From Syntrophomonadaceae bacterium (lineage in GTDB: Bacteria; Bacillota; Syntrophomonadia; Syntrophomonadales; Syntrophomonadaceae): a stretch of DNA of 64,000 nt. Every line of letters starts with the position of its first letter. The first letter of the stretch is position 1. Made by a program: the position numbers and the translations under genes. The notes below the pieces were generated by a model. It worked only from the letters and a program-made list of their open reading frames with translations. It was not told where the DNA came from and did not search any database. Below are positions 1 through 64,000 of this stretch, piece after piece. Location: the NCBI GenBank assembly GCA_035647815.1, contig DASRMR010000020.1, forward strand, positions 12,870 to 76,869, written 5' to 3'.

Positions 1-159
1 ATGGCTGTAGTAACCCATGAAATGAATTTTGCTAAAGAGGTTGGAGATAGAGTTATTTTTATGGATGAGGGTCTTATCGTTGAAGAAGGTTTGCCTAGCC
101 ATATCTTTGATAATCCTAGCAACCAACGAACTCAATCGTTTTTAAGCAAAGTACTTTAA
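1..159 (+). CDS. Polar amino-acid ABC transporter ATP-binding protein, C-terminal fragment (runs off the window start)
   Basis: Frame 1 is open from base 1 to TAA at 157-159. The translation [27 protein letters not shown]...[15 protein letters not shown] is the typical GlnQ-type ATPase C-terminus. Confidence 0.75.
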
Positions 160-174
160 AATAGAGAAATATAT

Positions 175-202
175 GGGCTAAGAGCAATCTTGGCCCTTTT
201 TT
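175..202 (+). terminator. Intrinsic terminator after the ABC ATPase fragment
   Basis: GGGCTAAGA / TCTTGGCCC stem followed by TTTTTT. Confidence 0.7.
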
Positions 203-229
203 AATTAATTTTATTGTTGGAGGTTGCAG

Positions 230-868
230 ATGAATAAGCCGAGGGTTATTCAGGTATTAGATCGATTAAAAGAACAGTTTCCCAACCCAAAAACTATGCT
301 GGATTATAACTCCTTATCCGAGTTGCTAGTTGCTATAGTATTATCTGCCCAAAGTACTGATGAGCAAGTAAATAAGGTTACGAAAAAACTTTTTGCCGAA
401 TATTCTACCTTAGAAGATTTTGCCTATGCTGATATACATGAGCTGGAGGAATTAATAAAAGGTGTAGGTATATATCGTAATAAAGCTAAAAACATTAAGG
501 CATTATCCAATATGGTTTTAGAAGAATATAAAGGAGAAATACCTTCGACACTTGAGGAACTTACTACATTACCTGGGGTAGGTAGAAAAACAGCTAATGT
601 AATGTTAGCTGTTGGCTTTAATCTACCAGGCTTAGGAATTGACACTCATGTGAGAAGGGTAGCTAATCGAATCGGTTTAGTAGCACTTAAAGACCCTACA
701 AAAATAGAGCTAAGTCTTAAAGATCAAATCCCTCGCACTAGGTGGGCAGAAGCACACCATTTACTAATTCTTCATGGTCGCCAAGTATGTAAAGCTAGAA
801 AGCCTGATTGTAATCTTTGTACGATAGCTGATATTTGTGATCAGGTATTAGATGATAAAAGTCTTTAA
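230..868 (+). CDS. nth: Endonuclease III (DNA-(apurinic/apyrimidinic site) lyase)
   Basis: HhH-GPD motif [13 protein letters not shown] and C-terminal Fe-S cluster loop [22 protein letters not shown] at 219-223 favours ATG 230 over the TTG 224 given in the ORF track. Confidence 0.9.
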
Positions 869-2137
869 TATTTCTTTCACATCTTCTGATTGCCTATTAA
901 GAAGTTCAATCTGTTTAATCATTCCAGCTATGGCTTCCTCTTGATTATCAGCCAAACTGCAGATTTCTTGCGAATTATCCGCAGTTAATTTTGCAAAAGA
1001 GGCTAGATTTTGAACAGTTTCAACTACTTCATCTGTGGAGGCGGCCATCTGTTCAGTTGCTGCTGAAATTTCCTGAATATCAGTATCAATATTATTGACC
1101 GAAGTGACAATAGTATCGAAAATTGAACTAGTAGCGTTTATGGCTATAATTTGATCTCCATAAACATCTTTTGCGGTATCCATTTCTTTTACTACTTTAT
1201 TTGTATTAGTTTGCATTTGCTTAATTAATGATGTTATTTCAGCAGCTGACAAGGCTGATTGCTCTGCCAACTTTCCGACTTCATCAGCTACTACTGCAAA
1301 ACCTTTGCCATGCTCACCAGCACGTGCTGCTTCTATAGAGGCATTAAGTGCTAATAAATTTGTTTGATGTGCAATACTACTAATAACTTCTACAATCTGC
1401 CCGATTTGAGATGAATTATCATTGAGCATAGTAACTGCTAGGCTAACTTCTTGTAATGCAGCATGACTTTCATCAGCCTTTACATTTTGTGTCTGAACAG
1501 CTGCTAAGCCTTCTGCAATAGCTTTTTGAGTATTTACAGACATTTCCACACTTTGTTGGTTATTATTTGCTACTGATGTTATAGTTTGAGCTAAAGCAGT
1601 TATTAAGTTAGTAATATTATTAGTAGCTAATGCCTGATCAATAGATCCATGCGCAATATCATCAATAGATTTATTCACTTCAGAAGAAGCTGCTCCAGTT
1701 TCTTCTGATAAGGCTAACAAAACATTTGATGATTCAGCCATTACTATAGTAGCTTTATCTGTTTGAGTAATTAAATCTCGCAAACGATTAACCATATCAT
1801 TTAAAGCGTTAGCTACTATAGCCATATAACCTTGGTCAACATTTTCGATTTGTTTAGTAAGATTACCATTAGCAACTTCAGTAGCGAAATCAGCAATAAT
1901 TAAGGCTGGATCAACAAATTCCTTAAGATTTTTCCTCGAGGAAAAAAGCCCGATAAAAGCACCTCCTATTAATGCAAGAATAAAACCGATAATTATAGGA
2001 TTTAGATGAGGATATTTGATTACTATTGCTCCTACTGCAATACCAATAAAAGATGCCCCAACCGATGAACGTATACAAACCTTAATAATCATAGCTCTCT
2101 TATGATTTTGCGTTTTTCCAAGTGTTTGATGTCCCAT
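848..2137 (-). CDS. Methyl-accepting chemotaxis protein
   Basis: Conserved MCP signalling hairpin [40 protein letters not shown], with an N-terminal TM segment. The GGGGGG RBS favours ATG at 2137 (MGHQT...). Its 3' end overlaps the nth 3' end (convergent). Confidence 0.9.
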
Positions 2138-2246
2138 TATTTTACCCCCCCACAAAACATTATTAATTACATTCGTTAGAAACAGAGACAATTCCTTCCA
2201 CATTAATCAAAGACATACAATATACTTTAGATAAAATGTGCTATAG

Positions 2247-2275
2247 TTGTCTTGAAACTTAGTATATGCTAAAAT
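2247..2275 (+). promoter_or_regulatory. Putative sigma-A promoter of the ileS leader (TTGTCT -35, extended -10 TGcTAAAAT)
   Basis: TGCTAAAAT at 2267-2275 with TTGTCT 17 nt upstream. About 200 nt of leader lies before ileS. Confidence 0.4.
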
Positions 2276-2402
2276 TAAATACGATTTTTAGCTAGATTTG
2301 CTAAATATCTCTGATTTGCTGATTTTACGTAAAAGTAGCTCCAGATTAGATATAATGGGGAATCTACCCTATGGCGAATGCTTTAAGCTATACTGCGGAA
2401 AG

Positions 2403-2436
2403 TACCTTTCGTCCTCTGGATGAAAGGTATTTATTA
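2403..2436 (+). terminator. Leader terminator/attenuator upstream of ileS (possible degenerate T-box expression platform)
   Basis: TACCTTTC-N11-GAAAGGTA stem followed by TTTATT, 40 nt before the ileS start. The upstream stretch CTATACTGCGGAAAG only loosely resembles the T-box GGTGGTACCGCG core. Confidence 0.45.
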
Positions 2437-2476
2437 ATTAATGAGATAAAATATACTGATGAGGTGTTTATTTAAT

Positions 2477-5251
2477 ATGGCTAAAGGAAAATACGATGAA
2501 ACTTTAAATCTACCAAAAACTGATTTCCCCATGCGAGCAAATTTACCTAAGAGGGAACCGGATATCCAAAAGAAATGGGAGGAAATAGATATATATAGGC
2601 AGGTCCAAGAAAAGAATGTCGGGAAACCGAAATTCATCCTTCATGATGGTCCTCCATATGCTAATGGTGATATCCATTTAGGTCATACACTTAACAAGGT
2701 GTTAAAAGATATTATTGTTAAGTATCGTTCTATGGCTGGCTATGACTCTCCTTATGTCCCTGGTTGGGATACCCATGGCTTACCTATCGAACAACAAGCT
2801 ATTAAAAACTTGAAATTAAATAGAAAAGAAATCGATATCGTTGAATTTAGAGGGTATTGTAGGGATTATGCTTTAAAATTTGTCGATATACAAAGAGAGC
2901 AGTTTAAAAGATTAGGTATAAGAGGGGATTGGGATAACCCTTATATCACTTTATTACCTGAATTTGAAGCTGTGCAAATTAAGGTATTCGGGGAAATGGC
3001 TAACAAGGGTTATATTTACAAAGGGTTAAAACCGGTTTATTGGTGTTCGAGTTGTGAAACTGCATTAGCTGAGGCTGAAATCGAATATCATGATAAGACA
3101 TCATCTTCAATTTATGTCAAATTTCCCGTATTAGATGGCAAAGGTGTAATTCCAGAAGATGCTTATCTTGTTATCTGGACTACTACTCCTTGGACTATAC
3201 CTTCGAATGTAGCAATATCCGTTCATCCAGAGTTTGATTATGTATTAGTCGAAGTTGAAAATGAAAAATATGTCATAGCAAAAGAATTAATAGATGAGAT
3301 TAGTTCTAACATGGAATGGTCTACTTACAAAATCATTAAGGAGTTTAAAGGTAAATCTTTAGAAATGATTAAATGTAAGCATCCATTAATCGAACGAGAA
3401 TCTTTAGTGATATTAGGTGATCATGTAACACTTGAAGCCGGAACAGGTTGTGTACATACTGCACCTGGGCATGGTGAAGATGACTTTTTCGTGGCGAAGA
3501 AATATGATTTAGAAGTAATTTCTCCAGTAGATGATGGTGGTGTTTTTACTGCAGAAGCTGGTAAATATAAAGGGATTTTTGTTCAAGATGCTGATAAACT
3601 TATTGTTGAAGATCTTAAGGAGCAAAACTTTTTACTTAAATCTAGTTTTATTGAGCATCAATATCCGTTTTGTTGGAGATGTAAAAAACCTGTTATATAT
3701 AGAGCTACTGAACAATGGTTTGCCTCAATAGATGGCTTTCGTCAAAATGCATTAGAAGCTATTGATAATGTAAATTGGATCCCAGTTTGGGGAAGAGAAC
3801 GTATTTACAGTATGGTAAGGGATAGAGGCGATTGGTGTATTTCTCGCCAACGTACTTGGGGTGTTCCTATTCCTATTTTTTATTGTGATGATTGTGGAGA
3901 AACTATTATTAATAAAGAAACTATCGATAGAGTAAGTAGTCTTTTCGGTGAGCATGGCTCAGATATTTGGTTTATTAAAACTGCTAATGAGTTAGTACCT
4001 CCTGGTATGAAATGTGCTTGTGGTAGTACGAGCTTTTACAAGGAAACTGATACAATGGATGTTTGGTTTGATTCTGGTTCGAGCCATATGGCAGTACTAG
4101 AGACTCATCCCGATTTACATTGGCCAGCTGATCTTTACTTAGAAGGTAGTGACCAACATAGAGGGTGGTTTAATTCATCATTATCTACTGCAGTAGCTGT
4201 TAAGGGAAGTGCACCATATAAGAGTGTACTAACTCACGGTTTTGTAGTCGATGAAAAAGGTGGAAAGATGTCTAAGTCTTTAGGCAATGTAGTAGATCCG
4301 CTAAAATTAACTAAAGAATTAGGTGCTGATATTCTACGCTTATGGGTATCTTCAGCAGATTACACTACTGATGTGTCAGTTTCTAATAATATTATTAAAC
4401 AGACTGCTGAGGCATATAGAAAAATACGCAATACTTGTAGATTTATATTAGGTAATCTCGATGGTTTTAATCCTGAAACAGATATAGTTGAATATGAAAA
4501 ATTAACTGAACTTGATAAATGGGCATTAATCAAAATGGATAAGCTGATTGAAAGAGTAACCAATGCATACGAAAAATATGAATTTCATGTTGTTTTCCAT
4601 TCAGTCCATAATTTTTGTACAGTAGATTTAAGTAATATTTATTTTGATATATTAAAAGACAAACTTTATTGTTCAGTACCTGATGATCCGGAAAGAAAAG
4701 CTGCTCAGACTGTATTATATACGCTGATTAATACTATAGTCGGTTTACTAACTCCTATATTAGCTTTTACTAGTGAAGAAATGTGGGGTTATATACGTAA
4801 AGAAGGTGAACCTGAAAGTGTCCAATTAACAGATTGGCCTGAAGTTATAGGTCTTAAAGATGACGAACTAGAGGCAAGAGTAGAGAAGATGTTAGAAACA
4901 AGAGAAGTTGTTACTAAAGCTTTGGAAGAGGCTCGTAAAGAGAAGGTTATCGGCCATTCCTTAGGGGCGAGGGTAATTTTATATGGTGAAGAAGAATGGC
5001 TAAAAGTATGGAATAATACTCCTGAACTAGAAAAGGTGCTTATCGTCTCTAAGGCAGATGTTGGCAGTCTTGCAAACAAGCCGGCCGAGGCTGTTGCATT
5101 AGAGAACATTCCAGGTGTTTGGGTAGAAATCAAAGTAGCAGAAGGTGAAAAATGTGAACGTTGTTGGATAACTGAAGAGACAGTTGGTAATAACGAAGTG
5201 CACCCAACTCTTTGTAAGAGATGTAGTAATGTAATAGAACACCTAGGTTGA
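2477..5251 (+). CDS. ileS: Isoleucine--tRNA ligase
   Basis: HIGH motif (PPYANGDIHLGH), KMSKS motif (GGKMSKSLGN) and C-terminal Zn-binding CERCW...CKRC. Start taken at MAKGKYDETLNLPKT. Confidence 0.97.
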   Translation: MAKGKYDETLNLPKTDFPMRANLPKREPDIQKKWEEIDIYRQVQEKNVGKPKFILHDGPPYANGDIHLGHTLNKVLKDIIVKYRSMAGYDSPYVPGWDTHGLPIEQQAIKNLKLNRKEIDIVEFRGYCRDYALKFVDIQREQFKRLGIRGDWDNPYITLLPEFEAVQIKVFGEMANKGYIYKGLKPVYWCSSCETALAEAEIEYHDKTSSSIYVKFPVLDGKGVIPEDAYLVIWTTTPWTIPSNVAISVHPEFDYVLVEVENEKYVIAKELIDEISSNMEWSTYKIIKEFKGKSLEMIKCKHPLIERESLVILGDHVTLEAGTGCVHTAPGHGEDDFFVAKKYDLEVISPVDDGGVFTAEAGKYKGIFVQDADKLIVEDLKEQNFLLKSSFIEHQYPFCWRCKKPVIYRATEQWFASIDGFRQNALEAIDNVNWIPVWGRERIYSMVRDRGDWCISRQRTWGVPIPIFYCDDCGETIINKETIDRVSSLFGEHGSDIWFIKTANELVPPGMKCACGSTSFYKETDTMDVWFDSGSSHMAVLETHPDLHWPADLYLEGSDQHRGWFNSSLSTAVAVKGSAPYKSVLTHGFVVDEKGGKMSKSLGNVVDPLKLTKELGADILRLWVSSADYTTDVSVSNNIIKQTAEAYRKIRNTCRFILGNLDGFNPETDIVEYEKLTELDKWALIKMDKLIERVTNAYEKYEFHVVFHSVHNFCTVDLSNIYFDILKDKLYCSVPDDPERKAAQTVLYTLINTIVGLLTPILAFTSEEMWGYIRKEGEPESVQLTDWPEVIGLKDDELEARVEKMLETREVVTKALEEARKEKVIGHSLGARVILYGEEEWLKVWNNTPELEKVLIVSKADVGSLANKPAEAVALENIPGVWVEIKVAEGEKCERCWITEETVGNNEVHPTLCKRCSNVIEHLG

Positions 5252-5265
5252 TTGGAGTGAAGAAT

Positions 5266-5547
5266 ATGGAAGAAGGCAAAAAACTAATAATTACCGTACT
5301 AGGACATGATAAAGTCGGTATAATAGCAGGAATATCGAACATTTTAGCTGAAACCCATATAAATATATTAGATATTAGTCAAACTATATTACAAGGTTTT
5401 TTTACCATGATAATGGTAGTTGAAATTTCACAAAGTAATTTAGATATTGATACATTAAGGAAAAGACTAAGGGCTAAAGGTGAAGAATTGGAACTTGAAA
5501 TAACTGTCCAACATGAAGATATATTTAAGTTTATGCATCGAATATAA
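5266..5547 (+). CDS. ACT-domain protein (UPF0237-like)
   Basis: About 93 aa with VLGHDKVGIIAGISNILAETHINILDISQT, typical of stand-alone ACT proteins. GGAG precedes ATG 5266. Confidence 0.7.
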   Translation: MEEGKKLIITVLGHDKVGIIAGISNILAETHINILDISQTILQGFFTMIMVVEISQSNLDIDTLRKRLRAKGEELELEITVQHEDIFKFMHRI

Positions 5548-5665
5548 GTAATCTTAAACAGGGATATAATCTCTTGCCAGAGCTTTTCAGCTATATATCT
5601 TGAAATTAAATTATGAGTAACTTAATAAATCGTCGTATAACGAACAGTATATACGGTAGCGTGAG

Positions 5666-5696
5666 AGGAGCTGAATATAATAATTATTCAGCTCCT
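5666..5696 (+). terminator. Hairpin terminator downstream of the ACT gene
   Basis: AGGAGCTGAATA-loop-TATTCAGCTCCT, a 12-bp perfect stem. The T-tract is weak. Confidence 0.5.
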
Positions 5697-5758
5697 ATTA
5701 GATTATTTATAAGTTAAAATATGATTAGTTAGTAAATCATCTAGCGGTGGAGGCTATT

Positions 5759-7780
5759 ATGGATAAAGTTTTTAGAGAAATACAGTATGTAAAAGGAATA
5801 GGTCCTAAAAGGAGCCAAACCTTAGCCAGGCTAAATATTAATACAGTTTTTGATCTTCTTTGGCATATGCCGAGAGCTTATATAAACAGGGAAAACTTAC
5901 AAGGTATTGCTGAAGTCAAAACCGGGGAACAAGCTAATTTAAAAGGAAAAATATTAACAGTTGAAAAAAGCCGATCTAGAAATGGAATGCATATTTTTAA
6001 AGCTACTATAGAAGATAGGACAGGGTTAATCCGAGCAGTGTGGTTTAATCAACCCTACTTGGTGAGATATGTTAAACCAGGTCAAGAAATTTACGTTAGT
6101 GGCAAGGTGAAAAATTCCTATGGTGGATTAGAATTAACAGTATCAGAATATGAGTTGATAAGTACACATGAAGATAATAGGAAAGTTTTGCCTATTTATG
6201 CATTGACAGAAGGGTTAAACCAGAAATTCATGCGTTCTATTGTCTTGAATGTATTAAATGATTTTCTACCTTTATATCCTGAGATATTTTCGGATTCGAT
6301 TAGAGAAGAATATGGTTTAGGTGATATTAGGTCAGCATTTAAAAACATGCATTTTCCTGATAGTAGAAAAGCTTATGCGATTGCTAGAAGGAGATTAGCC
6401 TTAGAGGAATTATTTTTATTCCAGTTAAGTTTAATTAAAAAACCATCGATTTCACATGGATATACAATACATAAGGAAAAAACCGATTTAGTAGCTACTA
6501 TAAATGAAAGTATTCCCTTTGAATTGACTAATGCTCAAAAGCGTGTTTTACAAGAACTATATACAGATATGGAAAACCCCATATCTATGAATAGACTTAT
6601 ACAAGGTGATGTTGGCTCTGGAAAGACAGTTGTAGCCGCTTTAGCTATGGCGAAATGCGTAGCTAGTGGTTACCAAAGTGCTTTAATGGCTCCAACTGAA
6701 ATATTAGCTAAGCAACATTTTAAATCATTATCTAAATTCTTTAACCAATCGGAAGTAGTTATTGCTTGTCTGACTGGATCGACTGGGGCAGCTGAAAAAA
6801 GAATGATAGTAGAGGCAGTTGCGGCAGGCAATATTGACATACTAGTAGGAACTCACAGTCTGATTCAAGAGGGTATACATTTTAGAAATCTAGGCTTAGC
6901 AGTCATAGATGAACAACATAGATTTGGGGTTAAACAGAGGGCTACATTAGTTAATAAGGGTTTTTACCCAGATCTTATAGTGATGACTGCAACCCCGATT
7001 CCACGGACATTAGCCTTGACTGTTTATGGGGATTTAGATCTTTCCGTGATAGATGAGTTACCTCCGGGACGAAAACCGATTAAAACTTATTATATTAAAA
7101 GTTCTCATCGTAATAGGGTTTATGATTTTGTGCAAAAAGAGCTGGAAAAAGAGGCTCAAGTATATATAGTATGTCCTTTAGTTGAAGAATCGGAAAAACA
7201 GGATTTACAAGCTGCAGTTACATTGTATGAAGAGTTAAAAAACGGTGTTTTCAAAGTTTTTAATGTAGGTTTAATACATGGCCGTTTAAAGGCTGAAGAA
7301 AAAGATTATACTATGAATCGTTTGCAACGAGGTGAAATAGATGTATTAGTGTCTACTACTGTTATAGAAGTAGGGGTAGATGTTCCTAATGCTTCGATAA
7401 TTGTTATCGAGCAAGCAGAAAGATTTGGTTTATCTCAATTACATCAGTTGAGAGGTCGAGTAGGGCGAGGAAATATTGAGTCACATTGCTTTTTGATTGC
7501 AGAGCCTAAAACGGAAGAAGCTATACGCAGATTAAAAGCTATGGAAAAGACGAATGATGGATTTGTTTTGGCTACGGAAGATTTAGTTATTAGAGGTCCA
7601 GGTGATTTCTGGGGAGTTAGACAACATGGATTAGACCAATTAAAAGTGGCTAATTTAGTAAAAGATACTAAACTAATAGAGTTAAGTAAAAGAATTATTG
7701 ATATTCATGGTCCTTTTGAAAATTTACAATATTATGTTGACGAGAAATTTAAAACGAATTCTGAAATTGCTCCAAATTAG
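5759..7780 (+). CDS. recG: ATP-dependent DNA helicase RecG
   Basis: Wedge/OB N-terminus, Walker A GDVGSGKT, DEQH box, and motif VI QLHQLRGRVGRG. GGAGG at 5749-5753 favours ATG 5759. Confidence 0.95.
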   Translation: MDKVFREIQYVKGIGPKRSQTLARLNINTVFDLLWHMPRAYINRENLQGIAEVKTGEQANLKGKILTVEKSRSRNGMHIFKATIEDRTGLIRAVWFNQPYLVRYVKPGQEIYVSGKVKNSYGGLELTVSEYELISTHEDNRKVLPIYALTEGLNQKFMRSIVLNVLNDFLPLYPEIFSDSIREEYGLGDIRSAFKNMHFPDSRKAYAIARRRLALEELFLFQLSLIKKPSISHGYTIHKEKTDLVATINESIPFELTNAQKRVLQELYTDMENPISMNRLIQGDVGSGKTVVAALAMAKCVASGYQSALMAPTEILAKQHFKSLSKFFNQSEVVIACLTGSTGAAEKRMIVEAVAAGNIDILVGTHSLIQEGIHFRNLGLAVIDEQHRFGVKQRATLVNKGFYPDLIVMTATPIPRTLALTVYGDLDLSVIDELPPGRKPIKTYYIKSSHRNRVYDFVQKELEKEAQVYIVCPLVEESEKQDLQAAVTLYEELKNGVFKVFNVGLIHGRLKAEEKDYTMNRLQRGEIDVLVSTTVIEVGVDVPNASIIVIEQAERFGLSQLHQLRGRVGRGNIESHCFLIAEPKTEEAIRRLKAMEKTNDGFVLATEDLVIRGPGDFWGVRQHGLDQLKVANLVKDTKLIELSKRIIDIHGPFENLQYYVDEKFKTNSEIAPN

Positions 7781-7830
7781 AATGAACAAATTTTGGAGTA
7801 ATAAAAACACTTAAAAATATTTATCCTATA

Positions 7831-7862
7831 ACTGCGAGCTAATTCGCAGTTTTTCTTTTTTT
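7831..7862 (+). terminator. Intrinsic terminator after recG
   Basis: ACTGCGA-GCTAAT-TCGCAGT followed by TTTTTCTTTTTTT. Confidence 0.8.
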
Positions 7863-7899
7863 ATTATCACTTAATAATTAAAAAATGGAGGTTTGATTG

Positions 7900-8034
7900 A
7901 TGGCTAAGTCTACAAATTCGAGGAAAGGTATCAAAAAGGTTAAGTTTGAGGTAGCACAAGAAATAGGCATACATGAAGTAGATAAAAAAGAAATAGGCAA
8001 AGGAGAAAAGAGCAAAAACGAATCTAATAGGTAA
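7900..8034 (+). CDS. 44-aa truncated alpha/beta-type SASP-like micro-ORF
   Basis: Not in the ORF track because it is under 60 aa. GGAGG lies 8 nt upstream of ATG 7900. MAKSTNSRKGIKKVKFEVAQEIGIHEV... matches the first helix of alpha/beta SASPs (K-[FY]-E-[IV]-A-Q-E-x-G-[IV]) and then diverges. Confidence 0.45.
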   Translation: MAKSTNSRKGIKKVKFEVAQEIGIHEVDKKEIGKGEKSKNESNR

Positions 8035-8123
8035 AAATCTAAAATTGATGAAAATAATTCTAGCATATAACTTCTTGCTAAGGACACAATAAGATTACAC
8101 TCAATAAAGGAGGTGAAAATAAA

Positions 8124-8393
8124 ATGGCAAGTAATAGCAGCAAACAAATATTAGTTCCTCAGGCTAGAGCAGCAATGGATCAGTTTAAATTTGAAGCTGC
8201 CCAGGAAGTTGGAGTTAATTTAAAAGATGGTTATAATGGTGACTTAACTTCTCGTCAAGCTGGTAGTATTGGCGGACAGATGGTTAAGAAAATGGTTTAT
8301 GATTATCAGCAGAGACAAGCTGGTGGATCTGCCCAAGGTTTAAACATGACTCAAGATCTTAATACTATAAAGCAACAAAATAGTATGTCTTAA
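8124..8393 (+). CDS. Small acid-soluble spore protein, alpha/beta type (with C-terminal extension)
   Basis: QILVPQARAAMDQFKFEAAQEVGVNL...TSRQAGSIGGQMVKKMV is the canonical alpha/beta SASP signature. AGGAGGTG RBS. Confidence 0.9.
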   Translation: MASNSSKQILVPQARAAMDQFKFEAAQEVGVNLKDGYNGDLTSRQAGSIGGQMVKKMVYDYQQRQAGGSAQGLNMTQDLNTIKQQNSMS

Positions 8394-8424
8394 TTTAAAA
8401 CTTCATACTAACCATACTATAAGA

Positions 8425-8460
8425 ACAAGCGGATGTACCATATCCGCTTGTTTTCATTTT
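8425..8460. terminator. Terminator between the convergent SASP and gpr genes
   Basis: ACAAGCGGAT-loop-ATCCGCTTGT followed by TTTCATTTT. Confidence 0.7.
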
Positions 8461-8471
8461 AAAGTGAAACT

Positions 8472-9440
8472 TTAATTCGCATATAGCTCTAATTGTTCTT
8501 CACTAATACCCGGGAATAATGATTTACTAATTCCCATAGCAATTATTTTGGAAGCATTTTCTATTATATCATCTATTTCTTTTGGTGTAACCCCTAGACT
8601 ACCACCGAAAAAAGAAAGGATATCTTTGATAGAATCAATCGCTTTAGTATCATTATACATAGCACCACTATTAAGGCAGAATTTTTTAATAGCTTGGTGG
8701 GCAATTACGCTAGCATTAACAATTGTAGGACACCCTACTGCTATAACTGGTACTCCTAATCCTTCTTCGTTAAGTGCATGTCTAGCATTACCAACTCCAG
8801 CTCCAGGCTGAATACCTGTATTAGACATTTGAATAGTAGTACCGATTCTATCAACATTTTGAGCAGCTAATGCATCAACTGCAACGATTAAGGCAGGTTT
8901 AGTTTTTTCAACAATTCCTTTTATAACTTCAAAAGTTTCTAATCCTGTTATTCCTAATACACCAGGGGCAATTCCACAAGTAGGTCTCATCCCTTCCACT
9001 AATGCCTCAGGTGCATGTTCATGATAATGTCTTGTTATAGGACTATATTCTATAAATGTTGGCCCTAGTGCGTCTGCTGTAGCTCTCCAGTTGCCAAGAC
9101 CTACTAATAAAACGGTATCATTTGAGTTCAGTAAATCCCCCATTAGATTATGCATAGATTTCTCCATACTATCTATTATTTCTTCTTTTACATATGGATC
9201 ATTAATTTTAAGGGGTGGAGATTCAATAGTTACATATTTACCTATAGGGCGACCCATTTTTTCGGCTCCCATTTTATTTAAAATTGTTATAGTAGTTATT
9301 TTGATATGTTCAAGATTTTCCACATCTTCACGGACACCAGAGATTTCCACATCAGCAGTTCCACGTACTAAATCGCATGCTTCTACAGCTAAATCAACAT
9401 TAAGATTAAATTCTTTAATAATATTTTGCAAATTTATCAA
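8472..9440 (-). CDS. gpr: Spore germination protease GPR
   Basis: 322 aa with VLLVGLGNWRATADALGP and IVAVDALAA motifs typical of GPR endopeptidase. It lies next to its SASP substrates. Confidence 0.88.
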   Translation of the reverse strand: MINLQNIIKEFNLNVDLAVEACDLVRGTADVEISGVREDVENLEHIKITTITILNKMGAEKMGRPIGKYVTIESPPLKINDPYVKEEIIDSMEKSMHNLMGDLLNSNDTVLLVGLGNWRATADALGPTFIEYSPITRHYHEHAPEALVEGMRPTCGIAPGVLGITGLETFEVIKGIVEKTKPALIVAVDALAAQNVDRIGTTIQMSNTGIQPGAGVGNARHALNEEGLGVPVIAVGCPTIVNASVIAHQAIKKFCLNSGAMYNDTKAIDSIKDILSFFGGSLGVTPKEIDDIIENASKIIAMGISKSLFPGISEEQLELYAN

Positions 9441-9490
9441 CCTCCTTTGCTTATATTATCCGTTGGTAGAGGTAAATTTATGCAAATAAT

Positions 9491-9520
9491 AAAAATGGCG
9501 ACCTTTTGGTCGCCATTTTT
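9491..9520. terminator. Orphan bidirectional terminator-like hairpin in the gpr/rsmD divergent intergenic region
   Basis: AAAAATGGCGACC-TTTT-GGTCGCCATTTTT, a perfect 13-bp stem with A/T runs on both sides. No annotated gene ends here. Confidence 0.5.
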
Positions 9521-9696
9521 GGGGAGAGGAGAATTTTGTAAAGTTGTTGGGGAGGGTTTGTTTTACCAGATTTATTCTGGTACTTATATAATTGCCTGGA
9601 ATAAGAAATTATATACAAGAAATTAAAAATTATTTTGTGGTAGAATTATTGAAAAGGATAAAGGAACTAATTGGCGAAATTAAAAGGAGAACGATT

Positions 9697-10257
9697 GTGA
9701 GAGTAATTGCAGGATCAGCAAAAAATAGAAAACTAAAAGCACCATCGGGTCAAGACACTAGACCTATAACTAGTATGATTAAAGAGGCTCTATTTAATGT
9801 GTTAGGTTCTAAAGTAAATGAGAGTAGCTTTTTGGATTTGTTCGCAGGAAGCGGTAGTGTCGGTATCGAAGCTATAAGCAGAGGTGCTAGTCAGGTATTT
9901 TTTGTAGATAATAGTTATAAAGCTATTAAGGTAATAAAGCATAATTTAGACCATTGCGGTTTTTCTGATAGTGCTGAGGTTTATAAGAATGATGTCTTTA
10001 AGGTATTAGACATACTTAATAAAAAGGCAGTTGTATTCGATATTATTTATATTGATCCACCATTTAATAATTTAGAGATTTTTGATCAAGTTATGTCAGC
10101 GTTAGATAAGAAACCCCAACTACTTGCACCTGATGGGGTTATAATTATTAGAAGCCAACGCCAGCAGAGCTTGCCAGATCAATATATTAATTTAGTTAAA
10201 AGCAGATTAGGCAAATATGGTGAGTCGGTTTTACATTATTATATTTTTAAATTATAG
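9697..10257 (+). CDS. rsmD: 16S rRNA (guanine966-N2)-methyltransferase RsmD
   Basis: (M/V)RVIAGSAKNRKLKAP..., LDLFAGSGSVGIEAISRGA SAM motif and DPPF motif. AAGGAG precedes GTG 9697, and the ORF-track extension upstream is unlikely to be real. Confidence 0.88.
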   Translation: MRVIAGSAKNRKLKAPSGQDTRPITSMIKEALFNVLGSKVNESSFLDLFAGSGSVGIEAISRGASQVFFVDNSYKAIKVIKHNLDHCGFSDSAEVYKNDVFKVLDILNKKAVVFDIIYIDPPFNNLEIFDQVMSALDKKPQLLAPDGVIIIRSQRQQSLPDQYINLVKSRLGKYGESVLHYYIFKL

Positions 10258-10272
10258 GAGGTATTTCGGCTG

Positions 10273-10737
10273 ATGATGGAAATTTTTCGTATTCTCGATG
10301 AGTTAGAACTGATGATAAAAGATGGTAAAAAAGTTCCCTTATCTGGAAAGTCCTTATTAGATGGACATATTATCCTAGAGCGCGTAGATCGTATAAGAGC
10401 AATTTTACCGGAAGAGCTTCATAATGCTAGGCTAATTATTCATGAAAAAGATAGAATTGTAACGGAAGCATGTGCCGAAGCTGATGAGTTCATGGAAGAA
10501 TCAAAAGGGAAAATAGCTCGTCTAGTAGATGAAAGTGAAATTACCAAAAATGCTATGAAAGTTGCAGACGAAATTATATTTAAGTCAGAACATGTAGCTA
10601 AGGAGATTCGCCGGGATGCTAATGAATATGCGGAAGGTGTATTAGCTCACATGGAAATAGTTCTCACTAAGGGACTTGAAGCAGTCTCAGAGGGAAAAAT
10701 GGAATTACAATATGCTTTAAAAGATGAAGATTACTAA
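10273..10737 (+). CDS. Conserved coiled-coil protein of unknown function
   Basis: 154-aa acidic helical ORF with a GGAGG RBS. It sits where coaD lies in the Bacillus ylb region. No catalytic motif recognised. Confidence 0.6.
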   Translation: MMEIFRILDELELMIKDGKKVPLSGKSLLDGHIILERVDRIRAILPEELHNARLIIHEKDRIVTEACAEADEFMEESKGKIARLVDESEITKNAMKVADEIIFKSEHVAKEIRRDANEYAEGVLAHMEIVLTKGLEAVSEGKMELQYALKDEDY

Positions 10738-11897
10738 TCTCTTATTATGCATGATATTATTATTAATAATATCATGATACAAAACCCGATTACTAATGAC
10801 ATAATGGAAAAAGTCCAAGCATCGAAACCATATAATATTTTATAGTATGGTATTGAAAATGTTAGTATAGTTTCTTTGGGATAGAGGAAAATCGAGTAAC
10901 CAACATAAGTAATAATTGCTGATAGCCCCATTTGCAAAAACCTAGATTTTAGGTAAAAAGATAGCCTTACAGGGATAGTAGAGACAACACTCATTATTTG
11001 ACTAATGATGGATAATCCACTAAAACCGAGTAAAATGCTAACTATTAATAATTTAATGATTATTTCACTATTAGCAATTGCTACTGTATTAGCACCTATA
11101 GTTATTTCAAATATTCCCATTCCTAGCCCATATGCTACGGGATAGGGAATATTTAGAAATGGTGTGAAATTATTTAAAAACAATGCGAAAACATCAATGA
11201 CTCCCCATATAACAAACATCCGGGTTAAAACTGAAAAAAAGATTATAAAGCCTGCAATAGCTAGAATGTTGTTTAGGCTATTTTTTATGGCATCACCTAA
11301 TAGTTTTCCAATTCCACCAGTTGGGCTAGCTAATAATTCTAGGAAGGCTTCCTTAACAGTAGTTTTTCCAACAGTAGGTCTTATCGGGTCTGTCGCCGAA
11401 AATCTTCCTAAAAAACCTACTAACAGATTAGCTATGTAGTGAGAGGCAGCTAATAAATACCCACAGGCAGGCGATCCGAACATCCCTATTCCGACAGCAC
11501 CAATAATAAATAAAGGGCTAGAATTATTAGTAAAAGCGACTAGTCGTTCTGTTTCGTTAGCAGTCAGCATTTTTTCTTCATATAGTTTTTTGCTAAGGAT
11601 AGCCCCGACTGGAAAACCTGAAGTAAAGCCCATTACTACTACTAATGAACTAGAGCCAGGCAACCTAAATAAGGGCCTCATTATCGGCTCTAAAATTACC
11701 CCGATAAATCTAACTAATCCGATACTAACTATTAGTTCTGCAACAATAAAAAAAGGGACTAGGGAAGGTATTAAAATGGTATACCATAAATTAAAACCAC
11801 TTGCAGCAGCATTAACTGTTTCACTTGGGTTTATAATCATAAAAAAAGCTAATATTAATATTATAATTAGGAAAAAAAGGTTACTATATATTTTCAT
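10734..11897 (-). CDS. ylbJ: Sporulation integral membrane protein YlbJ (nucleoside-recognition-domain membrane protein)
   Basis: About 387-aa polytopic membrane protein in ylbJ synteny (between rsmD and the patatin/ylbK-like gene). Start taken at MKIYSNLFF after GGAGAG. Confidence 0.7.
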   Translation of the reverse strand: MKIYSNLFFLIIILILAFFMIINPSETVNAAASGFNLWYTILIPSLVPFFIVAELIVSIGLVRFIGVILEPIMRPLFRLPGSSSLVVVMGFTSGFPVGAILSKKLYEEKMLTANETERLVAFTNNSSPLFIIGAVGIGMFGSPACGYLLAASHYIANLLVGFLGRFSATDPIRPTVGKTTVKEAFLELLASPTGGIGKLLGDAIKNSLNNILAIAGFIIFFSVLTRMFVIWGVIDVFALFLNNFTPFLNIPYPVAYGLGMGIFEITIGANTVAIANSEIIIKLLIVSILLGFSGLSIISQIMSVVSTIPVRLSFYLKSRFLQMGLSAIITYVGYSIFLYPKETILTFSIPYYKILYGFDAWTFSIMSLVIGFCIMILLIIISCIIRD

Positions 11898-11986
11898 ATT
11901 TCTCTCCATTATTAATCATATAAATATTTATATGTAATTTAGGATGAGAGTTAGAAGTAATTGTACTATTTAGAGGAGGTGACAAA

Positions 11987-12775
11987 ATGGAGGTTAAACC
12001 TAAAATAGGTTTAGTGCTAGGAGCAGGAAGTGCACGCGGGTTAGCACATATAGGAGTTTTACAAGTTTTTGAAGAAAACAATATCCCTTTTGATTTTATT
12101 GTCGGTTGTAGTATGGGCGCAATGGTCGGTGGTATTTATGCTTGTGGGACTAATCTGCAGATTTTAGATAAAATGATTGAATCAATGAACCATAATCTTT
12201 TGTATGATGTTCAAGTACCTAGGTTAGGTTTTATTGCTGGGAAAAAGATTAGTGCTTTTTTAGAGTTGATGACTAAGAAAAAGGAATTTGACGATTTAAT
12301 AATACCTATGAGCATTATTGCTACTGATCTTATAAGAGGTGAAAAAGTAATTATAGAGGAGGGTTTACTAGCAGAAGCAATTAGGGCTAGTATCTCAATC
12401 CCGGGGGTTTTTCATCCGATTAAAAAAGATGATATGGTATTAGTTGATGGTGCAGTAATCGACCGTTTACCCATAGATGTAGCTCGAGAAAAAGGTGCAG
12501 ATATTATTATTGCGGTTGATGTTACTTTTGGGGAAGGGAAAAAGGTGGTTATTAATAACACACTAGATGTTATTATGACTTCCTTAGATATTATGCAAAA
12601 AGAACAATTTGATATAATAAGTTCTTCTGTGGATATCTTAATTCAACCTAAAGTGGGAGGTTTTTCTTCCCGAAGTTTCGATTGTTCACGTGATTTAATA
12701 GATTTGGGCAGAGAGGCTGCAGAAGATAAATTAGAAGAAATATTAGCCAAGATTTCGGGGTATCCTAATTTATAA
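11987..12775 (+). CDS. Patatin-like phospholipase (YlbK-like)
   Basis: GxGxxG oxyanion motif GAGSARG, GCSMG nucleophile elbow (GxSxG), and DGA/DGG catalytic Asp (VDGAVIDRLP). Confidence 0.88.
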   Translation: MEVKPKIGLVLGAGSARGLAHIGVLQVFEENNIPFDFIVGCSMGAMVGGIYACGTNLQILDKMIESMNHNLLYDVQVPRLGFIAGKKISAFLELMTKKKEFDDLIIPMSIIATDLIRGEKVIIEEGLLAEAIRASISIPGVFHPIKKDDMVLVDGAVIDRLPIDVAREKGADIIIAVDVTFGEGKKVVINNTLDVIMTSLDIMQKEQFDIISSSVDILIQPKVGGFSSRSFDCSRDLIDLGREAAEDKLEEILAKISGYPNL

Positions 12776-14017
12776 ATCTCTAATAGGTGATGTGGTGAAA
12801 TCTGCTCCACCTATTCTTTGCTTATAGTTAGGGTAAAATAAATTATAAAGATTAGTAGACATCACATCTAGTTTAATCATTTGTTTTGCAGGGGTGCCTT
12901 GCTGGTTGTAAATAGCTTTAACATCTTTCCCACGGTTTAGTACTGGGATTTTAGAATTTCGATTTATCTTTTCTAAAATTTTTATACCTCGTTTATTAAA
13001 TCCTAATACATGATGATACATAGGACCAAAACTATCTAATTGTTCAGTTTGATCTTTAGTTAAATTAAAAAGTGAATAAAGTAGGATGCGATTAATTCTA
13101 GTAAGACTATATCTTCTAGATTTAATAGCTAGTTTTAGTTCTTCGAGATTAGTACTAACTATTGATTTATCTATTATTCGAGATTCTAGACCTTCAGTGA
13201 CATCATGAAGTTTTTCGACTTCTTCTTTATCCATAGTACGCAATTTAGATAAAATTGCATTTTCGAAATTATCTAGACTAATAGGTGTTCGTCCTGTTTC
13301 AATTTCCTTTTTTAATATCTGGCTAGAGGATAATGGTAAGGCATATGATATTTCACTTAAGGGTTGCTTTTTATATAGTGCATTACGAATAGCACTAGCA
13401 CTAGCATATTTACTTAATTCCTTATTATGGTAATCAGCACCTTTACGTTTTATGGTGATAGGTAAAATTGACGAGTTCAATTCTGCTAATACTCTTAAAT
13501 ATTCGATAGCTAAAATATTATTAGATCCTTTGAGGAATACTTCAATAGAGGGGTTATCTAGATACTTTTGTAATGATTCAGAACGTGCTACTGGATAACT
13601 TAGACCTTTGTCTAATAAGTTTTTCAAAATAGATTTATATTGATCAGGCTCATTATTAAGGAGTGTAGCAACTTTATTTAAAGTCGTAATATTATTACTT
13701 TCACTAGCAAAAGCTAAGTGAGTAACTACGCCCGTATGTTCAAGTAATTGAATAGCACCTTTGGCGAAATTATAGGCACTACGGCTAGCAAAACAAAATG
13801 GTAACTCTATAATCAAGTCTACACCGCTTAGTAGTGCCATTTGGGCACGTGACCATTTATTACAAATAGCAGGTTCACCCCTTTGGGTAAAACTACCACT
13901 CATGACACAGATGACTGCTGCGAAATTGTGTTGTGATTGGACCTTTTCAATAAGCTTAAGATGTCCATTATGGAATGGATTAAATTCAGCTACTACGCCT
14001 AAAACTGCCATATTCAT
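12770..14017 (-). CDS. tmcAL: tRNA(Met) cytidine acetate ligase (UPF0348 / YlbM family nucleotidyltransferase)
   Basis: N-terminal VVAEFNPFHNGH (HxGH nucleotidyltransferase motif), about 415 aa, and ylbM synteny. Confidence 0.8.
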   Translation of the reverse strand: MNMAVLGVVAEFNPFHNGHLKLIEKVQSQHNFAAVICVMSGSFTQRGEPAICNKWSRAQMALLSGVDLIIELPFCFASRSAYNFAKGAIQLLEHTGVVTHLAFASESNNITTLNKVATLLNNEPDQYKSILKNLLDKGLSYPVARSESLQKYLDNPSIEVFLKGSNNILAIEYLRVLAELNSSILPITIKRKGADYHNKELSKYASASAIRNALYKKQPLSEISYALPLSSSQILKKEIETGRTPISLDNFENAILSKLRTMDKEEVEKLHDVTEGLESRIIDKSIVSTNLEELKLAIKSRRYSLTRINRILLYSLFNLTKDQTEQLDSFGPMYHHVLGFNKRGIKILEKINRNSKIPVLNRGKDVKAIYNQQGTPAKQMIKLDVMSTNLYNLFYPNYKQRIGGADFTTSPIRDL

Positions 14018-14134
14018 AGCCTCCTTACATTTGGAATACTAACATAAATTATACCACTATATTATATTTTTATGCTAGAATGGATAGGTACATCGTGAAA
14101 GATACGGAGTGTTTAAGAAAGAGGAGGTAGAGGG

Positions 14135-15127
14135 ATGAGTTTATTGTTAGAGATTCGGGAGAAGGCTGCCTTGAAAGGCAAGACTATAGTCTTACCCGAA
14201 GGATTAGAAGAAAGAACTTTAATGGCAGTGAAGGAAATGGTAAGTAACAAGATTGCTATTCCTATTTTACTTGGAGATGAAGTTGAGATTAGGGCATTAG
14301 CAAGTAAAATTGGGGCAGATATTTCTGGTGCTGAGATTGTTAACCCGGTTAAGGCAACTTATTTTGATGATTTTGTACAAGCTTTTTATGAAATGCGTAA
14401 GCATAAAGGTATTGATCTTGATAAGGCTAAGGATACCATGTTAAATCCTTTATATTTTGCGTCTATGATGGTTAAAATGGAAAAGGCTGATGGTGAAGTA
14501 GCAGGAGCTATCAATACTACAGGCAATGTTTTAAGACCTGCTTTACAAATTATCAAAACTGCACCTGGTATTTCTGCTGTGTCTGGTGCATTTATAATGA
14601 TTGTACCTAACTCTGATTTTGGTGATAAAGGAACATTTGTGTTTGCTGATTGTGCAGTAACTCCTGTACCGACTGCAGAACAGATGGCTGAATTTGCTAT
14701 GACTTCGGTTGGAACAGCAACTGACATATGTGGAATGACTGATCCTAAAGTTGGTATGCTTTCCTTTTCTACTAAAGGTAGTGCCAGTCATGATGTAGTA
14801 GATAAAGTAACTTCTGCAGTTACTATTGCTCAAGAAAGATTTCCTGAGTTAAAAGTTGATGGGGAATTCCAAGTTGATTCAGCTATAGTACCTAGTGTTG
14901 GTTCATCTAAAGCTCCAGGTAGTGCAGTTGCAGGTGAATGTAATGTTTTGGTGTTTCCTGATCTTCAGTCAGGCAATATTGGATATAAATTAGTACAACG
15001 GCTAGCTAAAGCTGAAGCAATAGGACCTATTTTGCAAGGTATGGATAAACCTGTTAATGATTTATCTAGAGGTTGTAGTGTAGAGGATATAATCAATGTA
15101 GTTGCTATGACTGCACTGAAAGCTTAG
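14135..15127 (+). CDS. pta: Phosphate acetyltransferase
   Basis: 330-aa PTA_PTB-type protein (IVLPEG...ER, ADCAV, SRGCS motifs) immediately upstream of ackA. Confidence 0.93.
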   Translation: MSLLLEIREKAALKGKTIVLPEGLEERTLMAVKEMVSNKIAIPILLGDEVEIRALASKIGADISGAEIVNPVKATYFDDFVQAFYEMRKHKGIDLDKAKDTMLNPLYFASMMVKMEKADGEVAGAINTTGNVLRPALQIIKTAPGISAVSGAFIMIVPNSDFGDKGTFVFADCAVTPVPTAEQMAEFAMTSVGTATDICGMTDPKVGMLSFSTKGSASHDVVDKVTSAVTIAQERFPELKVDGEFQVDSAIVPSVGSSKAPGSAVAGECNVLVFPDLQSGNIGYKLVQRLAKAEAIGPILQGMDKPVNDLSRGCSVEDIINVVAMTALKA

Positions 15128-15196
15128 ATTTTGTTCGGGGTGAAAGAAGACTATGGTCTTAAAAATAATATTTAGAAAAATGGGGAGGGCTTGAAT

Positions 15197-16390
15197 ATGA
15201 AGGTTTTAGTAGTAAATGCTGGGAGTTCATCAATTAAGTATCAAGTATTTAACATGGATGATGAATCGGTATTAGCTAAAGGTCTAGTTGATCGGGTAGG
15301 TATTCCTGGAACTACGTTAGAGCATAAACCTATGGATAAAGATGAAGTAGTAATTAAAAAGGATTTACCAGATCATACAGCAGGTATCGAATTAGTGTTA
15401 GGTGCACTAGTTCACGAAGAATATGGAGTAATGAAAAGCATGGACGAGATAGGTGCAGTAGGTCACCGTGTTGTTCATGGTGGGGAAGAATTTGCTAGCT
15501 CCGTATTAATAGATGATAATGTAATAAAAGTTATTAAAGATTGTTTTGATATTGCTCCTTTACATAATCCTCCTAATTTAATGGGGATTGAAGCATGTCA
15601 GAAACTTATGCCTAATGTACCACATGTAGCAGTTTTTGATACTGCTTTCCATCAAACTATGGAACCAGAAGATTATTTATATGCTCTACCATATGAAGCA
15701 TATGAAAAATATCATGTTAGAAGATATGGATTCCATGGAACATCTCATGCTTTTGTTTCCCAGCGTGCGGCTGAAATGTTAGGAAAACCTTATGAAGAAT
15801 GTAAAATAATAACTTTGCACCTAGGAAATGGTGCTAGTATGGCAGCAATTAAAGGTGGTAAAGTTATTGATACTTCTATGGGCTTTACCCCATTAGAAGG
15901 TTTAGTAATGGGAACGAGATCTGGTGATATTGACCCTGCCATTGTATTCTTTTTGATGGAAAAACTAGACATGAATGCACAGGAAGCTAACAATTATTTT
16001 AATAAAAAGTCTGGCATGTTAGGGTTATCAGGAGTTTCTAATGATTTAAGAGATATTTTAGAAGCAGCTAATTCTGGTAATGAAAGGGCTAAGTTATCCC
16101 TAGAAGTATATTATAATAGAGTTAGAGGTTACATTGGGAAATACATGGCTAAACTAAATGGTTGTGATTGCTTAGTATTTACTGCTGGTGTAGGTGAAAA
16201 TGGTTATGATGTACGGGAGAATATTTGCACTGGCTTAGATTTCTTCGGTATTGATATGGATACTGAAAAGAATAAGGTTAGGGGTAAAGAGGTAGATGTA
16301 GCTACAGATGATTCTCCAGTAAGAATTTTAGTTATTCCTACTAATGAAGAACTAGTTATTGCACGCGATACTCTTAATTTAAGCAAATAG
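15197..16390 (+). CDS. ackA: Acetate kinase
   Basis: MKVLVVNAGSSSIKYQ, GHRVVHGG, RRYGFHGTSH and VFTAGVGEN signatures. GGGGAGGG RBS lies 7 nt before ATG 15197. Confidence 0.96.
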   Translation: MKVLVVNAGSSSIKYQVFNMDDESVLAKGLVDRVGIPGTTLEHKPMDKDEVVIKKDLPDHTAGIELVLGALVHEEYGVMKSMDEIGAVGHRVVHGGEEFASSVLIDDNVIKVIKDCFDIAPLHNPPNLMGIEACQKLMPNVPHVAVFDTAFHQTMEPEDYLYALPYEAYEKYHVRRYGFHGTSHAFVSQRAAEMLGKPYEECKIITLHLGNGASMAAIKGGKVIDTSMGFTPLEGLVMGTRSGDIDPAIVFFLMEKLDMNAQEANNYFNKKSGMLGLSGVSNDLRDILEAANSGNERAKLSLEVYYNRVRGYIGKYMAKLNGCDCLVFTAGVGENGYDVRENICTGLDFFGIDMDTEKNKVRGKEVDVATDDSPVRILVIPTNEELVIARDTLNLSK

Positions 16391-16397
16391 AGACAAA

Positions 16398-16431
16398 CTA
16401 ATCTAGGCGAGAAAGTTCTCGCTTAGATTAG
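16398..16431 (+). terminator. Terminator after ackA
   Basis: CTAATCTAGGCGAGAA-AG-TTCTCGCTTAGATTAG long stem with one wobble pair. The T-tract is weak. Confidence 0.6.
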
Positions 16432-16455
16432 CTTTAAGTCTAAATTACTCATTAG

Positions 16456-16485
16456 TTGACAATAATATCTCTAGAGTACTATAAT
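16456..16485 (+). promoter_or_regulatory. Sigma-A promoter of the yceD-rpmF operon
   Basis: Consensus TTGACA (16456-16461), an 18-nt spacer, then consensus TATAAT (16480-16485). It lies inside the ORF-track extension of yceD, which argues for the downstream start. Confidence 0.7.
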
Positions 16486-16500
16486 AATTCAGGTGTTTTT

Positions 16501-17019
16501 ATGGGGTGTAACATGTTTATAGATTTAAAAGATTTGAAATCACAGTTGATAAAAATTGAACAATATAGTGTAGAAACGAATTTGTCAGATGAATTACTTG
16601 AAGATCTGGGAGGCCGTTTTCTGGAAAAATGTAAGGCAGGTCTAACTGTTGAAAGAACAGGTAGGTTATATCTAGGCAATGGTATTGCCGAAACTAAAGT
16701 ACAACTTCCCTGTTCGAGGTGTTTAAAAAACTCTCCTTATCTAATTAAGACAGAATTTACTTTTTCATTAGCAGAATCTATTTATGAATCTGAATTTACT
16801 GAAGAAGAGACGGATATTATGTTTTTCCATGATACTCGAGTTGACATTAAACCTATAGTTCAAGAAATGATTTTACTTCATCTTCCCATGCGTATGCTTT
16901 GTCGAAAAGATTGTCAAGGTTTATGTGTTATATGTGGTGTAGATAAAAATAATGAAAAATGCACCTGCAAGGTGGATGAAATTGATCCGCGGTGGGAGAA
17001 ACTTAAAGATTTACAATAA
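16501..17019 (+). CDS. yceD: DUF177 protein YceD (large-subunit rRNA accumulation protein)
   Basis: Cys clusters CSRC...CRKDCQGLCVICG and a position directly upstream of rpmF. Start is ATG 16501 (AGGTG RBS) or ATG 16513. Confidence 0.8.
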   Translation: MGCNMFIDLKDLKSQLIKIEQYSVETNLSDELLEDLGGRFLEKCKAGLTVERTGRLYLGNGIAETKVQLPCSRCLKNSPYLIKTEFTFSLAESIYESEFTEEETDIMFFHDTRVDIKPIVQEMILLHLPMRMLCRKDCQGLCVICGVDKNNEKCTCKVDEIDPRWEKLKDLQ

Positions 17020-17039
17020 GGTAAGGAGGTTTGAAAAAA

Positions 17040-17210
17040 ATGGCTGTTCCAAAGAAAAGACACTCACATTCTCGAACTAATAAAAGGCGTTCTCAATGGA
17101 GAAAAATTAACCAACCTGGTTTAGTTGAATGCCCACAATGCCGAGAGTTAAGTATGCCTCATCGTGCATGTTTAAATTGTGGATACTACAAAGGTCGCAA
17201 AGTAATGTAA
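17040..17210 (+). CDS. rpmF: 50S ribosomal protein L32
   Basis: Not in the ORF track (56 aa). MAVPKKRHSHSRTNKRRSQW...CPQC...CLNCGYYKGRKV with an AAGGAGG RBS. Confidence 0.95.
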   Translation: MAVPKKRHSHSRTNKRRSQWRKINQPGLVECPQCRELSMPHRACLNCGYYKGRKVM

Positions 17211-17293
17211 TTTTTAAATTATAGTAATAATCCAAAAAGTAAGTGAAGTCAATGCGACTATTAACTTACTTTTTGTTTTTAAGGAGGTTTATT

Positions 17294-18250
17294 GTGCGTA
17301 TAGCTATAGATACGATGGGTTCAGATCGAGGACCTCAGGAGATAATAGCTGGAGCTTTAAGATGGGTTGAGGGAAAAGAAAATAATATATTTTTAGTAGG
17401 TCCAATTCAAACCATACAGGAAGAATTAGAAAAATATGATTATGATTCTTCCCGAGTTAATATTGTTGAAGCTAATCAGGTTATTGAGATGAATGAATCG
17501 CCTGCTCTAGCCTTAAGAAGGAAAAAAGATGCCTCAATTGCAGTTGCAACCAAATTAGTGAAAGATGATATTGCTGATGCAGTTCTTTCCTGTGGTAGTA
17601 CAGGAGGACAGATGGCGGCTGCGATTTTCATCTTAGGTCGTATAAAAGGTATCCAAAGACCTCCTATTGTAGCAGATATTCCTAGAATTGATGATGGTTA
17701 TACTCTTTTAATGGATGTTGGTGCTAATGTTGACTGTAAAGCAGAACAACTATTGCAGTTTGCTTTATTAGGCAATGTATATAGTAAGAGTATATTAGGG
17801 GTAGATAATCCTCGTATTGCATTATTAAACAATGGCGAGGAAGAAAATAAAGGCAACAATCTAAGTTTAGAAACATATAATCTGTTACGAGAACAAAACG
17901 CTCTAAATTTCATAGGTAATATAGAAGGTCGAGATATACTAAACCCAATTGCTGATGTCATAATATGTGATGGCTTTGTAGGTAATGTAGTGCTTAAAAC
18001 TATCGAGGGTGTAGTTAGATTAATTGCAGAAGGGGTTAATAATGAAATAGGGAAAATACCTGACTTTTTCCATAAATTAGATTATTCTCAGGTAGGTGGA
18101 GCACCATTGCTAGGAGTGAGTGGAGTAAGTATCGTTTGCCATGGTAGTTCTAGTAGTGAAGCAGTTTATAACGGGTTGAATGTTGCCCAACAATGTCATG
18201 TTAATAAGTTGGTTTCTTTACAACAGGAGGAATTGCTTAAGTTAGTATAA
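17294..18250 (+). CDS. plsX: Phosphate acyltransferase PlsX
   Basis: (V)RIAIDTMGSDRGP N-terminus and GFVGNVVLKT motif. AAGGAGG precedes GTG 17294. Confidence 0.93.
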   Translation: MRIAIDTMGSDRGPQEIIAGALRWVEGKENNIFLVGPIQTIQEELEKYDYDSSRVNIVEANQVIEMNESPALALRRKKDASIAVATKLVKDDIADAVLSCGSTGGQMAAAIFILGRIKGIQRPPIVADIPRIDDGYTLLMDVGANVDCKAEQLLQFALLGNVYSKSILGVDNPRIALLNNGEEENKGNNLSLETYNLLREQNALNFIGNIEGRDILNPIADVIICDGFVGNVVLKTIEGVVRLIAEGVNNEIGKIPDFFHKLDYSQVGGAPLLGVSGVSIVCHGSSSSEAVYNGLNVAQQCHVNKLVSLQQEELLKLV

Positions 18251-18284
18251 ATGGTATTATAAAGGTAAAAAAGGAGGGATTTTA

Positions 18285-18533
18285 ATGAATGAATTTTTTA
18301 GTTTAGCTCAAAAATATTTAGCTGAACAGTTAAATATTGAAATTGAATTGATTACTATGGAGACTACATTTGAAGATATCAATGCGGATTCGATTGATGT
18401 AGTAGAAATGATCATGGCTTTGGAAGATACTTATGATGCTGAATTTCCCGAAGAAGACCTAGAAGGTTATCCTACCATGGGTGCTTTGATAACAGCTTTG
18501 TTTAATTATTTAGAACAGGTGAAAAATGAGTAA
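18285..18533 (+). CDS. acpP: Acyl carrier protein
   Basis: 82-aa acidic protein with the phosphopantetheine-site motif ADSIDVVEMIMALED and an AAGGAGG RBS. Confidence 0.85.
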   Translation: MNEFFSLAQKYLAEQLNIEIELITMETTFEDINADSIDVVEMIMALEDTYDAEFPEEDLEGYPTMGALITALFNYLEQVKNE

Positions 18534-19236
18534 CGATACTACCTTTGCCCGCAGTTTCTTAGAAGACAATAATTTACAATTTGTTGATGAGGAACTGATG
18601 CACATAGCACTTATGCATCCTTCCTATTCCCAAGAAAAACATGCAGTACATAGTAACCAGAGACTTGAATTTTTAGGTGATGCAGTCCTTAATTTTGTGG
18701 TGGCAGAATATTTATATACTAACTATACAGACCGAGCAGAAGGAGAACTAACTAAGATAAGGGCAAAGGTAGTTTGTGAAAAGGCTTTAGTAAATATTGC
18801 TCGCAATATAAATTTAGGTCGGTATTTACTCTTAGGTAAAGGCGAGGAAATGTCAGGGGGGCGTAAAAGAAAGTCAATTTTAGCTGACACTTTTGAGGCG
18901 GTAATAGGGGCTATTTACTTAGATCAGGGTTTTGAGGTTGTGAAGGCTTATATTATAAAACATATAGAAAAAAGTGTTAGAGAAGCTGCTAGTGGTAATT
19001 ATAATGATTATAAATCGCTCTTACAAGAATATGTGCAAGGTAAGCATGGTCAAAATGTGACTTATAACATTATAGAAGAAAGTGGACCAGCTCATGCCCG
19101 AAACTTTGTAGCAGGTGTATATTATGATAAAAAGTTAATTGCTACTGGATCTGGTAAAAGCAAAAAAGAAGCTGAGCAAGATGCTGCCGAACAAGTTCTA
19201 ACTAGAAATTTATTAGCTCATTTAGTAAAGGATTAG
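18526..19236 (+). CDS. rnc: Ribonuclease III
   Basis: RNase III signature NQRLEFLGDAVL, plus a C-terminal dsRBD (GPAHARNF...GSGKSKKEAEQDAA). Confidence 0.95.
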   Translation: MSNDTTFARSFLEDNNLQFVDEELMHIALMHPSYSQEKHAVHSNQRLEFLGDAVLNFVVAEYLYTNYTDRAEGELTKIRAKVVCEKALVNIARNINLGRYLLLGKGEEMSGGRKRKSILADTFEAVIGAIYLDQGFEVVKAYIIKHIEKSVREAASGNYNDYKSLLQEYVQGKHGQNVTYNIIEESGPAHARNFVAGVYYDKKLIATGSGKSKKEAEQDAAEQVLTRNLLAHLVKD

Positions 19237-19241
19237 GTGAA

Positions 19242-20333
19242 ATGAATAGACATATTAATATACCGATTTTTATTCCTCATTTAGGATGTCCATTTGATTG
19301 TATTTTTTGCAACCAGAAAAAAATTTCATCTACTATTAATCCACCTGAGCCATCTGATGTGGGGGAAATTATAGAAAGACATTTAAAAACTATTGCAGTA
19401 GATAGTGAAATAGAAGTAGCTTTTTTCGGAGGTAGTTTTACGGCAATTGATGAAGATTTACAAATCGCATATTTGGAGGCAGTAAAACCATATTTAAAAA
19501 GTGGAGATATAAGTTCGATTAGAATATCGACTAGACCAGATTTTATAGATAAATCGATATTAGAGCTTTTAAATCAATATGGAGTTAAGACTATTGAATT
19601 AGGAGTACAATCTTTAAGTGATGAGGTTTTAAAAAAATCATGCCGAGCTTATAAAAAAGATGATGTTTTTAAAGCTGTTCATCTAATAAAAGCGCATAAT
19701 TTTAATCTAGGTATACAACTTATGATAGGACTACCAGGTGATAATTATGAACTTGATATGTTGACAACTAAAGAGACTATAACATTATTACCCGATATGG
19801 TAAGGATTTATCCTACCCTAGTAATAAGAGATACTGACTTAGCTATGACATATGATAAAGGTTTATATGAGCCATTATCACTAGATGAAGCAGTAACTAT
19901 TACAAAACATATGTATCTACAATTTAGAGTATATGATATAAATGTGATTCGCATGGGGTTGTATCCTAGTGAAGATTTGCTAAGTGATGATACCCTGATA
20001 GCAGGTCCTTTTCATTCGGCATTTGGGGAATTAGTTATGCAGGAAATTTTTTATGACCAAGCCGAATGGCTAGTTGAATCGGTAAAAGATAAAGCTCATT
20101 TTACTAATAGATTGTATCTTTATGTTAATCCTCGAGATATATCTAAAATGATAGGCAATAAAAAACAGAATATAAGCAAACTAAAAAAGAGTTTGCAAAT
20201 AGAAGAGATAATCGTGAAAAGTTGGGATTCACTAGAACAAAATAGCATCGGCATAAGCGCCGATGCTATTTATCCTGAATTTATATTGACCAGGGAAGAG
20301 TATCTAGAAATATTGCCAGCTACTTTAGTTTAA
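19242..20333 (+). CDS. Radical SAM protein (ELP3-like family)
   Basis: CPFDCIFCNQ (CxxxCxxC) at the N-terminus and TIELGVQS. This gene is commonly found after rnc in Clostridia. Confidence 0.8.
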   Translation: MNRHINIPIFIPHLGCPFDCIFCNQKKISSTINPPEPSDVGEIIERHLKTIAVDSEIEVAFFGGSFTAIDEDLQIAYLEAVKPYLKSGDISSIRISTRPDFIDKSILELLNQYGVKTIELGVQSLSDEVLKKSCRAYKKDDVFKAVHLIKAHNFNLGIQLMIGLPGDNYELDMLTTKETITLLPDMVRIYPTLVIRDTDLAMTYDKGLYEPLSLDEAVTITKHMYLQFRVYDINVIRMGLYPSEDLLSDDTLIAGPFHSAFGELVMQEIFYDQAEWLVESVKDKAHFTNRLYLYVNPRDISKMIGNKKQNISKLKKSLQIEEIIVKSWDSLEQNSIGISADAIYPEFILTREEYLEILPATLV

Positions 20334-21376
20334 AATATTCTTAACCAGAATAAGGCAGGTTTTACCTTTTCAGGTGGTTCGATATTAACTGGCATATATT
20401 TACCAGACAGAGCCATAATCGCATAGGCGGTATCTATTACAGATGCCTTATTTTCTTCATTCATCCACCTAAAATAACCTGATGGATCTTGCAAACCTAT
20501 AAGATGAGTGCTTACATTTTTCTTTTTTATAGTCCAGTTAACTCCATCATGTTTTTCATCTGCAGCTATTAATGCCTGCCACACCCAGCTGTCAGTACTA
20601 GCATTAGAATTACTTCCAGCCCACCCAGAACTAAATCCACCATCATTTTGTTGAGAAGATTTTATATATTTTAAAGCTCTTTTTATAACAGTAGAGTTTT
20701 TAGGATCTTCACCTAGATTTATTAATACTTGTATAGCTACTGCAGTGTCATCGAGATCACTATCTAAACCTTGGTGCCAAGCAAAACCACCATCTTTATT
20801 TTGTTCTGCAATCAACCATTTTTTTGCTTTTTCGGAATTAGGAACTTCTTCTCTAACTGAGGTTAAGGCTAATATTGACCACATATGAGCATTAATAAAT
20901 CCTGCTTCATCAAACTTAATTTGGCTGAAATGTCCATTAGGTTTTTGCCAAGATTTTATTTTATTAGCTAATTGTTTTTTCTCTTCATCATAAGCATTAA
21001 CAGTGGACAATGCTAAAAGATGTCTAGCATAATCGTTAGTGCTTTCTAATTTATCCTTTTGTTTTACTAGATAATCTATGGGGTTTTGCCCGTTTTTCTT
21101 CCAACTGCTAGCCTGAACATCTTCTTCAGCAGCATTTAAAGCCATGACTACCCAAGCAGTTACAACATGATCACTTTCCTTATCTTCTTGATACCAAGGA
21201 AAACCACCATCATTATTTTGTATAGACTTTAAATAAGATACAGCTAGGTTGATATTTTGCTTATAAGGTTTCTCTGTAGCTAGAGCTTGAACAGGAACAA
21301 TCAAGTTCATTAGAAATACTAGTAAAAAAAACTGGGATAACCAGCGTTTTCTCTTCATTTTTTTCCTCCTAGTCAT
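20330..21376 (-). CDS. Secreted prenyltransferase/squalene-oxidase-repeat (alpha/alpha toroid) protein
   Basis: Signal peptide (LLVFLMNLIVPVQALA) and repeated Q-x2-DGGF motifs (QNNDGGFPW, QNKDGGFAW, QQNDGGFSS, QDPSGYF). Last gene of the riboswitch-controlled operon. Confidence 0.8.
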   Translation of the reverse strand: MTRRKKMKRKRWLSQFFLLVFLMNLIVPVQALATEKPYKQNINLAVSYLKSIQNNDGGFPWYQEDKESDHVVTAWVVMALNAAEEDVQASSWKKNGQNPIDYLVKQKDKLESTNDYARHLLALSTVNAYDEEKKQLANKIKSWQKPNGHFSQIKFDEAGFINAHMWSILALTSVREEVPNSEKAKKWLIAEQNKDGGFAWHQGLDSDLDDTAVAIQVLINLGEDPKNSTVIKRALKYIKSSQQNDGGFSSGWAGSNSNASTDSWVWQALIAADEKHDGVNWTIKKKNVSTHLIGLQDPSGYFRWMNEENKASVIDTAYAIMALSGKYMPVNIEPPEKVKPALFWLRIF

Positions 21377-21383
21377 TTATATA

Positions 21384-22457
21384 TTATTTCAAAGGTAATG
21401 GAGTAAGACCTTCAGCTAGTATAGCAATACTATATAAACCCCGAATATCACCAGGACTATTAATTAAAATATTAATAGCTTTGTTTAAAGCTAATTCATC
21501 AGTACCTATAATTAACCAAACAGGATTAGGATCACCTAAAGATTTGCCGTAAGCAGCGATCACTGCACTATTTGCCATTACTGTTCTGGCTACTTGTCCT
21601 TTATAGTTTAATAAGTCTAAACCTTGATCAGTAAAATGCACGCTAGTTCCGTTTTTTTGATAGCCATTATTTATATTGTTTACAGCACTGTTATTAGCTA
21701 ATTTTGGCCAAGTTCCAATAATGATCGTAGGTCCACTACTATCGATATTGTTACTTATTAAATTATTATCGACTCTAACTCCTCGGTTATTTAATGAAAC
21801 AGTCAGCTTTTGGGCTAAAGCTTGGCTATCTGTATCATATAAAATCTTTGTCGGGTTGATATTTCCTCTATAGCCATGCAGGAAAGGTTCAGGATAAGCT
21901 CCAATAATCGCATTATTAGTTGGGCCTGCACTCCACAAATGGTAATCCCAAAATATCTTATCACCAGCATTAAGCTTGTAATCTCGAAGTCCAGTATGGC
22001 TAGCTATTCCGTTGATATAAAAAAACCAATCAGATCGTTTCATACCTTGACGCATCTTAATTCCATTTATACTGCTAATGAAACTGTTACCATAACTAGT
22101 TTCTAAATCTAAATTATTTTGCATCAACTGTAAAAGAGTGTCATCAGAATTAAAATTGATGGCTTGATTAAAAACAGTTAGTTGTCCAAAATTCTGGCTT
22201 ATAGTTAAGTTTATCTGTTGATTGCTTTTCGGGGTTTTAGCAACAGGTTTTTCTAGTTCATTTTCATCTTCTATTGGAGTTTCGTCCTTAGTATCACTAT
22301 CAGTAGCTTCATCTTCAGATACTTCGGTAGATTCTTCTTGAGTTACTACTATTTGTTCTCCCTTATCTTCTACTAAAGAGGGAGGTGTTGATCCTGAGGC
22401 ACATCCCCCCAAGACCAACATACTGATAATTAAGACTATATTTATTAAACGCTTCAA
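21384..22457 (-). CDS. Lipoprotein with DUF4430 (transcobalamin-like C-terminal) domain
   Basis: Lipobox LVLGGC, an acidic linker, and a DUF4430-type core SSINGIKMRQG...DWFFYINGI...LNAGDKIFWDY. Confidence 0.7.
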   Translation of the reverse strand: MKRLINIVLIISMLVLGGCASGSTPPSLVEDKGEQIVVTQEESTEVSEDEATDSDTKDETPIEDENELEKPVAKTPKSNQQINLTISQNFGQLTVFNQAINFNSDDTLLQLMQNNLDLETSYGNSFISSINGIKMRQGMKRSDWFFYINGIASHTGLRDYKLNAGDKIFWDYHLWSAGPTNNAIIGAYPEPFLHGYRGNINPTKILYDTDSQALAQKLTVSLNNRGVRVDNNLISNNIDSSGPTIIIGTWPKLANNSAVNNINNGYQKNGTSVHFTDQGLDLLNYKGQVARTVMANSAVIAAYGKSLGDPNPVWLIIGTDELALNKAINILINSPGDIRGLYSIAILAEGLTPLPLK

Positions 22458-22488
22458 TCAATTGCCTCCCATTATTTTAGTATTAACT

Positions 22489-24261
22489 TTAAGCAGCAGC
22501 TTGGCTTTTGATCCAATTGAAAATTATTACTGCTGCCTCCGCACGAGTAATCGAATTAAGACCTTGGAAACTGCCATCCTCATAACCACTAATGATTTTT
22601 TCACTATAGGCCCAATTTACTGCAGATGTAGCCCACTCTGGTATATCTTTATAATCACTAATATCTACTACATTTGTAGTTATAGTAGGTTCTAGACTTA
22701 ACTTATATAAGATCATAGTTGCTTCATTACGGCTAAGTGGCTGTTCTGGTCTGAATGTACCATCTTCATAACCACTAATTAGTTCTGCTTGATAAAGGTT
22801 AGAAACTGCCGAATTAAACCAATCAGATGGGGATACATCACTAAACTTATCAAATTCTGCTGGGATACTGCCTGGCACTACTATCATCTGGTTTACTAAC
22901 TGGCTAAATTCAGCCCTTGTTACCGACCTAGCAGGTTCAAAGCCCTTATCACTACCACTTATCACACCTTGCCCTGCTAAAACCTCTACAGCCTCAGTAG
23001 CCCACTTATAAGAACTATCTATATCTGCAAAACTTTTCTTAGCAGGCTTTTCTATTACTGCAAACTTAGAAAAATGATCGGTTTCGAATAATACCCATCC
23101 AGTCTCTAAATCGATAATCCCAGGTATCTCTTCCCACTCATTGTTTTCTTCATCATAAAAAGCAGTAACAAGTTCTTCAGGATTGAAGTTTATACCTAGA
23201 TATAAAGGCATACTTATTTTTACCGGTTTATTAAAACTTAACCCCTTAGGACCCATTTCATAAACAGGGGATACCATTTTAAGTGGATATGAATTAGGTA
23301 AATCAACAGTTTGTCTTTCCGTAACGGTTAAGTTTGCTTCTTTATCTAAAGCTTCTTTAGGTATTAAGACTTTTACTTTTTCACCTTTATCAGTAATAAT
23401 ATTATCTTTAGTAATATCTATAAGTTGTTCTAACTTAAGTAAACTTTCCTTTAAACGCTCATCACGCTCTATGGCCTTATCTTTATCCATCTTTTTATCT
23501 AGGTTAAGGATAAGAACTTTTTCGTCTAAGTCCTTTAAGTTTTTGAAATCGTCTGTGTAATTATCAAAGATGTCTATAACTTCTTGAGCTTTTTCTTCTT
23601 TTTGATCCTTGATACTAATATCTACTCCGCCTTCTGATTTTCCACCATCTAATGTATAAATCCATTCTACAATATCCCCATCAGCCAAGCGATAACTAGC
23701 ACTAGATACGCCTAAAACAGAACCATTTACTTTATAAATCCATCCACTTAAAGGGTAGCCGGGTTTTTTCTCCTTAATACCGCCAATGCTTTCGATATAG
23801 CCAGCCCTATTAATGATTTCAATCTTATTTTCTCCGGTTAATCTTAAGGTAAGGTCTAAAACTGATTCACCTGCTATTATTTTATGTTTAGCTTTGTTTA
23901 ATATCGCGCCATCATCACCCTGAATAGAAAAGTACACATATCTTTCTTCTACACCGGTATCCCCACCTGGACTGCCAGGTTCACTAGGGTTTATCTCACT
24001 CAAGTTTATATCTATAGGTGCTTTATTACTTATACCTAGTCGTAAAAACTTAGCCTCGAGTGGAATGTTTTTAATAATATATTGGCCTTTAGAACTTGAT
24101 TTGATCTGCCCAATAGCTATTTTGTCATTTTCTGCACCTGTAAAAACATAGCCGATATTAGTATTCTTATCAGTTGTCCCAGTGAAATCAGCTGCTGATA
24201 CTAAGCCTGGGGCAATGCTAAGAATAAATAGCATTAGCAGGAATATTAATCTTTTTCTCAT
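22489..24261 (-). CDS. S-layer-homology (SLH) anchored protein with DUF4430-like domain
   Basis: Signal peptide and DUF4430-like core GWIYKVNGSVLGVSSASYRLADGDIVEWIY. Three C-terminal SLH repeats are present (FADID...WATEAV..., FSDVSPSDWF..., YKDIPEWATSAV...). Confidence 0.85.
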   Translation of the reverse strand: MRKRLIFLLMLFILSIAPGLVSAADFTGTTDKNTNIGYVFTGAENDKIAIGQIKSSSKGQYIIKNIPLEAKFLRLGISNKAPIDINLSEINPSEPGSPGGDTGVEERYVYFSIQGDDGAILNKAKHKIIAGESVLDLTLRLTGENKIEIINRAGYIESIGGIKEKKPGYPLSGWIYKVNGSVLGVSSASYRLADGDIVEWIYTLDGGKSEGGVDISIKDQKEEKAQEVIDIFDNYTDDFKNLKDLDEKVLILNLDKKMDKDKAIERDERLKESLLKLEQLIDITKDNIITDKGEKVKVLIPKEALDKEANLTVTERQTVDLPNSYPLKMVSPVYEMGPKGLSFNKPVKISMPLYLGINFNPEELVTAFYDEENNEWEEIPGIIDLETGWVLFETDHFSKFAVIEKPAKKSFADIDSSYKWATEAVEVLAGQGVISGSDKGFEPARSVTRAEFSQLVNQMIVVPGSIPAEFDKFSDVSPSDWFNSAVSNLYQAELISGYEDGTFRPEQPLSRNEATMILYKLSLEPTITTNVVDISDYKDIPEWATSAVNWAYSEKIISGYEDGSFQGLNSITRAEAAVIIFNWIKSQAAA

Positions 24262-24293
24262 TTACTTATCTACCCCTGTCAAATTTATATTTA

Positions 24294-25445
24294 CTAGAAC
24301 ATTATATTTAATTTATCACAGACTGGATTCATGCCATCTAGTGAGTCCCATAACATTATGTTTAGTTCGTCTACACCTGTTTTATTTAATCCGAATCTAA
24401 AGACAGAATCCTCATCAATATTTATATTTTGATAAAAATATCCGTGATTACTACCTTCCCAGCTGATTGCTAATAATTTAGTTTCACCAGCTATTAATTC
24501 TGCGGGAACTCCTATGTCGATATTTACTTCATCAACATTTATTTTTTTTGCACTTATTTTAAAACCTTCTTTTGTTGCTGTTATAGGATTTAGTTTATTA
24601 TGATATTTTCCACCATCATATTTCAAATCGGCTAGAGCCAAAAGAACAAAATAAGAAGTCATTTGATTAGATATACCATCATCCCAAACAGGATAAAATG
24701 AACCATCAGTTAATTGATATTGTTTCAAGGTTTCTACTGTTCCATCTATTAAATTAATATTATTAGCAATATAACCTTCAATAACTGCTGCAGTAGATTC
24801 TACAGAAGGTCCCCAGTTATCATATAATCCAGATGGATCATCCCTTTTGTTTTCGATATATGTTACTGCTTTTTCAATAGCATCTGTCATATCATCATCG
24901 CTAAACGATAAGGCAATCATTGCATGTGCAGTTGAATCGACATCTGCTCCCCATCCACTAATATCAAATCCGCCATCTGCATCTTGACTCCCCACTATAT
25001 AATCTATAGCGTCATCTTTTATATATATGGGGTCTTCTCCATTATTTCTAGCAAATTCCAAAGCTATTACAGACCAAATGGTGTTATTAAGTGAAGCATC
25101 GGCTTCATGTCTAAAAGCCCCATCCGTTTCCTGCATATTTACTAATGTAGTAATATTGTCATCTACACAAATACCTGCAGATATATCACCAATTATTCTT
25201 CTACTATAATCAGTTGGACTAGTTAAATTTCCACTTGGCACATACTTAAATGACAAATCTTGCCCTAGTGCTCTCGTACCGAAAACCTCCCATTCGTCTA
25301 GCTCTTTCTTATGGGCATAAAAGTTTTGCAGATCTGTTGTCATTGACTCTATTGTCTCTACTGAAGCATAAGCAGGAGTTCCTAGACTCATAATAGCGAA
25401 ACATATTAATATAAAAACCGATAATATTCTTTGGTTAAATTTCAT
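24294..25445 (-). CDS. Secreted prenyltransferase-like alpha/alpha toroid repeat protein with extra C-terminal beta domain
   Basis: Signal peptide (GTPAYA) and repeats QETDGAF, QDADGGFDISGWGADVDSTAHAMIAL and QLTDGSF. First gene after the cobalamin riboswitch. Confidence 0.75.
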   Translation of the reverse strand: MKFNQRILSVFILICFAIMSLGTPAYASVETIESMTTDLQNFYAHKKELDEWEVFGTRALGQDLSFKYVPSGNLTSPTDYSRRIIGDISAGICVDDNITTLVNMQETDGAFRHEADASLNNTIWSVIALEFARNNGEDPIYIKDDAIDYIVGSQDADGGFDISGWGADVDSTAHAMIALSFSDDDMTDAIEKAVTYIENKRDDPSGLYDNWGPSVESTAAVIEGYIANNINLIDGTVETLKQYQLTDGSFYPVWDDGISNQMTSYFVLLALADLKYDGGKYHNKLNPITATKEGFKISAKKINVDEVNIDIGVPAELIAGETKLLAISWEGSNHGYFYQNINIDEDSVFRFGLNKTGVDELNIMLWDSLDGMNPVCDKLNIMF

Positions 25446-25502
25446 TTATATACTTTCCTCCATCTAATTTTTCTTGTTATTTATTCCCACATCAAATTAC
25501 AC

Positions 25503-25542
25503 CTAAAAATAAAAACATGCCTAAACTAAGAAGTCTAGGCAT
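25503..25542 (-). terminator. Intrinsic terminator (expression platform of the cobalamin riboswitch)
   Basis: Minus-strand ATGCCTAGAC-TTCTTA-GTTTAGGCAT followed by GTTTTTATTTTT. It lies between the aptamer and the start of the 25445 gene. Confidence 0.8.
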
Positions 25543-25615
25543 AGGTCAGGCGCTCTACTCAACACCATTTATATTCCTCCTCCCTTCTTAATCCCCAGAA
25601 GTTAGTTTTATAAGT

Positions 25616-25788
25616 ATCTTACAGGCAGGTCTCCTGGCTTAAGTTCATCCTAGTCTCTGTACCTTCCCGGGCAAGCCCAGTGGTATAAAACAGATTTCGT
25701 CCCTATTACAGTAGGGGGTACTGCAGCGGATTTTACCGCTTTCCCTATTAAAGCAGGGCCTAATAATACGCCTTGCTACCAGTAAGAT
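25616..25788 (-). promoter_or_regulatory. Cobalamin (B12) riboswitch aptamer
   Basis: The minus strand reads ATCTTAC...TTAATAGGGAAAGCGGTAAAATCCGCTGCAGTACCCCCTACTGTAA...CCACTGGGCTTGCCCGGGAAGG...AGCCAGGAGACCTGCCTGTAAGAT. This gives the conserved core, the B12 box (AGCCAGGAGACCTGCC) and a closing P1 (ATCTTAC/GTAAGAT). Confidence 0.9.
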
Positions 25789-25979
25789 ATTTAATTATCC
25801 TAATAATACTAGGACAACTATTAAATGTCTATGTTTATAGGTGATTTGAGGATATTGCGGATAAAATTAAGATTAAACAGATTGGTGTAATTAAATAGCT
25901 TTTAATAGCTGACCGTGTTCCTTTATAAATGAAGGTATGGAAGAGGCTTTTGTATAATTAGTAAGAGTAGGTAAAAGGG

Positions 25980-26954
25980 GTGAACTTGGTGAGAAGAGAG
26001 ATATTAACTGAACTTTATAATCTAAAAGGTGAATTTATATCAGGTAATAGTTTAGCTGATTCATTAGGTGTTAGTAGAGTGGCAGTATGGAAACATATTG
26101 AAGCTTTAAAAAAAGAAGGATATGATATTACTGGAATATCTGGTAAGGGTTATAGTTTAAATGATTGGTTTAGTGTAATTAACCCGGATGAATTAGAATT
26201 ACAAAAGCAGACATCTAATTTGATTAAACAAGTTATGTTTTACCCAGAGGTCACTTCTACTAATGAAATAGGCAAGGAATTACTAGCTGATGGTAAGGCT
26301 AAAGAAGGGTTATTAATTATAGCAGCTAGGCAATTACAGGGTAGGGGTCGCTTAGGTCGTATTTGGGATTCTCCCCTAGGTGGTCTATGGTTTTCTTTAG
26401 TTATTAAACCGAATTTGCCCTTACATAAACTTCCTTTGCTATCTTTAGTTTTTGCCCTAGCTATAGCTAGGGCTTTAGATACATTTATAGATATTCCTAG
26501 TGAGATTAAATGGCCTAATGATGTATTTGTTGAAGGTAAAAAGATATCCGGAATCTTGTTAGAAGTTAGTGGACAGCTAGACAATATTGATTCAGTTGTA
26601 GTAGGTATGGGGATTAATATTAATATGTCAGCAGAAGATTTATCTATAGAAAACAGGGAAAGTGCTACATCTTTATGGCAGGTAATAGGTGAACAAATAC
26701 CTAGTAGTACAATTTTGCCTGTTGTTCTATCCTACATAGAAGAATATTATTATTTGTTTATTAATGAAGGTTTTGAACAAATTAGAGTTGAGTTTAAACA
26801 GAAATGTTTACATTTACATAAAGAAGTTAAGGTGCAAAGGGGAAGCCAAGTTGTTACTGGCATTAATACTGATATAGATAGCCAAGGCACCATGGTTTTA
26901 AAAACTGAAACTGGTATTGTTTCTATTACTACTGGTGATGTAGAAGTTATTTAA
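25980..26954 (+). CDS. birA: Bifunctional biotin--[acetyl-CoA-carboxylase] ligase / biotin operon repressor
   Basis: N-terminal wHTH (GNSLADSLGVSRVAVWKHIEALKKEGY) and the biotin-binding loop QGRGRLGRIWDSPLGGLWFS. Confidence 0.92.
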   Translation: MNLVRREILTELYNLKGEFISGNSLADSLGVSRVAVWKHIEALKKEGYDITGISGKGYSLNDWFSVINPDELELQKQTSNLIKQVMFYPEVTSTNEIGKELLADGKAKEGLLIIAARQLQGRGRLGRIWDSPLGGLWFSLVIKPNLPLHKLPLLSLVFALAIARALDTFIDIPSEIKWPNDVFVEGKKISGILLEVSGQLDNIDSVVVGMGININMSAEDLSIENRESATSLWQVIGEQIPSSTILPVVLSYIEEYYYLFINEGFEQIRVEFKQKCLHLHKEVKVQRGSQVVTGINTDIDSQGTMVLKTETGIVSITTGDVEVI

Positions 26955-26970
26955 TCTAGGGGGCTTAAGT

Positions 26971-29900
26971 GTGTATCTGAAAAAATTAGAATTAAAAGGT
27001 TTTAAGTCTTTTGCAGATAATACCGAGATATACCTCAACCAAGGTATAAATGTTATCGTAGGACCTAATGGATGTGGAAAAAGCAACTTAGTTGATGCTA
27101 TTAGGTGGGTTTTAGGAGAAGGCAATGTACGGCAATTACGAGGACAAAAAGGCGAAGATGTAATTTTTAATGGTACAGATAAAACTAGAGCCTTAAGTAT
27201 GGCTAGTGTTGAAATGACTATAGATAATACAGATAATGTCTTACCTGTAGACTACAGTGAGGTAAGTATAGCACGCAAGATTTTCCGGTCAGGAGGAAGC
27301 GAATTTATCTTAAATAAGTCCCAGGTAAGGATGAAGGACATTGGCAACTTATTTATGGGAACCGGTCTAGGCAAACAAGGTTATTCTATAATAAGTCAAG
27401 GTGAACTCGAACAAGTGCTTAATGGACAGCCTATCGATCGTCGTCTAATTTTAGAAGAAGCTTCTGGAGTTATTATACATAGGAAACAACGAGATGAAGT
27501 TAAAAAGAGGCTTTTAGAAACGGGTGATGATCTCTTACGATTAGCTGACATATTAACAGAGCTTAATCGACAACAAGATGATTTACATATTAAAGCCGTA
27601 AAGGCAGAGAAATATATGACATTATCTGAGGAGTCTTATGCAATTGAAAAGAAATTACTACATTTTGAAATGAGTAAATTATTAAAAGAATATACTGGCA
27701 AAACAAGAGAATTAGATATACGAAAAGATGAACTAATTACTATTAAGCGAGCTGAAGAAGAAAATCAATTTTTAGTTCAAGAAAGTGAAGGTTTTTTAGA
27801 GTTAACTAGAAGAGCAATAAGTGAACTAAAAGAAAAGATATACACCTTAAATATGAATAAAAATAACTTAGAAGGCGATATTAGGATTAGTGAAGAACGG
27901 ATTATTAATAATGAAGATAGAATGGCAGATTCCCAACATGATGCTGAGAAATATAGGGACATGTTAGCTAATATATCTAAAGAGGTGGAAGCTAGGCAAA
28001 ATGATTATGATACGGAAAGTTTGGCTTATCAGTCTAAAAAGGACGAAACTACTAATTATGCTAATGATTTGAATAGCTTAAAAGATATAATCGAGGACCT
28101 TAATAAAAAGTTTGAAGCTGAAAAGGAAAATATTTTCACCCATGTGGAAAATGAAGCCCAAATTAAAAACATTATTTTTGAAAAGGAAGAAGTTTTAAAA
28201 AGATTTAGGGAAAAAAGGGAACAATTAAACTTAAAAAAGGAAAATTTAGCTCAGAGCATTAATAATAATCGGATAAGTTCAACAGAACATAGTAATGAAA
28301 TTATAATTTTAGAAAAACAAATAAAAGAAGTGCGAAAAGAATTGGATGAATTATCTATAGAGCAGAACAATTATACTACAAGATTAAAAGAGATAGAAAA
28401 AACACGCAACCAATTAGAGAATGAAATTCGCATAGTTAATAACCGATTAGCAAATATAAGAGATAATGAAGAAAAACTAGTAGGTTATTCGTCTGCGGTG
28501 AAAAAAGTTTTTAGTTCGCTAGACAAATTACCTGGTGTAATGGGAATCGTCGGGGAGGTAATACGGGTACCGGACGGGTTAGAGTTAGCTATTGAAACTG
28601 CAGCAGGTAGAGGATTAGAAAACATTATTGTAGATAAACATACTAGTGCCCAAAATGTAATCGAATATTTGAAAAGTGTTCAAGGGGGCAGAGCTACTCT
28701 TTTACCTATAGATATGCTTAAAGTGCAAAAATTCCCCGAATCGATTTTAGATAAAATTAAAAACGAAGCTGGGGTTTTGGGTATTGCTTCTCGATTAGTT
28801 AATTTTGAGCCTAAATACGAGCGAGCTATTGAACATCTTTTAGGACGAGTTTTAATAGTAAAGGACATGGATACTGGTATAAGGTTATTTAGAAAAAACC
28901 GTTTGCCATTTAGAATAGTAACCTTAGAAGGTGACATTATTAATACTAGTGGGGCTATGACTGGTGGTAGTCGAAAGACACATAATACTTATAGTCCACT
29001 CCAGCGTAAAAGTGAAGAAAAAAAGTTGACTAAGTTGATGAATCAAGCTAATAAAGAACTTCAGGAATGTCAAAATAAGGTGGAAAAGCTTAGGACACAA
29101 TTAGCTAACCTAGGAAATGAACTTAGTAAGCTCAAAGATAGTATAAATGAAAAGGAATTCAGATTAGAGCTTTTAAATGGACAAAGGCGATGGCTTCAAA
29201 CCGAGTTAAATAACGCTGTTACAGAACAAGAAGTTGTTTTACTAAATATAGAAAACTTAAGTCGGGATATAATAGAATTAGATCGTGAAATAATCAGTTT
29301 ACAGGCTAATTTCGCTAAGATGCAGGAAAACAGTGAAATAATTTCTAATGAATTAGAAGTATTAAGAAATGAAATAGAAATAAAACGCCGGGATTATGAA
29401 GTAGGACAGGAAAGGTTATCATCTTATAATGATTATCTTACAGCTAAAGAAAAAGAGCTAGCAAGTATAAAAGATAGTGTAGATCAGTTTAAACAAGTTA
29501 AAAATTCTTATTATAAGTCGATGCAAGACGCGATAGAAGTAAAGACTAGATTAACTGAGGAGTTGAAAACAGAACAAGAAAGAATTGTTAGTTATAAAGG
29601 TGTTATTAATGAACAAAATCTAAAACTAGAAAATATAAGCTTAGATATTAATAATAAAGAGATGGTGGAAAAACAACAAACTAATCGTATTAAGGAATTA
29701 AAGCTGGTTTTAACACCATTACGAGATAAGATTAACCATCTAGAAAAATTTATTCATAGTAATGAAGTTAGTATAGCTCGTTTAGAAACCGAAATAGCTA
29801 CTCAAAAGCAGAAATGGCAGGATGTTTTCCAATGTGAATTGCCAGTAGATAATGAAATAGATTATACAACTAGTCAACTTAAAGCTCTTCGGATAAATCT

Positions 29901-30543
29901 AAACAAGCTGCAGCAAGAAATATCTGATATTGGGTTAGTAGATCCAGAATCTATAAAAGAATATGAAGAAATATCTGAACGAACAACTTTCTTAACTGCC
30001 CAATTTGATGATTTAACTAAAGGTAAGGAATCACTAGAAAAATTATTAGGAGAGACTGAAAATATAATGGCTCAAGAATTTATGCAGTTTTTCACTTTAG
30101 CAAACGAAAGTTTTAGTCAGACTTTTCGGGACATTTTTAGTGGTGGAGAAGCATTTTTAAGTTTAGATAGTGGTGAAGATCACTTGGAAAGAGGAGTTAA
30201 TATAGAGGTTAAAATGCCTGGCAAGAAGACCCAACAATTAAGTCTATTATCAGGTGGGGAGCGGGCCTTAACTTGTATAGCTTTTATATTTGCTATATTA
30301 AAACTTAAACCGGCTCCATTCTGTTTACTCGATGAAATAGATGCGGCCTTGGATGAAACTAACCTAGTAAGGTTTTCCGCTTTCCTAAAGAAGATGGCTG
30401 ATGATATGCAATTTATTATCATAACTCATCGTCAAACAACTATAGAATGTGGACAAAATATATTCGGTGTAACCATGCCTCAAGAAGGTATTTCAACAAT
30501 ATTAACGCTTGATTTGTCTGAAGCAGAAAGTATAGCAGGTTAG
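26971..30543 (+). CDS. smc: Chromosome partition protein Smc
   Basis: 1190 aa with LKGFKSF...GPNGCGKSN Walker A, long coiled coils, a hinge, the LSGGE signature and Walker B CLLDEIDAALD. Confidence 0.97.
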   Translation: MYLKKLELKGFKSFADNTEIYLNQGINVIVGPNGCGKSNLVDAIRWVLGEGNVRQLRGQKGEDVIFNGTDKTRALSMASVEMTIDNTDNVLPVDYSEVSIARKIFRSGGSEFILNKSQVRMKDIGNLFMGTGLGKQGYSIISQGELEQVLNGQPIDRRLILEEASGVIIHRKQRDEVKKRLLETGDDLLRLADILTELNRQQDDLHIKAVKAEKYMTLSEESYAIEKKLLHFEMSKLLKEYTGKTRELDIRKDELITIKRAEEENQFLVQESEGFLELTRRAISELKEKIYTLNMNKNNLEGDIRISEERIINNEDRMADSQHDAEKYRDMLANISKEVEARQNDYDTESLAYQSKKDETTNYANDLNSLKDIIEDLNKKFEAEKENIFTHVENEAQIKNIIFEKEEVLKRFREKREQLNLKKENLAQSINNNRISSTEHSNEIIILEKQIKEVRKELDELSIEQNNYTTRLKEIEKTRNQLENEIRIVNNRLANIRDNEEKLVGYSSAVKKVFSSLDKLPGVMGIVGEVIRVPDGLELAIETAAGRGLENIIVDKHTSAQNVIEYLKSVQGGRATLLPIDMLKVQKFPESILDKIKNEAGVLGIASRLVNFEPKYERAIEHLLGRVLIVKDMDTGIRLFRKNRLPFRIVTLEGDIINTSGAMTGGSRKTHNTYSPLQRKSEEKKLTKLMNQANKELQECQNKVEKLRTQLANLGNELSKLKDSINEKEFRLELLNGQRRWLQTELNNAVTEQEVVLLNIENLSRDIIELDREIISLQANFAKMQENSEIISNELEVLRNEIEIKRRDYEVGQERLSSYNDYLTAKEKELASIKDSVDQFKQVKNSYYKSMQDAIEVKTRLTEELKTEQERIVSYKGVINEQNLKLENISLDINNKEMVEKQQTNRIKELKLVLTPLRDKINHLEKFIHSNEVSIARLETEIATQKQKWQDVFQCELPVDNEIDYTTSQLKALRINLNKLQQEISDIGLVDPESIKEYEEISERTTFLTAQFDDLTKGKESLEKLLGETENIMAQEFMQFFTLANESFSQTFRDIFSGGEAFLSLDSGEDHLERGVNIEVKMPGKKTQQLSLLSGGERALTCIAFIFAILKLKPAPFCLLDEIDAALDETNLVRFSAFLKKMADDMQFIIITHRQTTIECGQNIFGVTMPQEGISTILTLDLSEAESIAG

Positions 30544-30565
30544 TTTATAGGAGGGTGATATAGTA

Positions 30566-31648
30566 ATGTCAATATTTGATAGATTTAAAGGCAAGAAAAA
30601 AGAAAAAGAGCTTAGCAAAGATGAACCTATTATAGAAGAGAGTAAGGAAATCGAGGAAGTAGAGGAAATTGTAGAAGTTGTAGAAGTTAGTAATGAAGAA
30701 AATGAATTATTAGAGGCAGAAAAGGATTCCAAGAAAGGTTTTTTTGAAAAGTTTAAAAAAGGCCTTAGTAAAACGAAAGCTAATATTAGTGATAAAATCG
30801 TAACTTTAGTTAAGAGTAATAAAAAGCTAGATGATGAGTTCTGGGAAGAGCTAGAAGAAATTCTAATCCAAGCAGATGTTGGCGTAGATACTTCACTAGA
30901 ATTAGTAGGAAATCTCAAGAAAACAGCTAAAAAGCGTAAGATAGATGATTCGCAATTAGTGATGGGCTTAATTAAAGACGAAGTTACAGATCTTCTAGTG
31001 AACTATGATACTAATATCAATACTGACTCTAAACCGACGGTTATTCTTGTAGTAGGTGTAAATGGGGCTGGTAAAACTACTTCGATTGCTAAAATGGCTT
31101 ATAGATATAAAAAAGAGAACAAAAAGGTAATGCTCGCAGCGGGTGATACTTTTAGAGCTGCTGCTATAGACCAACTACAGATTTGGGCTGACCGAGTAGG
31201 GGTAGAGTTAATTAAACATCAGGAAGGTGCTGATCCTGGGGCAGTTGTTTTTGATGCTCTTAGTGCCGCTAAGGCTCGTAATACAGATATCTTGATTATT
31301 GATACTGCTGGTAGGCTACAAAACAAGACTAATTTGATGAAGGAGATAGGAAAAGTAAAGAATATTATCGAACGTGAAATACCTGATGGACCACATGAAG
31401 TTTTGTTAGTCGTAGATGCAACAACGGGACAAAATGCAATAAGCCAGGCTAAGATATTTGGAGAAGCCACATCAGTTTCAGGAATTATTTTAACTAAATT
31501 AGATGGTACTGCTAAAGGTGGAATAATCTTAGCTATAGCTAAGGAATTAGAAATACCTGTAAAATTAGTAGGAATTGGTGAAGCTATGGAAGATTTACGA
31601 GATTTCTCGGCAGAAGATTTCACCGAAGCTTTATTTGGATTAGAATAA
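30566..31648 (+). CDS. ftsY: Signal recognition particle receptor FtsY
   Basis: Acidic N-terminus and an NG domain with GVNGAGKTTSIAK, DTAGR and TKLDGTAKGG. Confidence 0.96.
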   Translation: MSIFDRFKGKKKEKELSKDEPIIEESKEIEEVEEIVEVVEVSNEENELLEAEKDSKKGFFEKFKKGLSKTKANISDKIVTLVKSNKKLDDEFWEELEEILIQADVGVDTSLELVGNLKKTAKKRKIDDSQLVMGLIKDEVTDLLVNYDTNINTDSKPTVILVVGVNGAGKTTSIAKMAYRYKKENKKVMLAAGDTFRAAAIDQLQIWADRVGVELIKHQEGADPGAVVFDALSAAKARNTDILIIDTAGRLQNKTNLMKEIGKVKNIIEREIPDGPHEVLLVVDATTGQNAISQAKIFGEATSVSGIILTKLDGTAKGGIILAIAKELEIPVKLVGIGEAMEDLRDFSAEDFTEALFGLE

Positions 31649-31674
31649 TCAAAATATTTAAGGGGGATTTATTA

Positions 31675-32469
31675 ATGGTTAAAATAGCAATTATAGGTGG
31701 TACGGGAGTATATGATCCCGACCTTTTAGATGATATAAGGGAAGTTGTTCAGGAAACTAAATATGGTTCTGTAAATGTTACTATAGGCAATTTTGAAGGG
31801 CAAGAAGTTGTTTTTATTCCTAGGCACGGTTCGAATCATAGTGTGCCACCACACTTAATAAATTATAGAGCTAATATTATGGCTTTGAAGGAGTTAGGAG
31901 TAGAAAATATTATTGCTACAGCAGCGGTAGGTTCAATTAATTTAGATTTAAAACCGGGTGATTTTGTATTAGCAGATCAATTTTTAGATTTTACTAAGGT
32001 AAGAAATCACACCTTTTTTGCAGGTGGAGATGCAGGGGTTACCCATTGTGATATGACTATTCCTTATTGTCCTCGGGTTAGGAAAGCTATAGAAGAGGCA
32101 GGAAAAGTGGAAAGCAAAAAAATACATAATGGAGGGGTCTATGTATGTACTGAAGGACCTCGTTTCGAGACGGCTGCTGAAATAGACATGTTTAAGATTT
32201 TAGGTGGAGATCTGATCGGTATGACTAGTGTTCCTGAAGTTACTTTAGCCAGGGAATTAGGCATCTGTTATGGTAATATTTCTATTGTAACTAATTTTGC
32301 AGCCGGCATTTCTTCGACTATATTGACTCATAGTGAGGTAGTTGAAAAGATGCAAACTACTATTGCTGATGTGCGCGTTCTGATAATGAATGCTATAAAA
32401 CACTTAGATAATGAAACTAGTTGTGATTGTGCGAAGATTTTAGACGAAACAGAGATGAAAAATGATTAG
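31675..32469 (+). CDS. mtnP: S-methyl-5'-thioadenosine phosphorylase
   Basis: KIAIIGGTG..., RHG..H..PP..INYRANI and MTxxPE motifs of the PNP/MTAP family. Confidence 0.85.
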   Translation: MVKIAIIGGTGVYDPDLLDDIREVVQETKYGSVNVTIGNFEGQEVVFIPRHGSNHSVPPHLINYRANIMALKELGVENIIATAAVGSINLDLKPGDFVLADQFLDFTKVRNHTFFAGGDAGVTHCDMTIPYCPRVRKAIEEAGKVESKKIHNGGVYVCTEGPRFETAAEIDMFKILGGDLIGMTSVPEVTLARELGICYGNISIVTNFAAGISSTILTHSEVVEKMQTTIADVRVLIMNAIKHLDNETSCDCAKILDETEMKND

Positions 32470-33496
32470 AAATATATATTTTGCAGATGATAGTCTATTT
32501 ATATTAGATCAAAGCAGATTACCTGAAGGAATATTCTATGTGCAGTTAGATGAAGCTCAGCAGGTTGCAGATGCGATTATAAAACTGCAAGTTAGAGGGG
32601 CTCCTTTGATAGGAGTTACAGCTGCATTTGGCTTAGCATTAGCTATCAGTAAATACGAGGGATCAAAAGAAGATTTAGCCGATTATTTTAAAGAAGTTAA
32701 AGGATTATTAGCTAATACTAGACCTACAGCTGTTAACCTTTTTTGGGCATTACAAAGGATGCAAAGAGTTTTTGATGAAAATTATAAGCGAGATTTTACT
32801 ACTATAGCTAAAGTTTTAAAAACTGAAGCAGAAATTATGTTTGCAGAAGATGTAGCAACTAATAAAGCTATGGGTGAATATGGACAAGCAATCGTTTCTA
32901 AACCAGCACAAATAATGACTATTTGTAATGCTGGTCATTTGGCTACTTGTGGTTATGGTACTGCTTTAGGGGTAATTCGTGCTGCTGCCGAGAGAAACAA
33001 TATTAAAAAGGTATGGGCATGTGAAACCAGGCCAGTATTGCAAGGTTCACGGTTAACCGTATGGGAGCTAATTCAAGACAATATTCCCGTAACATTGATA
33101 ACTGATAGTATGGCTGGTTATGTAATGGCTAAAGGTGACGTTGATGCTATAGTTGTCGGTGCTGATCGGATTGCTAGCAATGGTGATACAGCTAACAAAA
33201 TTGGGACTTATTCTTTAGCAGTACTAGCTGATTACCATCAGATTCCGTTTTATATTGCCGCACCTATTTCTACTATTGATTTTGATATAGCAACAGGAGC
33301 AGAGATTCCGATTGAACAAAGAAATGCTGATGAAGTTCGGCAAGTTATGGGTTCTATGCTGACAGTTCCAGATGTAGAAGTATTTAATCCCGCATTTGAT
33401 GTCACCCCTCACCAATTGATCAAAGGGATTATTACTGAAAAGGGCATAGTTAAGCCTCCATTTGATCTAAAAGAATTAAAGCTAAAGGATAGGTAA
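32462..33496 (+). CDS. mtnA: Methylthioribose-1-phosphate isomerase
   Basis: eIF-2B alpha/beta/delta-like fold with VRGAP.IGVTAA, TRPTAVNL, CNAG.LAT, ETRP.LQG and GADRIA.NGD.ANKIGTY. Confidence 0.9.
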   Translation: MIRNIYFADDSLFILDQSRLPEGIFYVQLDEAQQVADAIIKLQVRGAPLIGVTAAFGLALAISKYEGSKEDLADYFKEVKGLLANTRPTAVNLFWALQRMQRVFDENYKRDFTTIAKVLKTEAEIMFAEDVATNKAMGEYGQAIVSKPAQIMTICNAGHLATCGYGTALGVIRAAAERNNIKKVWACETRPVLQGSRLTVWELIQDNIPVTLITDSMAGYVMAKGDVDAIVVGADRIASNGDTANKIGTYSLAVLADYHQIPFYIAAPISTIDFDIATGAEIPIEQRNADEVRQVMGSMLTVPDVEVFNPAFDVTPHQLIKGIITEKGIVKPPFDLKELKLKDR

Positions 33497-33500
33497 TGAT

Positions 33501-34148
33501 ATGAATTATTATGAATACAAAAGGAAAGTTTATGAAACAGCCATAGAAATATATTCTAGTAATCTCGTTACAGGTACCTGGGGTAATGTAAGTCACCGTA
33601 TCAATAGTGATTTATTTATAATTACTCCTAGTGGTATGGATTACAATAGTTTAGAATCAGAGGATATGTTAGTAGTAGATAAAGATGGTCAAGTAATAGA
33701 GGGAAAATATAAACCTTCGATTGAAACTCCGATGCATATTAGCATTTATCAAGCTAGGCCTGATGTTAATGCTATCGTTCATGTACATAGTCCATATGCT
33801 ACAGCTTTTGCAGTAGCTAATAAAGCTATTCCAGTAATACTAGAAGAAACTGCTCAAGTAATAGGACATCCCGTAGAAGTAGCAGCTTATGCCATATGTG
33901 GTAGTGAAGAACTAGCTGATGAAGTTACACAATGTGTGTCTAATAAAGAAAAAGCTGTGCTTTTAGCTAACCACGGTTTAGTTGCTTTAGAAGAGAATAT
34001 GGAGGCTGCACTTAAGGTGTGTTTTATAGCAGAAAAAACTGCGATGATAGCTATGTATGCTAGCCAAATTGGGCAAATAAATGTTTTATCTAAAGAAGAT
34101 ATTTTAATTTTAAATGAAGATTTTAAATCTTATGGTCAAAGTAAATAA
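33501..34148 (+). CDS. Class II aldolase/adducin-family protein (likely 5-methylthioribulose-1-P / 5-deoxyribulose-1-P aldolase of the DHAP shunt)
   Basis: GNVS...PSG...E..MH...HVHSPYAT...LLANHG motifs of the FucA/AraD class II aldolase fold. Its position after mtnP-mtnA matches the known DHAP-shunt gene order. Confidence 0.7.
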   Translation: MNYYEYKRKVYETAIEIYSSNLVTGTWGNVSHRINSDLFIITPSGMDYNSLESEDMLVVDKDGQVIEGKYKPSIETPMHISIYQARPDVNAIVHVHSPYATAFAVANKAIPVILEETAQVIGHPVEVAAYAICGSEELADEVTQCVSNKEKAVLLANHGLVALEENMEAALKVCFIAEKTAMIAMYASQIGQINVLSKEDILILNEDFKSYGQSK

Positions 34149-34174
34149 AACATAAAAGATCTAGGAGGGTAATT

Positions 34175-35470
34175 GTGAATTTATTAATAGAAAATATTAG
34201 TGTAATACCTGTTGCTGATGAACCGATCACGATTGAAAAAGGCTATGTAGTTATCGAAGACAATATAATCAAAGCAGTTGGTGAAGGTATAGCACCAAGA
34301 GGTGATTACGATAAAATCATAGATGGAACTGACCGGGTAGTTTTGCCTGGTTTCATTAATACTCATACCCATGCTGCGATGACTTTATTAAGAGGTTATG
34401 CTGATGATTTACCACTAATGGAGTGGTTAGAACAAAAGATATGGCCTTTAGAAGCCAAGCTTACACCTGAAGATATATATTGGGGTACGATGTTAGCTAT
34501 TGTGGAGATGATAAAATCGGGTACTACTTCTTTTACGGATATGTATTTTTTCATGGATGAAGTCGCCCAAGCTGTTGAATCTAGTGGAATACGGGGTTTC
34601 TTAGCTAGGGGTATGGTAGGTGTTGGGCCTGAAAGAGATCAGGCGATTACTGATAGTATTGCACTACATAAGAAATGGCAAGGTGGGGCTAATGGTAGGA
34701 TTACTTTTATGCTAGGACCTCATGCACCCTATACTTGTCCACCTGAATATTTAACTAAAGTAATCGATTTAGCTAAAGACCTTGATTCTTATATTCACAT
34801 TCATGTTAGTGAAACTTTAACCGAGTTTAATGATACAAAAAATGACTATGGTAAAACCCCAGTTAAACATTTGCAAGATTTAGGTTTATTTGAGCAAAAA
34901 GTTATTGCCGCTCATTGTGTTCATCTGACTGATGAAGATATGAAGATTTTATATGATAATAGGGTAGGCGTAGCCCATAATCCAGAAAGTAATATGAAAC
35001 TGGCGAGTGGAATAGCACCAGTTGTAGAACTACTTAATATGGGGATTCCGGTTAGTTTAGGTACAGATGGAGCCTCTAGTAATAATAACCTAGACATGTT
35101 GCAGGAAATGCGTTCATCCTCATTACTACAAAAAGTTAATAATATGGATCCTACTGTACTACCAGCTTATCAAGCCTTAGAAATGGCTACTCGTAACGGT
35201 GCTTGGGGTTTAGGGGTGGAAGAAGAATTAGGCCAAATTAAAGCAGGTATGAAAGCGGATATGATTTTAATAAGTTTAGAAGAGGCTAATATGATTCCTA
35301 ATTATGATTTAATGGCTAATATAGTTTATGCAGCTCAAGCTAGTGATGTAGATACAGTTATAATAGATGGCCAGATAATTATGGAGAACCGAATTATCAA
35401 AACTCTTAATGAACAAGAAGTATTAAGTAGAGCACGGCAGATAGGGCAAAGATTAGTAGGGGGATTATAA
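34175..35470 (+). CDS. mtaD: 5-methylthioadenosine/S-adenosylhomocysteine deaminase (amidohydrolase family)
   Basis: PGFINTHTHAAMTLLRG metal-binding HxH, HVSET, AHCVH and GTDGASSNN motifs. Confidence 0.85.
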   Translation: MNLLIENISVIPVADEPITIEKGYVVIEDNIIKAVGEGIAPRGDYDKIIDGTDRVVLPGFINTHTHAAMTLLRGYADDLPLMEWLEQKIWPLEAKLTPEDIYWGTMLAIVEMIKSGTTSFTDMYFFMDEVAQAVESSGIRGFLARGMVGVGPERDQAITDSIALHKKWQGGANGRITFMLGPHAPYTCPPEYLTKVIDLAKDLDSYIHIHVSETLTEFNDTKNDYGKTPVKHLQDLGLFEQKVIAAHCVHLTDEDMKILYDNRVGVAHNPESNMKLASGIAPVVELLNMGIPVSLGTDGASSNNNLDMLQEMRSSSLLQKVNNMDPTVLPAYQALEMATRNGAWGLGVEEELGQIKAGMKADMILISLEEANMIPNYDLMANIVYAAQASDVDTVIIDGQIIMENRIIKTLNEQEVLSRARQIGQRLVGGL

Positions 35471-35964
35471 TGGTACCGATTATAGCATTTGCAGGTAGAC
35501 ATGACGCAGGAAAAACTACTTTATTAACTAAAATAATAGCAGAATTAAATAAGCAAGGAATAGGTGTAGGGGTAATAAAAAATGCCCATCACAAACTTGA
35601 AATTCCAAATGCGAAAGATAGTGAGAGATTATTTAATGCCGGTGCACTAATGGCTCATACTTTTGGTGAAGATATGCAAATTACTTATACTAGATTAAAA
35701 AACAAATCTTTAAATGATGTGATAAAGGAAATGCAAGCAAATGTAGATATAATAATCTTAGAAGGTCATAAAGAATCGGAATACCCGAAGGTTGAAGTAA
35801 TGAGGCGTGAAATAGATGAGAAGCTATTACCTATTACTAATGTTATAGCTCGTGTATTAGATTTTGACCTTGAGGTTGAACCTAAGATTGAGCTTTTCGG
35901 TTTTGAGGAAATCGACAAAATCACGAATTTTATAATTAAGTTCATAGAGGATTACGAAAAGTAG
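35470..35964 (+). CDS. mobB: Molybdopterin-guanine dinucleotide biosynthesis adaptor protein MobB
   Basis: 164 aa with P-loop GRHDAGKTTL and the EG(H/F)K motif ILEGHKES. Confidence 0.8.
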   Translation: MVPIIAFAGRHDAGKTTLLTKIIAELNKQGIGVGVIKNAHHKLEIPNAKDSERLFNAGALMAHTFGEDMQITYTRLKNKSLNDVIKEMQANVDIIILEGHKESEYPKVEVMRREIDEKLLPITNVIARVLDFDLEVEPKIELFGFEEIDKITNFIIKFIEDYEK

Positions 35965-35992
35965 TTTTATGATTTCCCCTCATAATGTTTTA

Positions 35993-36026
35993 GACATAAC
36001 TACTATCCTGGTTATGTCATTTCTTT
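35993..36026 (+). terminator. Terminator after mobB
   Basis: GACATAAC-N10-GTTATGTC followed by ATTTCTTT. Confidence 0.5.
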
Positions 36027-36118
36027 ATGTTTGCAGATAAATACTAAATACTAGAAGCATTTTAATATTAAGAAGAATTGTAGTAAAATAGATTTTTAAA
36101 ATAAGAAGGTGTAAAGTG

Positions 36119-37303
36119 ATGCAGCCAAGCTTAGAAACAGTAATAGATATCTTATTAGCTATGGTAAATGCAGAAGATCTGGACTGGATAGATATAGAAA
36201 AATCAGCAAACCATATTTGTTCCCGAACTATAAGAGCACCTATAAATGTGCCCCCATTTAAAAGATCAAAAGTGGATGGTTATGCTATAAGTGCAGAAGA
36301 TTTAGATAAGAATGTGCCATTAACTTTGCCAAAAACTAAAATTATACCAGCAGGTGAAACTAAAAATTATGCCATCAAAGCTGGAACTACTATAAAATTA
36401 ATGACTGGTGCACTAGTTCCTTCTGGTACTGGAGCCATAATTAAACAAGAAGAAGTCGAAGAACACATTGATGAAATAAAAACAAAAACTATACCAGATT
36501 ATAATGCTAACATTGAATTTATCGGCAGTTCTATCAAAAAAGAACAAATCATACTTAATAAAGGTGAAAAATACAACCCTCTGCTTATTGAACGAATAGC
36601 TAATACAGGTATTAATGAATTGCCGATATATAGTAAACCTATAGTTTCTATAATGAATACTGGTAGTGAATTACAATTACCAGGTAGTTCAATAGCTTAT
36701 GGGGAAATATTTAATAGTAATCGTAGTATGTTTTTAAATTTGCTAGAATTAGCAGCTTGTGAAGGAAGAGCTAATAATCGAAAAATACCGGATGAAATAG
36801 GCATAATATGTACCGAAATAAAAACTATGCTTCAAAAAAGCGATCTACTTATTATAACCGGGGGGAACTCGGAAGGTGACTTTGACCTTATCGATTTAGC
36901 ATTAGATAAAATAGGAGCTGAAAAGATAGTAACAGGTATTGAGATGAGACCAGGACATAAGACGCTAGTAGCTAGTTATAATAATAAATTAATCTTTAAT
37001 GTTTCGGGTAATCCACGTGCAGGTTATATATTATTTAATGTTTTAATTAAACCTATTTTAAACAAAATGAAAGGGGCAAGTAACCCCTTAAACAATTGGT
37101 TTGATATTGAATTATTGAATGACATTGATAAAAGTGTTAGTATAAGAACTTTTTCTCCAGGATATTTAATACAGGAAAACGAAAAGCTAGGTGCTATAGT
37201 TCAGCGAAAAAGTGGAGCTAATTATGGGTTAGCCGGGATGATACTCGATATAGCACCTAACAAGGGAAACAAAGGTGACTTAGTTAAAGCTTTATTGGTG
37301 TAA
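36119..37303 (+). CDS. moeA: Molybdopterin molybdenumtransferase MoeA-like protein
   Basis: KVDGYAI, GTGAIIK and ITGGNSEGDFDL (MoCF-biosynthesis domain) motifs. The sequence is divergent. ATG 36119 is preferred over GTG 36116 on RBS spacing. Confidence 0.75.
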   Translation: MQPSLETVIDILLAMVNAEDLDWIDIEKSANHICSRTIRAPINVPPFKRSKVDGYAISAEDLDKNVPLTLPKTKIIPAGETKNYAIKAGTTIKLMTGALVPSGTGAIIKQEEVEEHIDEIKTKTIPDYNANIEFIGSSIKKEQIILNKGEKYNPLLIERIANTGINELPIYSKPIVSIMNTGSELQLPGSSIAYGEIFNSNRSMFLNLLELAACEGRANNRKIPDEIGIICTEIKTMLQKSDLLIITGGNSEGDFDLIDLALDKIGAEKIVTGIEMRPGHKTLVASYNNKLIFNVSGNPRAGYILFNVLIKPILNKMKGASNPLNNWFDIELLNDIDKSVSIRTFSPGYLIQENEKLGAIVQRKSGANYGLAGMILDIAPNKGNKGDLVKALLV

Positions 37304-37324
37304 AGAGATTATTTGACCTCATAA

Positions 37325-38425
37325 TTATATGCGTAGATTTTGAGCAATTTCTTCGAGTAATTCATGATAAAACACTTCCACAGCTTCAAAATCCATAGCT
37401 GGTACATAATAATCTTCTAATTTATCATGTAAATCTTTAGCTTTAGCAATAACAGTTATGGCTTCTTTTAAACCAAATTCGATACGATTTTGGGCTGAAT
37501 CTATGTTTTTGACATATAGGTCGAGAATTGACTCATCAATAAATTGGTCAAAATCTAGTTGGCGCTTATATCTAGTACTAGTAATTTCACCACTATAATC
37601 CAAAAATGTATCAGATAAATCTATTAAAACTGCTCTAGTTTCTGGAAGCAAAATTAAATCTATTTCATCTGGGTTAAAGGGATTATGAAAAATTTCTGCC
37701 TCAATTGCATTAGCTTCGACTATATATGCTACATAAGTTAGTAAATCTTTAACTCCGCTACCTGGACTGCCTTTAACTGTATATAAAGACATATCTTTAT
37801 CGATTATACTTCCTAGTTTAGTGACTATTCCTTCTGGTGTTATTGCTCCTGAAAACAGATGACGTACTTTGCCAGTTGCTTTTGTGCAAGCTTCTAAAAA
37901 ATCTTCACTTAGAGCGATAATATTACGTTTTACTGCTGATGAATCGCTTGCTTCCTCATAATAAGTTTTTAACTCACTGTAGGCACAATTAACTTCTTGT
38001 AACCGTAGATAAGCTCGTTGAAAACATTTTGAAACTCCGTTAGTTAGATTAATAATATTAGTTCGATTATCGGTGATTAAATCCTTATTCCAAAATTGTC
38101 CTAGATTAATAATCTCATCGACAGCCCCAGGAAATTTAGGTTCTACTATATGGGGGGTGGTACCATCAATTAAACAAATCTGCTTATTTCCTAATACAAT
38201 ACCATCTAAAGAATTATTATCTGAAGAACACCAGTAATACTCCACATCATATCCACGAGCTGCAAATTCTGTAGCGATTTTTTTCATCAAAAATGACTTT
38301 CCTACACCAGGACCACCTTTGAAAATATATTTTTTCAATACATTTTCAGATACAATAAAATCGTAGAAAGAATAAAAACCGTAACAGGTGTTCCCACCTA
38401 AAAAGAGATCTCTTGCTTTGCTCAT
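37325..38425 (-). CDS. Uncharacterised ATPase with two P-loop-like motifs
   Basis: GGPGVGKS near the N-terminus and a second KGSPGSGVK mid-protein. GGAGGT RBS precedes MSKARDLF. It looks like a conserved hypothetical of spore-forming Firmicutes. Confidence 0.65.
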   Translation of the reverse strand: MSKARDLFLGGNTCYGFYSFYDFIVSENVLKKYIFKGGPGVGKSFLMKKIATEFAARGYDVEYYWCSSDNNSLDGIVLGNKQICLIDGTTPHIVEPKFPGAVDEIINLGQFWNKDLITDNRTNIINLTNGVSKCFQRAYLRLQEVNCAYSELKTYYEEASDSSAVKRNIIALSEDFLEACTKATGKVRHLFSGAITPEGIVTKLGSIIDKDMSLYTVKGSPGSGVKDLLTYVAYIVEANAIEAEIFHNPFNPDEIDLILLPETRAVLIDLSDTFLDYSGEITSTRYKRQLDFDQFIDESILDLYVKNIDSAQNRIEFGLKEAITVIAKAKDLHDKLEDYYVPAMDFEAVEVFYHELLEEIAQNLRI

Positions 38426-38538
38426 TTTTTTACCTCCTATAATGCTTTTCACTATTAAGTATGTATATGTTTGAAAAAGTTAATTCTTCCAAGGTTTATT
38501 ATGGTAAATTATATAATAGACTTAAGGAGGAGATAAAT

Positions 38539-38958
38539 TTGTTCGAAACATTCAATGAAATATTAAAAGGTACTTATCAGGAGTTAAATGGCATTCGAAT
38601 TACCCATGTGGAAAAAGGTGAGGCAATTGGGGTTATCGATATTGAGTCACATCATTTAAATCCTAATGGTACTTTACATGGAGCAGTATTAGTAACTTTA
38701 GCAGATAGTGTAGCCATGACCGGAGTAGTGTATTCGTATGATATAGCACCAGCTGCTACTACTAGTTTATCTATCAGTTTTATTAAAACAGTAAAAACTG
38801 GTCAGGTAAGAGCAGAGGCGAAAATGTTGTCCCAAGGGCGAAATGTATCTGCTTGGCAAGTAGATTGTTATGATGAAAAAAATAACTTATTAGCTACAGT
38901 TCAGAGCAATTTTTCTATGTTAAAAAAAGGTAGTACTGAGTGGGAAGAAAAGATGTAG
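38539..38958 (+). CDS. PaaI-family hotdog-fold thioesterase
   Basis: NPNGTLHGAVLVTLADSVAM motif. A strong AAGGAGG RBS lies 8 nt before TTG 38539, giving a typical 139-aa size; the ORF-track start 38461 lacks an RBS. Confidence 0.75.
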   Translation: MFETFNEILKGTYQELNGIRITHVEKGEAIGVIDIESHHLNPNGTLHGAVLVTLADSVAMTGVVYSYDIAPAATTSLSISFIKTVKTGQVRAEAKMLSQGRNVSAWQVDCYDEKNNLLATVQSNFSMLKKGSTEWEEKM

Positions 38959-39012
38959 TTAGAGGGGGCAGGATTAAACATTTAATCTTTATAATACACC
39001 AGGAATCTAATA

Positions 39013-39057
39013 GGCAGATAAAATAACGGAGAGAGGTGTTTTATCTGCCTTTCGTTT
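39013..39057 (+). terminator. Terminator after the thioesterase gene
   Basis: GGCAGATAAAA-N15-TTTTATCTGCC followed by TTTCGTTT. Confidence 0.7.
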
Positions 39058-39265
39058 CCGCTTTAATAATATTTTTCATTTTAGAATTAAGTTATTTCGC
39101 GATTGTTGGTTTATTTTATTCTAGCGTTTATAATAGATGATGGATTAAGCAAGCTGGCCTTGTCATAGACATTTTGCAACCGCTTCAAACGCTTTTTCTA
39201 GTCAATTCTCAGGCGCTGTGCATATCTATTCGGGTCGGTCTAATTTTGAGAAAGGCGGAATTAAT

Positions 39266-40297
39266 GTGTCGGATTTATGGTCTTCAATTAGTTTGAAAGG
39301 TTTATATTTAAAGAATAGATTGGTTATGCCGCCCATGGCTCTGGATATTGCCAGTGAATCGGGCGAAGTAACGGAAAAAATCATTGAACATTATAGGTCG
39401 AGAGCGAAGATGGGGGATGCAAAACAAAGTCCTGGGCTTATCATCGTTGAACATACTTATGTAAGTCCAGAGGGGATTGCACACCCAAATCAATTGGGCA
39501 TTTATGATGATTTTCTAATTCCTGGATTGCAACGGCTGGTGGAAGCAATTCATGAGACAGGGGTGCCAGTTGGTATTCAACTGAGCCATGCAGGGGCACG
39601 AGGATTAAAGCAATCCCAGGGGCCTTCAAGTATTCCGCTTCCATTTCTGAAGCGGTTTAATCGCGGGGGTGATTCCGAAAATGCGCAGAAGATAAATATC
39701 CCAACGCAATTAGAAAATGAAGATATTTCGAAAATCGTCAAAGATTTTGCGCAAGGGGCAGAACGGGCACAAAAGGCTGGTTTTGACATGATAGATATCC
39801 ACGGTGCTCATGGATATCTGCTAAATCAGTTCTTTTCTCCCCTTACCAATCATCGCAGCGACGGTTATGGAGGGCATTTATACAATCGAATGCGATTTCC
39901 ATTAGAAGTATTTGCAGCAATCCGTACGACAGTTGGAGCGGATTATCCCATATTTTATCGGCTAGGTGCGGATGACCGAATCTCAGGTGGGAATACTATA
40001 GAAGACGGTATAAAAGCGGCGGTCATACTTGAAAAATCAGGTGTTGACTGCTTGGATTTATCGGGAGGGGTAGGTGGTTACATAAAAAATGGTCCGGAGG
40101 GTTTCTTTTCATACATGGCTGAGGCGGTGAAAGAACATACATCTCTCCCAGTGCTTCTAACTGGTGGGATTAAAACAGGACATTTTGCCAACCAGCTGGT
40201 AAGTAAAGGGCATGCTGATCTGGTTGGCGTAGGCCGTGCGATTCTTGCAGACCCGACCTGGGTCAATCGAGCATGGCTAGAAACAGGCAACTTTTAA
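39266..40297 (+). CDS. NADH:flavin oxidoreductase (Old Yellow Enzyme family TIM barrel)
   Basis: LKNRLVMPPM, QLSHAGA, GFD.IDIHGAHGYLLNQFFSP..N.R.D.YGG and GR....DP motifs. GTG 39266 is likely, with ATG 39218 as an alternative. Confidence 0.85.
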   Translation: MSDLWSSISLKGLYLKNRLVMPPMALDIASESGEVTEKIIEHYRSRAKMGDAKQSPGLIIVEHTYVSPEGIAHPNQLGIYDDFLIPGLQRLVEAIHETGVPVGIQLSHAGARGLKQSQGPSSIPLPFLKRFNRGGDSENAQKINIPTQLENEDISKIVKDFAQGAERAQKAGFDMIDIHGAHGYLLNQFFSPLTNHRSDGYGGHLYNRMRFPLEVFAAIRTTVGADYPIFYRLGADDRISGGNTIEDGIKAAVILEKSGVDCLDLSGGVGGYIKNGPEGFFSYMAEAVKEHTSLPVLLTGGIKTGHFANQLVSKGHADLVGVGRAILADPTWVNRAWLETGNF

Positions 40298-40352
40298 AAG
40301 ATTTGGAATTCGACAAATAAAATTGCATTTTGCGAAACTCATATTTCACAAC

Positions 40353-40379
40353 ATTTTGATTGACTATGTCAATCAAAAT
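40353..40379. repeat. Perfect 12-bp-arm inverted repeat ATTTTGATTGAC-TAT-GTCAATCAAAAT
   Basis: Read directly from the sequence, 56 nt after the OYE stop codon. No T-tract follows, so an operator-like role is at least as likely as a terminator. Confidence 0.6.
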
Positions 40380-40465
40380 ATCCGCGCGGGGCAATTGAAA
40401 CAACGAATTTATGTTCTGCGTGTGCAGGCGTTTTTTTCTTTTCGTTTAACTTAATGCTTTTCCTT

Positions 40466-40512
40466 AAAGAAATGTTGGTAAGGCTTTCAAGCCCGCTAAC
40501 ATTTCTTTTTTT
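40466..40512 (+). terminator. Intrinsic terminator in the OYE/RHH intergenic region
   Basis: AAAGAAATGTT-N21-AACATTTCTTT followed by TTTT. Confidence 0.65.
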
Positions 40513-40545
40513 AATAGCAAGCAGAAAGATAAACATTAGTTCTAC

Positions 40546-40573
40546 AATGAGAATAATATTTCAAAATGAGAAT
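40546..40573 (+). promoter_or_regulatory. Direct repeat AATGAGAAT x2 (candidate enhancer/UAS for the 40649 sigma-54 promoter)
   Basis: AATGAGAAT at 40546-40554 and 40565-40573, 19 bp apart and 76-103 bp upstream of the -24 element. It shares the TGAGA core with the TCTCAA/TTGAGA palindromes at 56522 and 62058. Confidence 0.35.
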
Positions 40574-40648
40574 CAATAGTAGTTGGCGATAAGTGGAAAA
40601 GGGCATAAAGGCCAGTGCGAATGAGGGATTGGTCAAAACAATAATTGT

Positions 40649-40664
40649 TGGCATATTATTTGCA
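40649..40664 (+). promoter_or_regulatory. Sigma-54 -24/-12 promoter (TGGCATATTATTTGCA)
   Basis: GG and GC are spaced as in the consensus TGGCAC-N5-TTGCA. It lies 104 nt upstream of the RHH/ABC operon start. Confidence 0.7.
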
Positions 40665-40680
40665 TGACTAGTAATAAGGA

Positions 40681-40748
40681 GGTAAGACAAATCTGGTTTG
40701 TTCTGTCTCAAAATCTCAACAATACTTAAGTTCAGTGGTAAGACAAAT
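40681..40748 (+). repeat. 12-nt direct repeat GGTAAGACAAAT x2 in the 5' leader of the RHH/ABC operon
   Basis: Identical copies at 40681-40692 and 40737-40748, between the sigma-54 promoter and the ATG at 40768. Confidence 0.6.
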
Positions 40749-40767
40749 AGGATAGGGGGTTGTAATA

Positions 40768-41073
40768 ATGCTCAGATCAGTAACGGTGAAATTGCATCAG
40801 GATTTGTTTAGGCAAATCAGGGTGATTGCAGAAAAAAAAGGAGAAACGATTTCTGATACGATTAGATATTTGTTGAAACGAGGGCTTGAGGAAAGGATCT
40901 ATGAAGAAAACACAGAATTGATTGCTAGTTTCATCCGGCGGGAGATGGATCATGCAATTCGATCCTATGCTATTTATCCCAGCCTCGATAATGTTGAACA
41001 CCCGAATAATAGCGCATTTACAGAAAGGTTGATCTTAGTTAGGTCTAATAAAGATGAAAATCTACCGAGCTAG
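40768..41073 (+). CDS. Ribbon-helix-helix (CopG/Arc-like) protein
   Basis: N-terminal RSVTVKLHQDLFRQIRVIAEKKGETISDTIRYLLKRGL fits the beta-strand/helix/helix RHH pattern. 101 aa. Confidence 0.55.
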   Translation: MLRSVTVKLHQDLFRQIRVIAEKKGETISDTIRYLLKRGLEERIYEENTELIASFIRREMDHAIRSYAIYPSLDNVEHPNNSAFTERLILVRSNKDENLPS

Positions 41074-41129
41074 TTCATCTATTTATAGAAATATGATTGT
41101 AAAAAATATTCTTTAAGGAGGTTTATCCG

Positions 41130-42356
41130 GTGCATTATAAAACAAGGAAAATGATTTTAATACTTTTTCTGATTATTAGTTTAATAGCCTTGACAGGCTG
41201 CCAAAAGTCGATTGATTTTGATGAAAAGGCCGATTTTAACACCATGGTAGAAGAGGCTGAGGGAACACTAGTTACCTTTTATGGTTGGGGGGGAGACGAT
41301 CAGCAGAATAAATGGATCGATACCGTGGTTACTCCTACAGTTAAAGAAAAATATGATATCACGCTAAAAAGAGTCCCTATAGATATTGATCAGGTTCTAA
41401 GTAAACTTTCTGGGGAAAAGCAGGCCAACAAGACAAAAGGCAGTATCGATATTATTTGGATCAATGGTGAAAACTTCTATTCCGCCAAAGAGAATGGATT
41501 CCTGCATGGGCCTTTTACCCATAAATTACCTAATTACGAAAAATATATGAACCCTAATGATGAAGAAGTTACCAAGGATTTTGGATTTCCTATTGAAGGC
41601 TATGAAGCACCGTTCAGTAAAGCTCAGTTGGTTTTAATTAAAGATGCTGCAACTACCCCTGAAACACCAAAAAATACGGCAGAATTACTCGCCTATGCTA
41701 AGAAATATAAGGGGAAAGTCACTTATCCTGCACCGCCCGACTTTACTGGCAGTGCCTTTGTTAGAAATATCATTTATGACATTGTAGGTTTTGAAGAGCT
41801 GAATACCATAAAAGCAGATAAAGCTAAAATTAAACAAACTATCATGCCTGCGATTGAATATATGAGGGAGCTGAATCAGTATCTTTGGAACGAAGGCAAG
41901 ACTTTTCCTGCAACTGTTGCACAACTAGATAATATGTTTGCTGATGGGGAAGTCGTTATGAATATAAGTTACGCTCCCTATTCTGTTGCTAATTTTATTG
42001 CTAACGGGACATACAGGGAGACAGTTCAAGCATTTCAGTTCGATAAAGGGACTATCGGTAATACTAATTACCTTGCCATTGCTCAGAATGCTCCTAACAA
42101 ACAAGGTGCACTCGTGGTTATTAATGAGATTCTTTCAGCGGAAATGCAGGCTTCTAAATTAAGGCATCTTAAGGCTTTGCCAGTAGTTGACTATAACAAA
42201 TTAAGTTTAGCAGAAAAACAGCTCTTTGATGAAGTGGAAATGGGGGAAGGTTGCATCTCGCAGGATGAGCTACTTTCTAAGAGAATACCAGAAATTCCTG
42301 CTAATCTTGTTCCGATTATCGAAGAAATATGGCAGGAAGAAGTCGTGAAAAAATAG
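41130..42356 (+). CDS. ABC transporter substrate-binding lipoprotein (YnjB/COG4134-like, tentative)
   Basis: Lipobox LTGC, about 408 aa, and FYGWGGDDQQNKWID near the N-terminus as in YnjB-type binding proteins. GGAGG RBS precedes GTG 41130. Confidence 0.75.
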   Translation: MHYKTRKMILILFLIISLIALTGCQKSIDFDEKADFNTMVEEAEGTLVTFYGWGGDDQQNKWIDTVVTPTVKEKYDITLKRVPIDIDQVLSKLSGEKQANKTKGSIDIIWINGENFYSAKENGFLHGPFTHKLPNYEKYMNPNDEEVTKDFGFPIEGYEAPFSKAQLVLIKDAATTPETPKNTAELLAYAKKYKGKVTYPAPPDFTGSAFVRNIIYDIVGFEELNTIKADKAKIKQTIMPAIEYMRELNQYLWNEGKTFPATVAQLDNMFADGEVVMNISYAPYSVANFIANGTYRETVQAFQFDKGTIGNTNYLAIAQNAPNKQGALVVINEILSAEMQASKLRHLKALPVVDYNKLSLAEKQLFDEVEMGEGCISQDELLSKRIPEIPANLVPIIEEIWQEEVVKK

Positions 42357-42374
42357 TCGTCAAGAGGTGGTTAG

Positions 42375-43253
42375 ATGAACAAATCCAGAGTCGCACCTTA
42401 TTTATTGCTCCTTCCTGTATATTTGTTAAGCCTGTTGTTTATTATTGGTATCGGCAATGGGATTTTACAAAGTTTCGGGGTGATTCCATCGCTGGGGCTA
42501 AATACGCCAACACTTGATTATTATGTTGAAATTTTTAAGCGTAAGGAATTACTATCTGCGATTGGGCTTAGCTTTTACGTTGCATTGGCTTCTTCTTTAC
42601 TTGCTACAGTGATTGGTGTGTTGCTTTGTGCAGCGTTGGTAATGGGGGGGTTAGCAAAGGGAAAAGCTGGGCAAGTTTTAAAAATACCTATCATGATCCC
42701 CCATACTGTTGTGGCATTATTTATCATCAGTTTGTTTTCTCAAAGTGGACTTTTAGCGCGTTTATTTTATGCCATGGGAATAATCGGTTCTCAGGAGAGT
42801 TTTCCTTCGATACTCTATACGAGTAATGGGATAGGCATTATTTTGGCCTATTTATGGAAGGAAATCCCCTTTGTTGTTTTCTTTGTAATCTCTATCATGT
42901 CAAATATTAGCTCGACACTAGGGGAGGCAGCGGAGAATCTAGGGGCATCAAAGTGGAGAGCTTTTAGGAGTGTTACCCTTCCGCTTTGTATGCCGGCTAT
43001 TAAAAATGCTTTTTTAATAATTTTTGTGTATTCATTAGGTGCATATGAATTGCCCTATTTATTGGGGGCAACCGTACCCAAGATGTTGCCCATACAAGCT
43101 TTTATAGAATACACTCATCCTGATTTATTGCATCGCCCGTATGCAATGGCTATGAATGGTATTGTATTCTTTATTTCTTTCTTAGTTGCTTTACTGTATT
43201 ACCGTTTTTTACAGCATGATAAGAACCATAAGATAGGGAGGACTAATTTATGA
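42375..43253 (+). CDS. ABC transporter permease
   Basis: Six predicted TM segments and an EAA-loop-like sequence EAAENLGASKWRAFRSVTLP. Confidence 0.85.
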   Translation: MNKSRVAPYLLLLPVYLLSLLFIIGIGNGILQSFGVIPSLGLNTPTLDYYVEIFKRKELLSAIGLSFYVALASSLLATVIGVLLCAALVMGGLAKGKAGQVLKIPIMIPHTVVALFIISLFSQSGLLARLFYAMGIIGSQESFPSILYTSNGIGIILAYLWKEIPFVVFFVISIMSNISSTLGEAAENLGASKWRAFRSVTLPLCMPAIKNAFLIIFVYSLGAYELPYLLGATVPKMLPIQAFIEYTHPDLLHRPYAMAMNGIVFFISFLVALLYYRFLQHDKNHKIGRTNL

Positions 43254-44062
43254 ATAGAGGCAAAAAAATCGTTCTAAAAATGTTTGTCTATTTCAGTGTT
43301 TTGTCAGTACTGATCCCTATTATGGTGATTGCGATTTGGAGTGTATCGGGAAGATGGGCTTGGCCCCAGCTGTTTCCAGATAGTTTTTCTTTGCGGGGGA
43401 TAAACGAATTATTCGGTGGTTATTCTGGTGCTGTGCAAGTTTTAGGATCAAGTATTGCCATCTCATTAATTGTCGCGCTTTTAGCCGTTATTATTGGTGT
43501 GATGACTGCCAGAGCCTTAGTTTTCTATGATTTTAGAGGCAAAAGTTTAGTAAGCTTCGGAGTTATTTTACCGATTATTATTCCTAGTACGGTTTTCGCG
43601 ATGGGCATACATGTCCTATTCATTAAAATGGGTCTATCCGATACTGTTTTGGGTGTCATAATCGTGCACTTAATTTGCTCTTTACCGTATGCTATTAAGA
43701 TCATAACCGACATGACTGCAGTAATTGGAAAAAAGTTGGAAGAGCAGGCCAGTGTTCTCGGAGCTACTCCGGGCCAAATCCTTAAGGATATTACTATTCC
43801 TTGTCTTTTGCCAGGTTTGATATCTTCGGCTAGCTTGGCTTATATTATATCTTTCGGTCAATATTTTATTACATTGATTATTGGCGGAGGAAGTGTAAAA
43901 ACCTTTTCCATGTTGATGGTACCTTATTTGCAAAGCGGTGATAGGACAGTTGCTTCCGCCTATAGTATGGTGTTTATTTGTTCAACATTAATAATTTTTA
44001 TCGTTCTTGAAAAAACAGCTAACAAATTTAACAAAAATGGAAATGGGGGTTTTTTCGCATGA
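43250..44062 (+). CDS. ABC transporter permease
   Basis: Polytopic, with an EAA-like loop EEQASVLGATPGQILKDITIP. Translationally coupled to its neighbours (ATGA overlaps). Confidence 0.85.
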   Translation: MNRGKKIVLKMFVYFSVLSVLIPIMVIAIWSVSGRWAWPQLFPDSFSLRGINELFGGYSGAVQVLGSSIAISLIVALLAVIIGVMTARALVFYDFRGKSLVSFGVILPIIIPSTVFAMGIHVLFIKMGLSDTVLGVIIVHLICSLPYAIKIITDMTAVIGKKLEEQASVLGATPGQILKDITIPCLLPGLISSASLAYIISFGQYFITLIIGGGSVKTFSMLMVPYLQSGDRTVASAYSMVFICSTLIIFIVLEKTANKFNKNGNGGFFA

Positions 44063-45084
44063 AATTTAAGAGAGGAAGCTCCTCGGAGCTTGTATTGAAA
44101 AATATATTTGTTTCTCTGGGAGATCAATTAATTTTGGATGATGTTAATCTAGTAGTGAAAAAAGGAGAGTTAGTCTCTCTCTTAGGGCCATCAGGTTGTG
44201 GCAAAACCACCATGCTTAAAACTATATCCGGATTGTTGCAACCAGATAGAGGAGACATTTTCATGGATGATGTCAATGTTACCCAGGAAACCTCCTGCAA
44301 GCGAGGTGCGGTAATTGTGTTTCAAGATTTACGGCTATTTCCAAATATGACCGTCGAGGAAAATGTGGCTTATCCACTTAAACTACAAGGTATTGATGGG
44401 AAGAAGCGTCGTGATAAGGTGCAAAAGTTGCTTGAAAATGTACAACTAGATGGATATGAAAAACGTAGTATTTATGAGATATCGGGTGGTCAAGTTCAAC
44501 GAGTGGCATTGGCCAGGGCGGTTGCTGCGAATCCAAATATATTGCTTTTAGATGAGCCATTTTCAAGTTTAGACGGAAACCTTCGAGAGGATATGCGCGA
44601 GTTATTGCTTAATTTACACAGGACTTTTGACATTACTACAGTTTTGGTTACTCATGATCAGCAGGAAGCTTTAATGATGTCTGATCGAATTGCGGTGATG
44701 GGCAATGGCCAAATTATTCAATATGATTCGCCCGCAGTTATTTATAATCAGCCTGCCAATAAAGAAGTAGCGGACTATTTTGGGGGTGGTAATTATATTA
44801 CTGGAAGAGTGAAACAAGGTGTTTTTAGGAGTGAACAACTTACGTTTCCCGTAGCAAAGGCAGATGGATTATATCAGGCTCTTTTTCGCCCTTCAGCACT
44901 AAAGCCGATATCTGGAGCAAATTATTCAGTACAATATGTTCGGTATTTAGGTGAGAGCTGGCAAATCGAGGTGGAAAGGCTAGGTAGTCGGCTTCTCCTT
45001 TCACTGCCATCAGATTATTACTTGAAACCTGGTGATCTGTTAGACATTGAGTTCGACCTTGAAAAGGTCGTGATGATTGCTTAA
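44059..45084 (+). CDS. ABC transporter ATP-binding protein (PotA/CysA-like with C-terminal regulatory domain)
   Basis: Walker A GPSGCGKTT, Q-loop, signature SGGQVQRVALARA, Walker B LLLDEPFS and H-loop VTHDQ. Confidence 0.92.
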   Translation: MKFKRGSSSELVLKNIFVSLGDQLILDDVNLVVKKGELVSLLGPSGCGKTTMLKTISGLLQPDRGDIFMDDVNVTQETSCKRGAVIVFQDLRLFPNMTVEENVAYPLKLQGIDGKKRRDKVQKLLENVQLDGYEKRSIYEISGGQVQRVALARAVAANPNILLLDEPFSSLDGNLREDMRELLLNLHRTFDITTVLVTHDQQEALMMSDRIAVMGNGQIIQYDSPAVIYNQPANKEVADYFGGGNYITGRVKQGVFRSEQLTFPVAKADGLYQALFRPSALKPISGANYSVQYVRYLGESWQIEVERLGSRLLLSLPSDYYLKPGDLLDIEFDLEKVVMIA

Positions 45085-45125
45085 ATAAAACAAGGTTAAG
45101 GCGATAAATGTGGAGGTGTAGATGA

Positions 45126-46013
45126 ATGAAAAAAATCTTATTTGATTGTGACAACACTATGGGGGTTGAAGGCTGCGATGTGGATGATGGGCTGGCTTTA
45201 TTATATCTGTTAGGTATAGATTTTATAGAAATTTGTGGAATAACTACTACCTACGGAAATAGTGATATAAACACGGTATATACGAACACCAAAAGAATGT
45301 TGCAAGAGATTGATCAGTCCGATATTCCGCTTTTAAAAGGCTGTCCGAATAAAGATGTTTTAAATAGTGATGCAGTTGATTTTATTCTGGAAACGGTGAA
45401 TAAAAACAAGGGAAACATTTCGATTCTCGCTACAGGGTCACTAACGAATCTATATGCGGCTTTTCTTAAAGATTCTACCCTGTTTGAAAAAACTTCTGAG
45501 TTGGTCATTATGGGTGGAATTACAGAAGATCTAATCATTAATGGTCAAGTTCTTGACGAATTAAATTTTTCTTGTGATCCTACGGCGACTGAATGTGTTT
45601 TAAGAAATGGTAAAAATGTCTCTGTGATAACTGGCAATAACTGCCTGGATGCGTTTTTTACTGAAAAAGAATTCAATGACAGGCTTTTATCAAGTCTTCA
45701 ACCAAGAGCTGAATATATTAGCCGTAAATGCAAGTATTGGTTTAGGGATATGATGGCGGCTTTCAATATAAACGGTTTTCATAATTGGGATGTTGTTGCA
45801 GCCGCTTTTATTACCAATCCATCACTCTTTACCAATCATTTTATAGAGATAAGCCCTACGCTTGAAGACCTGCGCAAAGGTTTGTTGAACAATGAAATTA
45901 GAAAAGACGAATTAGAATATACGATTAACTTTCCGACCATCAATAATATAGATGTCTTTACAGAAGATGTTTATAATGCGTGGTTAGGTTTAGATAGAAA
46001 TTATTTTTTTTAA
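45126..46013 (+). CDS. Nucleoside hydrolase (IUNH family)
   Basis: N-terminal aspartate cluster ILFDCDNTMGVEGCDVDDGLAL (DxDxxxDD fingerprint) and ATGSLTN. Confidence 0.8.
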   Translation: MKKILFDCDNTMGVEGCDVDDGLALLYLLGIDFIEICGITTTYGNSDINTVYTNTKRMLQEIDQSDIPLLKGCPNKDVLNSDAVDFILETVNKNKGNISILATGSLTNLYAAFLKDSTLFEKTSELVIMGGITEDLIINGQVLDELNFSCDPTATECVLRNGKNVSVITGNNCLDAFFTEKEFNDRLLSSLQPRAEYISRKCKYWFRDMMAAFNINGFHNWDVVAAAFITNPSLFTNHFIEISPTLEDLRKGLLNNEIRKDELEYTINFPTINNIDVFTEDVYNAWLGLDRNYFF

Positions 46014-46026
46014 AAAGGAGTTATAC

Positions 46027-47034
46027 ATGCTTAATCAAGAACTATTCCAGACTGTGAAAACTTATGTGAATGAAAAGGAATTTAAATCCTGCCTAGGTTT
46101 AAGCGGAGAGGTAGAAGTGCAGTTCCTAGCACAGGGTGAATATAATCTGAATTATGTGTTGAAAAATCGGCAAAAGCGCTTTGTGTTCAGGGTCAACACA
46201 GCTAGCCAGATGCAGCTTGAAAATCAGATTGCTTACGAATATAAGGCTTTGCAGTTGCTAAAACGATCTGGCGTAACTCCTCGTCCTTATTACCTAGATG
46301 ATCAGTTGCAAAAGATTCCTTACGGTGTTTTGGTGATGGAATACCTTCCTGGTGAGCCACTTGATTACCGTTGTGATCTTATTTCGGCTGCTAGTACTTT
46401 AGCTAACATTCATGGTTTGGCATCTGATCCCGCTGAAACACAGTTTCTTATAAGGGAACCAGGGCCTTTTACAGGGATATATAATGAAGCAAGCCGAATG
46501 CTTGTTTCCTATTTTAAAGACCCTGAGGCTGACATAGAGGTGCGAGATCTGCTAGAAAAGGCACTCATAAAAGCAGATGATAGGCGAAAAGGCGAAAAAT
46601 ATTTACTGCAGGAACCCTGTCTGGCCGTTATTAATACAGAAGTGAATTCACATAATTTTATCGTTAATCGACAAGCAAACACTTGCCACCTCATTGACTG
46701 GGAAAAACCTATTTATGGTGAACCTGCTCAGGACTTAAGCATGTTTTTAATCGCCACGAGTACATTGTGGAAACAAAATTACCGTCTTAGTTTTGACGAA
46801 GAACAGGGGTTTTTAAATGCCTACCTTAAAAACTCATCTTGGTGTCCTTATCAAGACACTTTGTTTGATCGGGTCGAGATGTTTAAATACTTCAACTATC
46901 TACGAGCTATATCCTGGTGTGCGATGGCTTGGACTGAATATCGTAAACCTGGGCGACTCATCGTTAATCAGGATACTTATCAAAAGATAGAGTCATACCT
47001 ACAACCTGATTTTATTAGATCTAGCATTCAATAA
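46027..47034 (+). CDS. APH/choline-kinase-family phosphotransferase (small-molecule kinase)
   Basis: Nucleotide-loop-like AQGEYNLNYVL, Brenner-type catalytic segment SHNFIVNRQANTCHLIDWEKPIYGEPAQDLS (H.N....N...IDWE). Confidence 0.75.
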   Translation: MLNQELFQTVKTYVNEKEFKSCLGLSGEVEVQFLAQGEYNLNYVLKNRQKRFVFRVNTASQMQLENQIAYEYKALQLLKRSGVTPRPYYLDDQLQKIPYGVLVMEYLPGEPLDYRCDLISAASTLANIHGLASDPAETQFLIREPGPFTGIYNEASRMLVSYFKDPEADIEVRDLLEKALIKADDRRKGEKYLLQEPCLAVINTEVNSHNFIVNRQANTCHLIDWEKPIYGEPAQDLSMFLIATSTLWKQNYRLSFDEEQGFLNAYLKNSSWCPYQDTLFDRVEMFKYFNYLRAISWCAMAWTEYRKPGRLIVNQDTYQKIESYLQPDFIRSSIQ

Positions 47035-47071
47035 AAATAGGCGTTCGTAGAATAATATTTTAATTAAAAAA

Positions 47072-47087
47072 TGGTATGTTTTTTGCA
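47072..47087 (+). promoter_or_regulatory. Sigma-54 -24/-12 promoter (TGGTATGTTTTTTGCA)
   Basis: GG-N10-GC spacing is correct with a TTGCA -12 box. It lies 38 nt after the kinase stop and 166 nt before the CCG-protein ATG. Confidence 0.65.
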
Positions 47088-47253
47088 TAAAGTATATTTA
47101 TAACTCAAATATATTTGTTGTTCTTTTGCTTGTGTAACTTCTTAATCAGCCATCGAGATACACTGTAGAGGCTTTGTGTATCCCAATTGTTAAACACACA
47201 AATAAAAATCGGGATACAGTTTATTAGGAATAGATGAAGGGAGTGTTTTAATT

Positions 47254-48387
47254 ATGCGTGACAACGAAGAAAAAAATCCAATTAATGAGCTTATTGAACA
47301 ATGTTCGGATTGCGGCGCATGCAGTGATATTTGTTCTTTACTTGAAGAAATAGGGGAGAGTCCTGCAACAATTGCTGCCAGGGGGGCTACCGTAGAGGAA
47401 GCCTTTTCCTGCTCCCTATGTGAACTGTGTGAATCGGTGTGTCCTCTGGACTTGAGTCCCGTCCAGATGTTTCAGGCGAAAAGGAATGAGGCGGTAGCAA
47501 ATGATGAGATTGATATCGATGATTACCGTTATTTATTTCCGGATCGTCCAATGAATGTAATGAGTCTATTTCGGCAGGTATATGGTGTCGATTATCAAGA
47601 TTTAAACCAAACCAAAGTAACTAAGACTGCCTTTTTTCCGGGGTGTACGATGATGACATATTCCCCTGACTTAACGCGCAAGGTTTTTGCGACTTTATCA
47701 AAAAGCTATTCAGACATCGTTTTCCTTGAGGATTGTTGTGGCAAGCCTCTCTACCAAATAGGCGTAACTAAACGGGGTGATAAAAACAGAGAACATTTGC
47801 GTGATAAAATAAAAAGTTTAGGAATTAAACGCTTGGTGGTAGCCTGTCCGAATTGTTATTACGAATTGAGAAAAGTCTTTAGCGAATTTGACATTGAGTT
47901 GCTCACTGTTTATGAAGTGTTCAAGGAACAAGGACACAAGACAACATCAAATAATATGAGGAAATGCACCGTGCACGATTCCTGTCCAGATCGTTTTGAT
48001 GGGATTTTTGGCCAGCAGGTCAGACAAGCTTTACGTGAGGCTAATTTCCCAATTCTTGAAATGGAGCATAGCCAGGAAACAACTATTTGTTGTGGCAGTG
48101 GGGGACAGTTGAGTCACTTCCGGCCTGATTTTGCTGAAGAACTAGTTGAACTCAGACTCGAAGAGGCTAAAAAAACAGGAGCGGAAATCCTTATTGCTTA
48201 TTGTCACAGTTGTGTTTTAAATTTTGCGAGAGACCCTTCTGGAATCAAAGTTATGCATGTGCTCAATCTTTTGCTTGATTTTGAAGAAGATTATGACGGA
48301 GTGAAAAACAAAGCGGGTGAAATGTTTGAAGGACCTGCTGGAGTAGAAAACTGGGAGAAAATTATGAAGAAATCTGAGGAGGAGTAG
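47254..48387 (+). CDS. Fe-S oxidoreductase with two 4Fe-4S motifs and two CCG (HdrB/GlpC-like) domains
   Basis: CSDCGACSDIC and CSLCELCESVCP are followed by FFPGCTMMTY...EDCCGKP and VHDSCPDR...TICCGSGG. Confidence 0.85.
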   Translation: MRDNEEKNPINELIEQCSDCGACSDICSLLEEIGESPATIAARGATVEEAFSCSLCELCESVCPLDLSPVQMFQAKRNEAVANDEIDIDDYRYLFPDRPMNVMSLFRQVYGVDYQDLNQTKVTKTAFFPGCTMMTYSPDLTRKVFATLSKSYSDIVFLEDCCGKPLYQIGVTKRGDKNREHLRDKIKSLGIKRLVVACPNCYYELRKVFSEFDIELLTVYEVFKEQGHKTTSNNMRKCTVHDSCPDRFDGIFGQQVRQALREANFPILEMEHSQETTICCGSGGQLSHFRPDFAEELVELRLEEAKKTGAEILIAYCHSCVLNFARDPSGIKVMHVLNLLLDFEEDYDGVKNKAGEMFEGPAGVENWEKIMKKSEEE

Positions 48388-48392
48388 AACAT

Positions 48393-49343
48393 ATGAACAA
48401 CGCTGAACTTTCTGAAATATATAAACAAACGCTGACTTTAAGATGGTCGCCTGTAGCTGTACGTCTCATGCGCCCGGGCGAAGAAATTCCCGATGGGGTG
48501 ATGGAGCCACCCATGCCTTTGCGCTTTTGCCAATCCATCATTGTAGCTCGGCGAGGGAATAGCCTTTATATGCCGGCACGTAAACATGCCTGTCCTGATG
48601 GATCGGGGATTTTGGGTATAACGCAAATGTCTGAAAAATTAAAATCAGGTGATTTGTATCTTCTTTTCAAGAAATTGCCGAATATAGAAATTTGCCAAAA
48701 GATGATTGCCAGCCGTCCAGAATTTGAACCTGGTACACATGTAGCAACATTAGTTGCGCCCCTAGAAATGGCTAACTTTGAACCAGATGTCGTTATTTTT
48801 ACCATGTGGCCAGAACAAGCTATGTGGATGTGTTGTGCGAAAACTTATGCAACTGGCGAAAGACAGACATTTCATACATCTGGCTATAATTCAACTTGTA
48901 CTGACCTTACTGTACAGGTGATGAAAAGTGGCGAGATGAATGTGTCCTTTGGTTGTTATGGTGGTAGAGCTTCTACTGAAATCGATGATTTTGAACAGTA
49001 TGTATCGATACCATACCAACAGTTACCAATACTAGCGGAATCCTTAAAGAAGTTAGCGGTAAAAAGCATACCAGAGGAAAGAAGAAAAATTTACCTTCCG
49101 CCTGTCATGGATAATGTAACCCTCCCGGGGCAGGAAAAAGAAGGCCAAATCGAAGTGATACTGAATGAAAGCTTATGTAATGGTTGCGGTCTTTGTGAAG
49201 CTTTCTGTCCCGCCAGCGTATTTGAGATGAAAGATGTAAATGGAAAACAAAAGGCGATAGTTGTTAATCCGAAAAAATGTAGTGCCTGTTATACTTGTGT
49301 AGGCCAATGTTCTCAGAGAGCCATACAGCTAAAGTTGGTCTGA
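48393..49343 (+). CDS. DUF169-like protein fused to a C-terminal 2x[4Fe-4S] ferredoxin domain
   Basis: The N-terminal ~250 aa resemble DUF169 (PVAVRLMRPGEEIPDG...FCQ...). The C-terminus carries CNGCGLCEAFCP and CSACYTCVGQCS. Confidence 0.65.
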   Translation: MNNAELSEIYKQTLTLRWSPVAVRLMRPGEEIPDGVMEPPMPLRFCQSIIVARRGNSLYMPARKHACPDGSGILGITQMSEKLKSGDLYLLFKKLPNIEICQKMIASRPEFEPGTHVATLVAPLEMANFEPDVVIFTMWPEQAMWMCCAKTYATGERQTFHTSGYNSTCTDLTVQVMKSGEMNVSFGCYGGRASTEIDDFEQYVSIPYQQLPILAESLKKLAVKSIPEERRKIYLPPVMDNVTLPGQEKEGQIEVILNESLCNGCGLCEAFCPASVFEMKDVNGKQKAIVVNPKKCSACYTCVGQCSQRAIQLKLV

Positions 49344-49603
49344 TTATTCTACATTTATTGTTTGTGCCAATTTCATAATAAGAAATATTTTTCAAAATGA
49401 AAATATAAACGAAACTAGATAATATTCGAATTCCGCTATCTGGGGAACAAATCGTACCGATGATTTTGTATCTCAGATAGTTTTTCGAGTATCTGGGAAA
49501 TCCTAACATGATTCATAGTTCCCCTGATTGCTGGATTCCTAATTTTTAAACGAAAACAAATATGTTGGCTTGGGTGCTATTGATCCTGAAGTTTTCAATG
49601 GCA

Positions 49604-49813
49604 CTATATTTGTAGGCATAATCCTGCGGTATCTTTATTAGTCCTTGCACTATATCCTATTATTTCCTTATTATATAAATTAAACAATATGCATATATAA
49701 GCTCATTTTGTTTCTACTCCAACATAAGTGAGATCACTCACTACAACCTCCAGCTTTTCCTCGTCATTAAACCCCCTAGCCACTATATTATTAGCTCCTG
49801 CTGAAACGATATC
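49604..49813 (-). pseudogene. IS3-family transposase (DDE integrase core) remnant
   Basis: The minus-strand frame reads DIVSAGANNIVARGFNDEEKLEVVVSDLTYVGVETK*AYICILFNLYNKEIIGYSARTNKDTAGLCLQI*. This resembles the IS3 OrfB segment ...NQxWVTDITYI...GWxYLxxVxDLxSRxIVGWS..., with an in-frame TGA where Trp is expected. No intact ORF and no inverted repeats were seen. Confidence 0.5.
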
Positions 49814-50087
49814 TAAAAAATGCGGCGGGTAAGGTAACTAGTGGATTTTTAGTAGGAATTGAAAAGACACTAGCAATATTGCAGATGCAATTGCTTGGCT
49901 AAATATCGCTGAATCTTGTTAAACTTTTATCAAACAGTTATAATGATGTTAATATGTTTAAATATATGATAATCGAAAACATTTAACATTTCATCCCCTT
50001 CTTCTCTTTGTTTTTGAGTAAGATTAAACAGAAACATTGCATTTAACTTATTTTTTGTAATCCATCCGCTAATTGGGAGGAATTTAT

Positions 50088-52121
50088 TTGAATACTAGTA
50101 ACATGATTCATACGCCCTTAAGTTTGGAATTTAATAACGAAATTAAAAAACTAAAAAAGACCTATTATTACAACAACAAGGATTTTTCATCCTTAAATTC
50201 GTTACCTAGCCAAATAACCGCTTCGTGGAACAATTCTCGAAAGAACGGTATTGATCCTTTTTCTAATTTTACGGATATAGCTTATGAAAAAGTAGAAATG
50301 GATAAGATATCCGATGAAAGTAAAATCCTGTTAAAGGCAGCTACACCACTTATCGAAAAAATTGTTAGTCACTTATTTCCTATAAATGGTTTATGCTTGG
50401 CAGACAAAAATGGACTTGTTCTATTAGTTAAAGAGGCAGCGCGAAGTCCAATAAAGAAAAATGCATTTTCAGAAGGTATTGTTCTAAGTGAAGAAAATAT
50501 TGGCACTATCTCACAGAACTTGTGCATTAAATATCAAAAACCGGTGCAATTATTTGGTGCCGCTAATTATCATTCCTTTTTGGAAGATGATCTTAGTATG
50601 TCTACTCCAATTTTCAATACAAACAATGAATTAATAGGAGCATTGACATTAAATATAGTCACAAAAGAAGAAATCGAAGATGCGTATCTTGAAAGAACAT
50701 ATACTTATTTAATGGGATGGGCTAAATCTCTTGCTCATGCAATTCAATCCCAAGTAATGTTAATAAACAAAAATCAATCATTTACCATTACTAATGAAGC
50801 CTTTGAAACGGTTATATCGGCTGTTGATAAAGGAATTTTAGCTATTGATTGCAATGGAAATATAAAACATGTAAATAAAGAAAGCGAAAGGATTCTAGGA
50901 GATAGTAAAGAATCTATAATAAAAAATAATATTTCCGAATATATAGATAATACTCGCATTTTAGATAGGATAATTAACCAAAAAAAGACTATAGAAAGCA
51001 TGGAGAATATAAAAGGGAAGAACAAACCGAAATTAAAATATTTTATAAAGATTTCGCCAATTCTTGATCAAAACCAAAATGTAGAAGGGGCCGTTTTGAC
51101 CATACCTTTGGTATCAGAAAACAGCACTACAATTAATAAGCAGACAGGGAATACAGCGATCTACGATTTTGAAAAAATAATTGGTAACAGTGATTCCTTA
51201 ACTAAGACTATAAACATTGCTAAAAAGTTTGCCTATACAAATAATAATGTATTGATTGTAGGTGAAAGTGGGACTGGCAAAGAACTTTTTGCACAGTCTA
51301 TACACAATCAAAGCAGGGCAAGAAGGCCCTTTATAGCAATAAATTGCGCTTCAGTTTCCCATAGCCTAATTGAAAGTGAACTATTTGGATATGAAGGTGG
51401 CACATTTACAGGTGCGGATAAAAAGGGAAGGAAGGGGAAAATTGAATTAGCTAATGGGGGCACCCTTTTCTTAGATGAAATTGGTGATATGCCATTGGAA
51501 ATACAGCCTATTTTACTACGAGTGCTTGAAGATAAAAAAATAATGCGCCTAGGAGGAAATAGATATATTCCTGTAGATTTTAGGCTTGTAACTGCGACTA
51601 ATAAAGACTTATTGCAAGCCGTTAGGGATAAAGAATTTCGAGAAGATTTATATTATCGAATAGCAACTTTTAAAGTCATAATCCCTCCTTTAAGAAAAAG
51701 AGAAGGAGATATCGAATTGTTAGCAAAGTATTTTATTGAAGAAGCATGTCAAGAAATGGAAAGATCAATACCTGTTTTAAGTAAAGAAACACTTGATTAT
51801 TTGAACAATCATTATTGGAGTGGCAATGTAAGGCAACTTCAAAATGTTATAATCTATGCAGTTAGTATGTTGAATCCAGCTGAAACATTAATAGGGATTA
51901 ACCATTTACCTAGTGATATGTTTCTTAATAATAATACCCCGCATGAAGATTTTAATAATATAAGTTCTGTAACAACTTTGCGGGATTTAGAAAAAGAAGC
52001 TATTGAAAACGCCTTGGCAATTTGTGATTTCAATGTTGAGGACGCAGCTATACAGCTTGGAATAAGTAGAGCTACATTGTATAGGCGAATAAAAGAATAC
52101 AATATTGTTTTAAAAAAATAA
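50088..52121 (+). CDS. Sigma-54-dependent transcriptional activator (sensory N-terminal domain + PAS + AAA+ + Fis-type HTH)
   Basis: Walker A GESGTGKE, ESELFGYEGGTFTGA (GAFTGA-type sigma-54 contact loop), GGTLFLDEIGDM, RLVTATN and C-terminal AAIQLGISRATLYRRIKEY. GGGAGG RBS lies 7 nt before TTG 50088, with ATG 50103 as an alternative. Confidence 0.93.
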   Translation: MNTSNMIHTPLSLEFNNEIKKLKKTYYYNNKDFSSLNSLPSQITASWNNSRKNGIDPFSNFTDIAYEKVEMDKISDESKILLKAATPLIEKIVSHLFPINGLCLADKNGLVLLVKEAARSPIKKNAFSEGIVLSEENIGTISQNLCIKYQKPVQLFGAANYHSFLEDDLSMSTPIFNTNNELIGALTLNIVTKEEIEDAYLERTYTYLMGWAKSLAHAIQSQVMLINKNQSFTITNEAFETVISAVDKGILAIDCNGNIKHVNKESERILGDSKESIIKNNISEYIDNTRILDRIINQKKTIESMENIKGKNKPKLKYFIKISPILDQNQNVEGAVLTIPLVSENSTTINKQTGNTAIYDFEKIIGNSDSLTKTINIAKKFAYTNNNVLIVGESGTGKELFAQSIHNQSRARRPFIAINCASVSHSLIESELFGYEGGTFTGADKKGRKGKIELANGGTLFLDEIGDMPLEIQPILLRVLEDKKIMRLGGNRYIPVDFRLVTATNKDLLQAVRDKEFREDLYYRIATFKVIIPPLRKREGDIELLAKYFIEEACQEMERSIPVLSKETLDYLNNHYWSGNVRQLQNVIIYAVSMLNPAETLIGINHLPSDMFLNNNTPHEDFNNISSVTTLRDLEKEAIENALAICDFNVEDAAIQLGISRATLYRRIKEYNIVLKK

Positions 52122-52140
52122 AAATATCTTTTATAAAATT

Positions 52141-52187
52141 ATTAAGCCGGGTTCGCTATGCGAGACCCGGCTTAATATATTTTTATT
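52141..52187. terminator. Bidirectional terminator between the activator gene and the DASS transporter
   Basis: ATTAAGCCGGGT-N12-ACCCGGCTTAAT, flanked by A- and T-rich runs. Confidence 0.8.
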
Positions 52188-52189
52188 CT

Positions 52190-53578
52190 TTACAAACCAA
52201 CAATAGGCATCATGAAAGAAACCCAGAATGTTAGTAGCAAAATAAACACAATTGTAGGTACTAAACCTGTTTTGAAAACATCCCCCATAGTGTAATGGCC
52301 AGGACTATAAGTTATCATTAAAACAGGGTTTAAAGGTAAGAGATAGCAAACACCAACACCCATAGAAACGATTAGAGTAATAGCGACAGGTGAAAATAGA
52401 CCAGTAGACATTCCAACTGCTGCTAATGGTGGTATTAGAAGTCCTACTAAAGCAGGTCCCATTGGGAATACTGCATGAAGAAGAACTACAAATGTTGTTA
52501 CAATTAATAGGACGACCAGACCAGATAAGCCAGATACACTAGCAACTAATCCCTCTGCCATCCAACTAGCTCCGCCAGTTGCTAAAACTCCGCCTGCAAC
52601 TGACATAATACATCCGATTACTAGAAGTACGCTCCATGGCACTCCTTTATTATAATCATCCCAAGTCATTAAATCTATACCGGGAACGAAAAACAGGATT
52701 AACCCTAGCAAAGCAACCATGGTGGAATTGATTTGCGGGAACCATGCCCCAGCAAACCATAAAACTAACAAAAGACCAATAATAGAAACTAATTTAATTT
52801 CTTGGACACTGAAGGGGCCTGCGGCCGCTACTTCTTTTTCTAAAACAGCAAGTGCCTCTTTATTAACTGGTTCTGGTTTAAAAACTTTGACAATAAAGAA
52901 CCACTCAACAAATACCATTACTAGTGCAATAGGATATGCAATTACAGTCCATTGAAGAAAGGAAATAGAAAGTCCAGCAACATCTGACAATACTTGCATG
53001 CCCATCACATTGATTGCTGTACCAATTGGTGTAGCAATACCACCTGTCATAACTGCAAGTGGAATACCTAACATAAGTGCTTTTACTAAATTAGATTCCC
53101 TTGGTTTTGCACCCATTGCTGCGACTAAGGTAAAAGCAATTCCTAAAAACAACATAGTTGTGGTAGTGTTTTGCATTATTGATGATACTAAACAACCAGC
53201 AAGCATGAAGCCGAGAACTAATTTTTCAGAGTTATCACCCGCCCAGTTTAAAAGAACACCTGTAATTCGGGCTCCTAAATTTGTATTCATCATAGCTATT
53301 GTTAAAGAGAAAGCGCCGAGGATAAAAAGCAAAACTGGTGACATAAATCCTGCAACTGCTTCGGGAAATGTTATTACATCCAATATAGGCATTAATAATA
53401 AAAGTATAAACCCAGTTATAGCAGTAGGAAAAGATTCAAATAACCAAAGGGAAACTCCACTAAATAATACTGCTAGTCCCATTTTCCCTGCAGTTGATAA
53501 TCCTTCGGGATCGGGAAGAAAATAAGCTGTTACTAATATTAAGGCTGCTATTACTATGCCGGTGATTCTTTTTGTCAT
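52190..53578 (-). CDS. DASS/SLC13-type anion (di/tricarboxylate-like) transporter, paralog 1
   Basis: 462-aa polytopic protein, alignable along its full length by eye with the 56666..58054 product (both 462 aa and both ending in a shared ...VGL / ...LGL C-terminus). Confidence 0.8.
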   Translation of the reverse strand: MTKRITGIVIAALILVTAYFLPDPEGLSTAGKMGLAVLFSGVSLWLFESFPTAITGFILLLLMPILDVITFPEAVAGFMSPVLLFILGAFSLTIAMMNTNLGARITGVLLNWAGDNSEKLVLGFMLAGCLVSSIMQNTTTTMLFLGIAFTLVAAMGAKPRESNLVKALMLGIPLAVMTGGIATPIGTAINVMGMQVLSDVAGLSISFLQWTVIAYPIALVMVFVEWFFIVKVFKPEPVNKEALAVLEKEVAAAGPFSVQEIKLVSIIGLLLVLWFAGAWFPQINSTMVALLGLILFFVPGIDLMTWDDYNKGVPWSVLLVIGCIMSVAGGVLATGGASWMAEGLVASVSGLSGLVVLLIVTTFVVLLHAVFPMGPALVGLLIPPLAAVGMSTGLFSPVAITLIVSMGVGVCYLLPLNPVLMITYSPGHYTMGDVFKTGLVPTIVFILLLTFWVSFMMPIVGL

Positions 53579-53736
53579 TAGCTGTCACTACCTTTCGTTT
53601 AATATAAAATAAGAATTATTTTTATAATCATTGCACTTAAATAACATTGTAATTTTAATTTAAGGTGAATATTTTTTGTGAGGCTGTCCAGAGTTTTTCC
53701 GAACAACCTCACATATTCATATGTTTTTTATAAATT

Positions 53737-54066
53737 TTAACGAAGAGTAAATAATAACATTTTATCATCAGTTAGTTTTTTCTTTAATTCTTCTATAGGG
53801 CCAATTTCTATAACTCCAGTTTGACAATGTTGGACGCAACTAGGCAACTTCCCCTTTTCCACTCGTTCAGTGCAACGAGTGCAATAGTCTGTAGGCGATA
53901 CAAAATAATCGAATTGCCATTTTTCGCCGACGGGGAAGGGCCCAATTTTTCTTACTTCTAGCCCGCATGTTTCAGGATCATAGTTGTTTTCTTGTTGGCA
54001 AGCTATTTCACAAGCATGGCAACCAGTACAGAATTTATAGTTTACAAATAAACCATATTGAGCCAC
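53737..54066 (-). CDS. Small 4Fe-4S ferredoxin-type subunit of the molybdopterin oxidoreductase
   Basis: 109 aa with CTGCHACEIAC and CTRC...CVQHC motifs. Starts 3 nt after the stop of the catalytic subunit gene. Confidence 0.75.
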   Translation of the reverse strand: MAQYGLFVNYKFCTGCHACEIACQQENNYDPETCGLEVRKIGPFPVGEKWQFDYFVSPTDYCTRCTERVEKGKLPSCVQHCQTGVIEIGPIEELKKKLTDDKMLLFTLR

Positions 54067-54068
54067 TA

Positions 54069-56279
54069 TTATTCTCCTCCTTCCACTTTATAAATTTTAC
54101 AAAGCGATGCTTTATACGAGTTACCAAAACCTGTGCTGCCTGGATTGTCACCTATGAGATTATTTATATTAGATTCAAAAACACCGTGAAAGCCATCTAA
54201 TGCATCTTTTTCTGGGAACCACCAACCATGGGCGGAGCTCACTACATCACGGCGGATGCCATTAGTTAATTTAGCTTTTTGTTTACATTTTCCTAAATGA
54301 TTTTCAATCCAAATCCAATCGCCATCTTTGATGCCATGCTCTTTGGCTACATCCGTGTGTATCTCGGTAATAGGATCAGAGTGAACTCTTCTAAGAGATG
54401 GAACGTTTCTATGTTCAGAGTGGAATAATCCAGGAACACGGGTGCCTGTAGTTAAAACTAGAGGATATTTTTCGTACAATTCTGGTGTACTTACTGGACT
54501 TTCTGGGGGTTCTTTATAAAACGGTAGTGGATCAACACCATACATTTCCAGTACACTAGTTGTAAATTCAAATAAACCTGAAGCAGTGTCAAATCCGGGT
54601 TCTCCATCTGGTCTTAGTAAGCCTTTTTCATGTCTGTTATATTCGAAATCTGTATACTTCCAATTTTGATTTTTAAGATCGTGGTAATCAATTCCTTGTT
54701 CAGCAGTTAGCGATTCGTACATTTCGACATCAGTTTCCCACGGATAAGCTTCTTTATTAAATCTGCGACCTAAATCTATGAGAATTTGTTGGTCGGATTT
54801 AGTATCTCCAACAGGATCAACTGCTTGAGTCAATGGCCCTAGGAAATAAGGTTGATGTCCAACTAGACCATGCCTTTCTCCAAAGGTGCTGGCTGGTAAT
54901 ACTATGTCACCTACTGCTACAGCAGTTGGACTCATGAAAAGATCAACTATGACATTTAGTTCTGTATTAGATAAGGCTTTGTATACTTTATCTGCGTCAG
55001 CACCCATACAGGCTATCGGATTATTAGTTTGCATGAAAACGCCTTTAATAGGATGAGGTTCACCGGTAAGCATAGCGTTAGTAATGGCTGTTGGTTCAGA
55101 CATGGCAGTGAGACCTAAGAATACAGGATTGCCTAAGCGTGTTGCTTTTTGCTCATCACTTAATAAATCAAATCCCCAACCAGATCTCCAAGTTTGTGTA
55201 ATTCCAAATGGATATTTACCAATGACTTGGGTTCCAGGTTTTTCAATATCACCCGTTAAACCAAATAAATTACGAACTGCAATAGATGCATGTAAACCCT
55301 CTTGGATTTGGTCAAATGGTAGTCCGGAATGAATACATGCTCTTTCAGCATTGGCATAAGCTCTGGCAACAGCTATGATGTCATCTGCATCAACGCCACA
55401 AATTTCAGCTACTTTTTCTACTGGGTATTCTTTACAACGCTCAGCATAATCTTCGAAACCGTAACCCCATTTGTCCACAAATTCTTTGTCATAAAGACCT
55501 TCTTGAATAATTATGTTTGCTAAACCTAGTGCTAGGGCAGCGTCTGTTCCAGGTCTAATTTGTAAAAAGTGCTCTGATCTTCCAGCCCACCATGTTACAC
55601 GTGGGTCAATAGTTATTACCTTTGTACCTCTTTTCATTACTTCTACAATCCAATATCCTAAGTTGCCATCAGGGTTGGAATTTTCCGGATTAGTACCCCA
55701 AATAATCATATATTCCGGAACTTTATAGTTTGGATTATCAAAACGATCTGGGAAAAACTGAGAACTATCTACAACGGTAGGATTACCAACTCCTAGAGCT
55801 AATGCTAATTGACGTGGAGCATAGCAAGCCATTCCAGATAAAAACCCGCAAGTATAGTTACCAGAACCTAAAGCAAATGGTAAACGGCAGGTATATCCGT
55901 TTACATCTCTACCAGTTCCTTGGAAGAAGGCTAATGCTTTTGGCCCATATTCATCCATAATTTTGCGCCATTTTTCTTCAATGAAATCATATGCTTCGTC
56001 CCAGCTAATTGGTTTCCACTTGTTTTCTCCCCGCTCTCCTACACGCAACATAGGCGATTTTAGACGTTCTGGGTTATATAAAACCTCTTTGTATGCGAGA
56101 CAGCGCGAACATAATCTTCCCTGGTTATAGGGATTGTCTGGGTCGCCTTCAATTTTTTCTAGTTTCCCGTCTTTTAGATACATCAAAACGCCACAATTAT
56201 TGTGGCAACCTGGCCCTGTCCGAGCATGGCTGCGGATTATTGTGTAGCCATCTTCTTCCCATGTCCATGGTTTTGCCAT
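54069..56279 (-). CDS. Cytoplasmic molybdopterin (bis-MGD) oxidoreductase catalytic subunit, DMSO-reductase superfamily
   Basis: 736 aa. N-terminal Cys-rich segment GPGCHNNCGVLMYLKDGKLEKIEGDPDNP...GRLCSRC, followed by typical MopB and C-terminal MGD-binding barrel segments (GDWIWIEN...). No twin-arginine signal. Confidence 0.85.
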   Translation of the reverse strand: MAKPWTWEEDGYTIIRSHARTGPGCHNNCGVLMYLKDGKLEKIEGDPDNPYNQGRLCSRCLAYKEVLYNPERLKSPMLRVGERGENKWKPISWDEAYDFIEEKWRKIMDEYGPKALAFFQGTGRDVNGYTCRLPFALGSGNYTCGFLSGMACYAPRQLALALGVGNPTVVDSSQFFPDRFDNPNYKVPEYMIIWGTNPENSNPDGNLGYWIVEVMKRGTKVITIDPRVTWWAGRSEHFLQIRPGTDAALALGLANIIIQEGLYDKEFVDKWGYGFEDYAERCKEYPVEKVAEICGVDADDIIAVARAYANAERACIHSGLPFDQIQEGLHASIAVRNLFGLTGDIEKPGTQVIGKYPFGITQTWRSGWGFDLLSDEQKATRLGNPVFLGLTAMSEPTAITNAMLTGEPHPIKGVFMQTNNPIACMGADADKVYKALSNTELNVIVDLFMSPTAVAVGDIVLPASTFGERHGLVGHQPYFLGPLTQAVDPVGDTKSDQQILIDLGRRFNKEAYPWETDVEMYESLTAEQGIDYHDLKNQNWKYTDFEYNRHEKGLLRPDGEPGFDTASGLFEFTTSVLEMYGVDPLPFYKEPPESPVSTPELYEKYPLVLTTGTRVPGLFHSEHRNVPSLRRVHSDPITEIHTDVAKEHGIKDGDWIWIENHLGKCKQKAKLTNGIRRDVVSSAHGWWFPEKDALDGFHGVFESNINNLIGDNPGSTGFGNSYKASLCKIYKVEGGE

Positions 56280-56453
56280 TAATGTTTCCTCCTTTAAATT
56301 TTAGTTGTTTAAAATAAGTGTTTCTTTGGATATGGTATAAAAACTACCCTTGTTTGAACTAAAATTCACTTACATTTAAATCACTAGCCCAATCCAGAGC
56401 AATTTTTTTGGAAAACACAACATACGAGGTCTGTGCTTCCATATATATAGTTA

Positions 56454-56469
56454 TGCATAATTCATGCCA
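56454..56469 (-). promoter_or_regulatory. Sigma-54 -24/-12 promoter (minus strand TGGCATGAATTATGCA)
   Basis: Correct GG-N10-GC spacing. It lies 175 nt upstream of the 56279 start codon. Confidence 0.7.
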
Positions 56470-56521
56470 ACGATAAAAGTCTTTAAAGCTGAGTTTTTCA
56501 CCTTTTTCCTATCCCTTTAGT

Positions 56522-56545
56522 TCTCAATTAGAGATTAACTTGAGA
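56522..56545. promoter_or_regulatory. Candidate enhancer (UAS) palindrome TCTCAA-N12-TTGAGA
   Basis: TCTCAATTAGAGATTAACTTGAGA lies 53 bp upstream of the 56454 sigma-54 promoter. A site with the same arms and spacing occurs at 62058..62081. Confidence 0.55.
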
Positions 56546-56594
56546 TTTGATAATATTTTTACGCTAGTTTGAATTTAATTACACTTATGCTAAA

Positions 56595-56637
56595 TAAAAA
56601 AGCCCGAATCTAGTAAACTTAGATTTGGGCTTTTTTG
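56595..56637 (-). terminator. Terminator after DASS transporter paralog 2 (bidirectional form)
   Basis: AAAAAAGCCCGAATCTA-loop-TAGATTTGGGCTTTTTT. Confidence 0.8.
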
Positions 56638-56665
56638 GTAACCTTTTGGATAATGGCTTATTTTG

Positions 56666-58054
56666 CTATAATCCTAGTACAGATACTATAAATGGGAGCC
56701 AGAAGACCATTAAAAGAATATAAGTAAAAGTAATAAATACCCCTGGTTTTATTACATCACTCATAGAATAATAGCCGTCGTTGTATGTTATTAGTATATT
56801 GGGATTAAGTGGTAGTAAATAACATGCCTCAAATGCTAAAGCTACCATGATAGCAGCCACTGCAGGTGAGAACATGCCTGTTTGCAAACCAATATCTGCC
56901 ATTGGTATTAAAAACAAACCTACTCCGGCAGGACCTATGGGGAAAACTGAATGTAACAAAACTAAAAATGTAGCTAAAACAGCTAACACCCCAAAAGTTC
57001 CTAATCCACCTGTAATAGACAAGACTGAATCGGTAAGAAATCTAGCTGCACCAGTTTCTAAAGCAACGGCAGCAAATGCCTGAATACTACCAATCATCAG
57101 TACTATATTCCAAGGAACTGCCGCAAAAAACTCATTGCCTTCTAAAAGATTTACTCCCGGTAAAAACATAATTATTAGGCCAACCATGGCAACTGTAGTT
57201 GTATTTAATACCGGAATCCAAGAACCGAGAACCCAACAAATTAACATGGCCGTAACGAGGGTTAGTACTTTTTTCTCTCTAAATGTTAATTTGCCTAAGT
57301 TGGCGATTTGTGTTTCTAATTCGACTAAAGCGTCACTAGCAATATCTTCAGGTTTTAGGATTTTAGTGACAAAAAACCAAGCAGTGAGAACCATTATAAT
57401 GGAAATAGGTATTCCTATTACCATCCAATCTAAAAAACTGATAGTCATACCATAGTGTTGACCTAAAAGGTCAATTGCCATCATGTTTAAAGCTGATCCA
57501 GCTGGTGTAGACGCGCCGCCTGCCATTGCACCTAAAGGAACACCCAACATTAAACATTTACCTAAATTTGACTCTCCAGGTTTTGCATTTAATGGTTTTA
57601 GTAAGGAATAAACAATTCCAAGAAATAGGAAAGTTGCAGCCATATCGGACATAACTGCGGATAAGAGCGCTGTTCCTCCCATAAATGCTAAAACGATTTT
57701 ATTAGAAACTCCACCTGCCCATTTTAATAATATTCCAGCAAGTCTAGTAGCTAGTTCCGTTTTCATTATAATTGCAGTAATTCCAAAAGTAGCAATAACA
57801 AAGAAAATAACAGGACTTATAAAAGATTGGAAAACGCTATTTAAATCTTTTATTCCAAAAAAACTAATCAATAGCATCAATAAGAAACCAGTAATTGATA
57901 CCGGGAATGTTTCGGAAACCCATAAAACAACAGCGGCTAGCAATAGCCCTAAAGACATTTTCCCAGCATATCCAAGAGCTTCAGGGGCAGGCATGAAATA
58001 AGTTGCTATAATAATCACAATCGCTAAAACAAAACCAATATTTTTTTTGTTCAT
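56666..58054 (-). CDS. DASS/SLC13-type anion transporter, paralog 2
   Basis: 462-aa polytopic protein, colinear with the 52190..53578 product. Confidence 0.8.
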   Translation of the reverse strand: MNKKNIGFVLAIVIIIATYFMPAPEALGYAGKMSLGLLLAAVVLWVSETFPVSITGFLLMLLISFFGIKDLNSVFQSFISPVIFFVIATFGITAIIMKTELATRLAGILLKWAGGVSNKIVLAFMGGTALLSAVMSDMAATFLFLGIVYSLLKPLNAKPGESNLGKCLMLGVPLGAMAGGASTPAGSALNMMAIDLLGQHYGMTISFLDWMVIGIPISIIMVLTAWFFVTKILKPEDIASDALVELETQIANLGKLTFREKKVLTLVTAMLICWVLGSWIPVLNTTTVAMVGLIIMFLPGVNLLEGNEFFAAVPWNIVLMIGSIQAFAAVALETGAARFLTDSVLSITGGLGTFGVLAVLATFLVLLHSVFPIGPAGVGLFLIPMADIGLQTGMFSPAVAAIMVALAFEACYLLPLNPNILITYNDGYYSMSDVIKPGVFITFTYILLMVFWLPFIVSVLGL

Positions 58055-58177
58055 TTATACGTTTCTCCCTTTTGCATTTTTATCAATATAAATTTGCAGG
58101 TGTCGGGAAATGTTCGAACAAATCCTGGCACTGTATAAACAATTTTTGTGTATGGGATAAATACTTCACCTAGTAAA

Positions 58178-58217
58178 TATTCCTTTTCCCGGTAGTTGTG
58201 ATTCGGGAAAAGGAATA
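58178..58217 (-). other. 14-bp perfect intercistronic hairpin between the Fe-S subunit and transporter genes
   Basis: TATTCCTTTTCCCG-N12-CGGGAAAAGGAATA. On the minus strand only a weak U-tract (TTTAC) follows. Confidence 0.6.
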
Positions 58218-58225
58218 AAGTTCCT

Positions 58226-59032
58226 TTAAATCTTCTCTAGAGGAACATCTTCTAATTTAATACTATCTTCTACTTTTATATTTTTCTCTTCATATGTTTT
58301 GTAGCCAGCTTTTTCTATTTTGATATTATAATTACCGGAAGGTAATTTTCTTAACCAAAAGTCACCGAAACAGTCGGTTCCCGTTTCCAATGTTTGATTG
58401 GTTTTGTTGCAAGTTAAAGAAACTAGTGCCTCCTCGATACACTCATCTTCTATAGGATCGAAGACTTCACCGGCGACAAAATTATGGAAACGATTGAGAT
58501 AATATACCCTCGGACTTAAGCCAAGTTCAGGTTGCATAACTTCTGCTTGGGCAATTAAATCTGCAAAGTCTTCTTCTTCGCCAAATTGTAATGCTCCAGT
58601 AGCACATGCATCAACACAGCGTGGAATACCACCTTCGTCTAACAAGTGAGCGCACCCGGTACATTTTTGGGGCAATTGTAAAAATTCGTTCCAATATATT
58701 TTGTTATATGGGCAAGTATCTACAATTTCTTTTTTGTTTTGAGCTTTTGTTGGGTCTATAATAACTAAACCGTCATCTCTTTTATAAACCGCTCCATCTT
58801 CAGTTATGCAAGGTGCATTATCGCAATGCATGCATGGAGTAGGGGTGTACTCAATTTTAACTTTCGGAGTCTGCCCATGGATTTTTTCATGAATTTTCAT
58901 CCAAAATTGTCCTGTATCTGGTTGGGGTTTGGCATAACTACCCCAGTCGTTATCAACATGCTCATCTTTACAGGCAATTTGACAATTATAGCAACCGTTA
59001 CATTTCGCAATGTCAACCACAAATACTTTCAT
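58226..59032 (-). CDS. Fe-S (multi-[4Fe-4S]) beta subunit with C-terminal carboxypeptidase-regulatory-like beta-sandwich domain (BthL-like)
   Basis: CNGCYNCQIAC, CMHCDNAPC and CTGCAHL...CVDAC motifs. The C-terminal ~70 aa (GDFWLRKLPSGNYNIKIEKAGYKTYEEKNIKV) look like a CarboxypepD_reg-type fold. Confidence 0.8.
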   Translation of the reverse strand: MKVFVVDIAKCNGCYNCQIACKDEHVDNDWGSYAKPQPDTGQFWMKIHEKIHGQTPKVKIEYTPTPCMHCDNAPCITEDGAVYKRDDGLVIIDPTKAQNKKEIVDTCPYNKIYWNEFLQLPQKCTGCAHLLDEGGIPRCVDACATGALQFGEEEDFADLIAQAEVMQPELGLSPRVYYLNRFHNFVAGEVFDPIEDECIEEALVSLTCNKTNQTLETGTDCFGDFWLRKLPSGNYNIKIEKAGYKTYEEKNIKVEDSIKLEDVPLEKI

Positions 59033-59035
59033 TGA

Positions 59036-61621
59036 TTAGACCTCCTTTTCTAGACAAGCTTCAAATGCTACACCTGAATCTTTGTCATATTGTTTTGCAA
59101 ATGCATCTGGATATTCTGTTCTAAGTTTTTTCATATCCGCTTTAGCAATGTTAACTAAAAACCCACTAGTTACTTCACCGGCACAATTTTGCGAGGTAGT
59201 ATTGCCGGGACAGATTAGGTTATTGGCCCCTCCACGATCTATTTTGCCTGCATCAATTGAATCTAACCTTGCACCATGATCTTGGTATACTACTCCAGGC
59301 TTGATTCGTTCAGTAACATAAGCACCGCCTAAAACGATACCCCTATCATTATAAACTTCTACTATATCACCTTGTTTAATATTTTCTTTTATAGCATCGA
59401 TGGGGTTGATCCATACAGGTTCGTATAAGTATCCATCTTTGCCCTCAACTTTACATGTTGGAATTTCTCTTAACCAAGAAATGTCGTCTAAGTTAGCATG
59501 AACACGCCATCTAGGATGGTTAGATACTATTAAATAAGGAAACTCTTCAGATCTGGAATGCAACATACTTTCCTGATGAGTTTTCCCGTAAGGAATAAAC
59601 TTAGGAACTGGCCCTCTTTCATCGTCATCCGGGAATTGTTCTTTTATATTAGTGGAGCTAAATTCTAGTTTACCTGTTGGTGTGCTAAGAGGAAATTGCT
59701 CTGGATCTTCATAAAAAGGAAAAAACCCTGGCGGATCATTTTCCCAATCTTCAGCAACTGGTATTACGATATATTCCTTATCACGAAATTCTTCATAGGA
59801 ATCAACATAATGAGCAACACCTGATTCTTCAAAACCGATTTTAATACAATCTTCAACAGTTTTTCCTTGGGTATATTCTTCGTAAAGGCCTAATTTTTTC
59901 GCAACTTCTGCAACAGCTTCCCAGTCGCTCTTGGATTCACCATATGGCTCAATGCATTGCCCTTCATGGTATAAAAGGTTATATTGTCCGCTCATGGTGT
60001 CGATTGCAATATCTTCGGTTTCAAACTTAGTATTGACTGGTAATATAATGTCTGCAAAATGACAATCATTTTCCATCCAAATGTGTTGCACGAGGAAAAA
60101 CTCAATGCTTTTATGGCGGATAGCTTCTATAAATCTATTTCCACCATTCCAGCAAGTAGTCCAACAAGGGGTGTCACTCCATATCATGCGAATAGGAGTT
60201 CCACCATCATCAATTGGGTATTTGTACTCAATAAATTGGTCTTCTGCAGGGTAGCCGGCCCTAGTATGTCCATACCAGGTAATTGGTTCTTCTGCGACAA
60301 TTGCGTCCGGAATTAGAGTTTTGGGGATAAACTGTCTTGTGTTTGGGGTAAACCCTAAAGTTCCGTTATAACATCCTTTAGTACTAGGGATTATCTCAGT
60401 ACGTGGCCCAGGGTTTTGGGAGTGTAAATTATATAGATTCCATTCGATCATCTTCATTTGGTTGCGCCCTGGTTTTCCTAACGCTTGCATGCCTAAAAGA
60501 CATATTTCTAGTCTGGCAGGTTCTGAGGCATAAGTTGAACGGATAAAAGAACCACCATTACCATGAGCTATAGTGACATCCTCTTTAGCCCATTTTCTTG
60601 CTAAAGCCTTGATAGTTCTAGATGGCACTCCACAAATAGGGGCAGCCCACTTAGGCGTTTTAGGGATTCCATCTTCTTCTCCCATAACATAGGCTTTAAA
60701 TTCTTCAAAGCCATGTGAATGGGTTTTAATATATTCTTTGTCATAAGTATCTTCAAGAATCCAAGTATAAGCAATCGCTAATTGTAGTGCTGAATCAGTA
60801 TTTGGGTATACAGGAATCCACTTATCGGCATGAACTGCTGCAGCATAGTTTAAGTCGGGGCAAATATAAATCATATCAATACCCAAATCTTTAAACCAAT
60901 AAGTTAAACGGCTAGCTTGCTGGCCACTCCATCCCCAGGGGGTAGTTTCTTGGTCACAACCCCAAAATAAAATGGTGTCAGTATTTTCGGAGACATCTTT
61001 CCATAGGTTTGTTTGCTCGCCTTGGCCAACAGGGTCTTGCCCCCAAATATGTTTCCCTCCCCAATACCATCCTTCCCAGCTATCGGCATTACGCGCTTGC
61101 ATAGTAGCAGATCCCAGTAGATCTAAAAGAGGAGCTTGGCATCCGTGCCCACCATGTACGGATTTTGTTTCTCCATGTCCGTCTGCTTGAGCCAAAATTG
61201 ATAAAGAGCTGTATTCTTCACAGACTCGATTGATTTCTTTTGCAATTAAATCAGTGGCTTCATCCCAAGATATACGAACATACTTACTAATTCCTCTGTT
61301 TTGGGGATTTCTTTCCCCTTCGGGATCCCAGTCTACCCTTTTTAGGGGATATGGGATTCTGTTAGGTGAAAACGCGCGTTTTTTATAAACAATACTAAAT
61401 GGTGGTGGAAACGATTTCATTCCGGGGTCAAATTCTTTACCCTTAGCTTTTAAAGTCCAAGGACGAAATCTTTCTGCTGGATAATTTTTGTCGTAGCGGA
61501 AAGGGCGCGTACGAATTATTTTGCCATCTTTCACATCAACTTCACAAGTATTGGAACCCATAGCAAAACCGCAAAAACCCAACCCTTTGATAACGGTTTT
61601 CTCCTTATTGTTGTTTGACAT
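59036..61621 (-). CDS. Molybdopterin oxidoreductase large subunit, pyrogallol-hydroxytransferase (AthL)-like architecture
   Basis: 861 aa with no N-terminal CxxCxxxC Fe-S motif and no Tat signal. Typical MopB core and C-terminal barrel (GDIVEVYNDRG). It is paired with a ~270-aa Fe-S beta subunit. Confidence 0.8.
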   Translation of the reverse strand: MSNNNKEKTVIKGLGFCGFAMGSNTCEVDVKDGKIIRTRPFRYDKNYPAERFRPWTLKAKGKEFDPGMKSFPPPFSIVYKKRAFSPNRIPYPLKRVDWDPEGERNPQNRGISKYVRISWDEATDLIAKEINRVCEEYSSLSILAQADGHGETKSVHGGHGCQAPLLDLLGSATMQARNADSWEGWYWGGKHIWGQDPVGQGEQTNLWKDVSENTDTILFWGCDQETTPWGWSGQQASRLTYWFKDLGIDMIYICPDLNYAAAVHADKWIPVYPNTDSALQLAIAYTWILEDTYDKEYIKTHSHGFEEFKAYVMGEEDGIPKTPKWAAPICGVPSRTIKALARKWAKEDVTIAHGNGGSFIRSTYASEPARLEICLLGMQALGKPGRNQMKMIEWNLYNLHSQNPGPRTEIIPSTKGCYNGTLGFTPNTRQFIPKTLIPDAIVAEEPITWYGHTRAGYPAEDQFIEYKYPIDDGGTPIRMIWSDTPCWTTCWNGGNRFIEAIRHKSIEFFLVQHIWMENDCHFADIILPVNTKFETEDIAIDTMSGQYNLLYHEGQCIEPYGESKSDWEAVAEVAKKLGLYEEYTQGKTVEDCIKIGFEESGVAHYVDSYEEFRDKEYIVIPVAEDWENDPPGFFPFYEDPEQFPLSTPTGKLEFSSTNIKEQFPDDDERGPVPKFIPYGKTHQESMLHSRSEEFPYLIVSNHPRWRVHANLDDISWLREIPTCKVEGKDGYLYEPVWINPIDAIKENIKQGDIVEVYNDRGIVLGGAYVTERIKPGVVYQDHGARLDSIDAGKIDRGGANNLICPGNTTSQNCAGEVTSGFLVNIAKADMKKLRTEYPDAFAKQYDKDSGVAFEACLEKEV

Positions 61622-61749
61622 TTAGAGACCTCCTTTATTTTAAAAAAAGACAACTTTTAAGTGCATGTAGATTTAATATAGTGCTTGTATTCACATACAC
61701 AAATTTTATTGAGAAGGGGCACAAAAATGCACCTCCTTAACAAAAAAAA

Positions 61750-61905
61750 CTAGTCTTTTTTTTCTTCCGGCGTTTCTTTTGGGGCTGCCCCCGGGGCTGA
61801 CAGGTCTGTTTTACAGTGAATGCAAACCTTATTTATAGCTGGATTAAACTTGTTACAATTAGGACATTTAATTGGTTTTTGTACACTAGGTGGTCTAAAG
61901 CACAT
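61750..61905 (-). CDS. 51-aa zinc-ribbon micro-protein (first ORF of the sigma-54 operon)
   Basis: Not in the ORF track. AAGGAGGG RBS lies 7 nt before ATG 61905. MCFRPPSVQKPIKCPNCNKFNPAINKVCIHCKTDLSAPGAAPKETPEEKKD has CPxC...CxxC. Confidence 0.55.
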   Translation of the reverse strand: MCFRPPSVQKPIKCPNCNKFNPAINKVCIHCKTDLSAPGAAPKETPEEKKD

Positions 61906-61957
61906 ATGCATACCCTCCTTAATTTTTTATTATTTTGTTGATACAGTATTTATATAA

Positions 61958-61973
61958 TGCATAAAACATGCCA
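61958..61973 (-). promoter_or_regulatory. Sigma-54 -24/-12 promoter (minus strand TGGCATGTTTTATGCA)
   Basis: Correct spacing. It lies 53 nt upstream of the zinc-ribbon ORF start and is divergent from the 62131 promoter. Confidence 0.7.
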
Positions 61974-62057
61974 ACCCTAATTTTAAAAAAGAAATACGGA
62001 CAAATCGCGATTACCAGACTTCAGTTAGAAAAAAGATACATGAAATAATTTATCAAA

Positions 62058-62081
62058 TCTCAAAAGAATCTCCATTTGAGA
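62058..62081. promoter_or_regulatory. Candidate shared enhancer (UAS) palindrome TCTCAA-N12-TTGAGA
   Basis: TCTCAAAAGAATCTCCATTTGAGA lies between two divergent sigma-54 promoters, 85 bp from one and 50 bp from the other. A site with identical arms and spacing occurs at 56522. Confidence 0.55.
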
Positions 62082-62130
62082 AAAAACGAAAATTGATTTT
62101 TGAATTTCCGGTTTGTCTATTAAAATTAAA

Positions 62131-62146
62131 TGGCACATTTTTTGCA
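62131..62146 (+). promoter_or_regulatory. Sigma-54 -24/-12 promoter (TGGCACATTTTTTGCA)
   Basis: Near-perfect consensus, 94 nt upstream of the GNAT ATG. Confidence 0.75.
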
Positions 62147-62239
62147 TAGTTAATACTGGCATAGGCTTTTTTAACTGATTAAAAAGAATTTAATCAATAA
62201 TAATTAAGGCCATATAAAAACGATGAAAAGGGGACAAGT

Positions 62240-62707
62240 ATGATTGAAGTTTGCTTTGCTGGAAAAAAAGATTTAGATACGCTTCAAGACATTTTATGGG
62301 AAAATGAAATGGGGCTAGCAGGCGATATCGAAGAACATGTTGTTCTTAAAAAAAATGAAAAAATAGTTGCCGGGGCAAAAATTGCTTATTTAGGCGATGA
62401 TTTCTTTCACTTAGAAGTGATAGGAGTAAAAAACGAATTACAGGGAAAGGGATATGGGAAGATCTTAATTGAAAAAATAATTCACAATCCCTGGTACTAT
62501 AGCCTTTACGAATCTCAAAAGGAAAATCATTTTAAGATAACTACTGTATCAAAGGGAACGAAAAAGGGTTTTTATCAACAACGCGGATTTATGCCTTGTG
62601 ATTTTACCGAACTTTTATATCCTTATAATGAACAATGTTGTGAATGTCCAGAAATGGCTGAATGTAATCCAGTTCCAATGATTCTTAAATGGGATTCGAA
62701 AGAATGA
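62240..62707 (+). CDS. GNAT-family N-acetyltransferase with Cys-rich C-terminal tail
   Basis: Acetyl-CoA loop ELQGKGYGKILIEKII (Q/R-x-x-G-x-G/A). The C-terminus carries CDF...EQCCECPEMAEC. Confidence 0.7.
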   Translation: MIEVCFAGKKDLDTLQDILWENEMGLAGDIEEHVVLKKNEKIVAGAKIAYLGDDFFHLEVIGVKNELQGKGYGKILIEKIIHNPWYYSLYESQKENHFKITTVSKGTKKGFYQQRGFMPCDFTELLYPYNEQCCECPEMAECNPVPMILKWDSKE

Positions 62708-62837
62708 AATGTTCAATAATTTGTTTTCATAAAAACACCGAACTCCTATAAGGAAAGTGAAAAACAAAACAAGGGATTCTTTATTTACCCCCCTAGCAAT
62801 TAACAATGTTTTTTTGCTCAACCGGATAGTTATGCCT

Positions 62838-62857
62838 CCCATGGTTTAAACCATGGG
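62838..62857. repeat. 20-bp perfect palindrome CCCATGGTTTAAACCATGGG
   Basis: Read directly from the sequence. It lies 130 nt after the GNAT stop and 190 nt before the 63047 promoter, with no T-tract. Confidence 0.6.
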
Positions 62858-63046
62858 ACAGAAAAAGGGGAAGTAACCAAAGCTATGCTCGAACATTTTA
62901 CCTTGACACACTTCTTTTAAGCACGCTTAGTATTATTTTCGCATTGGTAACATATCATCATCAACACTTTAAATTATTTTGCATAATTTTATTATAAATA
63001 ATTAATAAAAATATGCATTAATTGTTTAGAACTCATATTTAAAACT

Positions 63047-63062
63047 TGGCATGCTTTTTGCA
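63047..63062 (+). promoter_or_regulatory. Sigma-54 -24/-12 promoter (TGGCATGCTTTTTGCA)
   Basis: Near-perfect consensus, 56 nt upstream of TTG 63118. Confidence 0.75.
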
Positions 63063-63117
63063 TTTAATTTACTTGATGCTAGGTTTTTTGAAAAAGTTTA
63101 GAAAGGAGTTGACGAAA

Positions 63118-64000
63118 TTGCATTTACCAAAAGGGCTATTTTCCAAGACTTTGGAAGAAGCTTGTCAAGATATTACAACTAAATGTCTGGACTGTGAAAA
63201 GTGTTTAGTAAATTGCTTTCTAATTAATGAAATTAATGAACGGCCTAGAGAGATTGCTGAAAGAAAACCAACAGTTGACGAAGCATTTTCCTGCGCTCTT
63301 TGCGGATTATGTGCCACCATGTGTACAGCATCCTTAAATATAGGTGAGATGTTTAATTTAAAAAGGGTCGAAGCTATTAAAATAGGTCAAATAGATGCTG
63401 ACGACTATTGCTATATTTTCCCGGATAGACCGGAAACGGTTATGAGCACTTTTAGGGACTACTATAAAGTTGACTATTCGAAAATGAATAAAGATATTCC
63501 ATCAGAAACAGCGTTTCTGCCAGGTTGCACATTGATGACATATTCTCCTAATTTAACAAAAGAAATATACGAGACACTAGCCAAAGATAATAACAATCCC
63601 TTGTTTTTTGAAGATTGTTGTGGCTTGACTATGTATCATATAGGGCTTCCTGAAAGGGGAGATAAAATTAAAGAAAGCTTAAGGGAAAAGGCGCGGATAT
63701 TAGGAGTAAAAAAGATTATTACAGCTTGCCCTAATTGCTATTACCAACTAAAAGACGAAGCTGCATTCAAAGACATACAGATTTTGACTGTATATGAAGC
63801 ACTAAAAGACCATTTTGTTCAAGCAGATGGCCAAGAAACATATGCGGTTCATGATACTTGCCCGGACCGATTCGAAGGAATTTTTGGTAAACATGTTAGA
63901 GAAAACCTCGATCTTATGGGATATAAAAGAGTAGAATTGAAAAATTGCGGTAAAAATGCTGTTTGTTGTGGGAGTAGTGGACAATTAGGACATTTTAGAC
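63118..64000 (+). CDS. Fe-S / CCG-domain oxidoreductase, paralog of 47254..48387 (partial, runs off the window end)
   Basis: Not in the ORF track because there is no stop within the window. GAAAGGAG RBS precedes TTG 63118. The translation LDCEKCLVNC...FSCALCGLCATMC...FLPGCTLMTYSPNL...EDCCGLT...ACPNCYYQL...VHDTCPDRFEGIFG...VCCGSSGQLGHFR is colinear with the 47254 product. Confidence 0.85.
   Translation, partial: MHLPKGLFSKTLEEACQDITTKCLDCEKCLVNCFLINEINERPREIAERKPTVDEAFSCALCGLCATMCTASLNIGEMFNLKRVEAIKIGQIDADDYCYIFPDRPETVMSTFRDYYKVDYSKMNKDIPSETAFLPGCTLMTYSPNLTKEIYETLAKDNNNPLFFEDCCGLTMYHIGLPERGDKIKESLREKARILGVKKIITACPNCYYQLKDEAAFKDIQILTVYEALKDHFVQADGQETYAVHDTCPDRFEGIFGKHVRENLDLMGYKRVELKNCGKNAVCCGSSGQLGHFR

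Follow-up and report, generated by a model that had tools for sequence, protein, structure and literature searches.

A riboswitch-controlled operon for exported toroid and DUF4430 proteins in a Syntrophomonadaceae bacterium, probably the capture half of a corrinoid uptake system

Riboswitch leader and gene order

The operon lies on the minus strand of the window, by which we mean the whole 64 kb stretch of DNA analysed, and it begins with a leader whose aptamer is the sole Rfam match in that window. With cmscan the cobalamin riboswitch model RF00174 was placed on 25607-25798 (-) at full length (model positions 1-189 of 189), including the B12 box AGCCAGGAGACCTGCC. The score of 108.8 bits (E=2.5e-26) is well over the gathering score of 31.5 bits, so the B12 riboswitch claimed in a preliminary description of this DNA holds under the covariance model. 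The intrinsic terminator of the expression platform, previously placed at 25503-25542, was found by terminator scan, RNA folding and reading of the sequence at 25506-25543 (-), where a hairpin of 12 pairs with a 4-nt loop (25543-25516) is directly followed on its 3' side by the T-run TTTTTATTTT. Directly 5' of the aptamer a consensus scan gave a promoter-like -35/-10 pair, TAGACA and TATTAT separated by 17 nt (25803-25831 (-), 10/12 matches), which is a pattern match only, in a region where promoter-like sites are not above those of shuffled sequence. In alignment the leader is closely similar to those of two complete ECF operons, in the related loci L083 and L085, and is orthologous to them; the same cobalamin riboswitch stands ahead of homologous operons in 16 of the 18 related loci tested. 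The riboswitch is predicted to be an OFF switch for the operon.

After the terminator follow four tightly packed minus-strand ORFs, separated by gaps of 32, 31 and 7 nt, in the order toroid protein P1, DUF4430-SLH protein P2, DUF4430 lipoprotein P3 and second toroid protein P4. It had been claimed that all four products are exported, and this is what their N-termini indicate, with signal peptides on P1, P2 and P4 and a lipobox on P3. The 3' end of P4 overlaps by 4 nt with a convergent radical-SAM gene. That the operon is without transporter genes also agrees with our searches, since a phmmer search of the window with ECF T, AA and S seeds yielded no homologue of T or S. The ECF ATPase seed matched only an ABC_tran protein at 44059-45084, which is part of an unrelated solute ABC cluster.

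Toroid and DUF4430 proteins

P4 (20330-21376 (-), 348 aa) is a secreted single-domain alpha/alpha-toroid built of QW-type repeats, without an anchor of its own, with the motif DLDDTA at residue 207 and a signal-peptide cleavage site that we read from the sequence between VPVQALA and T. Pfam gave Prenyltrans at 62.2 bits (cut-off 26.5), SQHop_cyclase_C at 50.3, SQHop_cyclase_N at 36.5 and TED_complement at 28.9, the sequence matches in the PDB are squalene-hopene cyclases, and the toroid preceding EcfT in L085 is 66% identical. In P1 (24294-25445 (-), 383 aa), cleaved by the same kind of reading between SLGTPAYA and S, the secreted toroid (residues ~30-285) is followed by a unique C-terminal domain of ~100 aa, and DVDSTA is found where P4 has DLDDTA. 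Its Pfam matches are weak, Prenyltrans reaching 20.9 bits, under the cut-off of 26.5, and SQHop being weak as well. Despite this sub-threshold score P1 clearly belongs to the toroid family of P4, judging from the homology of the two (E=2.8e-9); it is also 37% identical (E=1e-37) to the N-terminal toroid of a fused 834-aa protein from locus L014.

P2 (22489-24261 (-), 590 aa) is a secreted, cell-wall-anchored protein with a cleavage site read between APGLVSA and A, a small N-terminal domain, DUF4430 at residues 131-203 (44.3 bits), a ZU5-like middle part at ~215-405 (ZU5, 24.9 bits) and three SLH repeats at ~410-590 (139.5 bits). Over residues 328-823 the fused L014 protein aligns collinearly with P2 (E=2e-53). 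P3 (21384-22457 (-), 357 aa; identical to NCBI HZK43261.1) is a lipoprotein with Cys19 in the lipobox LGG-C, the cysteine being invariant in 23 homologues. An acidic disordered tether of ~55 residues leads to DUF4430 (~80-175; 62.5 bits) and then to a conserved alpha/beta C-terminal domain (~180-357) which carries the motif YPEPFLHGYRG and has its structural matches in BcsB and GH115-type domains. The Pfam scores of P2 and P3 bear out the domains assigned to them before, a DUF4430 lipoprotein and a DUF4430 protein with three SLH repeats. The sequence of P3 was recovered identical in at least three separate sequencing runs (five contigs in total).

The preliminary description had further proposed that the operon supplies the two halves of transcobalamin as separate polypeptides, and had called for a structural comparison with such proteins, of which the DUF4430 half stands and the toroid half only partly so. 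The AF2 model of P3 (pLDDT 83.6) gave Foldseek matches to transcobalamin (7qbg), intrinsic factor (2pmv and 3kq4), haptocorrin (4kki) and a DUF4430 structure (3u7z). The DUF4430 domain of the model overlays the beta domains of these B12 carriers, with E=1.9e-4 for transcobalamin, 8e-4 for intrinsic factor and an rmsd of 2.4 A over 104 columns for haptocorrin. As to the toroids, Pfam found no PF01122 on either, nor any sequence-level kinship to the transcobalamin alpha domain, and the matches of a toroid profile search were squalene-hopene cyclases, prenyltransferases and complement TED, not transcobalamin, intrinsic factor or haptocorrin. By sequence the toroids are thus of the squalene-hopene cyclase/prenyltransferase beta-subunit type, and the likeness to the transcobalamin alpha domain is at the level of fold only. 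Even there the resemblance of P4 to intrinsic factor is weak, because the sole P4 model from which these structure matches come is poor (pLDDT 55).

ECF-CbrT genes in related loci and on a second contig

Among the 75 related loci with enough downstream sequence, 73 have the gene for the P3-family lipoprotein directly upstream of EcfT, which is followed by a fused EcfAA', and a toroid and a CbrT-like S component are also present. In the closest relatives (53-66% identity) the order is big DUF4430, lipoprotein, toroid, T, AA, S. The S components of these loci match CbrT of L. delbrueckii (PDB 6fnp_A) with E=1e-13 to 9e-15, and near two of the loci, L001 and L004, genes for CobA/BtuR, CbiZ and CbiM were found. 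Fusions are of two kinds: S component and toroid form one ORF in 40 actinobacterial loci (checked with Pfam), while in L014 and other loci a single toroid-DUF4430-middle-SLH chain is collinear with P1 plus P2, its domain order being the N-to-C order of transcobalamin. Operons without ECF genes recur in the window, in L020 and in L024, and that of L020 likewise consists of four genes standing on their own, with genomic surroundings unrelated to those here.

A transporter elsewhere in the genome had been suggested as something to look for, and a candidate was indeed found. HZK43524.1, which shares the accession series of P3 and the same SRA series, sits in an operon made up of a cobalamin riboswitch, a DUF4430 lipoprotein, EcfT, EcfAA' and a CbrT-like S component (E=9e-15 against CbrT). 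Downstream of this operon the genes are syntenic with those of the complete loci L083 and L085. This riboswitch-controlled ECF-CbrT operon appears to lie on another contig of the same MAG, judging from accession series and shared samples, a binning error being possible. With a window operon that has no transporter and a second riboswitch-controlled ECF operon elsewhere, what was one operon in an ancestor seems to have become two.

Proposed corrinoid capture and its relation to known systems

Within a corrinoid uptake system of the ECF-CbrT type, the operon probably encodes the half that captures the ligand outside the cell, the transporter being provided in trans. At high intracellular cobalamin the vitamin would bind the leader aptamer, the terminator would form and the operon would be off, while under scarcity all four proteins would be made and exported. 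They could then form two transcobalamin-like modules, each of one toroid and one DUF4430 beta domain clamping the corrinoid between them. The SLH repeats of P2 would fix P1 and P2 in the cell wall, and the lipid anchor of P3, with its long flexible tether, would keep P3 and P4 at the membrane. A corrinoid caught at the wall would pass to the membrane-proximal pair and from there to the CbrT-like S component of the ECF transporter, supplied, together with a further DUF4430 lipoprotein, from the second riboswitch operon on the other contig. We infer that the proteins bind corrinoids; the P1:P2 and P3:P4 heterodimers and the direction of the relay are suggested by gene order and fusions only. There is one anchor per proposed pair, SLH on P2 and lipid on P3, which we count in favor of two capture modules. 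The extracellular capture and hand-off of corrinoids put forward earlier is supported by the genes that surround more than 80 related loci, by the riboswitch shared with most of the relatives tested, by the fusion of components and by the fold of the P3 DUF4430 domain.

The toroids could instead be extracellular enzymes, terpene-cyclase/prenyltransferase-like (class II) or corrinoid-modifying, to which the DUF4430 proteins deliver substrate. Their best sequence and structure matches are cyclases, and DLDDTA in P4 and DVDSTA in P1 stand where squalene-hopene cyclases have their catalytic DxDDTA motif, with D207, D209 and T211 invariant in an alignment of 16 toroids (all but one from Bacillota loci). 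However, the D.D.TA motif is kept in just 26 of the 93 toroid ORFs of related loci, each protein has a single toroid where cyclases have a two-domain architecture, and the signal peptides of P1 and P4 would take them out of the cell, where neither isoprenoid diphosphate nor squalene is expected. Together with the toroid fusions, in which the partner is an S component or a beta domain of the B12 type and which agree with binding and hand-off, this makes an enzymatic role quite improbable. That the ligand is heme or another tetrapyrrole and not a corrinoid, as proposed for lsa1836-1840 of L. sakei, draws on the deletion and over-expression of that ECF operon (Lsa1839 beta-like, Lsa1840 alpha-like), which is reported to have altered heme-sensor output and 57Fe-hemin content (10.1101/864751). 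We regard it as very improbable here: the riboswitches that control the window operon and 16 of 18 relatives are cobalamin riboswitches, the partner S components are homologous to an experimentally characterised B12 transporter, B12 salvage genes adjoin related loci, and the DUF4430 fold matches B12-binding beta domains.

Surface hoarding of corrinoids, withheld from competitors or stored for and shared with syntrophic partners without a dedicated importer, would account for an operon without transporter genes, and it would suit the recurrence of such operons, the wall anchoring through SLH that keeps binders distant from the membrane and the BtuG-type piracy known in Bacteroides (PMC13616437). 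It is nevertheless unlikely, since the capture genes of the window are orthologous to genes inside the ECF operons of its nearest relatives, an ECF-CbrT operon with the same kind of riboswitch is found in apparently the same MAG, and the toroid-S fusions point to direct delivery into a transporter. The window operon might also be a non-functional remnant of a rearrangement that parted the ECF genes of an ancestral operon from its 5' half: its leader and genes match the 5' portion, leader included, of the complete operons in L085 and L083, and it ends abruptly against a convergent housekeeping gene. Yet leader and terminator are intact, as are the four ORFs, which keep export signals and conserved residues; identical P3 sequences came from separate runs, and L020 has its own stand-alone operon, all of which renders loss of function very unlikely.

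The capture system favored here resembles transcobalamin, intrinsic factor and haptocorrin in combining an alpha/alpha barrel with a small beta domain, and the fused bacterial relatives keep the order toroid then DUF4430, but in the window each half is a polypeptide of its own, the toroid belongs to the cyclase/prenyltransferase type with QW repeats and the bacterial proteins have extra SLH, ZU5-like and BcsB-like alpha/beta domains. In the Isd heme relay of Staphylococcus aureus wall-anchored receptors pass the ligand to a membrane lipoprotein and on to a membrane transporter, the same layered logic as proposed here, by analogy and not by homology; Isd relies on NEAT domains and sortase anchoring, takes heme as ligand and is regulated by Fur. 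The Bacteroides surface proteins, the beta-propeller BtuG and the domains of BtuH and BtuJ, have folds unrelated to those of the window proteins. They likewise form a riboswitch-regulated multi-protein surface system for cobamide capture feeding a transporter (PMC13616437; mBio 2022, PMC8941943), but as outer-membrane lipoproteins serving the TonB-dependent BtuB, while the window suggests a monoderm-type envelope and an ECF transporter. ECF-CbrT itself is the vitamin B12 importer of Lactobacillus delbrueckii (PDB 6FNP; eLife 2018, PMC5997447), with cobalamin and cobinamide as substrate class and homologous S components linked to the present family (E=9e-15 in apparently the same MAG); it was characterised without an extracellular accessory protein, whereas the window holds accessory proteins only and no S, T or A.

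Among the closest known systems is the L. sakei locus, subject of the sole experimental study of a homologous locus, for which the idea of split transcobalamin alpha and beta parts with an ECF transporter has been published with heme as proposed substrate, and for which uptake of heme, not B12, is reported (Verplaetse et al., bioRxiv 10.1101/864751). Both loci combine one type of exported DUF4430/transcobalamin-beta-like protein with an exported prenyltransferase-like toroid protein, and each has been read as a split transcobalamin that would pick up a tetrapyrrole-type ligand extracellularly and hand it over to an ECF S component. The L. sakei locus has one pair, inside the ECF operon, and neither riboswitch nor SLH anchor is described in the accessible part of the preprint; the window has two proposed pairs, one SLH-anchored and one lipid-anchored, under a cobalamin riboswitch, and the transporter genes appear to lie in a separate operon outside it. 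The novelty implied by the earlier statement that such systems are biochemically uncharacterised was overstated, with the split transcobalamin and ECF idea already in print (10.1101/864751). This kind of surface system is widespread, with one earlier mention in the literature, and its gene family is very common; the operon in the window is unusual in lacking transporter genes, which seem to lie in a second riboswitch-controlled operon of the same MAG.

The riboswitch operon and its genomic surroundings

The four-gene operon is preceded by a cobalamin riboswitch (Rfam RF00174) at 25607-25798 on the minus strand. The aptamer is full length, covering model positions 1-189 of 189 with no truncation, and is the sole Rfam match at gathering threshold within the 64-kb window. 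Its score with the covariance model, 108.8 bits against a gathering score of 31.5 (E=2.5e-26), confirms the riboswitch assignment made in the preliminary description. A promoter-like pair (25831-25803) is situated directly upstream of the riboswitch. Between the aptamer and the start of the first gene there is a strong intrinsic terminator stem (25543-25516; 12 pairs and a 4-nt loop, followed by the T-run TTTTTATTTT), a predicted expression platform that would be able to switch the genes off, which is kept in the leaders of the two nearest related loci, L085 and L083. The start codon of the first gene lies about 60 nt past the terminator and its ATG is preceded by a GGAGGA ribosome-binding site, while the gaps between the four ORFs are 32, 31 and 7 nt. 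Export signals can be read straight from the sequence of all four proteins (P1-P4, in gene order). The earlier account of this region as a riboswitch with four genes for exported proteins was thus correct in coordinates and description.

It had also been stated that no transporter genes are present in the operon, and indeed none were found: genes for EcfT, EcfA/A' and a CbrT-like S component are all missing from it. BtuFCD or an ECF transporter was sought in the whole window as well, and an unrelated solute ABC cluster (41130-45084) alone turned up. By Pfam families, the stretch 41130-47034 consists of SBP_bac_8, two BPD_transp_1 permeases and an ABC_tran ATPase, then a nucleoside hydrolase and a phosphotransferase, with no tie to B12. 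The same is true of 31675-33496, where a PNP_UDP_1-family phosphorylase adjoins an IF-2B-family protein. The minus-strand operon breaks up a plus-strand gene block (17243-20333 and 25980-30543). On one flank three plsX-, acpP- and rnc-like ORFs, recognized from translations only, are followed by a Pfam-confirmed radical-SAM gene, which overlaps the last ORF of the operon convergently by 4 nt. The other flank carries a Pfam-confirmed birA-like gene and an ORF whose translation looks like smc.

Domains of the four proteins and their likeness to the transcobalamin family

P1 (24294-25445, minus strand) is a diverged paralogue of the toroid family, extended at its C-terminus by a unique domain of about 100 residues. 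It scores under the Pfam cut-offs for the toroid families (20.9 and 18.1 bits; cut-offs about 26) and is still homologous to them, with E=1e-37 against the toroid of the related locus L014 and 2.8e-9 against P4, the second toroid protein of the operon. P2 (22489-24261, minus strand) consists of a DUF4430 domain (PF14478, 44.3 bits; cut-off 23.8), a ZU5-like middle domain and three SLH repeats (PF00395, three matched stretches, 139.5 bits; cut-off 20.8). The equivalents of P1 and P2 form a single polypeptide in several Bacillota relatives, and fusions of a toroid followed by DUF4430 are present in L014, L004 and L069. The 834-aa protein of L014 has a toroid (approximately residues 51-318), DUF4430 (372-443), a middle domain and SLH; P1 residues 6-231 align with its residues 20-250 (37% identity, E=1e-37) and P2 residues 91-584 with its residues 328-823 (E=2e-53). 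This is the same order, from N to C terminus, as in transcobalamin, where a helical barrel is followed by a beta domain. In the window the toroid and the beta domain are not one chain, as they are encoded by separate genes with a signal peptide each. A frameshift as the source of the split between P1 and P2 was considered and rejected, because a separate signal peptide and a unique terminal domain are present in each of them. The same split is found in Thermosyntropha lipolytica (L010) and in L020, and it is therefore no sequencing artefact.

P3 (21384-22457, minus strand) is a lipoprotein with a DUF4430 domain (PF14478, 62.5 bits; cut-off 23.8) and, C-terminal to it, a conserved domain of about 175 residues. 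Its N-terminus reads MKRLINIVLIISMLVLGG followed by C, a signal peptide with a terminal lipobox; across 23 P3 homologues Cys19 never varies and G18 is at least 90% conserved. An AlphaFold2 (AF2) model built from the 23-homologue alignment has a mean pLDDT of 83.6, with values above 90 in both folded domains, and predicts a disordered acidic tether at residues 20-75. Searched by sequence against the PDB, either alone or as a 23-sequence profile, P3 gave no match. Its tie to transcobalamin (TC), intrinsic factor (IF) and haptocorrin (HC) is visible at the structure level only: with Foldseek the modelled DUF4430 domain matched TC 7qbg_C (E=1.9e-4), IF 2pmv_A (E=8e-4) and 3kq4, and HC 4kki (rmsd 2.4 Å over 104 columns), in addition to the structural-genomics DUF4430 entry 3u7z (TM 0.69, normalised on target). 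The preliminary description had seen in this operon the two halves of a transcobalamin as separate polypeptides. Because of these matches of the P3 model, the analogy is structurally supported for the beta half. For the C-terminal domain of the model the structural resemblance is to alpha/beta domains of BcsB and GH115; it may serve for docking on the ECF module. This conserved alpha/beta domain (residues about 180-357, window 21384-21920), with an invariant YPEPF-type motif, is present throughout the family of lipoproteins encoded next to EcfT.

The alpha half of the analogy is less secure. P4 (20330-21376, minus strand) is an alpha/alpha toroid of the prenyltransferase / squalene-hopene-cyclase (SHC) repeat class, matching Prenyltrans (PF00432) with 62.2 bits, SQHop_cyclase_C with 50.3 and SQHop_cyclase_N with 36.5 (PF13243, PF13249; cut-offs about 26), and its matches in the PDB by sequence are squalene-hopene cyclases, with E down to 2e-13. 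Neither P1 nor P4 matched Cobalamin_bind (PF01122) at E<=0.1 in Pfam. A profile of 16 toroid homologues finds SHC, prenyltransferase beta subunits and complement TED domains in the PDB, with TC, IF and HC absent among the best 60 of 73 matches (E<=10). At the level of sequence, as judged from Pfam and from the toroid profile against the PDB, the helical domains of P1 and P4 thus have no homology to the alpha domain of TC/IF/HC, and the half they were taken to represent does not belong to the TC family by this measure. In the structural comparison a single-sequence AF2 model of P4 (pLDDT just 54.9) had an SHC-like protein ahead of IF, of which 3kq4_A ranked second and 2pmv_A fourth in Foldseek; with TM values of 0.43-0.47 and rmsd of about 9 Å on so poor a model, the likeness of P4 to IF is suggestive only.

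The cyclase acid motif DxDDTA appears in P4 as DLDDTA (residue 207) and in P1 as a partial DVDSTA (residue 168). Residues D207, D209 and T211 never vary among the 16 toroid homologues in the alignment, which with one exception come from Bacillota loci. Across all related loci just 26 of 93 toroid ORFs keep D.D.TA, and the motif was accordingly rejected as an enzyme mark of the whole toroid family.

Coupling to ECF transporters in relatives and, probably, in trans

Relatives of P3 are numerous: at least 571 were picked up when one genome for each GTDB species was scanned with a degenerate pattern, and an exhaustive HMMER search yielded 710 clusters (50% identity) at E<=1e-10. A tblastn search of plasmids with P3 returned one partial match, in Brevibacillus. 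To survey gene context, ORFs were called in 82 loci from Bacillota, Solirubrobacterales and Thermoleophilia, and Dehalococcoidia, and labelled with phmmer seeds. The canonical order is an optional big DUF4430-SLH protein, the DUF4430 lipoprotein, EcfT, fused EcfAA', an optional toroid, often with SLH, and the S component. EcfT lies directly 3' of the lipoprotein gene in 73 of the 75 loci whose downstream sequence is long enough (70 found by script, together with L030, L032 and L041, where EcfT was masked by over-extended ORF calls), the only true exceptions being L020 and L024. By sequence the S component is a homologue of CbrT (6fnp_A, E=1.3e-13), a B12 S component characterised by experiment. 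In 40 actinobacterial loci it forms the N-terminal part of one ORF with a C-terminal toroid, which was confirmed by Pfam for the 605-aa protein of L018 (13343-15160); other examples are L021, L026 and L031. Such a fusion argues that the toroid works physically at the transporter, and no description of this architecture was found in the literature searched.

Of 18 related loci scanned, 16 have a cobalamin riboswitch ahead of the operon. None was detected at gathering threshold in the Dehalococcoidia loci L076 and L079, which carry homologues of the DUF4430 lipoprotein and the ECF genes, and regulation by a riboswitch is therefore not universal. Genes for CobA/BtuR, CbiZ and CbiM are found near the operons in L001 and L004. 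In L004 there are separate cobalamin riboswitches at 369-546 and 1999-2262, of which one stands ahead of cobA and the other ahead of the genes for capture and ECF transport, while in Dethiobacter alkaliphilus (L069) two stand in tandem (5622-5813 and 5977-6160) ahead of one homologous operon. In L076 a Moco riboswitch was seen about 1.3 kb 3' of the S gene, ahead of another ATPase-like ORF.

In the nearest relatives, L085 and L083, whose homologues are 53% identical to P3 and 55-66% to P4, one operon contains the leader, a big DUF4430 protein, the lipoprotein, the toroid, EcfT, EcfAA' and S. Unlike these, the window operon ends after the toroid gene. The transporter was also to be located elsewhere in the genome, and when the L085 S component was used as a query, the relevant match was HZK43524.1 (62% identity). 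P3 itself is 100% identical to HZK43261.1, a protein of a Syntrophomonadaceae MAG; the two accessions belong to the same series, 263 numbers apart, and to the same SRA run series (SRR56788xx), and the operon of HZK43524.1 appears to belong to the same MAG as the window. This second operon has its own cobalamin riboswitch (locus L091, 1092-1274, 109.9 bits) and encodes a DUF4430 lipoprotein paralogue of 318 aa (34% identical to P3, lipobox LSGC), EcfT, fused EcfAA' and S, the last matching 6fnp_A at E=8.7e-15. Genes for TatA, a methyltransferase, Lactamase_B, Smr and a PAS protein follow downstream, a synteny shared with the L083 and L085 operons.

P3 and P4 are orthologous to the lipoprotein and toroid that precede EcfT, EcfAA' and S in the ECF-CbrT operon of L085. 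Identity to L085 is at the level of orthologues for all components (P3 53%, P4 66%, EcfT 55%, EcfAA' 55%, S 62%) with the exception of the extra lipoprotein (33%). A close alignment, which takes in the expression platform and terminator, shows the window leader to be orthologous to those of L085 and L083; the leader of the separate ECF operon has diverged further. Read most simply, this points to the splitting of one ancestral operon into a capture operon, now in the window, where the P1/P2 pair was gained, and a transporter operon with another lipoprotein, each half being under its own cobalamin riboswitch.

Probable capture and relay of corrinoids

We consider it probable that under B12 limitation the cell produces two exported transcobalamin-like binding modules, from which corrinoid is relayed inward. 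P1 (toroid) and P2 (DUF4430) would reside in the wall, held by the SLH repeats of P2, and P3 (DUF4430) and P4 (toroid) would be kept at the membrane by the lipid anchor of P3 with its tether of about 55 residues; corrinoid would then pass to the CbrT-like S component of the ECF transporter encoded in trans. Each proposed pair has exactly one anchor and its members are adjacent genes. Ligand binding, pairing and direction of transfer are what we infer here, next to the observed regulatory element, export signals, domains, beta-domain fold, genomic coupling and fusions. The earlier interpretation of the operon as a corrinoid capture and hand-off system is supported by the ECF-CbrT gene context, the riboswitches in relatives and the fusions.

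Several other explanations fit less well. The ligand could be heme, as the data from L. sakei suggest: there a split exported transcobalamin alpha/beta pair feeding an ECF transporter (lsa1836-1840) was already proposed from HHpred, homology modelling and the heme phenotype of operon deletion and over-expression (10.1101/864751). The toroids might act as enzymes, in accordance with the DxDDTA-like motif, which is DLDDTA in P4 and partial in P1. Yet each protein has a single toroid, unlike the two-toroid architecture of cyclases, both toroid proteins carry signal peptides, and NCBIfam cyclase models score far under their cut-offs (55.6 against 322.7). It could also be supposed that corrinoids are hoarded at the surface with no import, or that the window operon is a decaying fragment. 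All four explanations account less well than capture and relay for the riboswitch, the fusions and the intact ORFs.

The L. sakei proposal also means that the novelty attributed to this system in the preliminary description was too strong. Since the combination of a split pair and an ECF transporter was published before, and the literature searched contained no biochemical study of whether bacterial DUF4430 or toroid proteins bind corrinoids, the window operon is a variant of a known, uncharacterised kind and not the first of it. ECF-CbrT was characterised without accessory proteins (PMC5997447), and a 2026 review calls the wall-associated cobamide binders of Gram-positives "entirely uncharacterized" (PMC13616437). 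Specific to the window are the two tiers, the anchoring by both SLH and lipid, and the encoding of the transporter elsewhere, under a riboswitch of its own. As capture and transport are genetically apart, with one pair anchored in the wall and one at the membrane, each layer is therefore testable on its own.

The system, which is common, coherent and directly testable, touches the acknowledged gap of how thick-walled bacteria lacking an outer membrane scavenge picomolar corrinoids, and the P3 family provides a concrete, widespread candidate of clear, testable architecture. The structural link from bacterial proteins to the animal B12 carrier family bears on the origin of that family. Syntrophomonadaceae live in obligate syntrophy, in which the exchange of cofactors is probably important for them. 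A broader reading, which we put forward only tentatively, is that transcobalamin-like binders of monoderm-type bacteria, composed of a QW-repeat toroid and a DUF4430 beta domain, form a wall-to-membrane corrinoid relay loading ECF-CbrT, which would be for B12 what the Isd relay is for heme. These binders would be spread widely in Bacillota, Actinomycetota and Dehalococcoidia as separate proteins, fused chains or fusions to the transporter, with the fused forms being kin or ancestors of TC/IF/HC and the capture layer able to stand as an independent riboswitch unit acting in trans.

Riboswitch-controlled capture operons with no adjacent ECF T or S genes were also seen in L020 (1-6314) and L024 (2252-13221). 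L020 repeats the order of four genes seen in the window, though its surroundings are unrelated and PBP1 and subtilase genes come next. The L024 operon, which encodes among others a 2784-aa protein with toroid domains, has an ORF with a match to the ATPase seed immediately upstream of its riboswitch.

What the first reader, a model, noticed from the sequence alone, without database searches (positions are those of the whole stretch)
47072..49343. CCG-domain Fe-S protein with a DUF169-ferredoxin fusion, present as a sigma-54-driven pair and duplicated at 63047..64000
The 47254 gene encodes two 4Fe-4S motifs plus two HdrB/GlpC-type CCG domains. It is followed 5 nt later by a DUF169-like protein carrying a C-terminal 2x[4Fe-4S] ferredoxin domain.

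A clearly colinear paralog of the CCG protein starts at 63118 behind another sigma-54 promoter and runs off the window; a second DUF169 partner may follow. The two copies bracket the molybdoenzyme block. DUF169 has no assigned function. The recurrent pairing under the same sigma factor suggests a dedicated redox or electron-transfer partner, or a thiol/disulfide-type reductase, for the Mo enzymes.
Basis: partly seen in the sequence, partly recalled or inferred. Interest (0 to 1): 0.7.

Follow-up and report, generated by a model that had tools for sequence, protein, structure and literature searches.

The report
HdrD-like protein paired with DUF169-ferredoxin
A real, widely conserved but uncharacterised two-gene iron-sulfur module, an HdrD-like protein plus a DUF169-ferredoxin fusion whose DUF169 fold matches no solved structure, sits in a sigma-54-controlled island of molybdenum/tungsten enzymes; only the HdrD-like gene is duplicated, and that copy partners a molybdoenzyme.

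Summary
The genes are as described. 47254..48387 encodes an HdrD-like protein with 2 ferredoxin-type [4Fe-4S] motifs and 2 complete CCG domains. Five nt later, 48393..49343 encodes DUF169 with a C-terminal 2x[4Fe-4S] ferredoxin. A -24/-12 sigma-54 motif lies at 47072.

The pair is not duplicated. An identical contig extends 8.4 kb past the window. There the second CCG gene (47% identity, an old paralog lineage) is followed by an acetylene-hydratase-like MopB, an FeS protein, NrfD, a radical SAM protein and another MopB. No DUF169 follows.

In 58 genomes (Syntrophomonadaceae, Desulfitobacterium, Sporomusa, Neomoorella, Geobacter), a CCG gene directly precedes DUF169-Fd in 38 of 52 evaluable loci. 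The constant neighbours are DUF2064, a Cys-tailed GNAT and a PhnP-like metallo-beta-lactamase. MopB or Moco-biosynthesis genes lie within 10 kb in 26 of 27 fully flanked loci, behind recurrent sigma-54 motifs.

Fusion proteins exist for CCG+MopB and for Fd+DUF169+GNAT. A confident DUF169 model has no PDB fold relative. The family keeps four invariant Cys and six basic residues. Stand-alone DUF169 genes lie in arsenic-resistance islands.

Best reading: a two-subunit Fe-S redox enzyme serving this Mo/W regulon. Its chemistry is unknown.

The parts
47072..47087 (+). sigma-54-type -24/-12 promoter motif TGGTATGTTTTTTGCA (GG-N10-GC), 166 nt upstream of the CCG-A start codon
   Evidence: The same motif class sits upstream of the equivalent operon, usually before the DUF2064 gene, in 16 related loci.
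47254..48387 (+). CCG-A: HdrD-like Fe-S protein, 377 aa. It has 2x CX2CX2CX3C motifs (C17-C27, C53-C63) and two complete CCG domains (C131, C161, C162, C198, C201 and C244, C279, C280, C317, C320).
   Evidence: Pfam; NCBIfam (best matches NF045663, TfrB, LdhH and GlpC, all below cut-off); 18 Cys invariant in 48 of 48 homologs.
48393..49343 (+). DUF169-ferredoxin fusion, 316 aa. DUF169 domain about 48423..49040; 2x[4Fe-4S] ferredoxin domain about 49155..49328. Probably translationally coupled to CCG-A (inferred from the 5-nt gap and a ribosome-binding site overlapping the upstream stop).
   Evidence: more than 400 homologs, the 120 listed at 61-84% identity; family-wide invariant C46, C67, C169, C188, R44, R53, R157, R192, K224, R230; AF2 model pLDDT 92.5 with no PDB fold match.
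50073..52121 (+). sigma-54 enhancer-binding activator (PAS, AAA+ Sigma54_activat, HTH_8). Candidate regulator of the island.
   Evidence: homologous activators occur in 7 of 55 related loci.
53737..56279 (-). Acetylene-hydratase/catechol-dehydroxylase-like MopB (736 aa, 54069..56279, no Tat signal) plus a small 109-aa Fer4_11 protein (53737..54066).
   Evidence: PDB 2e7z E 5e-84; the architecture matches the soluble Gordonibacter-type dehydroxylases described in PMC7028382.
56454..56469 (-). sigma-54-like motif TGGCATGAATTATGCA upstream of MopB-736, one mismatch to the consensus
58226..61621 (-). Pyrogallol-hydroxytransferase-like large (861 aa) and small (268 aa) subunits
   Evidence: AhtL-like_1st, Molybdopterin, Fer4_11, CarboxypepD_reg
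61958..61973 (-). sigma-54-like motif TGGCATGTTTTATGCA upstream of the Zn-ribbon ORF and the AhtL-like operon, one mismatch
62131..62146 (+). sigma-54-type motif TGGCACATTTTTTGCA upstream of the GNAT gene
   Evidence: the same arrangement occurs in 12 related loci
62240..62707 (+). GNAT acetyltransferase with a C-terminal CxxCx5C tail (cluster c5). A conserved neighbour of DUF169-Fd, and fused to Fd-DUF169 in P0244.
63047..63062 (+). sigma-54-type motif TGGCATGCTTTTTGCA upstream of CCG-B
63118..64000 (+). CCG-B (partial in the window; about 380 aa in full on L001). Paralog of CCG-A and first gene of a CCG-MopB-FeS-NrfD-rSAM-MopB operon.
40649..40664 (+). sigma-54-type motif TGGCATATTATTTGCA upstream of a small 101-aa ORF with no Pfam match (40768..41073) and the YnjB-like ABC transporter / nucleoside hydrolase / APH-like kinase genes 41130..47034. 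These genes recur near DUF169-Fd in other genomes.

Best explanation
The two genes encode a two-subunit iron-sulfur redox enzyme.

Shown from sequence:
- CCG-A has the full cluster-binding complement of an HdrC+HdrB (HdrD-type) protein: two cubane [4Fe-4S] motifs and two five-Cys CCG motifs.
- DUF169-Fd carries its own 2x[4Fe-4S] ferredoxin domain on a DUF169 domain.
- The DUF169 family-wide invariant residues are four Cys, each at the N-terminal end of a predicted helix, and six Arg/Lys.
- The genes lie 5 nt apart behind a sigma-54 motif, an arrangement that suggests translational coupling.

Inferred:
- DUF169 is the ligand-handling, catalytic domain. Its Cys/Arg site would bind a small anionic, thiophilic ligand, or a further Fe-S cluster.
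- CCG-A is its reductase. It would deliver electrons through the ferredoxin clusters, or re-reduce a disulfide on DUF169 at its HdrB-type site, as DsrK does for DsrC and TfrB does in thiol:fumarate reductase.
- The paralog CCG-B plays the equivalent role for an acetylene-hydratase-like MopB. The two CCG proteins are therefore parallel adapters for two different catalytic subunits.

The pair works with DUF2064 (a nucleotidyltransferase-like fold, stated from general knowledge of the family and not tested here), a Cys-tailed GNAT and a PhnP-like phosphodiesterase, as a shared accessory module of a sigma-54 regulon. That regulon comprises cytoplasmic Mo/W enzymes (acetylene-hydratase/catechol-dehydroxylase-like and pyrogallol-transhydroxylase-like) and Moco biosynthesis genes. 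The most likely role is a cofactor, metal or small-molecule processing step needed by those enzymes, rather than bulk electron transfer.
For: - Domain content and invariant Cys.
- Coupling and promoter.
- Conserved adjacency: CCG directly upstream in 38 of 52 loci. DUF2064 is present in 46 of 55 loci, MBL in 45, GNAT in 38.
- In 27 fully flanked loci, MBL occurs in 26, DUF2064 in 23, GNAT in 21, Moco genes in 20 and MopB in 16. MopB or Moco genes occur in 26 of 27.
- Fusion proteins: Fd-DUF169-GNAT (P0244) and CCG-MopB (P0497).
- CCG-B forms a separate clade and is followed by MopB.
- The closest relative has MoeA, MoaA, MoaC, MogA, MOSC, SufC, SufBD, MobB, DUF2064, CCG, DUF169Fd and CMD in one same-strand run.
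- Geobacter/Pelobacter loci have MoeA-like, MoaA, NifU, DUF2064, DUF169Fd, GNAT, MBL in that order on one strand behind a sigma-54 motif.
- Sigma-54 motifs recur before DUF2064 (16 loci), MopB (20), GNAT (12) and MoeA-like genes (11).
- This genome has one pair but at least four MopB genes.
- A ferredoxin domain is fused N- or C-terminally to DUF169 in different lineages, which marks DUF169 as a redox-active domain.
- Stand-alone DUF169 genes are flanked by thioredoxin-like, DsbD and CMD thiol-redox proteins, and once by another HdrD-like CCG protein.
Against: - No biochemical datum exists for any DUF169 protein. The 19 papers in the held library that contain a word starting with 'DUF169' (several are unrelated DUF16xx families) give no function.
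- CCG is absent from 10 of 52 loci, where DUF2064 directly precedes DUF169-Fd. The complex is therefore not obligatory.
- No complex prediction could be run.
- Whether the four Cys bind a cluster, a metal(loid) or form disulfides is unknown. I could not inspect model coordinates.
- Moco riboswitches in related loci lie after the DUF169 unit and before moaA/moeA. The unit is therefore not itself under Moco control, and its closeness to Moco genes may only reflect co-location with Mo enzymes.
- In the window the pair is separated from DUF2064, and no MBL gene was found in the 72 kb examined.
Confidence: 0.42

Rival explanations
1. The pair is simply the physiological electron-transfer chain, or a thiol:acceptor oxidoreductase module, that feeds or drains the neighbouring cytoplasmic Mo/W enzymes. 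DUF169-Fd would act as a specialised ferredoxin-like carrier.
For: - The CCG-MopB fusion P0497 and the CCG-B to MopB-FeS-NrfD operon.
- MopB-FeS-NrfD directly follows CCG-DUF169Fd in about 20 loci.
- The soluble acetylene-hydratase-related dehydroxylases have only a small 4Fe-4S partner protein described in PMC7028382.
- Common sigma-54 control.
Against: - DUF169 is a 210-residue domain that is highly conserved (the 120 listed homologs are 61-84% identical across phyla) and has catalytic-looking invariant residues. That is unlike a mere carrier.
- Its tightest partners are non-redox enzymes, and it is fused to a GNAT.
- 11 of 27 fully flanked loci have no MopB within 10 kb.
- There is one pair for at least four MopB genes here.
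- MopB has its own CCG-B paralog.
Confidence: 0.2
2. Metalloid or oxyanion handling. DUF169 is a Cys-based reductase or binding protein for an arsenic-type (organo)metalloid or a tetrahedral oxyanion. The Fd-fused form, with its HdrD-like reductase, would process such a compound in a pathway with the ArsS-type radical SAM enzyme, DUF2064, a nucleoside hydrolase and a kinase.
For: - All 6 stand-alone DUF169 proteins looked up (8 loci) lie among ArsR-type (HTH_5) regulator, ArsP_1 permease, DGC and/or thioredoxin-like genes. Three of the six contexts carry ACR3/SBF carriers, and three carry ArsC-like and/or ArsM genes, one of them also ArsA/ArsD.
- ArsM scores 342 bits against a cut-off of 263, and ACR3 scores 448 against 283.
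- An ArsS family member (TIGR04167, 436 bits against 300) occurs in 11 of 55 DUF169-Fd loci.
- DUF2064 is TIGR04282-like.
- A radical SAM + ArsM-like + DUF5714 fusion lies downstream of DUF169-Fd in a Geobacter locus, and DUF5714 also adjoins stand-alone DUF169.
- The invariant Cys4 plus Arg/Lys site.
Against: - No ArsR, Acr3, ArsC, ArsA/D or ArsP homolog occurs in any of the 58 DUF169-Fd loci or in the window.
- Regulation is by sigma-54 and a PAS activator, not by ArsR.
- The window and L001 have no ArsS. The radical SAM protein there is TrsS/Tes-like and below cut-off.
- The Mo link (26 of 27 loci) is far stronger than the ArsS link (8 of 27).
- The two DUF169 subfamilies share only 26-31% identity.
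Confidence: 0.15
3. No functional relationship. The adjacency is incidental, or the genes are decaying remnants in this genome.
For: - In the window the pair is detached from its usual DUF2064, GNAT and MBL neighbours.
- It is followed by 730 bp of non-coding DNA.
- An OYE pseudogene fragment nearby shows the island has been rearranged.
Against: - Both ORFs are intact, with all invariant residues present.
- Adjacency is conserved in 38 of 52 loci across Bacillota lineages (Syntrophomonadaceae, Peptococcaceae, Sporomusa, Neomoorella). The Geobacter/Pelobacter loci keep DUF169-Fd but lack an adjacent CCG gene.
- The gene arrangement suggests translational coupling.
- The promoter motif is conserved.
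Confidence: 0.03

Closest known systems
HdrD / HdrBC-type heterodisulfide reductase subunits and relatives (TfrB, DsrK, HmcF, TmcB, GlpC)
   Same: - Architecture of an N-terminal 2x[4Fe-4S] ferredoxin part plus two CCG domains.
- Both five-Cys motifs are complete, as in HdrB.
- TfrB, GlpC, HmcF, TmcB and DsrK all appear as partial NCBIfam matches.
   Different: - Every equivalog model scores far below its cut-off. Examples: TfrB 91 bits against 385, GlpC 58 against 278, DsrK 22 against 400.
- No HdrE, DsrM or HdrA partner is present in the window.
- The partner is a DUF169-ferredoxin for CCG-A, or an acetylene-hydratase-like MopB for CCG-B.
NCBIfam NF045663 'diclust_near_Sec' (pyridine nucleotide-disulfide oxidoreductase/dicluster-binding protein)
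   Same: Best NCBIfam match of CCG-A. It aligns over aa 52-346 to profile positions 354-638, at 169 bits and E 1e-49.
   Different: - The score is far below the 530-bit cut-off.
- CCG-A lacks the N-terminal flavoprotein half of that 759-position family.
Stand-alone DUF169 proteins of arsenic-resistance islands (Bacteroidota, Spirochaetota, Ignavibacteria, archaea)
   Same: - Same Pfam family.
- Same invariant Cys4 and Arg/Lys residues.
- Recurrent CMD, DUF5714 and CCG neighbours in both subfamilies.
   Different: - Only 26-31% identical.
- No ferredoxin domain.
- Sit among ArsR-type regulator genes with ArsP, Acr3, ArsM and ArsC. The window protein sits in a sigma-54 Mo/W regulon without any ars gene.
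Haft's 'rSAM/selenodomain-associated' set, now named arsenosugar biosynthesis (ArsS TIGR04167, TIGR04282, TIGR04283)
   Same: Related loci carry a true TIGR04167 member (436 bits) and a DUF2064/TIGR04282-like gene directly upstream of CCG-DUF169Fd.
   Different: - The DUF2064 protein is below the TIGR04282 cut-off (66 bits against 134).
- ArsS is present in only 11 of 55 loci and absent from the window and L001.
- No TIGR04283 homolog was seen.
Soluble acetylene-hydratase-related bis-MGD enzymes (Pelobacter acetylene hydratase; Gordonibacter Dodh-type catechol dehydroxylases). This describes the neighbouring Mo enzymes, not the pair.
   Same: - MopB-746 aligns over its full length to PDB 2e7z (E 1e-124), and MopB-736 at E 5e-84.
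- No Tat signal, a small 4Fe-4S partner and an adjacent transporter, as described for Dodh-type enzymes in PMC7028382.
   Different: - Activity is untested.
- One operon adds NrfD and a CCG protein.
- No published dehydroxylase cluster is reported with DUF169, as far as the held library shows.

Membership tests
HdrB/HdrD-type CCG proteins | Two CCG domains, each with the five-Cys motif C-X(29-39)-CCG-X(35-36)-CXXC | tested here: met
   C131, C161, C162, C198, C201 and C244, C279, C280, C317, C320. Pfam finds two CCG stretches. All are invariant in 48 of 48 homologs.
HdrB/HdrD-type CCG proteins | HdrC-like N-terminal part with two CX2CX2CX3C [4Fe-4S] motifs | tested here: met
   C17-C20-C23-C27 and C53-C56-C59-C63; Fer4_17 E 2e-7.
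HdrB/HdrD-type CCG proteins | Partner subunits of characterised members (HdrE or DsrM cytochrome b, or HdrA flavoprotein) encoded nearby | tested here: not met
   None among the annotated neighbours from 31.7 to 64 kb or in L001.
HdrB/HdrD-type CCG proteins | Passes a curated equivalog threshold (TfrB, GlpC, DsrK, HmcF, TmcB, NF045663) | tested here: not met
   The best score is 169 bits against a cut-off of 530. All others are lower.
HdrB/HdrD-type CCG proteins | Disulfide or heterodisulfide reductase activity at non-cubane clusters | not testable with these tools
   Needs biochemistry and EPR.
DUF169 (PF02596, COG2043) | Pfam gathering threshold over the full domain | tested here: met
   192.4 bits against 27, covering profile positions 3-208 of 209.
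DUF169 (PF02596, COG2043) | Family-wide invariant residues (C46, C67, C169, C188, R44, R53, R157, R192, K224, R230) | tested here: met
   50-sequence alignment spanning both subfamilies.
2x[4Fe-4S] bacterial ferredoxin domain | Two CX2CX2CX3C(P) motifs in about 55 residues | tested here: met
   C262-C265-C268-C272 and C296-C299-C302-C306. Matches Fer4, Fer4_7 and Fer4_10, and Foldseek matches to the HdrA, FwdG and PsaC ferredoxin folds.
sigma-54-dependent promoter | -24 GG and -12 GC elements spaced GG-N10-GC, consensus TGGCAC-N5-TTGCW | tested here: met
   63047 matches exactly and 47072 has one mismatch (TGGTAT). Four matches against 0.76 expected.
sigma-54-dependent promoter | Cognate enhancer-binding AAA+ activator and rpoN present | tested here: inconclusive
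   An activator gene lies at 50073..52121. rpoN is not in the window, but it is inserted between DUF2064 and CCG in 5 related loci. No shared upstream activator site was found.
sigma-54-dependent promoter | Mapped transcription start and RpoN dependence | not testable with these tools
   Needs 5'-RACE or RNA-seq and an rpoN mutant.
ars (arsenic resistance) operon | ArsR, Acr3/ArsB or ArsC encoded with the gene | tested here: not met
   No homologs occur in the window or in the 58 DUF169-Fd loci. The feature is met only for the stand-alone DUF169 subfamily.
ArsS/TIGR04282 'arsenosugar' set | A TIGR04167 radical SAM protein and a TIGR04282 transferase above cut-off in the same locus | tested here: not met
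   The window and L001 have no ArsS homolog. The L001 radical SAM protein is TrsS/Tes-like at 383 bits against 490. A DUF2064 representative scores 66 bits against 134. ArsS is present in 11 of 55 related loci only.

The most novel reading that the evidence does not exclude
DUF169 is a previously unrecognised enzyme fold: a Cys4/Arg-rich, redox-active site for thiophilic tetrahedral oxyanions or metalloids of the arsenate, molybdate or tungstate type. In arsenic islands it would be recycled by thioredoxin-like, CMD or DsbD proteins. In Mo/W-enzyme regulons it would be recycled by its own ferredoxin domain plus an HdrD-like reductase. The window pair would then carry out an undescribed metal- or cofactor-processing step needed to mature acetylene-hydratase/catechol-dehydroxylase-type enzymes. 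Its stand-alone cousins would be a missing arsenical reductase.
Probability: 0.12. Interest if true: 0.85.

Novelty: new variant of a known kind. Interest (0 to 1): 0.6.

Why it matters
- DUF169 is a family of at least 617 clusters at 50% identity, found in anaerobic bacteria and archaea. It has no assigned function and, on a confident model, no solved structural relative.
- This locus and its 58 relatives give the family a defined set of partners: an HdrD-like reductase, a Cys-tailed GNAT, DUF2064 and a PhnP-like hydrolase. They also give it a regulator class (sigma-54) and a physiological setting: cytoplasmic acetylene-hydratase/catechol-dehydroxylase-like Mo/W enzymes and Moco biosynthesis.
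- For the soluble enzymes of that class, the paper read here names only a small 4Fe-4S partner protein. From general knowledge, tungsten incorporation into recombinant acetylene hydratase is poor.
- The CCG-MopB fusion points to HdrD-like proteins as their redox subunits.
- The separate finding that stand-alone DUF169 sits in arsenic islands opens a testable link to arsenic biochemistry.

Tried and rejected
- PDB sequence search with DUF169-Fd returned only ferredoxin-domain hits.
- AF2 of the full protein with a shallow alignment was mediocre (pLDDT 74), and Foldseek matched only ferredoxin folds.
- AF2 of the DUF169 domain with a 50-sequence alignment was confident (pLDDT 92.5), but Foldseek against PDB gave nothing (best E 0.23, TM about 0.2).
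- Literature: 19 papers contain a word starting with 'DUF169' (several are unrelated DUF16xx families), one mentions COG2043, and none gives a function. Haft & Tolstoy 2025 (TrsS, MbdU) is not held. Searches on HdrD-like + MopB + NrfD and on acetylene-hydratase-like enzymes gave nothing on this system.
- I looked for a shared upstream activator site at the sigma-54 promoters. Only one palindrome was found, at 62980..63017, and it is not shared.
- Rfam found no riboswitch in the 166-nt leader or elsewhere in the island.
- Recent duplication of CCG is rejected. The copies are 47% identical and CCG-B falls in a separate clade with Desulfitobacterium and Desulfosporosinus copies.
- Membership of an ars operon is rejected for this subfamily.
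- I tried to extend the contig beyond L001 through the MopB-741 protein.
- I could not inspect model coordinates, so clustering of the four Cys in space is only inferred from their positions at helix N-termini.


Full report
**Observation**

- 47254..48387 encodes a 377-aa protein with a dicluster ferredoxin domain (Fer4_17, aa 16-68) and two PF02754 CCG stretches, E 3e-22.
- The motifs are C17/20/23/27, C53/56/59/63, C131/C161C162/C198/C201 and C244/C279C280/C317/C320. All 18 Cys are invariant in 48 of 48 homologs.
- The TAG stop ends at 48387 and the next ATG is at 48393. A GAGGAGGAG ribosome-binding site overlaps the stop.
- 48393..49343 encodes 316 aa: DUF169 (PF02596, 192 bits against a cut-off of 27, aa 11-216) plus a C-terminal 2x[4Fe-4S] ferredoxin domain.
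- TGGTATGTTTTTTGCA at 47072 and TGGCATGCTTTTTGCA at 63047 have the GG-N10-GC spacing of sigma-54 promoters.
- A degenerate -24/-12 pattern occurs four times in the window against 0.76 expected. All four are on the + strand, intergenic and upstream of genes: 40649, 47072, 62131 and 63047.
- With one mismatch, two more sites appear on the - strand upstream of the two molybdoenzyme operons, at 56454 and 61958.
- A PAS/AAA+/HTH_8 sigma-54 activator is encoded at 50073..52121.

**The claimed duplication**

The ORF from TTG 63118 is a colinear CCG paralog, 47% identical over 361 aa. A Logan contig, L001, is identical to the window over all 11,761 overlapping bases and continues 8.4 kb past position 64000.

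There CCG2 (about 380 aa) is followed by these genes:
- a 746-aa MopB
- a Fer4_11 protein
- NrfD
- a TrsS/Tes-like radical SAM protein
- a 741-aa MopB
- a small ORF behind another sigma-54 motif
- DUF2064

No DUF169 homolog or signature exists in L001 in any frame.

In a neighbour-joining tree, CCG2 groups with the 'second' CCG genes of Desulfitobacterium and Desulfosporosinus loci. In the window and in one of those loci (L028) the gene precedes MopB. CCG1 groups with the Syntrophomonadaceae CCG genes, which precede DUF169-Fd. These are two old paralog lineages, here called CCG-A and CCG-B.

**Source organism**

MopB-741 is 100% identical to a protein of a Syntrophomonadaceae MAG. The closest DUF169-Fd loci are Syntrophomonadaceae and Syntrophomonas MAGs at 76-78% identity. 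The window has 35% G+C.

**Conservation and context**

DUF169-Fd has more than 400 homologs; the 120 listed are 61-84% identical. They occur in Syntrophomonadaceae, Desulfosporosinus, Desulfitobacterium, Sporomusa, Neomoorella, Dehalobacterium and Geobacter/Pelobacter.

I fetched 58 genomic loci, called ORFs and clustered them.
- A CCG gene lies directly upstream on the same strand in 38 of 52 evaluable loci. In 10 others DUF2064 is directly upstream and CCG is missing.
- The usual order is [GNAT] DUF2064, CCG, DUF169Fd, [MopB, FeS, NrfD], GNAT, MBL, [flavin reductase-like], followed by MoaA, MoaC, MogA, MOSC, MoeA-like, MobA and MobB.
- Among 27 loci with full 10-kb flanks, MBL is present in 26, DUF2064 in 23, GNAT in 21, Moco-biosynthesis genes in 20, CCG in 19, MopB in 16 and ArsS in 8. 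Twenty-six of 27 have MopB and/or Moco genes.
- In the nearest relative (84% identity), a single same-strand run reads MoeA, MoaA, MoaC, MogA, MOSC, SufC, SufBD, MobB, DUF2064, CCG, DUF169Fd, CMD.
- Geobacter/Pelobacter loci read MoeA-like, MoaA, NifU, DUF2064, DUF169Fd, GNAT, MBL, flavin reductase..., ArsS, behind a sigma-54 motif.
- Across the loci the strict sigma-54 motif sits upstream of DUF2064 (16 loci), MopB (20), GNAT (12), MoeA-like genes (11) and MoaA (4).
- rpoN itself is inserted between DUF2064 and CCG in five loci.
- Moco riboswitches occur in related loci, but downstream of the DUF169 unit and before the moaA/moeA genes. None occurs in the window.

**Fusion proteins**

P0497, from a Thermoleophilia MAG, is 1110 aa. 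Its N-terminal part is Fer4_17 plus 2x CCG, homologous over its full length to CCG-A (31% identity) and CCG-B (28%). This part is fused to a MopB that is 59% identical to MopB-741.

P0244 is 582 aa and consists of a ferredoxin domain, DUF169 and a GNAT. The GNAT carries the same C-terminal CxxCx5C tail as the window GNAT at 62240..62707.

The ferredoxin domain is N-terminal to DUF169 in archaeal and Coriobacteriales members and C-terminal here.

**The DUF169 domain**

- The family is small: 617 clusters at 50% identity with E of 1e-3 or better, among 1.84 billion representatives.
- An alignment spanning the Fd-fused subfamily and the stand-alone subfamily (26-31% identity to the window protein) keeps these residues invariant: R44, C46, Q47, R53, G55, C67, D132, E141, W145, R157, T162, C169, D171, C188-Y-G-x-R192, E201, K224 and R230.
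- With that alignment, AF2 gives a confident alpha/beta model (pLDDT 92.5, pTM 0.90). Each of the four Cys lies at the N-terminal end of a helix.
- Foldseek against 350,542 PDB chains finds nothing (best E 0.23, TM about 0.2). Sequence search finds no solved relative either.

**Family-level lead**

All six stand-alone DUF169 proteins that I looked up (eight loci) lie among ArsR-type (HTH_5) regulator, ArsP_1 permease, DGC and/or thioredoxin-like genes.
- Other recurrent neighbours are DsbD and CMD.
- Three of the six contexts carry ACR3/SBF carriers; the one scored reaches 448 bits against a cut-off of 283.
- Three carry ArsC-like and/or ArsM genes. ArsM scores 342 bits against 263, and ArsC-like scores below its cut-off.
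- One island also has ArsA, ArsD and another HdrD/GlpC-like CCG protein.

In the Fd-fused subfamily:
- ArsS (TIGR04167, 436 bits against 300) is present in 11 of 55 loci.
- DUF2064 is TIGR04282-like (66 bits against 134).
- One Geobacter locus has a radical SAM + ArsM-like + DUF5714 fusion downstream.
- None of the 58 loci, nor the window, has ArsR, Acr3, ArsC, ArsA/D or ArsP.

**The neighbouring Mo enzymes**

- MopB-746 aligns over its full length to Pelobacter acetylene hydratase (PDB 2e7z, E 1e-124), and MopB-736 aligns at E 5e-84.
- None of these MopB proteins has a Tat signal.
- MopB-736 is paired with a 109-aa Fer4_11 protein and a DASS transporter.
- This matches the soluble Gordonibacter Dodh-type catechol dehydroxylases, whose closest characterised relative is acetylene hydratase (PMC7028382).
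- 59036..61621 and 58226..59032 resemble the pyrogallol hydroxytransferase large and small subunits.
- The island therefore looks like a sigma-54-controlled set of cytoplasmic Mo/W enzymes for polyphenol-type or unsaturated substrates. This is an inference.

**Interpretation**

Shown:
- Gene content, a gene arrangement that suggests translational coupling, conserved synteny, conserved promoter motifs, the fusion proteins and the invariant residues.

Inferred:
- CCG-A and DUF169-Fd form a two-subunit Fe-S redox enzyme. DUF169 is the catalytic or ligand-binding domain. CCG-A is its HdrD-type reductase and acts by electron transfer, by disulfide re-reduction, or both.
- CCG-B does the same job for an acetylene-hydratase-like MopB.
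- The pair acts with DUF2064, GNAT and MBL as a shared accessory module of the Mo/W regulon.

I prefer a processing or maturation role (0.42) over a plain electron-shuttle role (0.20) for four reasons:
- The tightest partners are non-redox enzymes.
- DUF169 is fused to a GNAT.
- 11 of 27 fully flanked loci lack a nearby MopB.
- One pair serves a genome with at least four MopB genes, and MopB has its own CCG paralog.

A metalloid or oxyanion-handling role (0.15) rests on family-level context and is not excluded. It could even be the same chemistry.

**Novelty**

The CCG protein is a new member of the HdrD-like class with new partners. DUF169 remains functionally and structurally uncharacterised in everything I could search. 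I found no description of the module as a whole, the sigma-54 regulon, the two fusion proteins or the arsenic-island link of stand-alone DUF169. I rate the finding a new variant of a known kind, with interest 0.6.

Noticed in passing
L062-L070 (stand-alone DUF169 loci): All six stand-alone DUF169 proteins looked up (about 255 aa, eight loci) lie among ArsR-type regulator, ArsP_1 permease, DGC and/or thioredoxin-like genes, with DsbD and CMD also recurrent. Three contexts have ACR3/SBF carriers and three have ArsC-like and/or ArsM genes. One island also has ArsA, ArsD and an HdrD/GlpC-like CCG protein. None of the papers in the held library that mention DUF169 reports this arsenic link.
   Followed up: partly
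window 53737..56279(-); L001 12236..14476 and 17325..19550: The MopB enzymes of the island are acetylene-hydratase-like (PDB 2e7z, E 1e-124 and 5e-84). They lack Tat signals and pair with a small 4Fe-4S protein and transporters, like the soluble Gordonibacter catechol dehydroxylases. One operon adds NrfD and a CCG protein.
   Followed up: partly
window 58226..61621(-): Pyrogallol-phloroglucinol hydroxytransferase-like large and small subunits (AhtL-like_1st; Fer4_11 + CarboxypepD_reg). They are flanked by two DASS (Na_sulph_symp) transporter genes at 52190..53578 and 56666..58054.
   Followed up: no
window 40649, 47072, 62131, 63047 (+); 56454, 61958 (-): Six sigma-54-type -24/-12 motifs lie within 23 kb, each upstream of an operon, with one activator gene at 50073..52121. 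This looks like a whole sigma-54 regulon island. No shared upstream activator site was found.
   Followed up: partly
P0497 (Thermoleophilia MAG, 1110 aa); P0244 (metagenome, 582 aa): Natural fusions: Fer4_17 + 2x CCG + acetylene-hydratase-like MopB, and ferredoxin + DUF169 + Cys-tailed GNAT.
   Followed up: yes
window 31675..35470: PNP_UDP_1 phosphorylase, IF-2B/MtnA-like isomerase, class II aldolase and an amidohydrolase. This is a DHAP-shunt-like salvage set for 5'-deoxyadenosine or methylthioadenosine. It lies next to MobB (35470..35964) and a MoeA-like gene (36116..37303).
   Followed up: no
window 41130..47034: A YnjB-like ABC transporter (PRK11622, 451 bits), a nucleoside hydrolase and an APH-like kinase lie directly upstream of the pair. 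The same set recurs near DUF169-Fd in about 10 other genomes (clusters c24, c12, c8, c31, c19).
   Followed up: partly
window 25607..25798(-): Cobalamin riboswitch (RF00174, 108.8 bits) upstream of an unannotated 383-aa ORF and an SLH/DUF4430 protein.
   Followed up: no
window about 62754..62905 (L001 10515..10666): A short OYE (Oxidored_FMN)-like pseudogene fragment lies between the GNAT gene and CCG-B. Together with 730 bp of non-coding DNA after DUF169-Fd (49344..50072), it suggests the island was rearranged relative to the canonical gene order.
   Followed up: no
L005 18686..18817; L019 12255..12388; L020 16628..16761: Moco (Mo/W) riboswitches occur in related loci, always after the DUF2064-CCG-DUF169Fd-...-MBL unit and before the moaA/moeA-like genes. 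In L005 the riboswitch lies directly behind a sigma-54 motif.
   Followed up: no
L031, L034, L043, L044, L060: The rpoN (sigma-54) gene itself is inserted between DUF2064 and the CCG gene in five loci (Peptococcaceae, Gracilibacteraceae and Bacillota MAGs).
   Followed up: no
L038 12204..15296: A Geobacter 1030-aa fusion of a radical SAM domain, an arsenite-methyltransferase-like domain (212 bits against 263) and DUF5714 (MbdU-like) lies downstream of the DUF169-Fd operon. DUF5714 also directly follows stand-alone DUF169 in an archaeal locus (L063).
   Followed up: partly

What the first reader, a model, noticed from the sequence alone, without database searches (positions are those of the whole stretch)
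52190..61905. Tandem paralogous modules of cytoplasmic molybdoenzyme, Fe-S subunit and DASS anion transporter, substrate unknown
There are two back-to-back minus-strand modules, each with its own sigma-54 promoter.
- Module A contains a zinc-ribbon ORF, an 861-aa molybdopterin subunit lacking an Fe-S motif, a 268-aa multi-[4Fe-4S] subunit with a C-terminal beta-sandwich, and a 462-aa DASS transporter.
- Module B contains a 736-aa molybdopterin subunit with an N-terminal Cys cluster, a 109-aa ferredoxin-like subunit, and a 462-aa DASS transporter.

Neither catalytic subunit has a twin-arginine signal, and there is no membrane anchor subunit, so catalysis is cytoplasmic and acts on an imported anion. 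The module A subunit sizes and domain layout mirror Pelobacter acidigallici pyrogallol-phloroglucinol transhydroxylase (large subunit without Fe-S cluster; ~270-aa beta subunit with three clusters plus a beta-barrel domain).

Pairing such enzymes with dedicated carboxylate-type transporters under sigma-54 control is not a pathway I can name. Plausible chemistries are hydroxyl transfer, dehydroxylation or hydroxylation of carboxylated (poly)phenols or other organic anions.
Basis: partly seen in the sequence, partly recalled or inferred. Interest (0 to 1): 0.85.

Follow-up and report, generated by a model that had tools for sequence, protein, structure and literature searches.

The report
Paired molybdoenzyme operons for phenolic acids
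Two neighbouring sigma-54-controlled operons in an uncultured anaerobe pair a catechol-dehydroxylase-type molybdoenzyme with an uncharacterised relative of pyrogallol transhydroxylase, each with its own anion carrier, and the same enzyme pairing recurs in human-gut Gordonibacter and Ellagibacter, which points to an undescribed route for reshaping plant phenolic acids.

Summary
All seven ORFs, both sigma-54 promoters, and the absence of Tat signals and membrane anchors are real.

The modules are not paralogous as wholes. Only the two DASS carriers are paralogues (43% identity). The catalytic subunits belong to different branches of the DMSO-reductase superfamily (23% identity).

- **Module B (736 aa + 109 aa ferredoxin):** a member of the cytoplasmic two-subunit "Gordonibacter-type" catechol dehydroxylases. 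It is 43-44% identical to Dodh and Cldh, which are 45% identical to each other, and shares their invariant Cys motifs.
- **Module A (861 aa + 268 aa):** homologous to pyrogallol-phloroglucinol transhydroxylase AthL/BthL, but in a separate, large, uncharacterised subfamily (34-41% identity to AthL). It keeps the Mo-ligand Ser, Asp and His. It lacks the Trp147/Tyr152/Arg153 segment and the Tyr404 and Tyr560 loops that true transhydroxylases conserve.

The two enzymes recur together, often in one operon with DASS and/or MFS carriers, in Bacillota, Coriobacteriia and Chloroflexota. In Desulfitobacterium they sit beside an O-demethylase.

Most likely function: uptake and cytoplasmic hydroxyl-group editing of hydroxylated aromatic acids. 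The substrate is unknown. I rate this a new variant of a known kind, of moderate interest.

The parts
61958..61973 (-). Sigma-54 (-24/-12) promoter of operon A: TGGCATGTTTTATGCA
   Evidence: One search found 5 sites in the window against 0.25 expected. The same motif lies upstream of MoA orthologues in L004, L008, L009, L012 and L088.
61750..61905 (-). 51-aa zinc-ribbon ORF (CPNC...CIHC), first gene of operon A
   Evidence: Sequence read and translated. tblastn finds it again next to MoA or MoB orthologues in L001-L004, L008, L009, L012 and L087-L089. Function unknown.
59036..61621 (-). MoA: 861-aa AthL-like bis-MGD catalytic subunit with no Fe-S cluster and no Tat signal. Ser181 is the presumed Mo ligand.
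   Evidence: Pfam AhtL-like_1st. PDB 4v4c_A E = 7.6e-137. 38% identity to AthL and a distinct subfamily signature.
58226..59032 (-). FeS-A: 268-aa BthL-like subunit with three [4Fe-4S] Cys motifs and a C-terminal beta-sandwich
   Evidence: Pfam Fer4_11 + CarboxypepD_reg. PDB 4v4c_B E = 1.4e-60, aligned over residues 4-255.
58178..58217 (-). Stable stem-loop between FeS-A and DASS-A with no clear U-run. It could be a partial terminator or an mRNA-stability element.
   Evidence: -21.3 kcal/mol, z = -4.0. No promoter-like site on this strand in the gap.
56666..58054 (-). DASS-A: 462-aa DASS-family carrier, last gene of operon A
   Evidence: Pfam Na_sulph_symp E = 4e-40. TIGR00785 scores 178 bits, below its 198.6 cut-off. 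VcINDY E = 2.6e-26. The second SNT motif is replaced by FPIGPA.
56596..56636 (-). Intrinsic terminator of operon A (hairpin plus U-run)
   Evidence: -19.8 kcal/mol, z = -4.6. Sequence read.
56454..56469 (-). Sigma-54 promoter of operon B: TGGCATGAATTATGCA
   Evidence: The same motif lies upstream of MoB orthologues in L001 and L087.
54069..56279 (-). MoB: 736-aa catechol-dehydroxylase-type bis-MGD subunit. It has an atypical N-terminal 4-Cys motif (C25, C29, C57, C60) and an invariant Cys152 in (A/S)CxxPR.
   Evidence: 43.4% and 44.4% identity to Dodh and Cldh over the full length. phmmer gives 692 and 669 bits, against 286 bits for acetylene hydratase. The motifs are invariant in 59-60 of 60 family members.
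53737..54066 (-). Fer-B: 109-aa ferredoxin with eight Cys, enough for two [4Fe-4S] clusters (a truncated DmsB type)
   Evidence: Pfam Fer4_11 and Fer4. Matches to both ends of DmsB. Orthologues sit next to every MoB homologue examined.
53677..53713 (-). Very stable stem-loop between Fer-B and DASS-B, followed by an A-run, so not a canonical terminator
   Evidence: -26.9 kcal/mol, z = -8.9.
52190..53578 (-). DASS-B: 462-aa DASS-family carrier, a paralogue of DASS-A
   Evidence: TIGR00785 scores 220.9 bits, above its cut-off. 43% identity to DASS-A with no gaps. Motifs QNT and FPMGPA replace the two SNT motifs.
52140..52177 (-). Terminator hairpin shared by DASS-B and the convergent regulator gene
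   Evidence: -27.3 kcal/mol, z = -7.5.
50073..52121 (+). Sigma-54 enhancer-binding protein (N-terminal sensor region, PAS, AAA+, HTH_8), the presumed activator of both operons
   Evidence: Pfam and NCBIfam. Homologous activators of 34-41% identity sit beside MoA or MoB orthologues in L004, L008, L009, L012, L087 and L088.
47254..49343 (+). CCG-domain Fe-S protein (377 aa) and DUF169-ferredoxin fusion (316 aa). They may belong to the system as an electron-transfer module. This is an inference.
   Evidence: Pfam. The same set (activator, CCG, CCG, DUF169-Fer) flanks the enzyme cluster in Desulfitobacterium chlororespirans L088, where CCG1 is 50% identical. Occurrence elsewhere is sporadic.
63047..64000 (+). 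A further sigma-54 site (63047-63062) followed by a second CCG-type Fe-S gene that starts near 63128 and runs off the window
   Evidence: Membership in the system is uncertain.

Best explanation
These are two sigma-54-dependent operons, probably switched on by the adjacent enhancer-binding protein when a phenolic acid is present. Each operon imports an organic anion through its own divergent DASS carrier, and the ring hydroxyl groups are then edited in the cytoplasm.

MoB/Fer-B is a two-subunit catechol dehydroxylase of the Gordonibacter type. Electrons pass through the two [4Fe-4S] clusters of Fer-B and the N-terminal cluster of MoB to a Cys-ligated Mo/W-bis-MGD centre, which removes one hydroxyl of a catechol as water.

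MoA/FeS-A is a Ser-ligated AthL-family enzyme of an uncharacterised subfamily. It adds, removes or moves a phenolic hydroxyl on the same compound or on the product of MoB.

The two enzymes form one functional pair. Likely substrates are hydroxylated benzoates or phenyl-alkanoates, such as protocatechuate, gallate, 3,5-dihydroxybenzoate or dihydroxyphenyl-acetate, -propionate or -valerate, released by O-demethylation or by tannin and flavonoid breakdown.

Shown: gene content, family membership, promoters, recurrence of the pairing. Inferred: the reaction of MoA, the substrates, the electron donor, and co-transcription of the carriers.
For: - **MoB family placement.** MoB is as close to the characterised Dodh and Cldh (43-44% identity) as they are to each other (45%; supplementary file 2c of PMC7028382). 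It is far closer to them than to acetylene hydratase (692 and 669 bits against 286). Dodh and Cldh nest inside the MoB-homologue tree. Family-invariant Cys motifs are shared.
- **MoB architecture.** No Tat signal, a small 4Fe-4S partner and a neighbouring transporter, exactly as described for Gordonibacter-type enzymes (PMC7028382; PMC12771579).
- **MoA/FeS-A.** Homologous to AthL/BthL along their whole length. His149, Asp180, Ser181 and the WEGW motif are kept.
- **Pairing recurs.** Logan contigs L001 and L004, Gordonibacter L005 and an Ellagibacter-type contig L006, and D. chlororespirans L088.
- **Single co-directional operons** in Gordonibacter faecis L031, L059, L083, L040 and Anaerolineales L011.
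- **Regulation.** Sigma-54 sites and activators are conserved.
- **Link to methoxylated aromatics.** L088 and L089 place the enzymes beside corrinoid O-demethylase components.
- **Cofactor supply.** MobB and MoeA are in the window.
- **Ecological precedent.** Methanogenic enrichments convert protocatechuate to 3-hydroxybenzoate by an unknown enzyme (PMC4585845).
Against: - There is no substrate evidence of any kind.
- The MoA subfamily lacks the residues conserved in true transhydroxylases, so its chemistry is open.
- Characterised DASS carriers move di- and tricarboxylates or sulfate, not aromatic monocarboxylates. That statement rests on my own knowledge.
- Of 80 MoA-anchored genome loci, only 14 carry a catechol-dehydroxylase-like gene, 15 carry a DASS gene and 3 carry both.
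- Gordonibacter and Ellagibacter strains carry more than 30 uncharacterised catechol-dehydroxylase homologues per genome (PMC12771579), so some adjacency there could be chance.
- The window holds no ring-reduction or ring-cleavage genes.
- The closest Gordonibacter homologue is neither Dodh nor Gs Vadh (primer tests).
- Co-transcription of the carriers is inferred only from the absence of promoters and of U-run terminators in the gaps.
Confidence: 0.55

Rival explanations
1. Operon A is a genuine gallate/pyrogallol pathway entry. MoA/FeS-A is a pyrogallol-phloroglucinol transhydroxylase that uses a tetrahydroxybenzene co-substrate, fed by a gallate carrier. Operon B is merely adjacent.
For: AthL and BthL are the best PDB matches over the full length. 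Database records name relatives 'pyrogallol hydroxytransferase'. An SDR gene follows the orthologue in L013 and two lie in L088, and phloroglucinol reductase is an SDR (PMC10470551).
Against: Identity to AthL is 34-41%, while the P. acidigallici, E. oxidoreducens and Chloroflexi enzymes are 56-62% identical to each other. Trp147, Tyr152 and Arg153 are replaced, and the Tyr404 and Tyr560 loops are deleted in all 118 subfamily members. No gallate decarboxylase, phloroglucinol reductase, cyclohydrolase or triacetate-lyase genes are in the window. The SDR gave only generic matches.
Confidence: 0.08
2. The two operons are independent. Each is a self-contained regulator-carrier-enzyme unit for a different substrate, and the neighbourhood reflects clustering of similar catabolic islands, not cooperation.
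For: There are separate promoters with a terminator between the operons. Most MoA-type loci have no catechol-dehydroxylase-like neighbour (66 of 80). L008 and L009 carry MoA/FeS-A with only an activator and MFS carriers. L087 and L089 carry MoB/Fer without an AthL-like gene.
Against: The genes are fused into one co-directional operon (MoB-Fer-MoA-FeS-DASS) in L031, L059, L083, L040 and L011, across Coriobacteriia and Chloroflexota. The closest relatives L001 and L004 keep both enzymes despite rearranged order and orientation.
Confidence: 0.2
3. The enzymes act on non-aromatic anions. Examples are S- or N-oxide carboxylates such as methionine or biotin sulfoxide for MoA, and hydration or reduction of an unsaturated or sulfur-containing acid for MoB.
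For: MoA also scores against BisC/DMSO/TMAO reductase models, although below their cut-offs (1eu1 at 4.7e-69). MoB's nearest solved structures are acetylene hydratase and polysulfide/thiosulfate reductase. DASS carriers classically take aliphatic di- and tricarboxylates. A methionine sulfoxide reductase gene follows the orthologue in L009.
Against: MoA is far closer to AthL (461 bits) than to any S-/N-oxide reductase (237 bits or less), and it has the BthL-type partner that those reductases lack. MoB is far closer to proven catechol dehydroxylases than to acetylene hydratase. The carriers lack the canonical second SNT motif. Genomic association is with O-demethylases and polyphenol-metabolising genera.
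Confidence: 0.1

Closest known systems
Gordonibacter-type catechol dehydroxylases (Dodh, Cldh, Gp Hcdh, Gs Vadh, Eadh1-3; Balskus laboratory, 2019-2025)
   Same: - MoB is 43-44% identical to Dodh and Cldh and shares their invariant Cys motifs.
- It has a similar size (736 aa against 764-799 aa) and no Tat signal.
- It has a small 4Fe-4S partner gene and a transporter next door.
- Known substrates include phenolic carboxylates (DOPAC, hydrocaffeate, dihydroxyphenylvalerate).
   Different: - The host is an environmental Bacillota MAG named Syntrophomonadaceae, not Coriobacteriia.
- The regulator is a sigma-54 activator, not a LuxR or LysR type.
- The carrier is a DASS type, not MFS only.
- It is coupled to an AthL-like enzyme, which none of the papers read here mention.
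- No characterised orthologue exists. The nearest Gordonibacter homologue (50% identity) is itself uncharacterised.
Pyrogallol-phloroglucinol transhydroxylase AthL/BthL of Pelobacter acidigallici (PDB 4v4c)
   Same: - Two-subunit cytoplasmic architecture.
- The large subunit has no Fe-S cluster and carries the AthL-type first domain.
- The Ser Mo-ligand, the neighbouring Asp and His144 are kept.
- The small subunit has three [4Fe-4S] motifs and a C-terminal beta-sandwich.
   Different: - Only 38% identity.
- Trp147, Tyr152 and Arg153 are replaced, and the Tyr404 and Tyr560 loops are deleted.
- It has a subfamily signature, DGHGETKxxHGxHG.
- It has a dedicated anion carrier and a sigma-54 promoter.
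- There are many paralogues per genome in some lineages.
Anaerobic 3,5-dihydroxybenzoate cluster of Thauera aromatica AR-1 and the resorcinol pathway of Azoarcus anaerobius
   Same: - The Thauera cluster also combines an AthL-family hydroxylase (recalled from memory) with a catechol-dehydroxylase/acetylene-hydratase-like gene that is needed for normal growth on the hydroxybenzoate (as cited in PMC7028382).
- MoB is 37% identical to that Thauera protein.
- As I recall, the Azoarcus pathway is driven by sigma-54 enhancer-binding proteins.
   Different: - Those are nitrate-respiring Proteobacteria that use an oxidative hydroxyhydroquinone route.
- The Thauera homologue has the canonical CxxCxxxC motif.
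- The primary papers were not available here, so the comparison of the AthL-like subunits is untested.
DASS (SLC13/INDY) carriers such as VcINDY and NaCT, and the DASS exchangers CitT and TtdT
   Same: Same fold family (Pfam Na_sulph_symp, TIGR00785, VcINDY E about 1e-26).
   Different: The first SNT motif is SDM or QNT. The second is replaced by FP(I/M)GPA, and this holds in all 30 cluster-associated DASS sequences examined. This suggests a different substrate or coupling, possibly substrate:product exchange. That is an inference.

Membership tests
Catechol dehydroxylases, Gordonibacter type | Catalytic subunit is closer to characterised catechol dehydroxylases than to any other bis-MGD enzyme | tested here: met
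   692 and 669 bits and 43-44% identity to Dodh and Cldh. Acetylene hydratase gives 286 bits and the Thauera homologue 453 bits. Dodh and Cldh nest within the MoB-homologue tree.
Catechol dehydroxylases, Gordonibacter type | No Tat signal, about 750-800 aa, co-located small 4Fe-4S protein, no membrane anchor | tested here: met
   The N-terminus MAKPWTWEEDGY... has no RR motif. The 109-aa, eight-Cys ferredoxin lies 2 bp downstream. No anchor gene is present.
Catechol dehydroxylases, Gordonibacter type | Family Cys motifs GCHxxCG...GRLCxRC and (A/S)CxxPR | tested here: met
   Present in MoB, Cldh, Dodh and 59-60 of 60 aligned homologues.
Catechol dehydroxylases, Gordonibacter type | Adjacent MFS transporter and a LuxR- or LysR-type substrate-responsive regulator | tested here: not met
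   The window has a DASS carrier and a sigma-54 activator instead. The Coriobacteriia versions of the same cluster do have LysR or LuxR regulators and an MFS carrier in addition to DASS.
Catechol dehydroxylases, Gordonibacter type | Reductive removal of a catechol hydroxyl | not testable with these tools
   Needs an enzyme assay.
Pyrogallol-phloroglucinol transhydroxylase (AthL/BthL) | Full-length homology of both subunits, no Fe-S cluster in the large subunit, beta-sandwich in the small subunit, cytoplasmic location | tested here: met
   E = 7.6e-137 and 1.4e-60 to 4v4c chains A and B. Pfam AhtL-like_1st and CarboxypepD_reg.
Pyrogallol-phloroglucinol transhydroxylase (AthL/BthL) | Ser Mo-ligand with adjacent Asp, and His144 | tested here: met
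   His149, Asp180 and Ser181 are invariant in the subfamily. The residue roles are recalled from Messerschmidt et al. 2004, which is not held here.
Pyrogallol-phloroglucinol transhydroxylase (AthL/BthL) | Substrate and co-substrate pocket residues conserved among true transhydroxylases (Trp147, Tyr152, Arg153, Trp354, Tyr404, Tyr560) | tested here: not met
   These positions are replaced (T, G, G, F) or fall in deleted loops in MoA and in 117-118 of 118 relatives. All are conserved in the P. acidigallici, E. oxidoreducens and Chloroflexi enzymes.
Pyrogallol-phloroglucinol transhydroxylase (AthL/BthL) | Orthology-level identity and pathway context (gallate decarboxylase, phloroglucinol reductase and the rest) | tested here: not met
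   38% identity against 56-62% within the transhydroxylase clade. None of the pathway genes are in the window.
Resorcinol / 3,5-dihydroxybenzoate hydroxylases (RhLS, DbhLS) | Sequence relationship of MoA to RhL and DbhL | not tested
   No reference sequences or papers could be obtained.
DASS (TC 2.A.47) anion carriers | Family profile match | tested here: met
   Pfam Na_sulph_symp matches both carriers (E = 1.7e-53 and 4e-40). TIGR00785 is above its cut-off for DASS-B and just below for DASS-A.
DASS (TC 2.A.47) anion carriers | Two SNT motifs that bind Na+ and carboxylate in VcINDY and NaCT | tested here: not met
   SDM or QNT stands at the first motif and FPxGPA at the second. The motif roles come from my knowledge of the INDY structures.

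The most novel reading that the evidence does not exclude
The pair is a 'split transhydroxylase'. The AthL-like enzyme hydroxylates the ring with water and sends two electrons out through its three-cluster subunit. The catechol-dehydroxylase-type enzyme takes those electrons through its small ferredoxin and removes a different hydroxyl. Together the two molybdoenzymes move a hydroxyl group around an aromatic acid with no external redox partner. In fermenters this would turn an unreactive hydroxylation pattern into one that can be reduced and cleaved. In respirers it would create a fresh catechol that can be dehydroxylated. A weaker variant is that the AthL-like subfamily is a second, unrecognised class of phenol dehydroxylases in gut Coriobacteriia.
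Probability: 0.15. Interest if true: 0.8.

Novelty: new variant of a known kind. Interest (0 to 1): 0.55.

Why it matters
Catechol dehydroxylases are now recognised as major shapers of dietary polyphenols and drugs in the gut, yet most remain without a substrate.

This locus exposes a large AthL-like subfamily: at least 593 relatives in one representative-genome scan, with several paralogues per genome in Gordonibacter, Raoultibacter, Desulfitobacterium and Dehalococcoidales. It is routinely mis-named 'pyrogallol hydroxytransferase' or 'TMAO reductase', fails the transhydroxylase active-site test, and has no characterised member in the literature I could search.

Its repeated operon fusion with a catechol dehydroxylase gives a concrete, testable handle on unexplained reactions. 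Examples are removal or migration of non-catechol hydroxyls during tannin, catechin and lignin-monomer breakdown, and the protocatechuate to 3-hydroxybenzoate step seen in methanogenic enrichments.

Cultivable carriers and an expression host already exist, so the question is directly approachable.

Tried and rejected
- **Is the nearest Gordonibacter homologue (P0206, 50% identity) a known enzyme?** The published dodh qPCR primers and the Gs Vadh (C1878_02750) RT-qPCR primers match none of the fetched loci. It is neither enzyme.
- **Accession look-up for Eadh1-3 in the PNAS 2025 supplement.** No accession numbers are given.
- **Primary papers.** Those on AthL structure and on the Thauera AR-1 cluster are not held. 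A search for the AthL active-site residues found nothing. Residue roles are therefore from memory, and RhL/DbhL could not be compared.
- **Literature.** Searches for the AthL-like/catechol-dehydroxylase pairing, or for any characterised member of the AthL-like subfamily, found nothing.
- **SDR genes as phloroglucinol reductase.** I tested whether the SDR next to orthologues (L013; also present in L088) is a phloroglucinol reductase. Only generic SDR matches came back, so this is inconclusive.
- **CCG and DUF169 genes as a fixed part of the system.** They are conserved with the activator in D. chlororespirans but sporadic elsewhere.
- **Riboswitch or other RNA element in the cluster.** Nothing credible.
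- **Rest of the window.** The Pfam scan found no ring-degradation or O-demethylase genes.
- **Not run.** Structure prediction was skipped, because sequence matches to solved structures were already decisive for the fold and the models cannot be inspected residue by residue here.


Full report
**What is there**

The window has about 35% G+C. The 861-aa protein is 100% identical to a GenBank protein from a metagenome-assembled 'Syntrophomonadaceae bacterium'.

On the minus strand, between 52190 and 61973, lie two transcription units.

- **Operon A:** sigma-54 site (61958-61973), a 51-aa zinc-ribbon ORF (61750-61905), MoA (861 aa), FeS-A (268 aa), a stem-loop, DASS-A (462 aa), then a hairpin with a U-run.
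- **Operon B:** sigma-54 site (56454-56469), MoB (736 aa), Fer-B (109 aa), a stem-loop, DASS-B (462 aa), then a terminator shared with a convergent sigma-54 enhancer-binding protein gene (50073-52121).

The sigma-54 motif TGGCAY-N5-WTGCW occurs five times in the window against 0.25 expected from shuffles. It recurs upstream of the orthologous genes in seven related Bacillota loci.

Neither catalytic subunit has a twin-arginine leader and there is no membrane-anchor gene. The gaps before the carrier genes hold stable stem-loops but no U-run terminator and no promoter-like site on that strand. Read-through from the sigma-54 promoters is therefore likely, though not shown.

**The modules are not duplicates**

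- The carriers are true paralogues (43% identity, equal length, no gaps).
- MoA and MoB share only 23% identity.
- The Fe-S proteins align only at their Cys motifs.

**Module B**

The best solved structure is acetylene hydratase (286 bits). That enzyme is reported as the nearest characterised relative of the catechol dehydroxylases (PMC7028382).

I took the Dodh and Cldh sequences from the published alignment of that paper. MoB is 43.4% and 44.4% identical to them over the full length, with 692 and 669 phmmer bits. Dodh and Cldh are 45% identical to each other.

In a neighbour-joining tree, Dodh and Cldh fall inside the diversity of MoB homologues.

MoB, Cldh, Dodh and 59-60 of 60 aligned relatives share two motifs:
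- an unusual N-terminal pattern, GCHxxCG...GRLCxRC;
- an invariant Cys in (A/S)CxxPR, which is the likely metal ligand by position relative to acetylene hydratase Cys141. That assignment is an inference.

The published description of the Gordonibacter type fits MoB point for point: smaller, no Tat signal, a small 4Fe-4S partner, soluble, and next to a transporter thought to import the substrate. The exceptions are that MoB's carrier is a DASS type and its regulator is a sigma-54 activator. Characterised substrates of that type include phenolic carboxylates (DOPAC, hydrocaffeate, dihydroxyphenylvalerate).

**Module A**

MoA and FeS-A match AthL and BthL of Pelobacter acidigallici along their whole lengths (E = 7.6e-137 and 1.4e-60). 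MoA carries the Pfam AthL-like first domain.

I aligned MoA with 118 of its homologues (58-83% identical to MoA) and with AthL, the Eubacterium oxidoreducens enzyme and a Chloroflexi relative. The last three sequences came from the same published alignment. The alignment shows two separate groups.

| Feature | True transhydroxylases | MoA group |
|---|---|---|
| Identity within the group | 56-62% | 58-83% to MoA |
| Identity to AthL | n/a | 34-41% |
| His144, Asp174, Ser175 (Mo ligand), WEGW | kept | kept |
| Trp147, Tyr152, Arg153 | conserved | replaced; signature DGHGETKxxHGxHG |
| Trp354 | conserved | replaced |
| Loops carrying Tyr404 and Tyr560 | present | deleted |

The roles I attach to these residues are recalled from the 2004 structure paper, which I could not open. 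MoA is therefore a homologue, not an orthologue, of the pyrogallol transhydroxylase, and its reaction is unknown.

The subfamily is large. A scan of one genome per species gave at least 593 relatives. They occur in Bacillota, Coriobacteriia, Chloroflexota (Anaerolineales, Dehalococcoidales), Syntrophorhabdales and Spirochaetes, often with several paralogues per genome. Each typically has its own FeS-A-type partner (65 of 80 loci) together with a regulator and a carrier.

**The pairing**

Looking up neighbours of the closest homologues showed that the two enzyme types travel together.

- L001 and L004 (83% and 73% MoA identity; 77% and 64% MoB identity) keep both enzymes plus DASS and/or MFS carriers and sigma-54 activators, despite different gene order.
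- The 50%-identical MoB homologues that are abundant in gut metagenomes lie next to an AthL-like gene, a FeS-A-like gene, a DASS carrier, an MFS carrier and a LysR regulator. Their protein clusters have 321 and 501 members, named Gordonibacter and Ellagibacter.
- In Gordonibacter faecis L031 and in L059, L083, L040 and Anaerolineales L011, the genes form one co-directional operon such as MoB-Fer-MoA-FeS-DASS.
- Desulfitobacterium chlororespirans L088 has two AthL-like pairs, two SDR genes, the MoB/Fer pair, a chemoreceptor, the three components of a corrinoid O-demethylase, a sigma-54 activator, two CCG-type Fe-S proteins and a DUF169-ferredoxin. The last set is mirrored in the window at 47254-49343, next to the activator (50% identity for the CCG protein).
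- L089 places the MoB/Fer pair beside a corrinoid methyltransferase system.
- Sporomusa L087 has activator, MoB/Fer, zinc-ribbon ORF and DASS.

Counted from the MoA side, the association is recurrent but not universal: 14 of 80 loci carry a catechol-dehydroxylase-like gene, 15 of 80 carry a DASS gene and 3 of 80 carry both.

**The carriers**

Both are DASS-family proteins. Aligned to NaCT, the first SNT motif reads SDM (A) or QNT (B), and the second is replaced by FP(I/M)GPA. All 30 DASS sequences found in these enzyme clusters lack the second SNT motif in the same way. I infer a dedicated subfamily with a different substrate or coupling, possibly substrate:product exchange as in other DASS exchangers.

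**Function**

I commit to this reading. A sigma-54-controlled system imports hydroxylated aromatic acids and edits their ring hydroxyls in the cytoplasm. MoB/Fer-B acts as a reductive catechol dehydroxylase. MoA/FeS-A performs a complementary hydroxyl transfer, hydroxylation or dehydroxylation on the same compound series.

Supporting context:
- O-demethylase genes sit next door in Desulfitobacterium and in another Bacillota MAG. Their action produces protocatechuate- and gallate-type products (PMC3306737; PMC4585845).
- The gut hosts are polyphenol specialists.
- MobB and MoeA are in the window.
- The Thauera 3,5-dihydroxybenzoate cluster offers a precedent. A catechol-dehydroxylase-like gene (37% identical to MoB) is needed for normal growth on that substrate. 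That the same cluster also encodes an AthL-family hydroxylase is recalled from memory, not checked here.

The substrate, the electron donor, and whether the two enzymes exchange electrons are all unknown. The window contains no ring-reduction or ring-cleavage genes.

**Novelty**

- Module B is a new member of a known family in a new regulatory and transport setting.
- Module A belongs to an uncharacterised subfamily that fails the active-site test for its namesake.
- None of the papers I could search describes the conserved pairing with DASS carriers. The library is incomplete, so this is absence of evidence only.

I rate the finding a new variant of a known kind, with interest 0.55. It stays above average because the AthL-like subfamily and its coupling to catechol dehydroxylases are a tractable open problem, with cultivable hosts and an existing expression system.

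Noticed in passing
window 61750-61905 (-); L001 3013-3162; L087 12679-12801; L088 5302-5406; L089 201-368: A 40-55-aa zinc-ribbon ORF (CPxC...CxxC) travels with these clusters in Bacillota. It sits sometimes before the AthL-like gene, sometimes before or after the catechol-dehydroxylase-type genes. Its function is unknown. It could be a small subunit, an assembly factor or a regulator.
   Followed up: partly
window 47254-49343 (+); L088 19352-22232: A CCG-domain Fe-S protein and a DUF169-ferredoxin fusion sit next to the sigma-54 activator, both here and in Desulfitobacterium chlororespirans. Related genes occur sporadically near AthL-like genes in Anaerolineales, Dehalococcoidales and Gordonibacter loci. 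They may be the missing electron-input module.
   Followed up: partly
window 40649-40664 (+), 62131-62146 (+), 63047-63062 (+): There are three further sigma-54-type sites. They lie ahead of an ABC-transporter/nucleoside-hydrolase/kinase operon (41130-47034), ahead of a GNAT acetyltransferase (62240-62707), and ahead of a second CCG-type Fe-S gene that runs off the window. The region looks like a sigma-54 regulon island.
   Followed up: no
L088 (Desulfitobacterium chlororespirans) 13895-16449; L089 5551-12066: Corrinoid-dependent methyltransferase (O-demethylase-type) genes lie directly beside the catechol-dehydroxylase-type and AthL-like genes. This hints that demethylation of methoxylated aromatics feeds these enzymes.
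   Followed up: partly
L036, L048, L070, L026 (Dehalococcoidales, Actinomycetes, Chloroflexi MAGs): These loci hold tandem arrays of three to five AthL-like paralogues on one contig, some without a recognisable Fe-S partner next to them. This suggests strong local expansion of the subfamily.
   Followed up: no
window 35470-37303 (+): MobB and MoeA (molybdopterin guanine dinucleotide synthesis and Mo insertion) lie about 15 kb upstream of the enzyme operons.
   Followed up: no
window 52190-53578 and 56666-58054; 28 DASS genes in related loci: All DASS carriers linked to these enzyme clusters replace the second SNT motif with PxGPA-type sequences. This looks like a distinct DASS subfamily.
   Followed up: partly
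window 39218-40297 (+): An Old-Yellow-Enzyme-type FMN oxidoreductase lies just upstream of the sigma-54 site at 40649. Enzymes of this family reduce activated C=C bonds, including cinnamate-type phenolic acids in other anaerobes. No link was tested.
   Followed up: no
window 21384-24261 (-): Two DUF4430 proteins lie here, one with three S-layer-homology repeats, next to a prenyltransferase/terpene-cyclase-like protein (20330-21376). They are unrelated to the finding.
   Followed up: no
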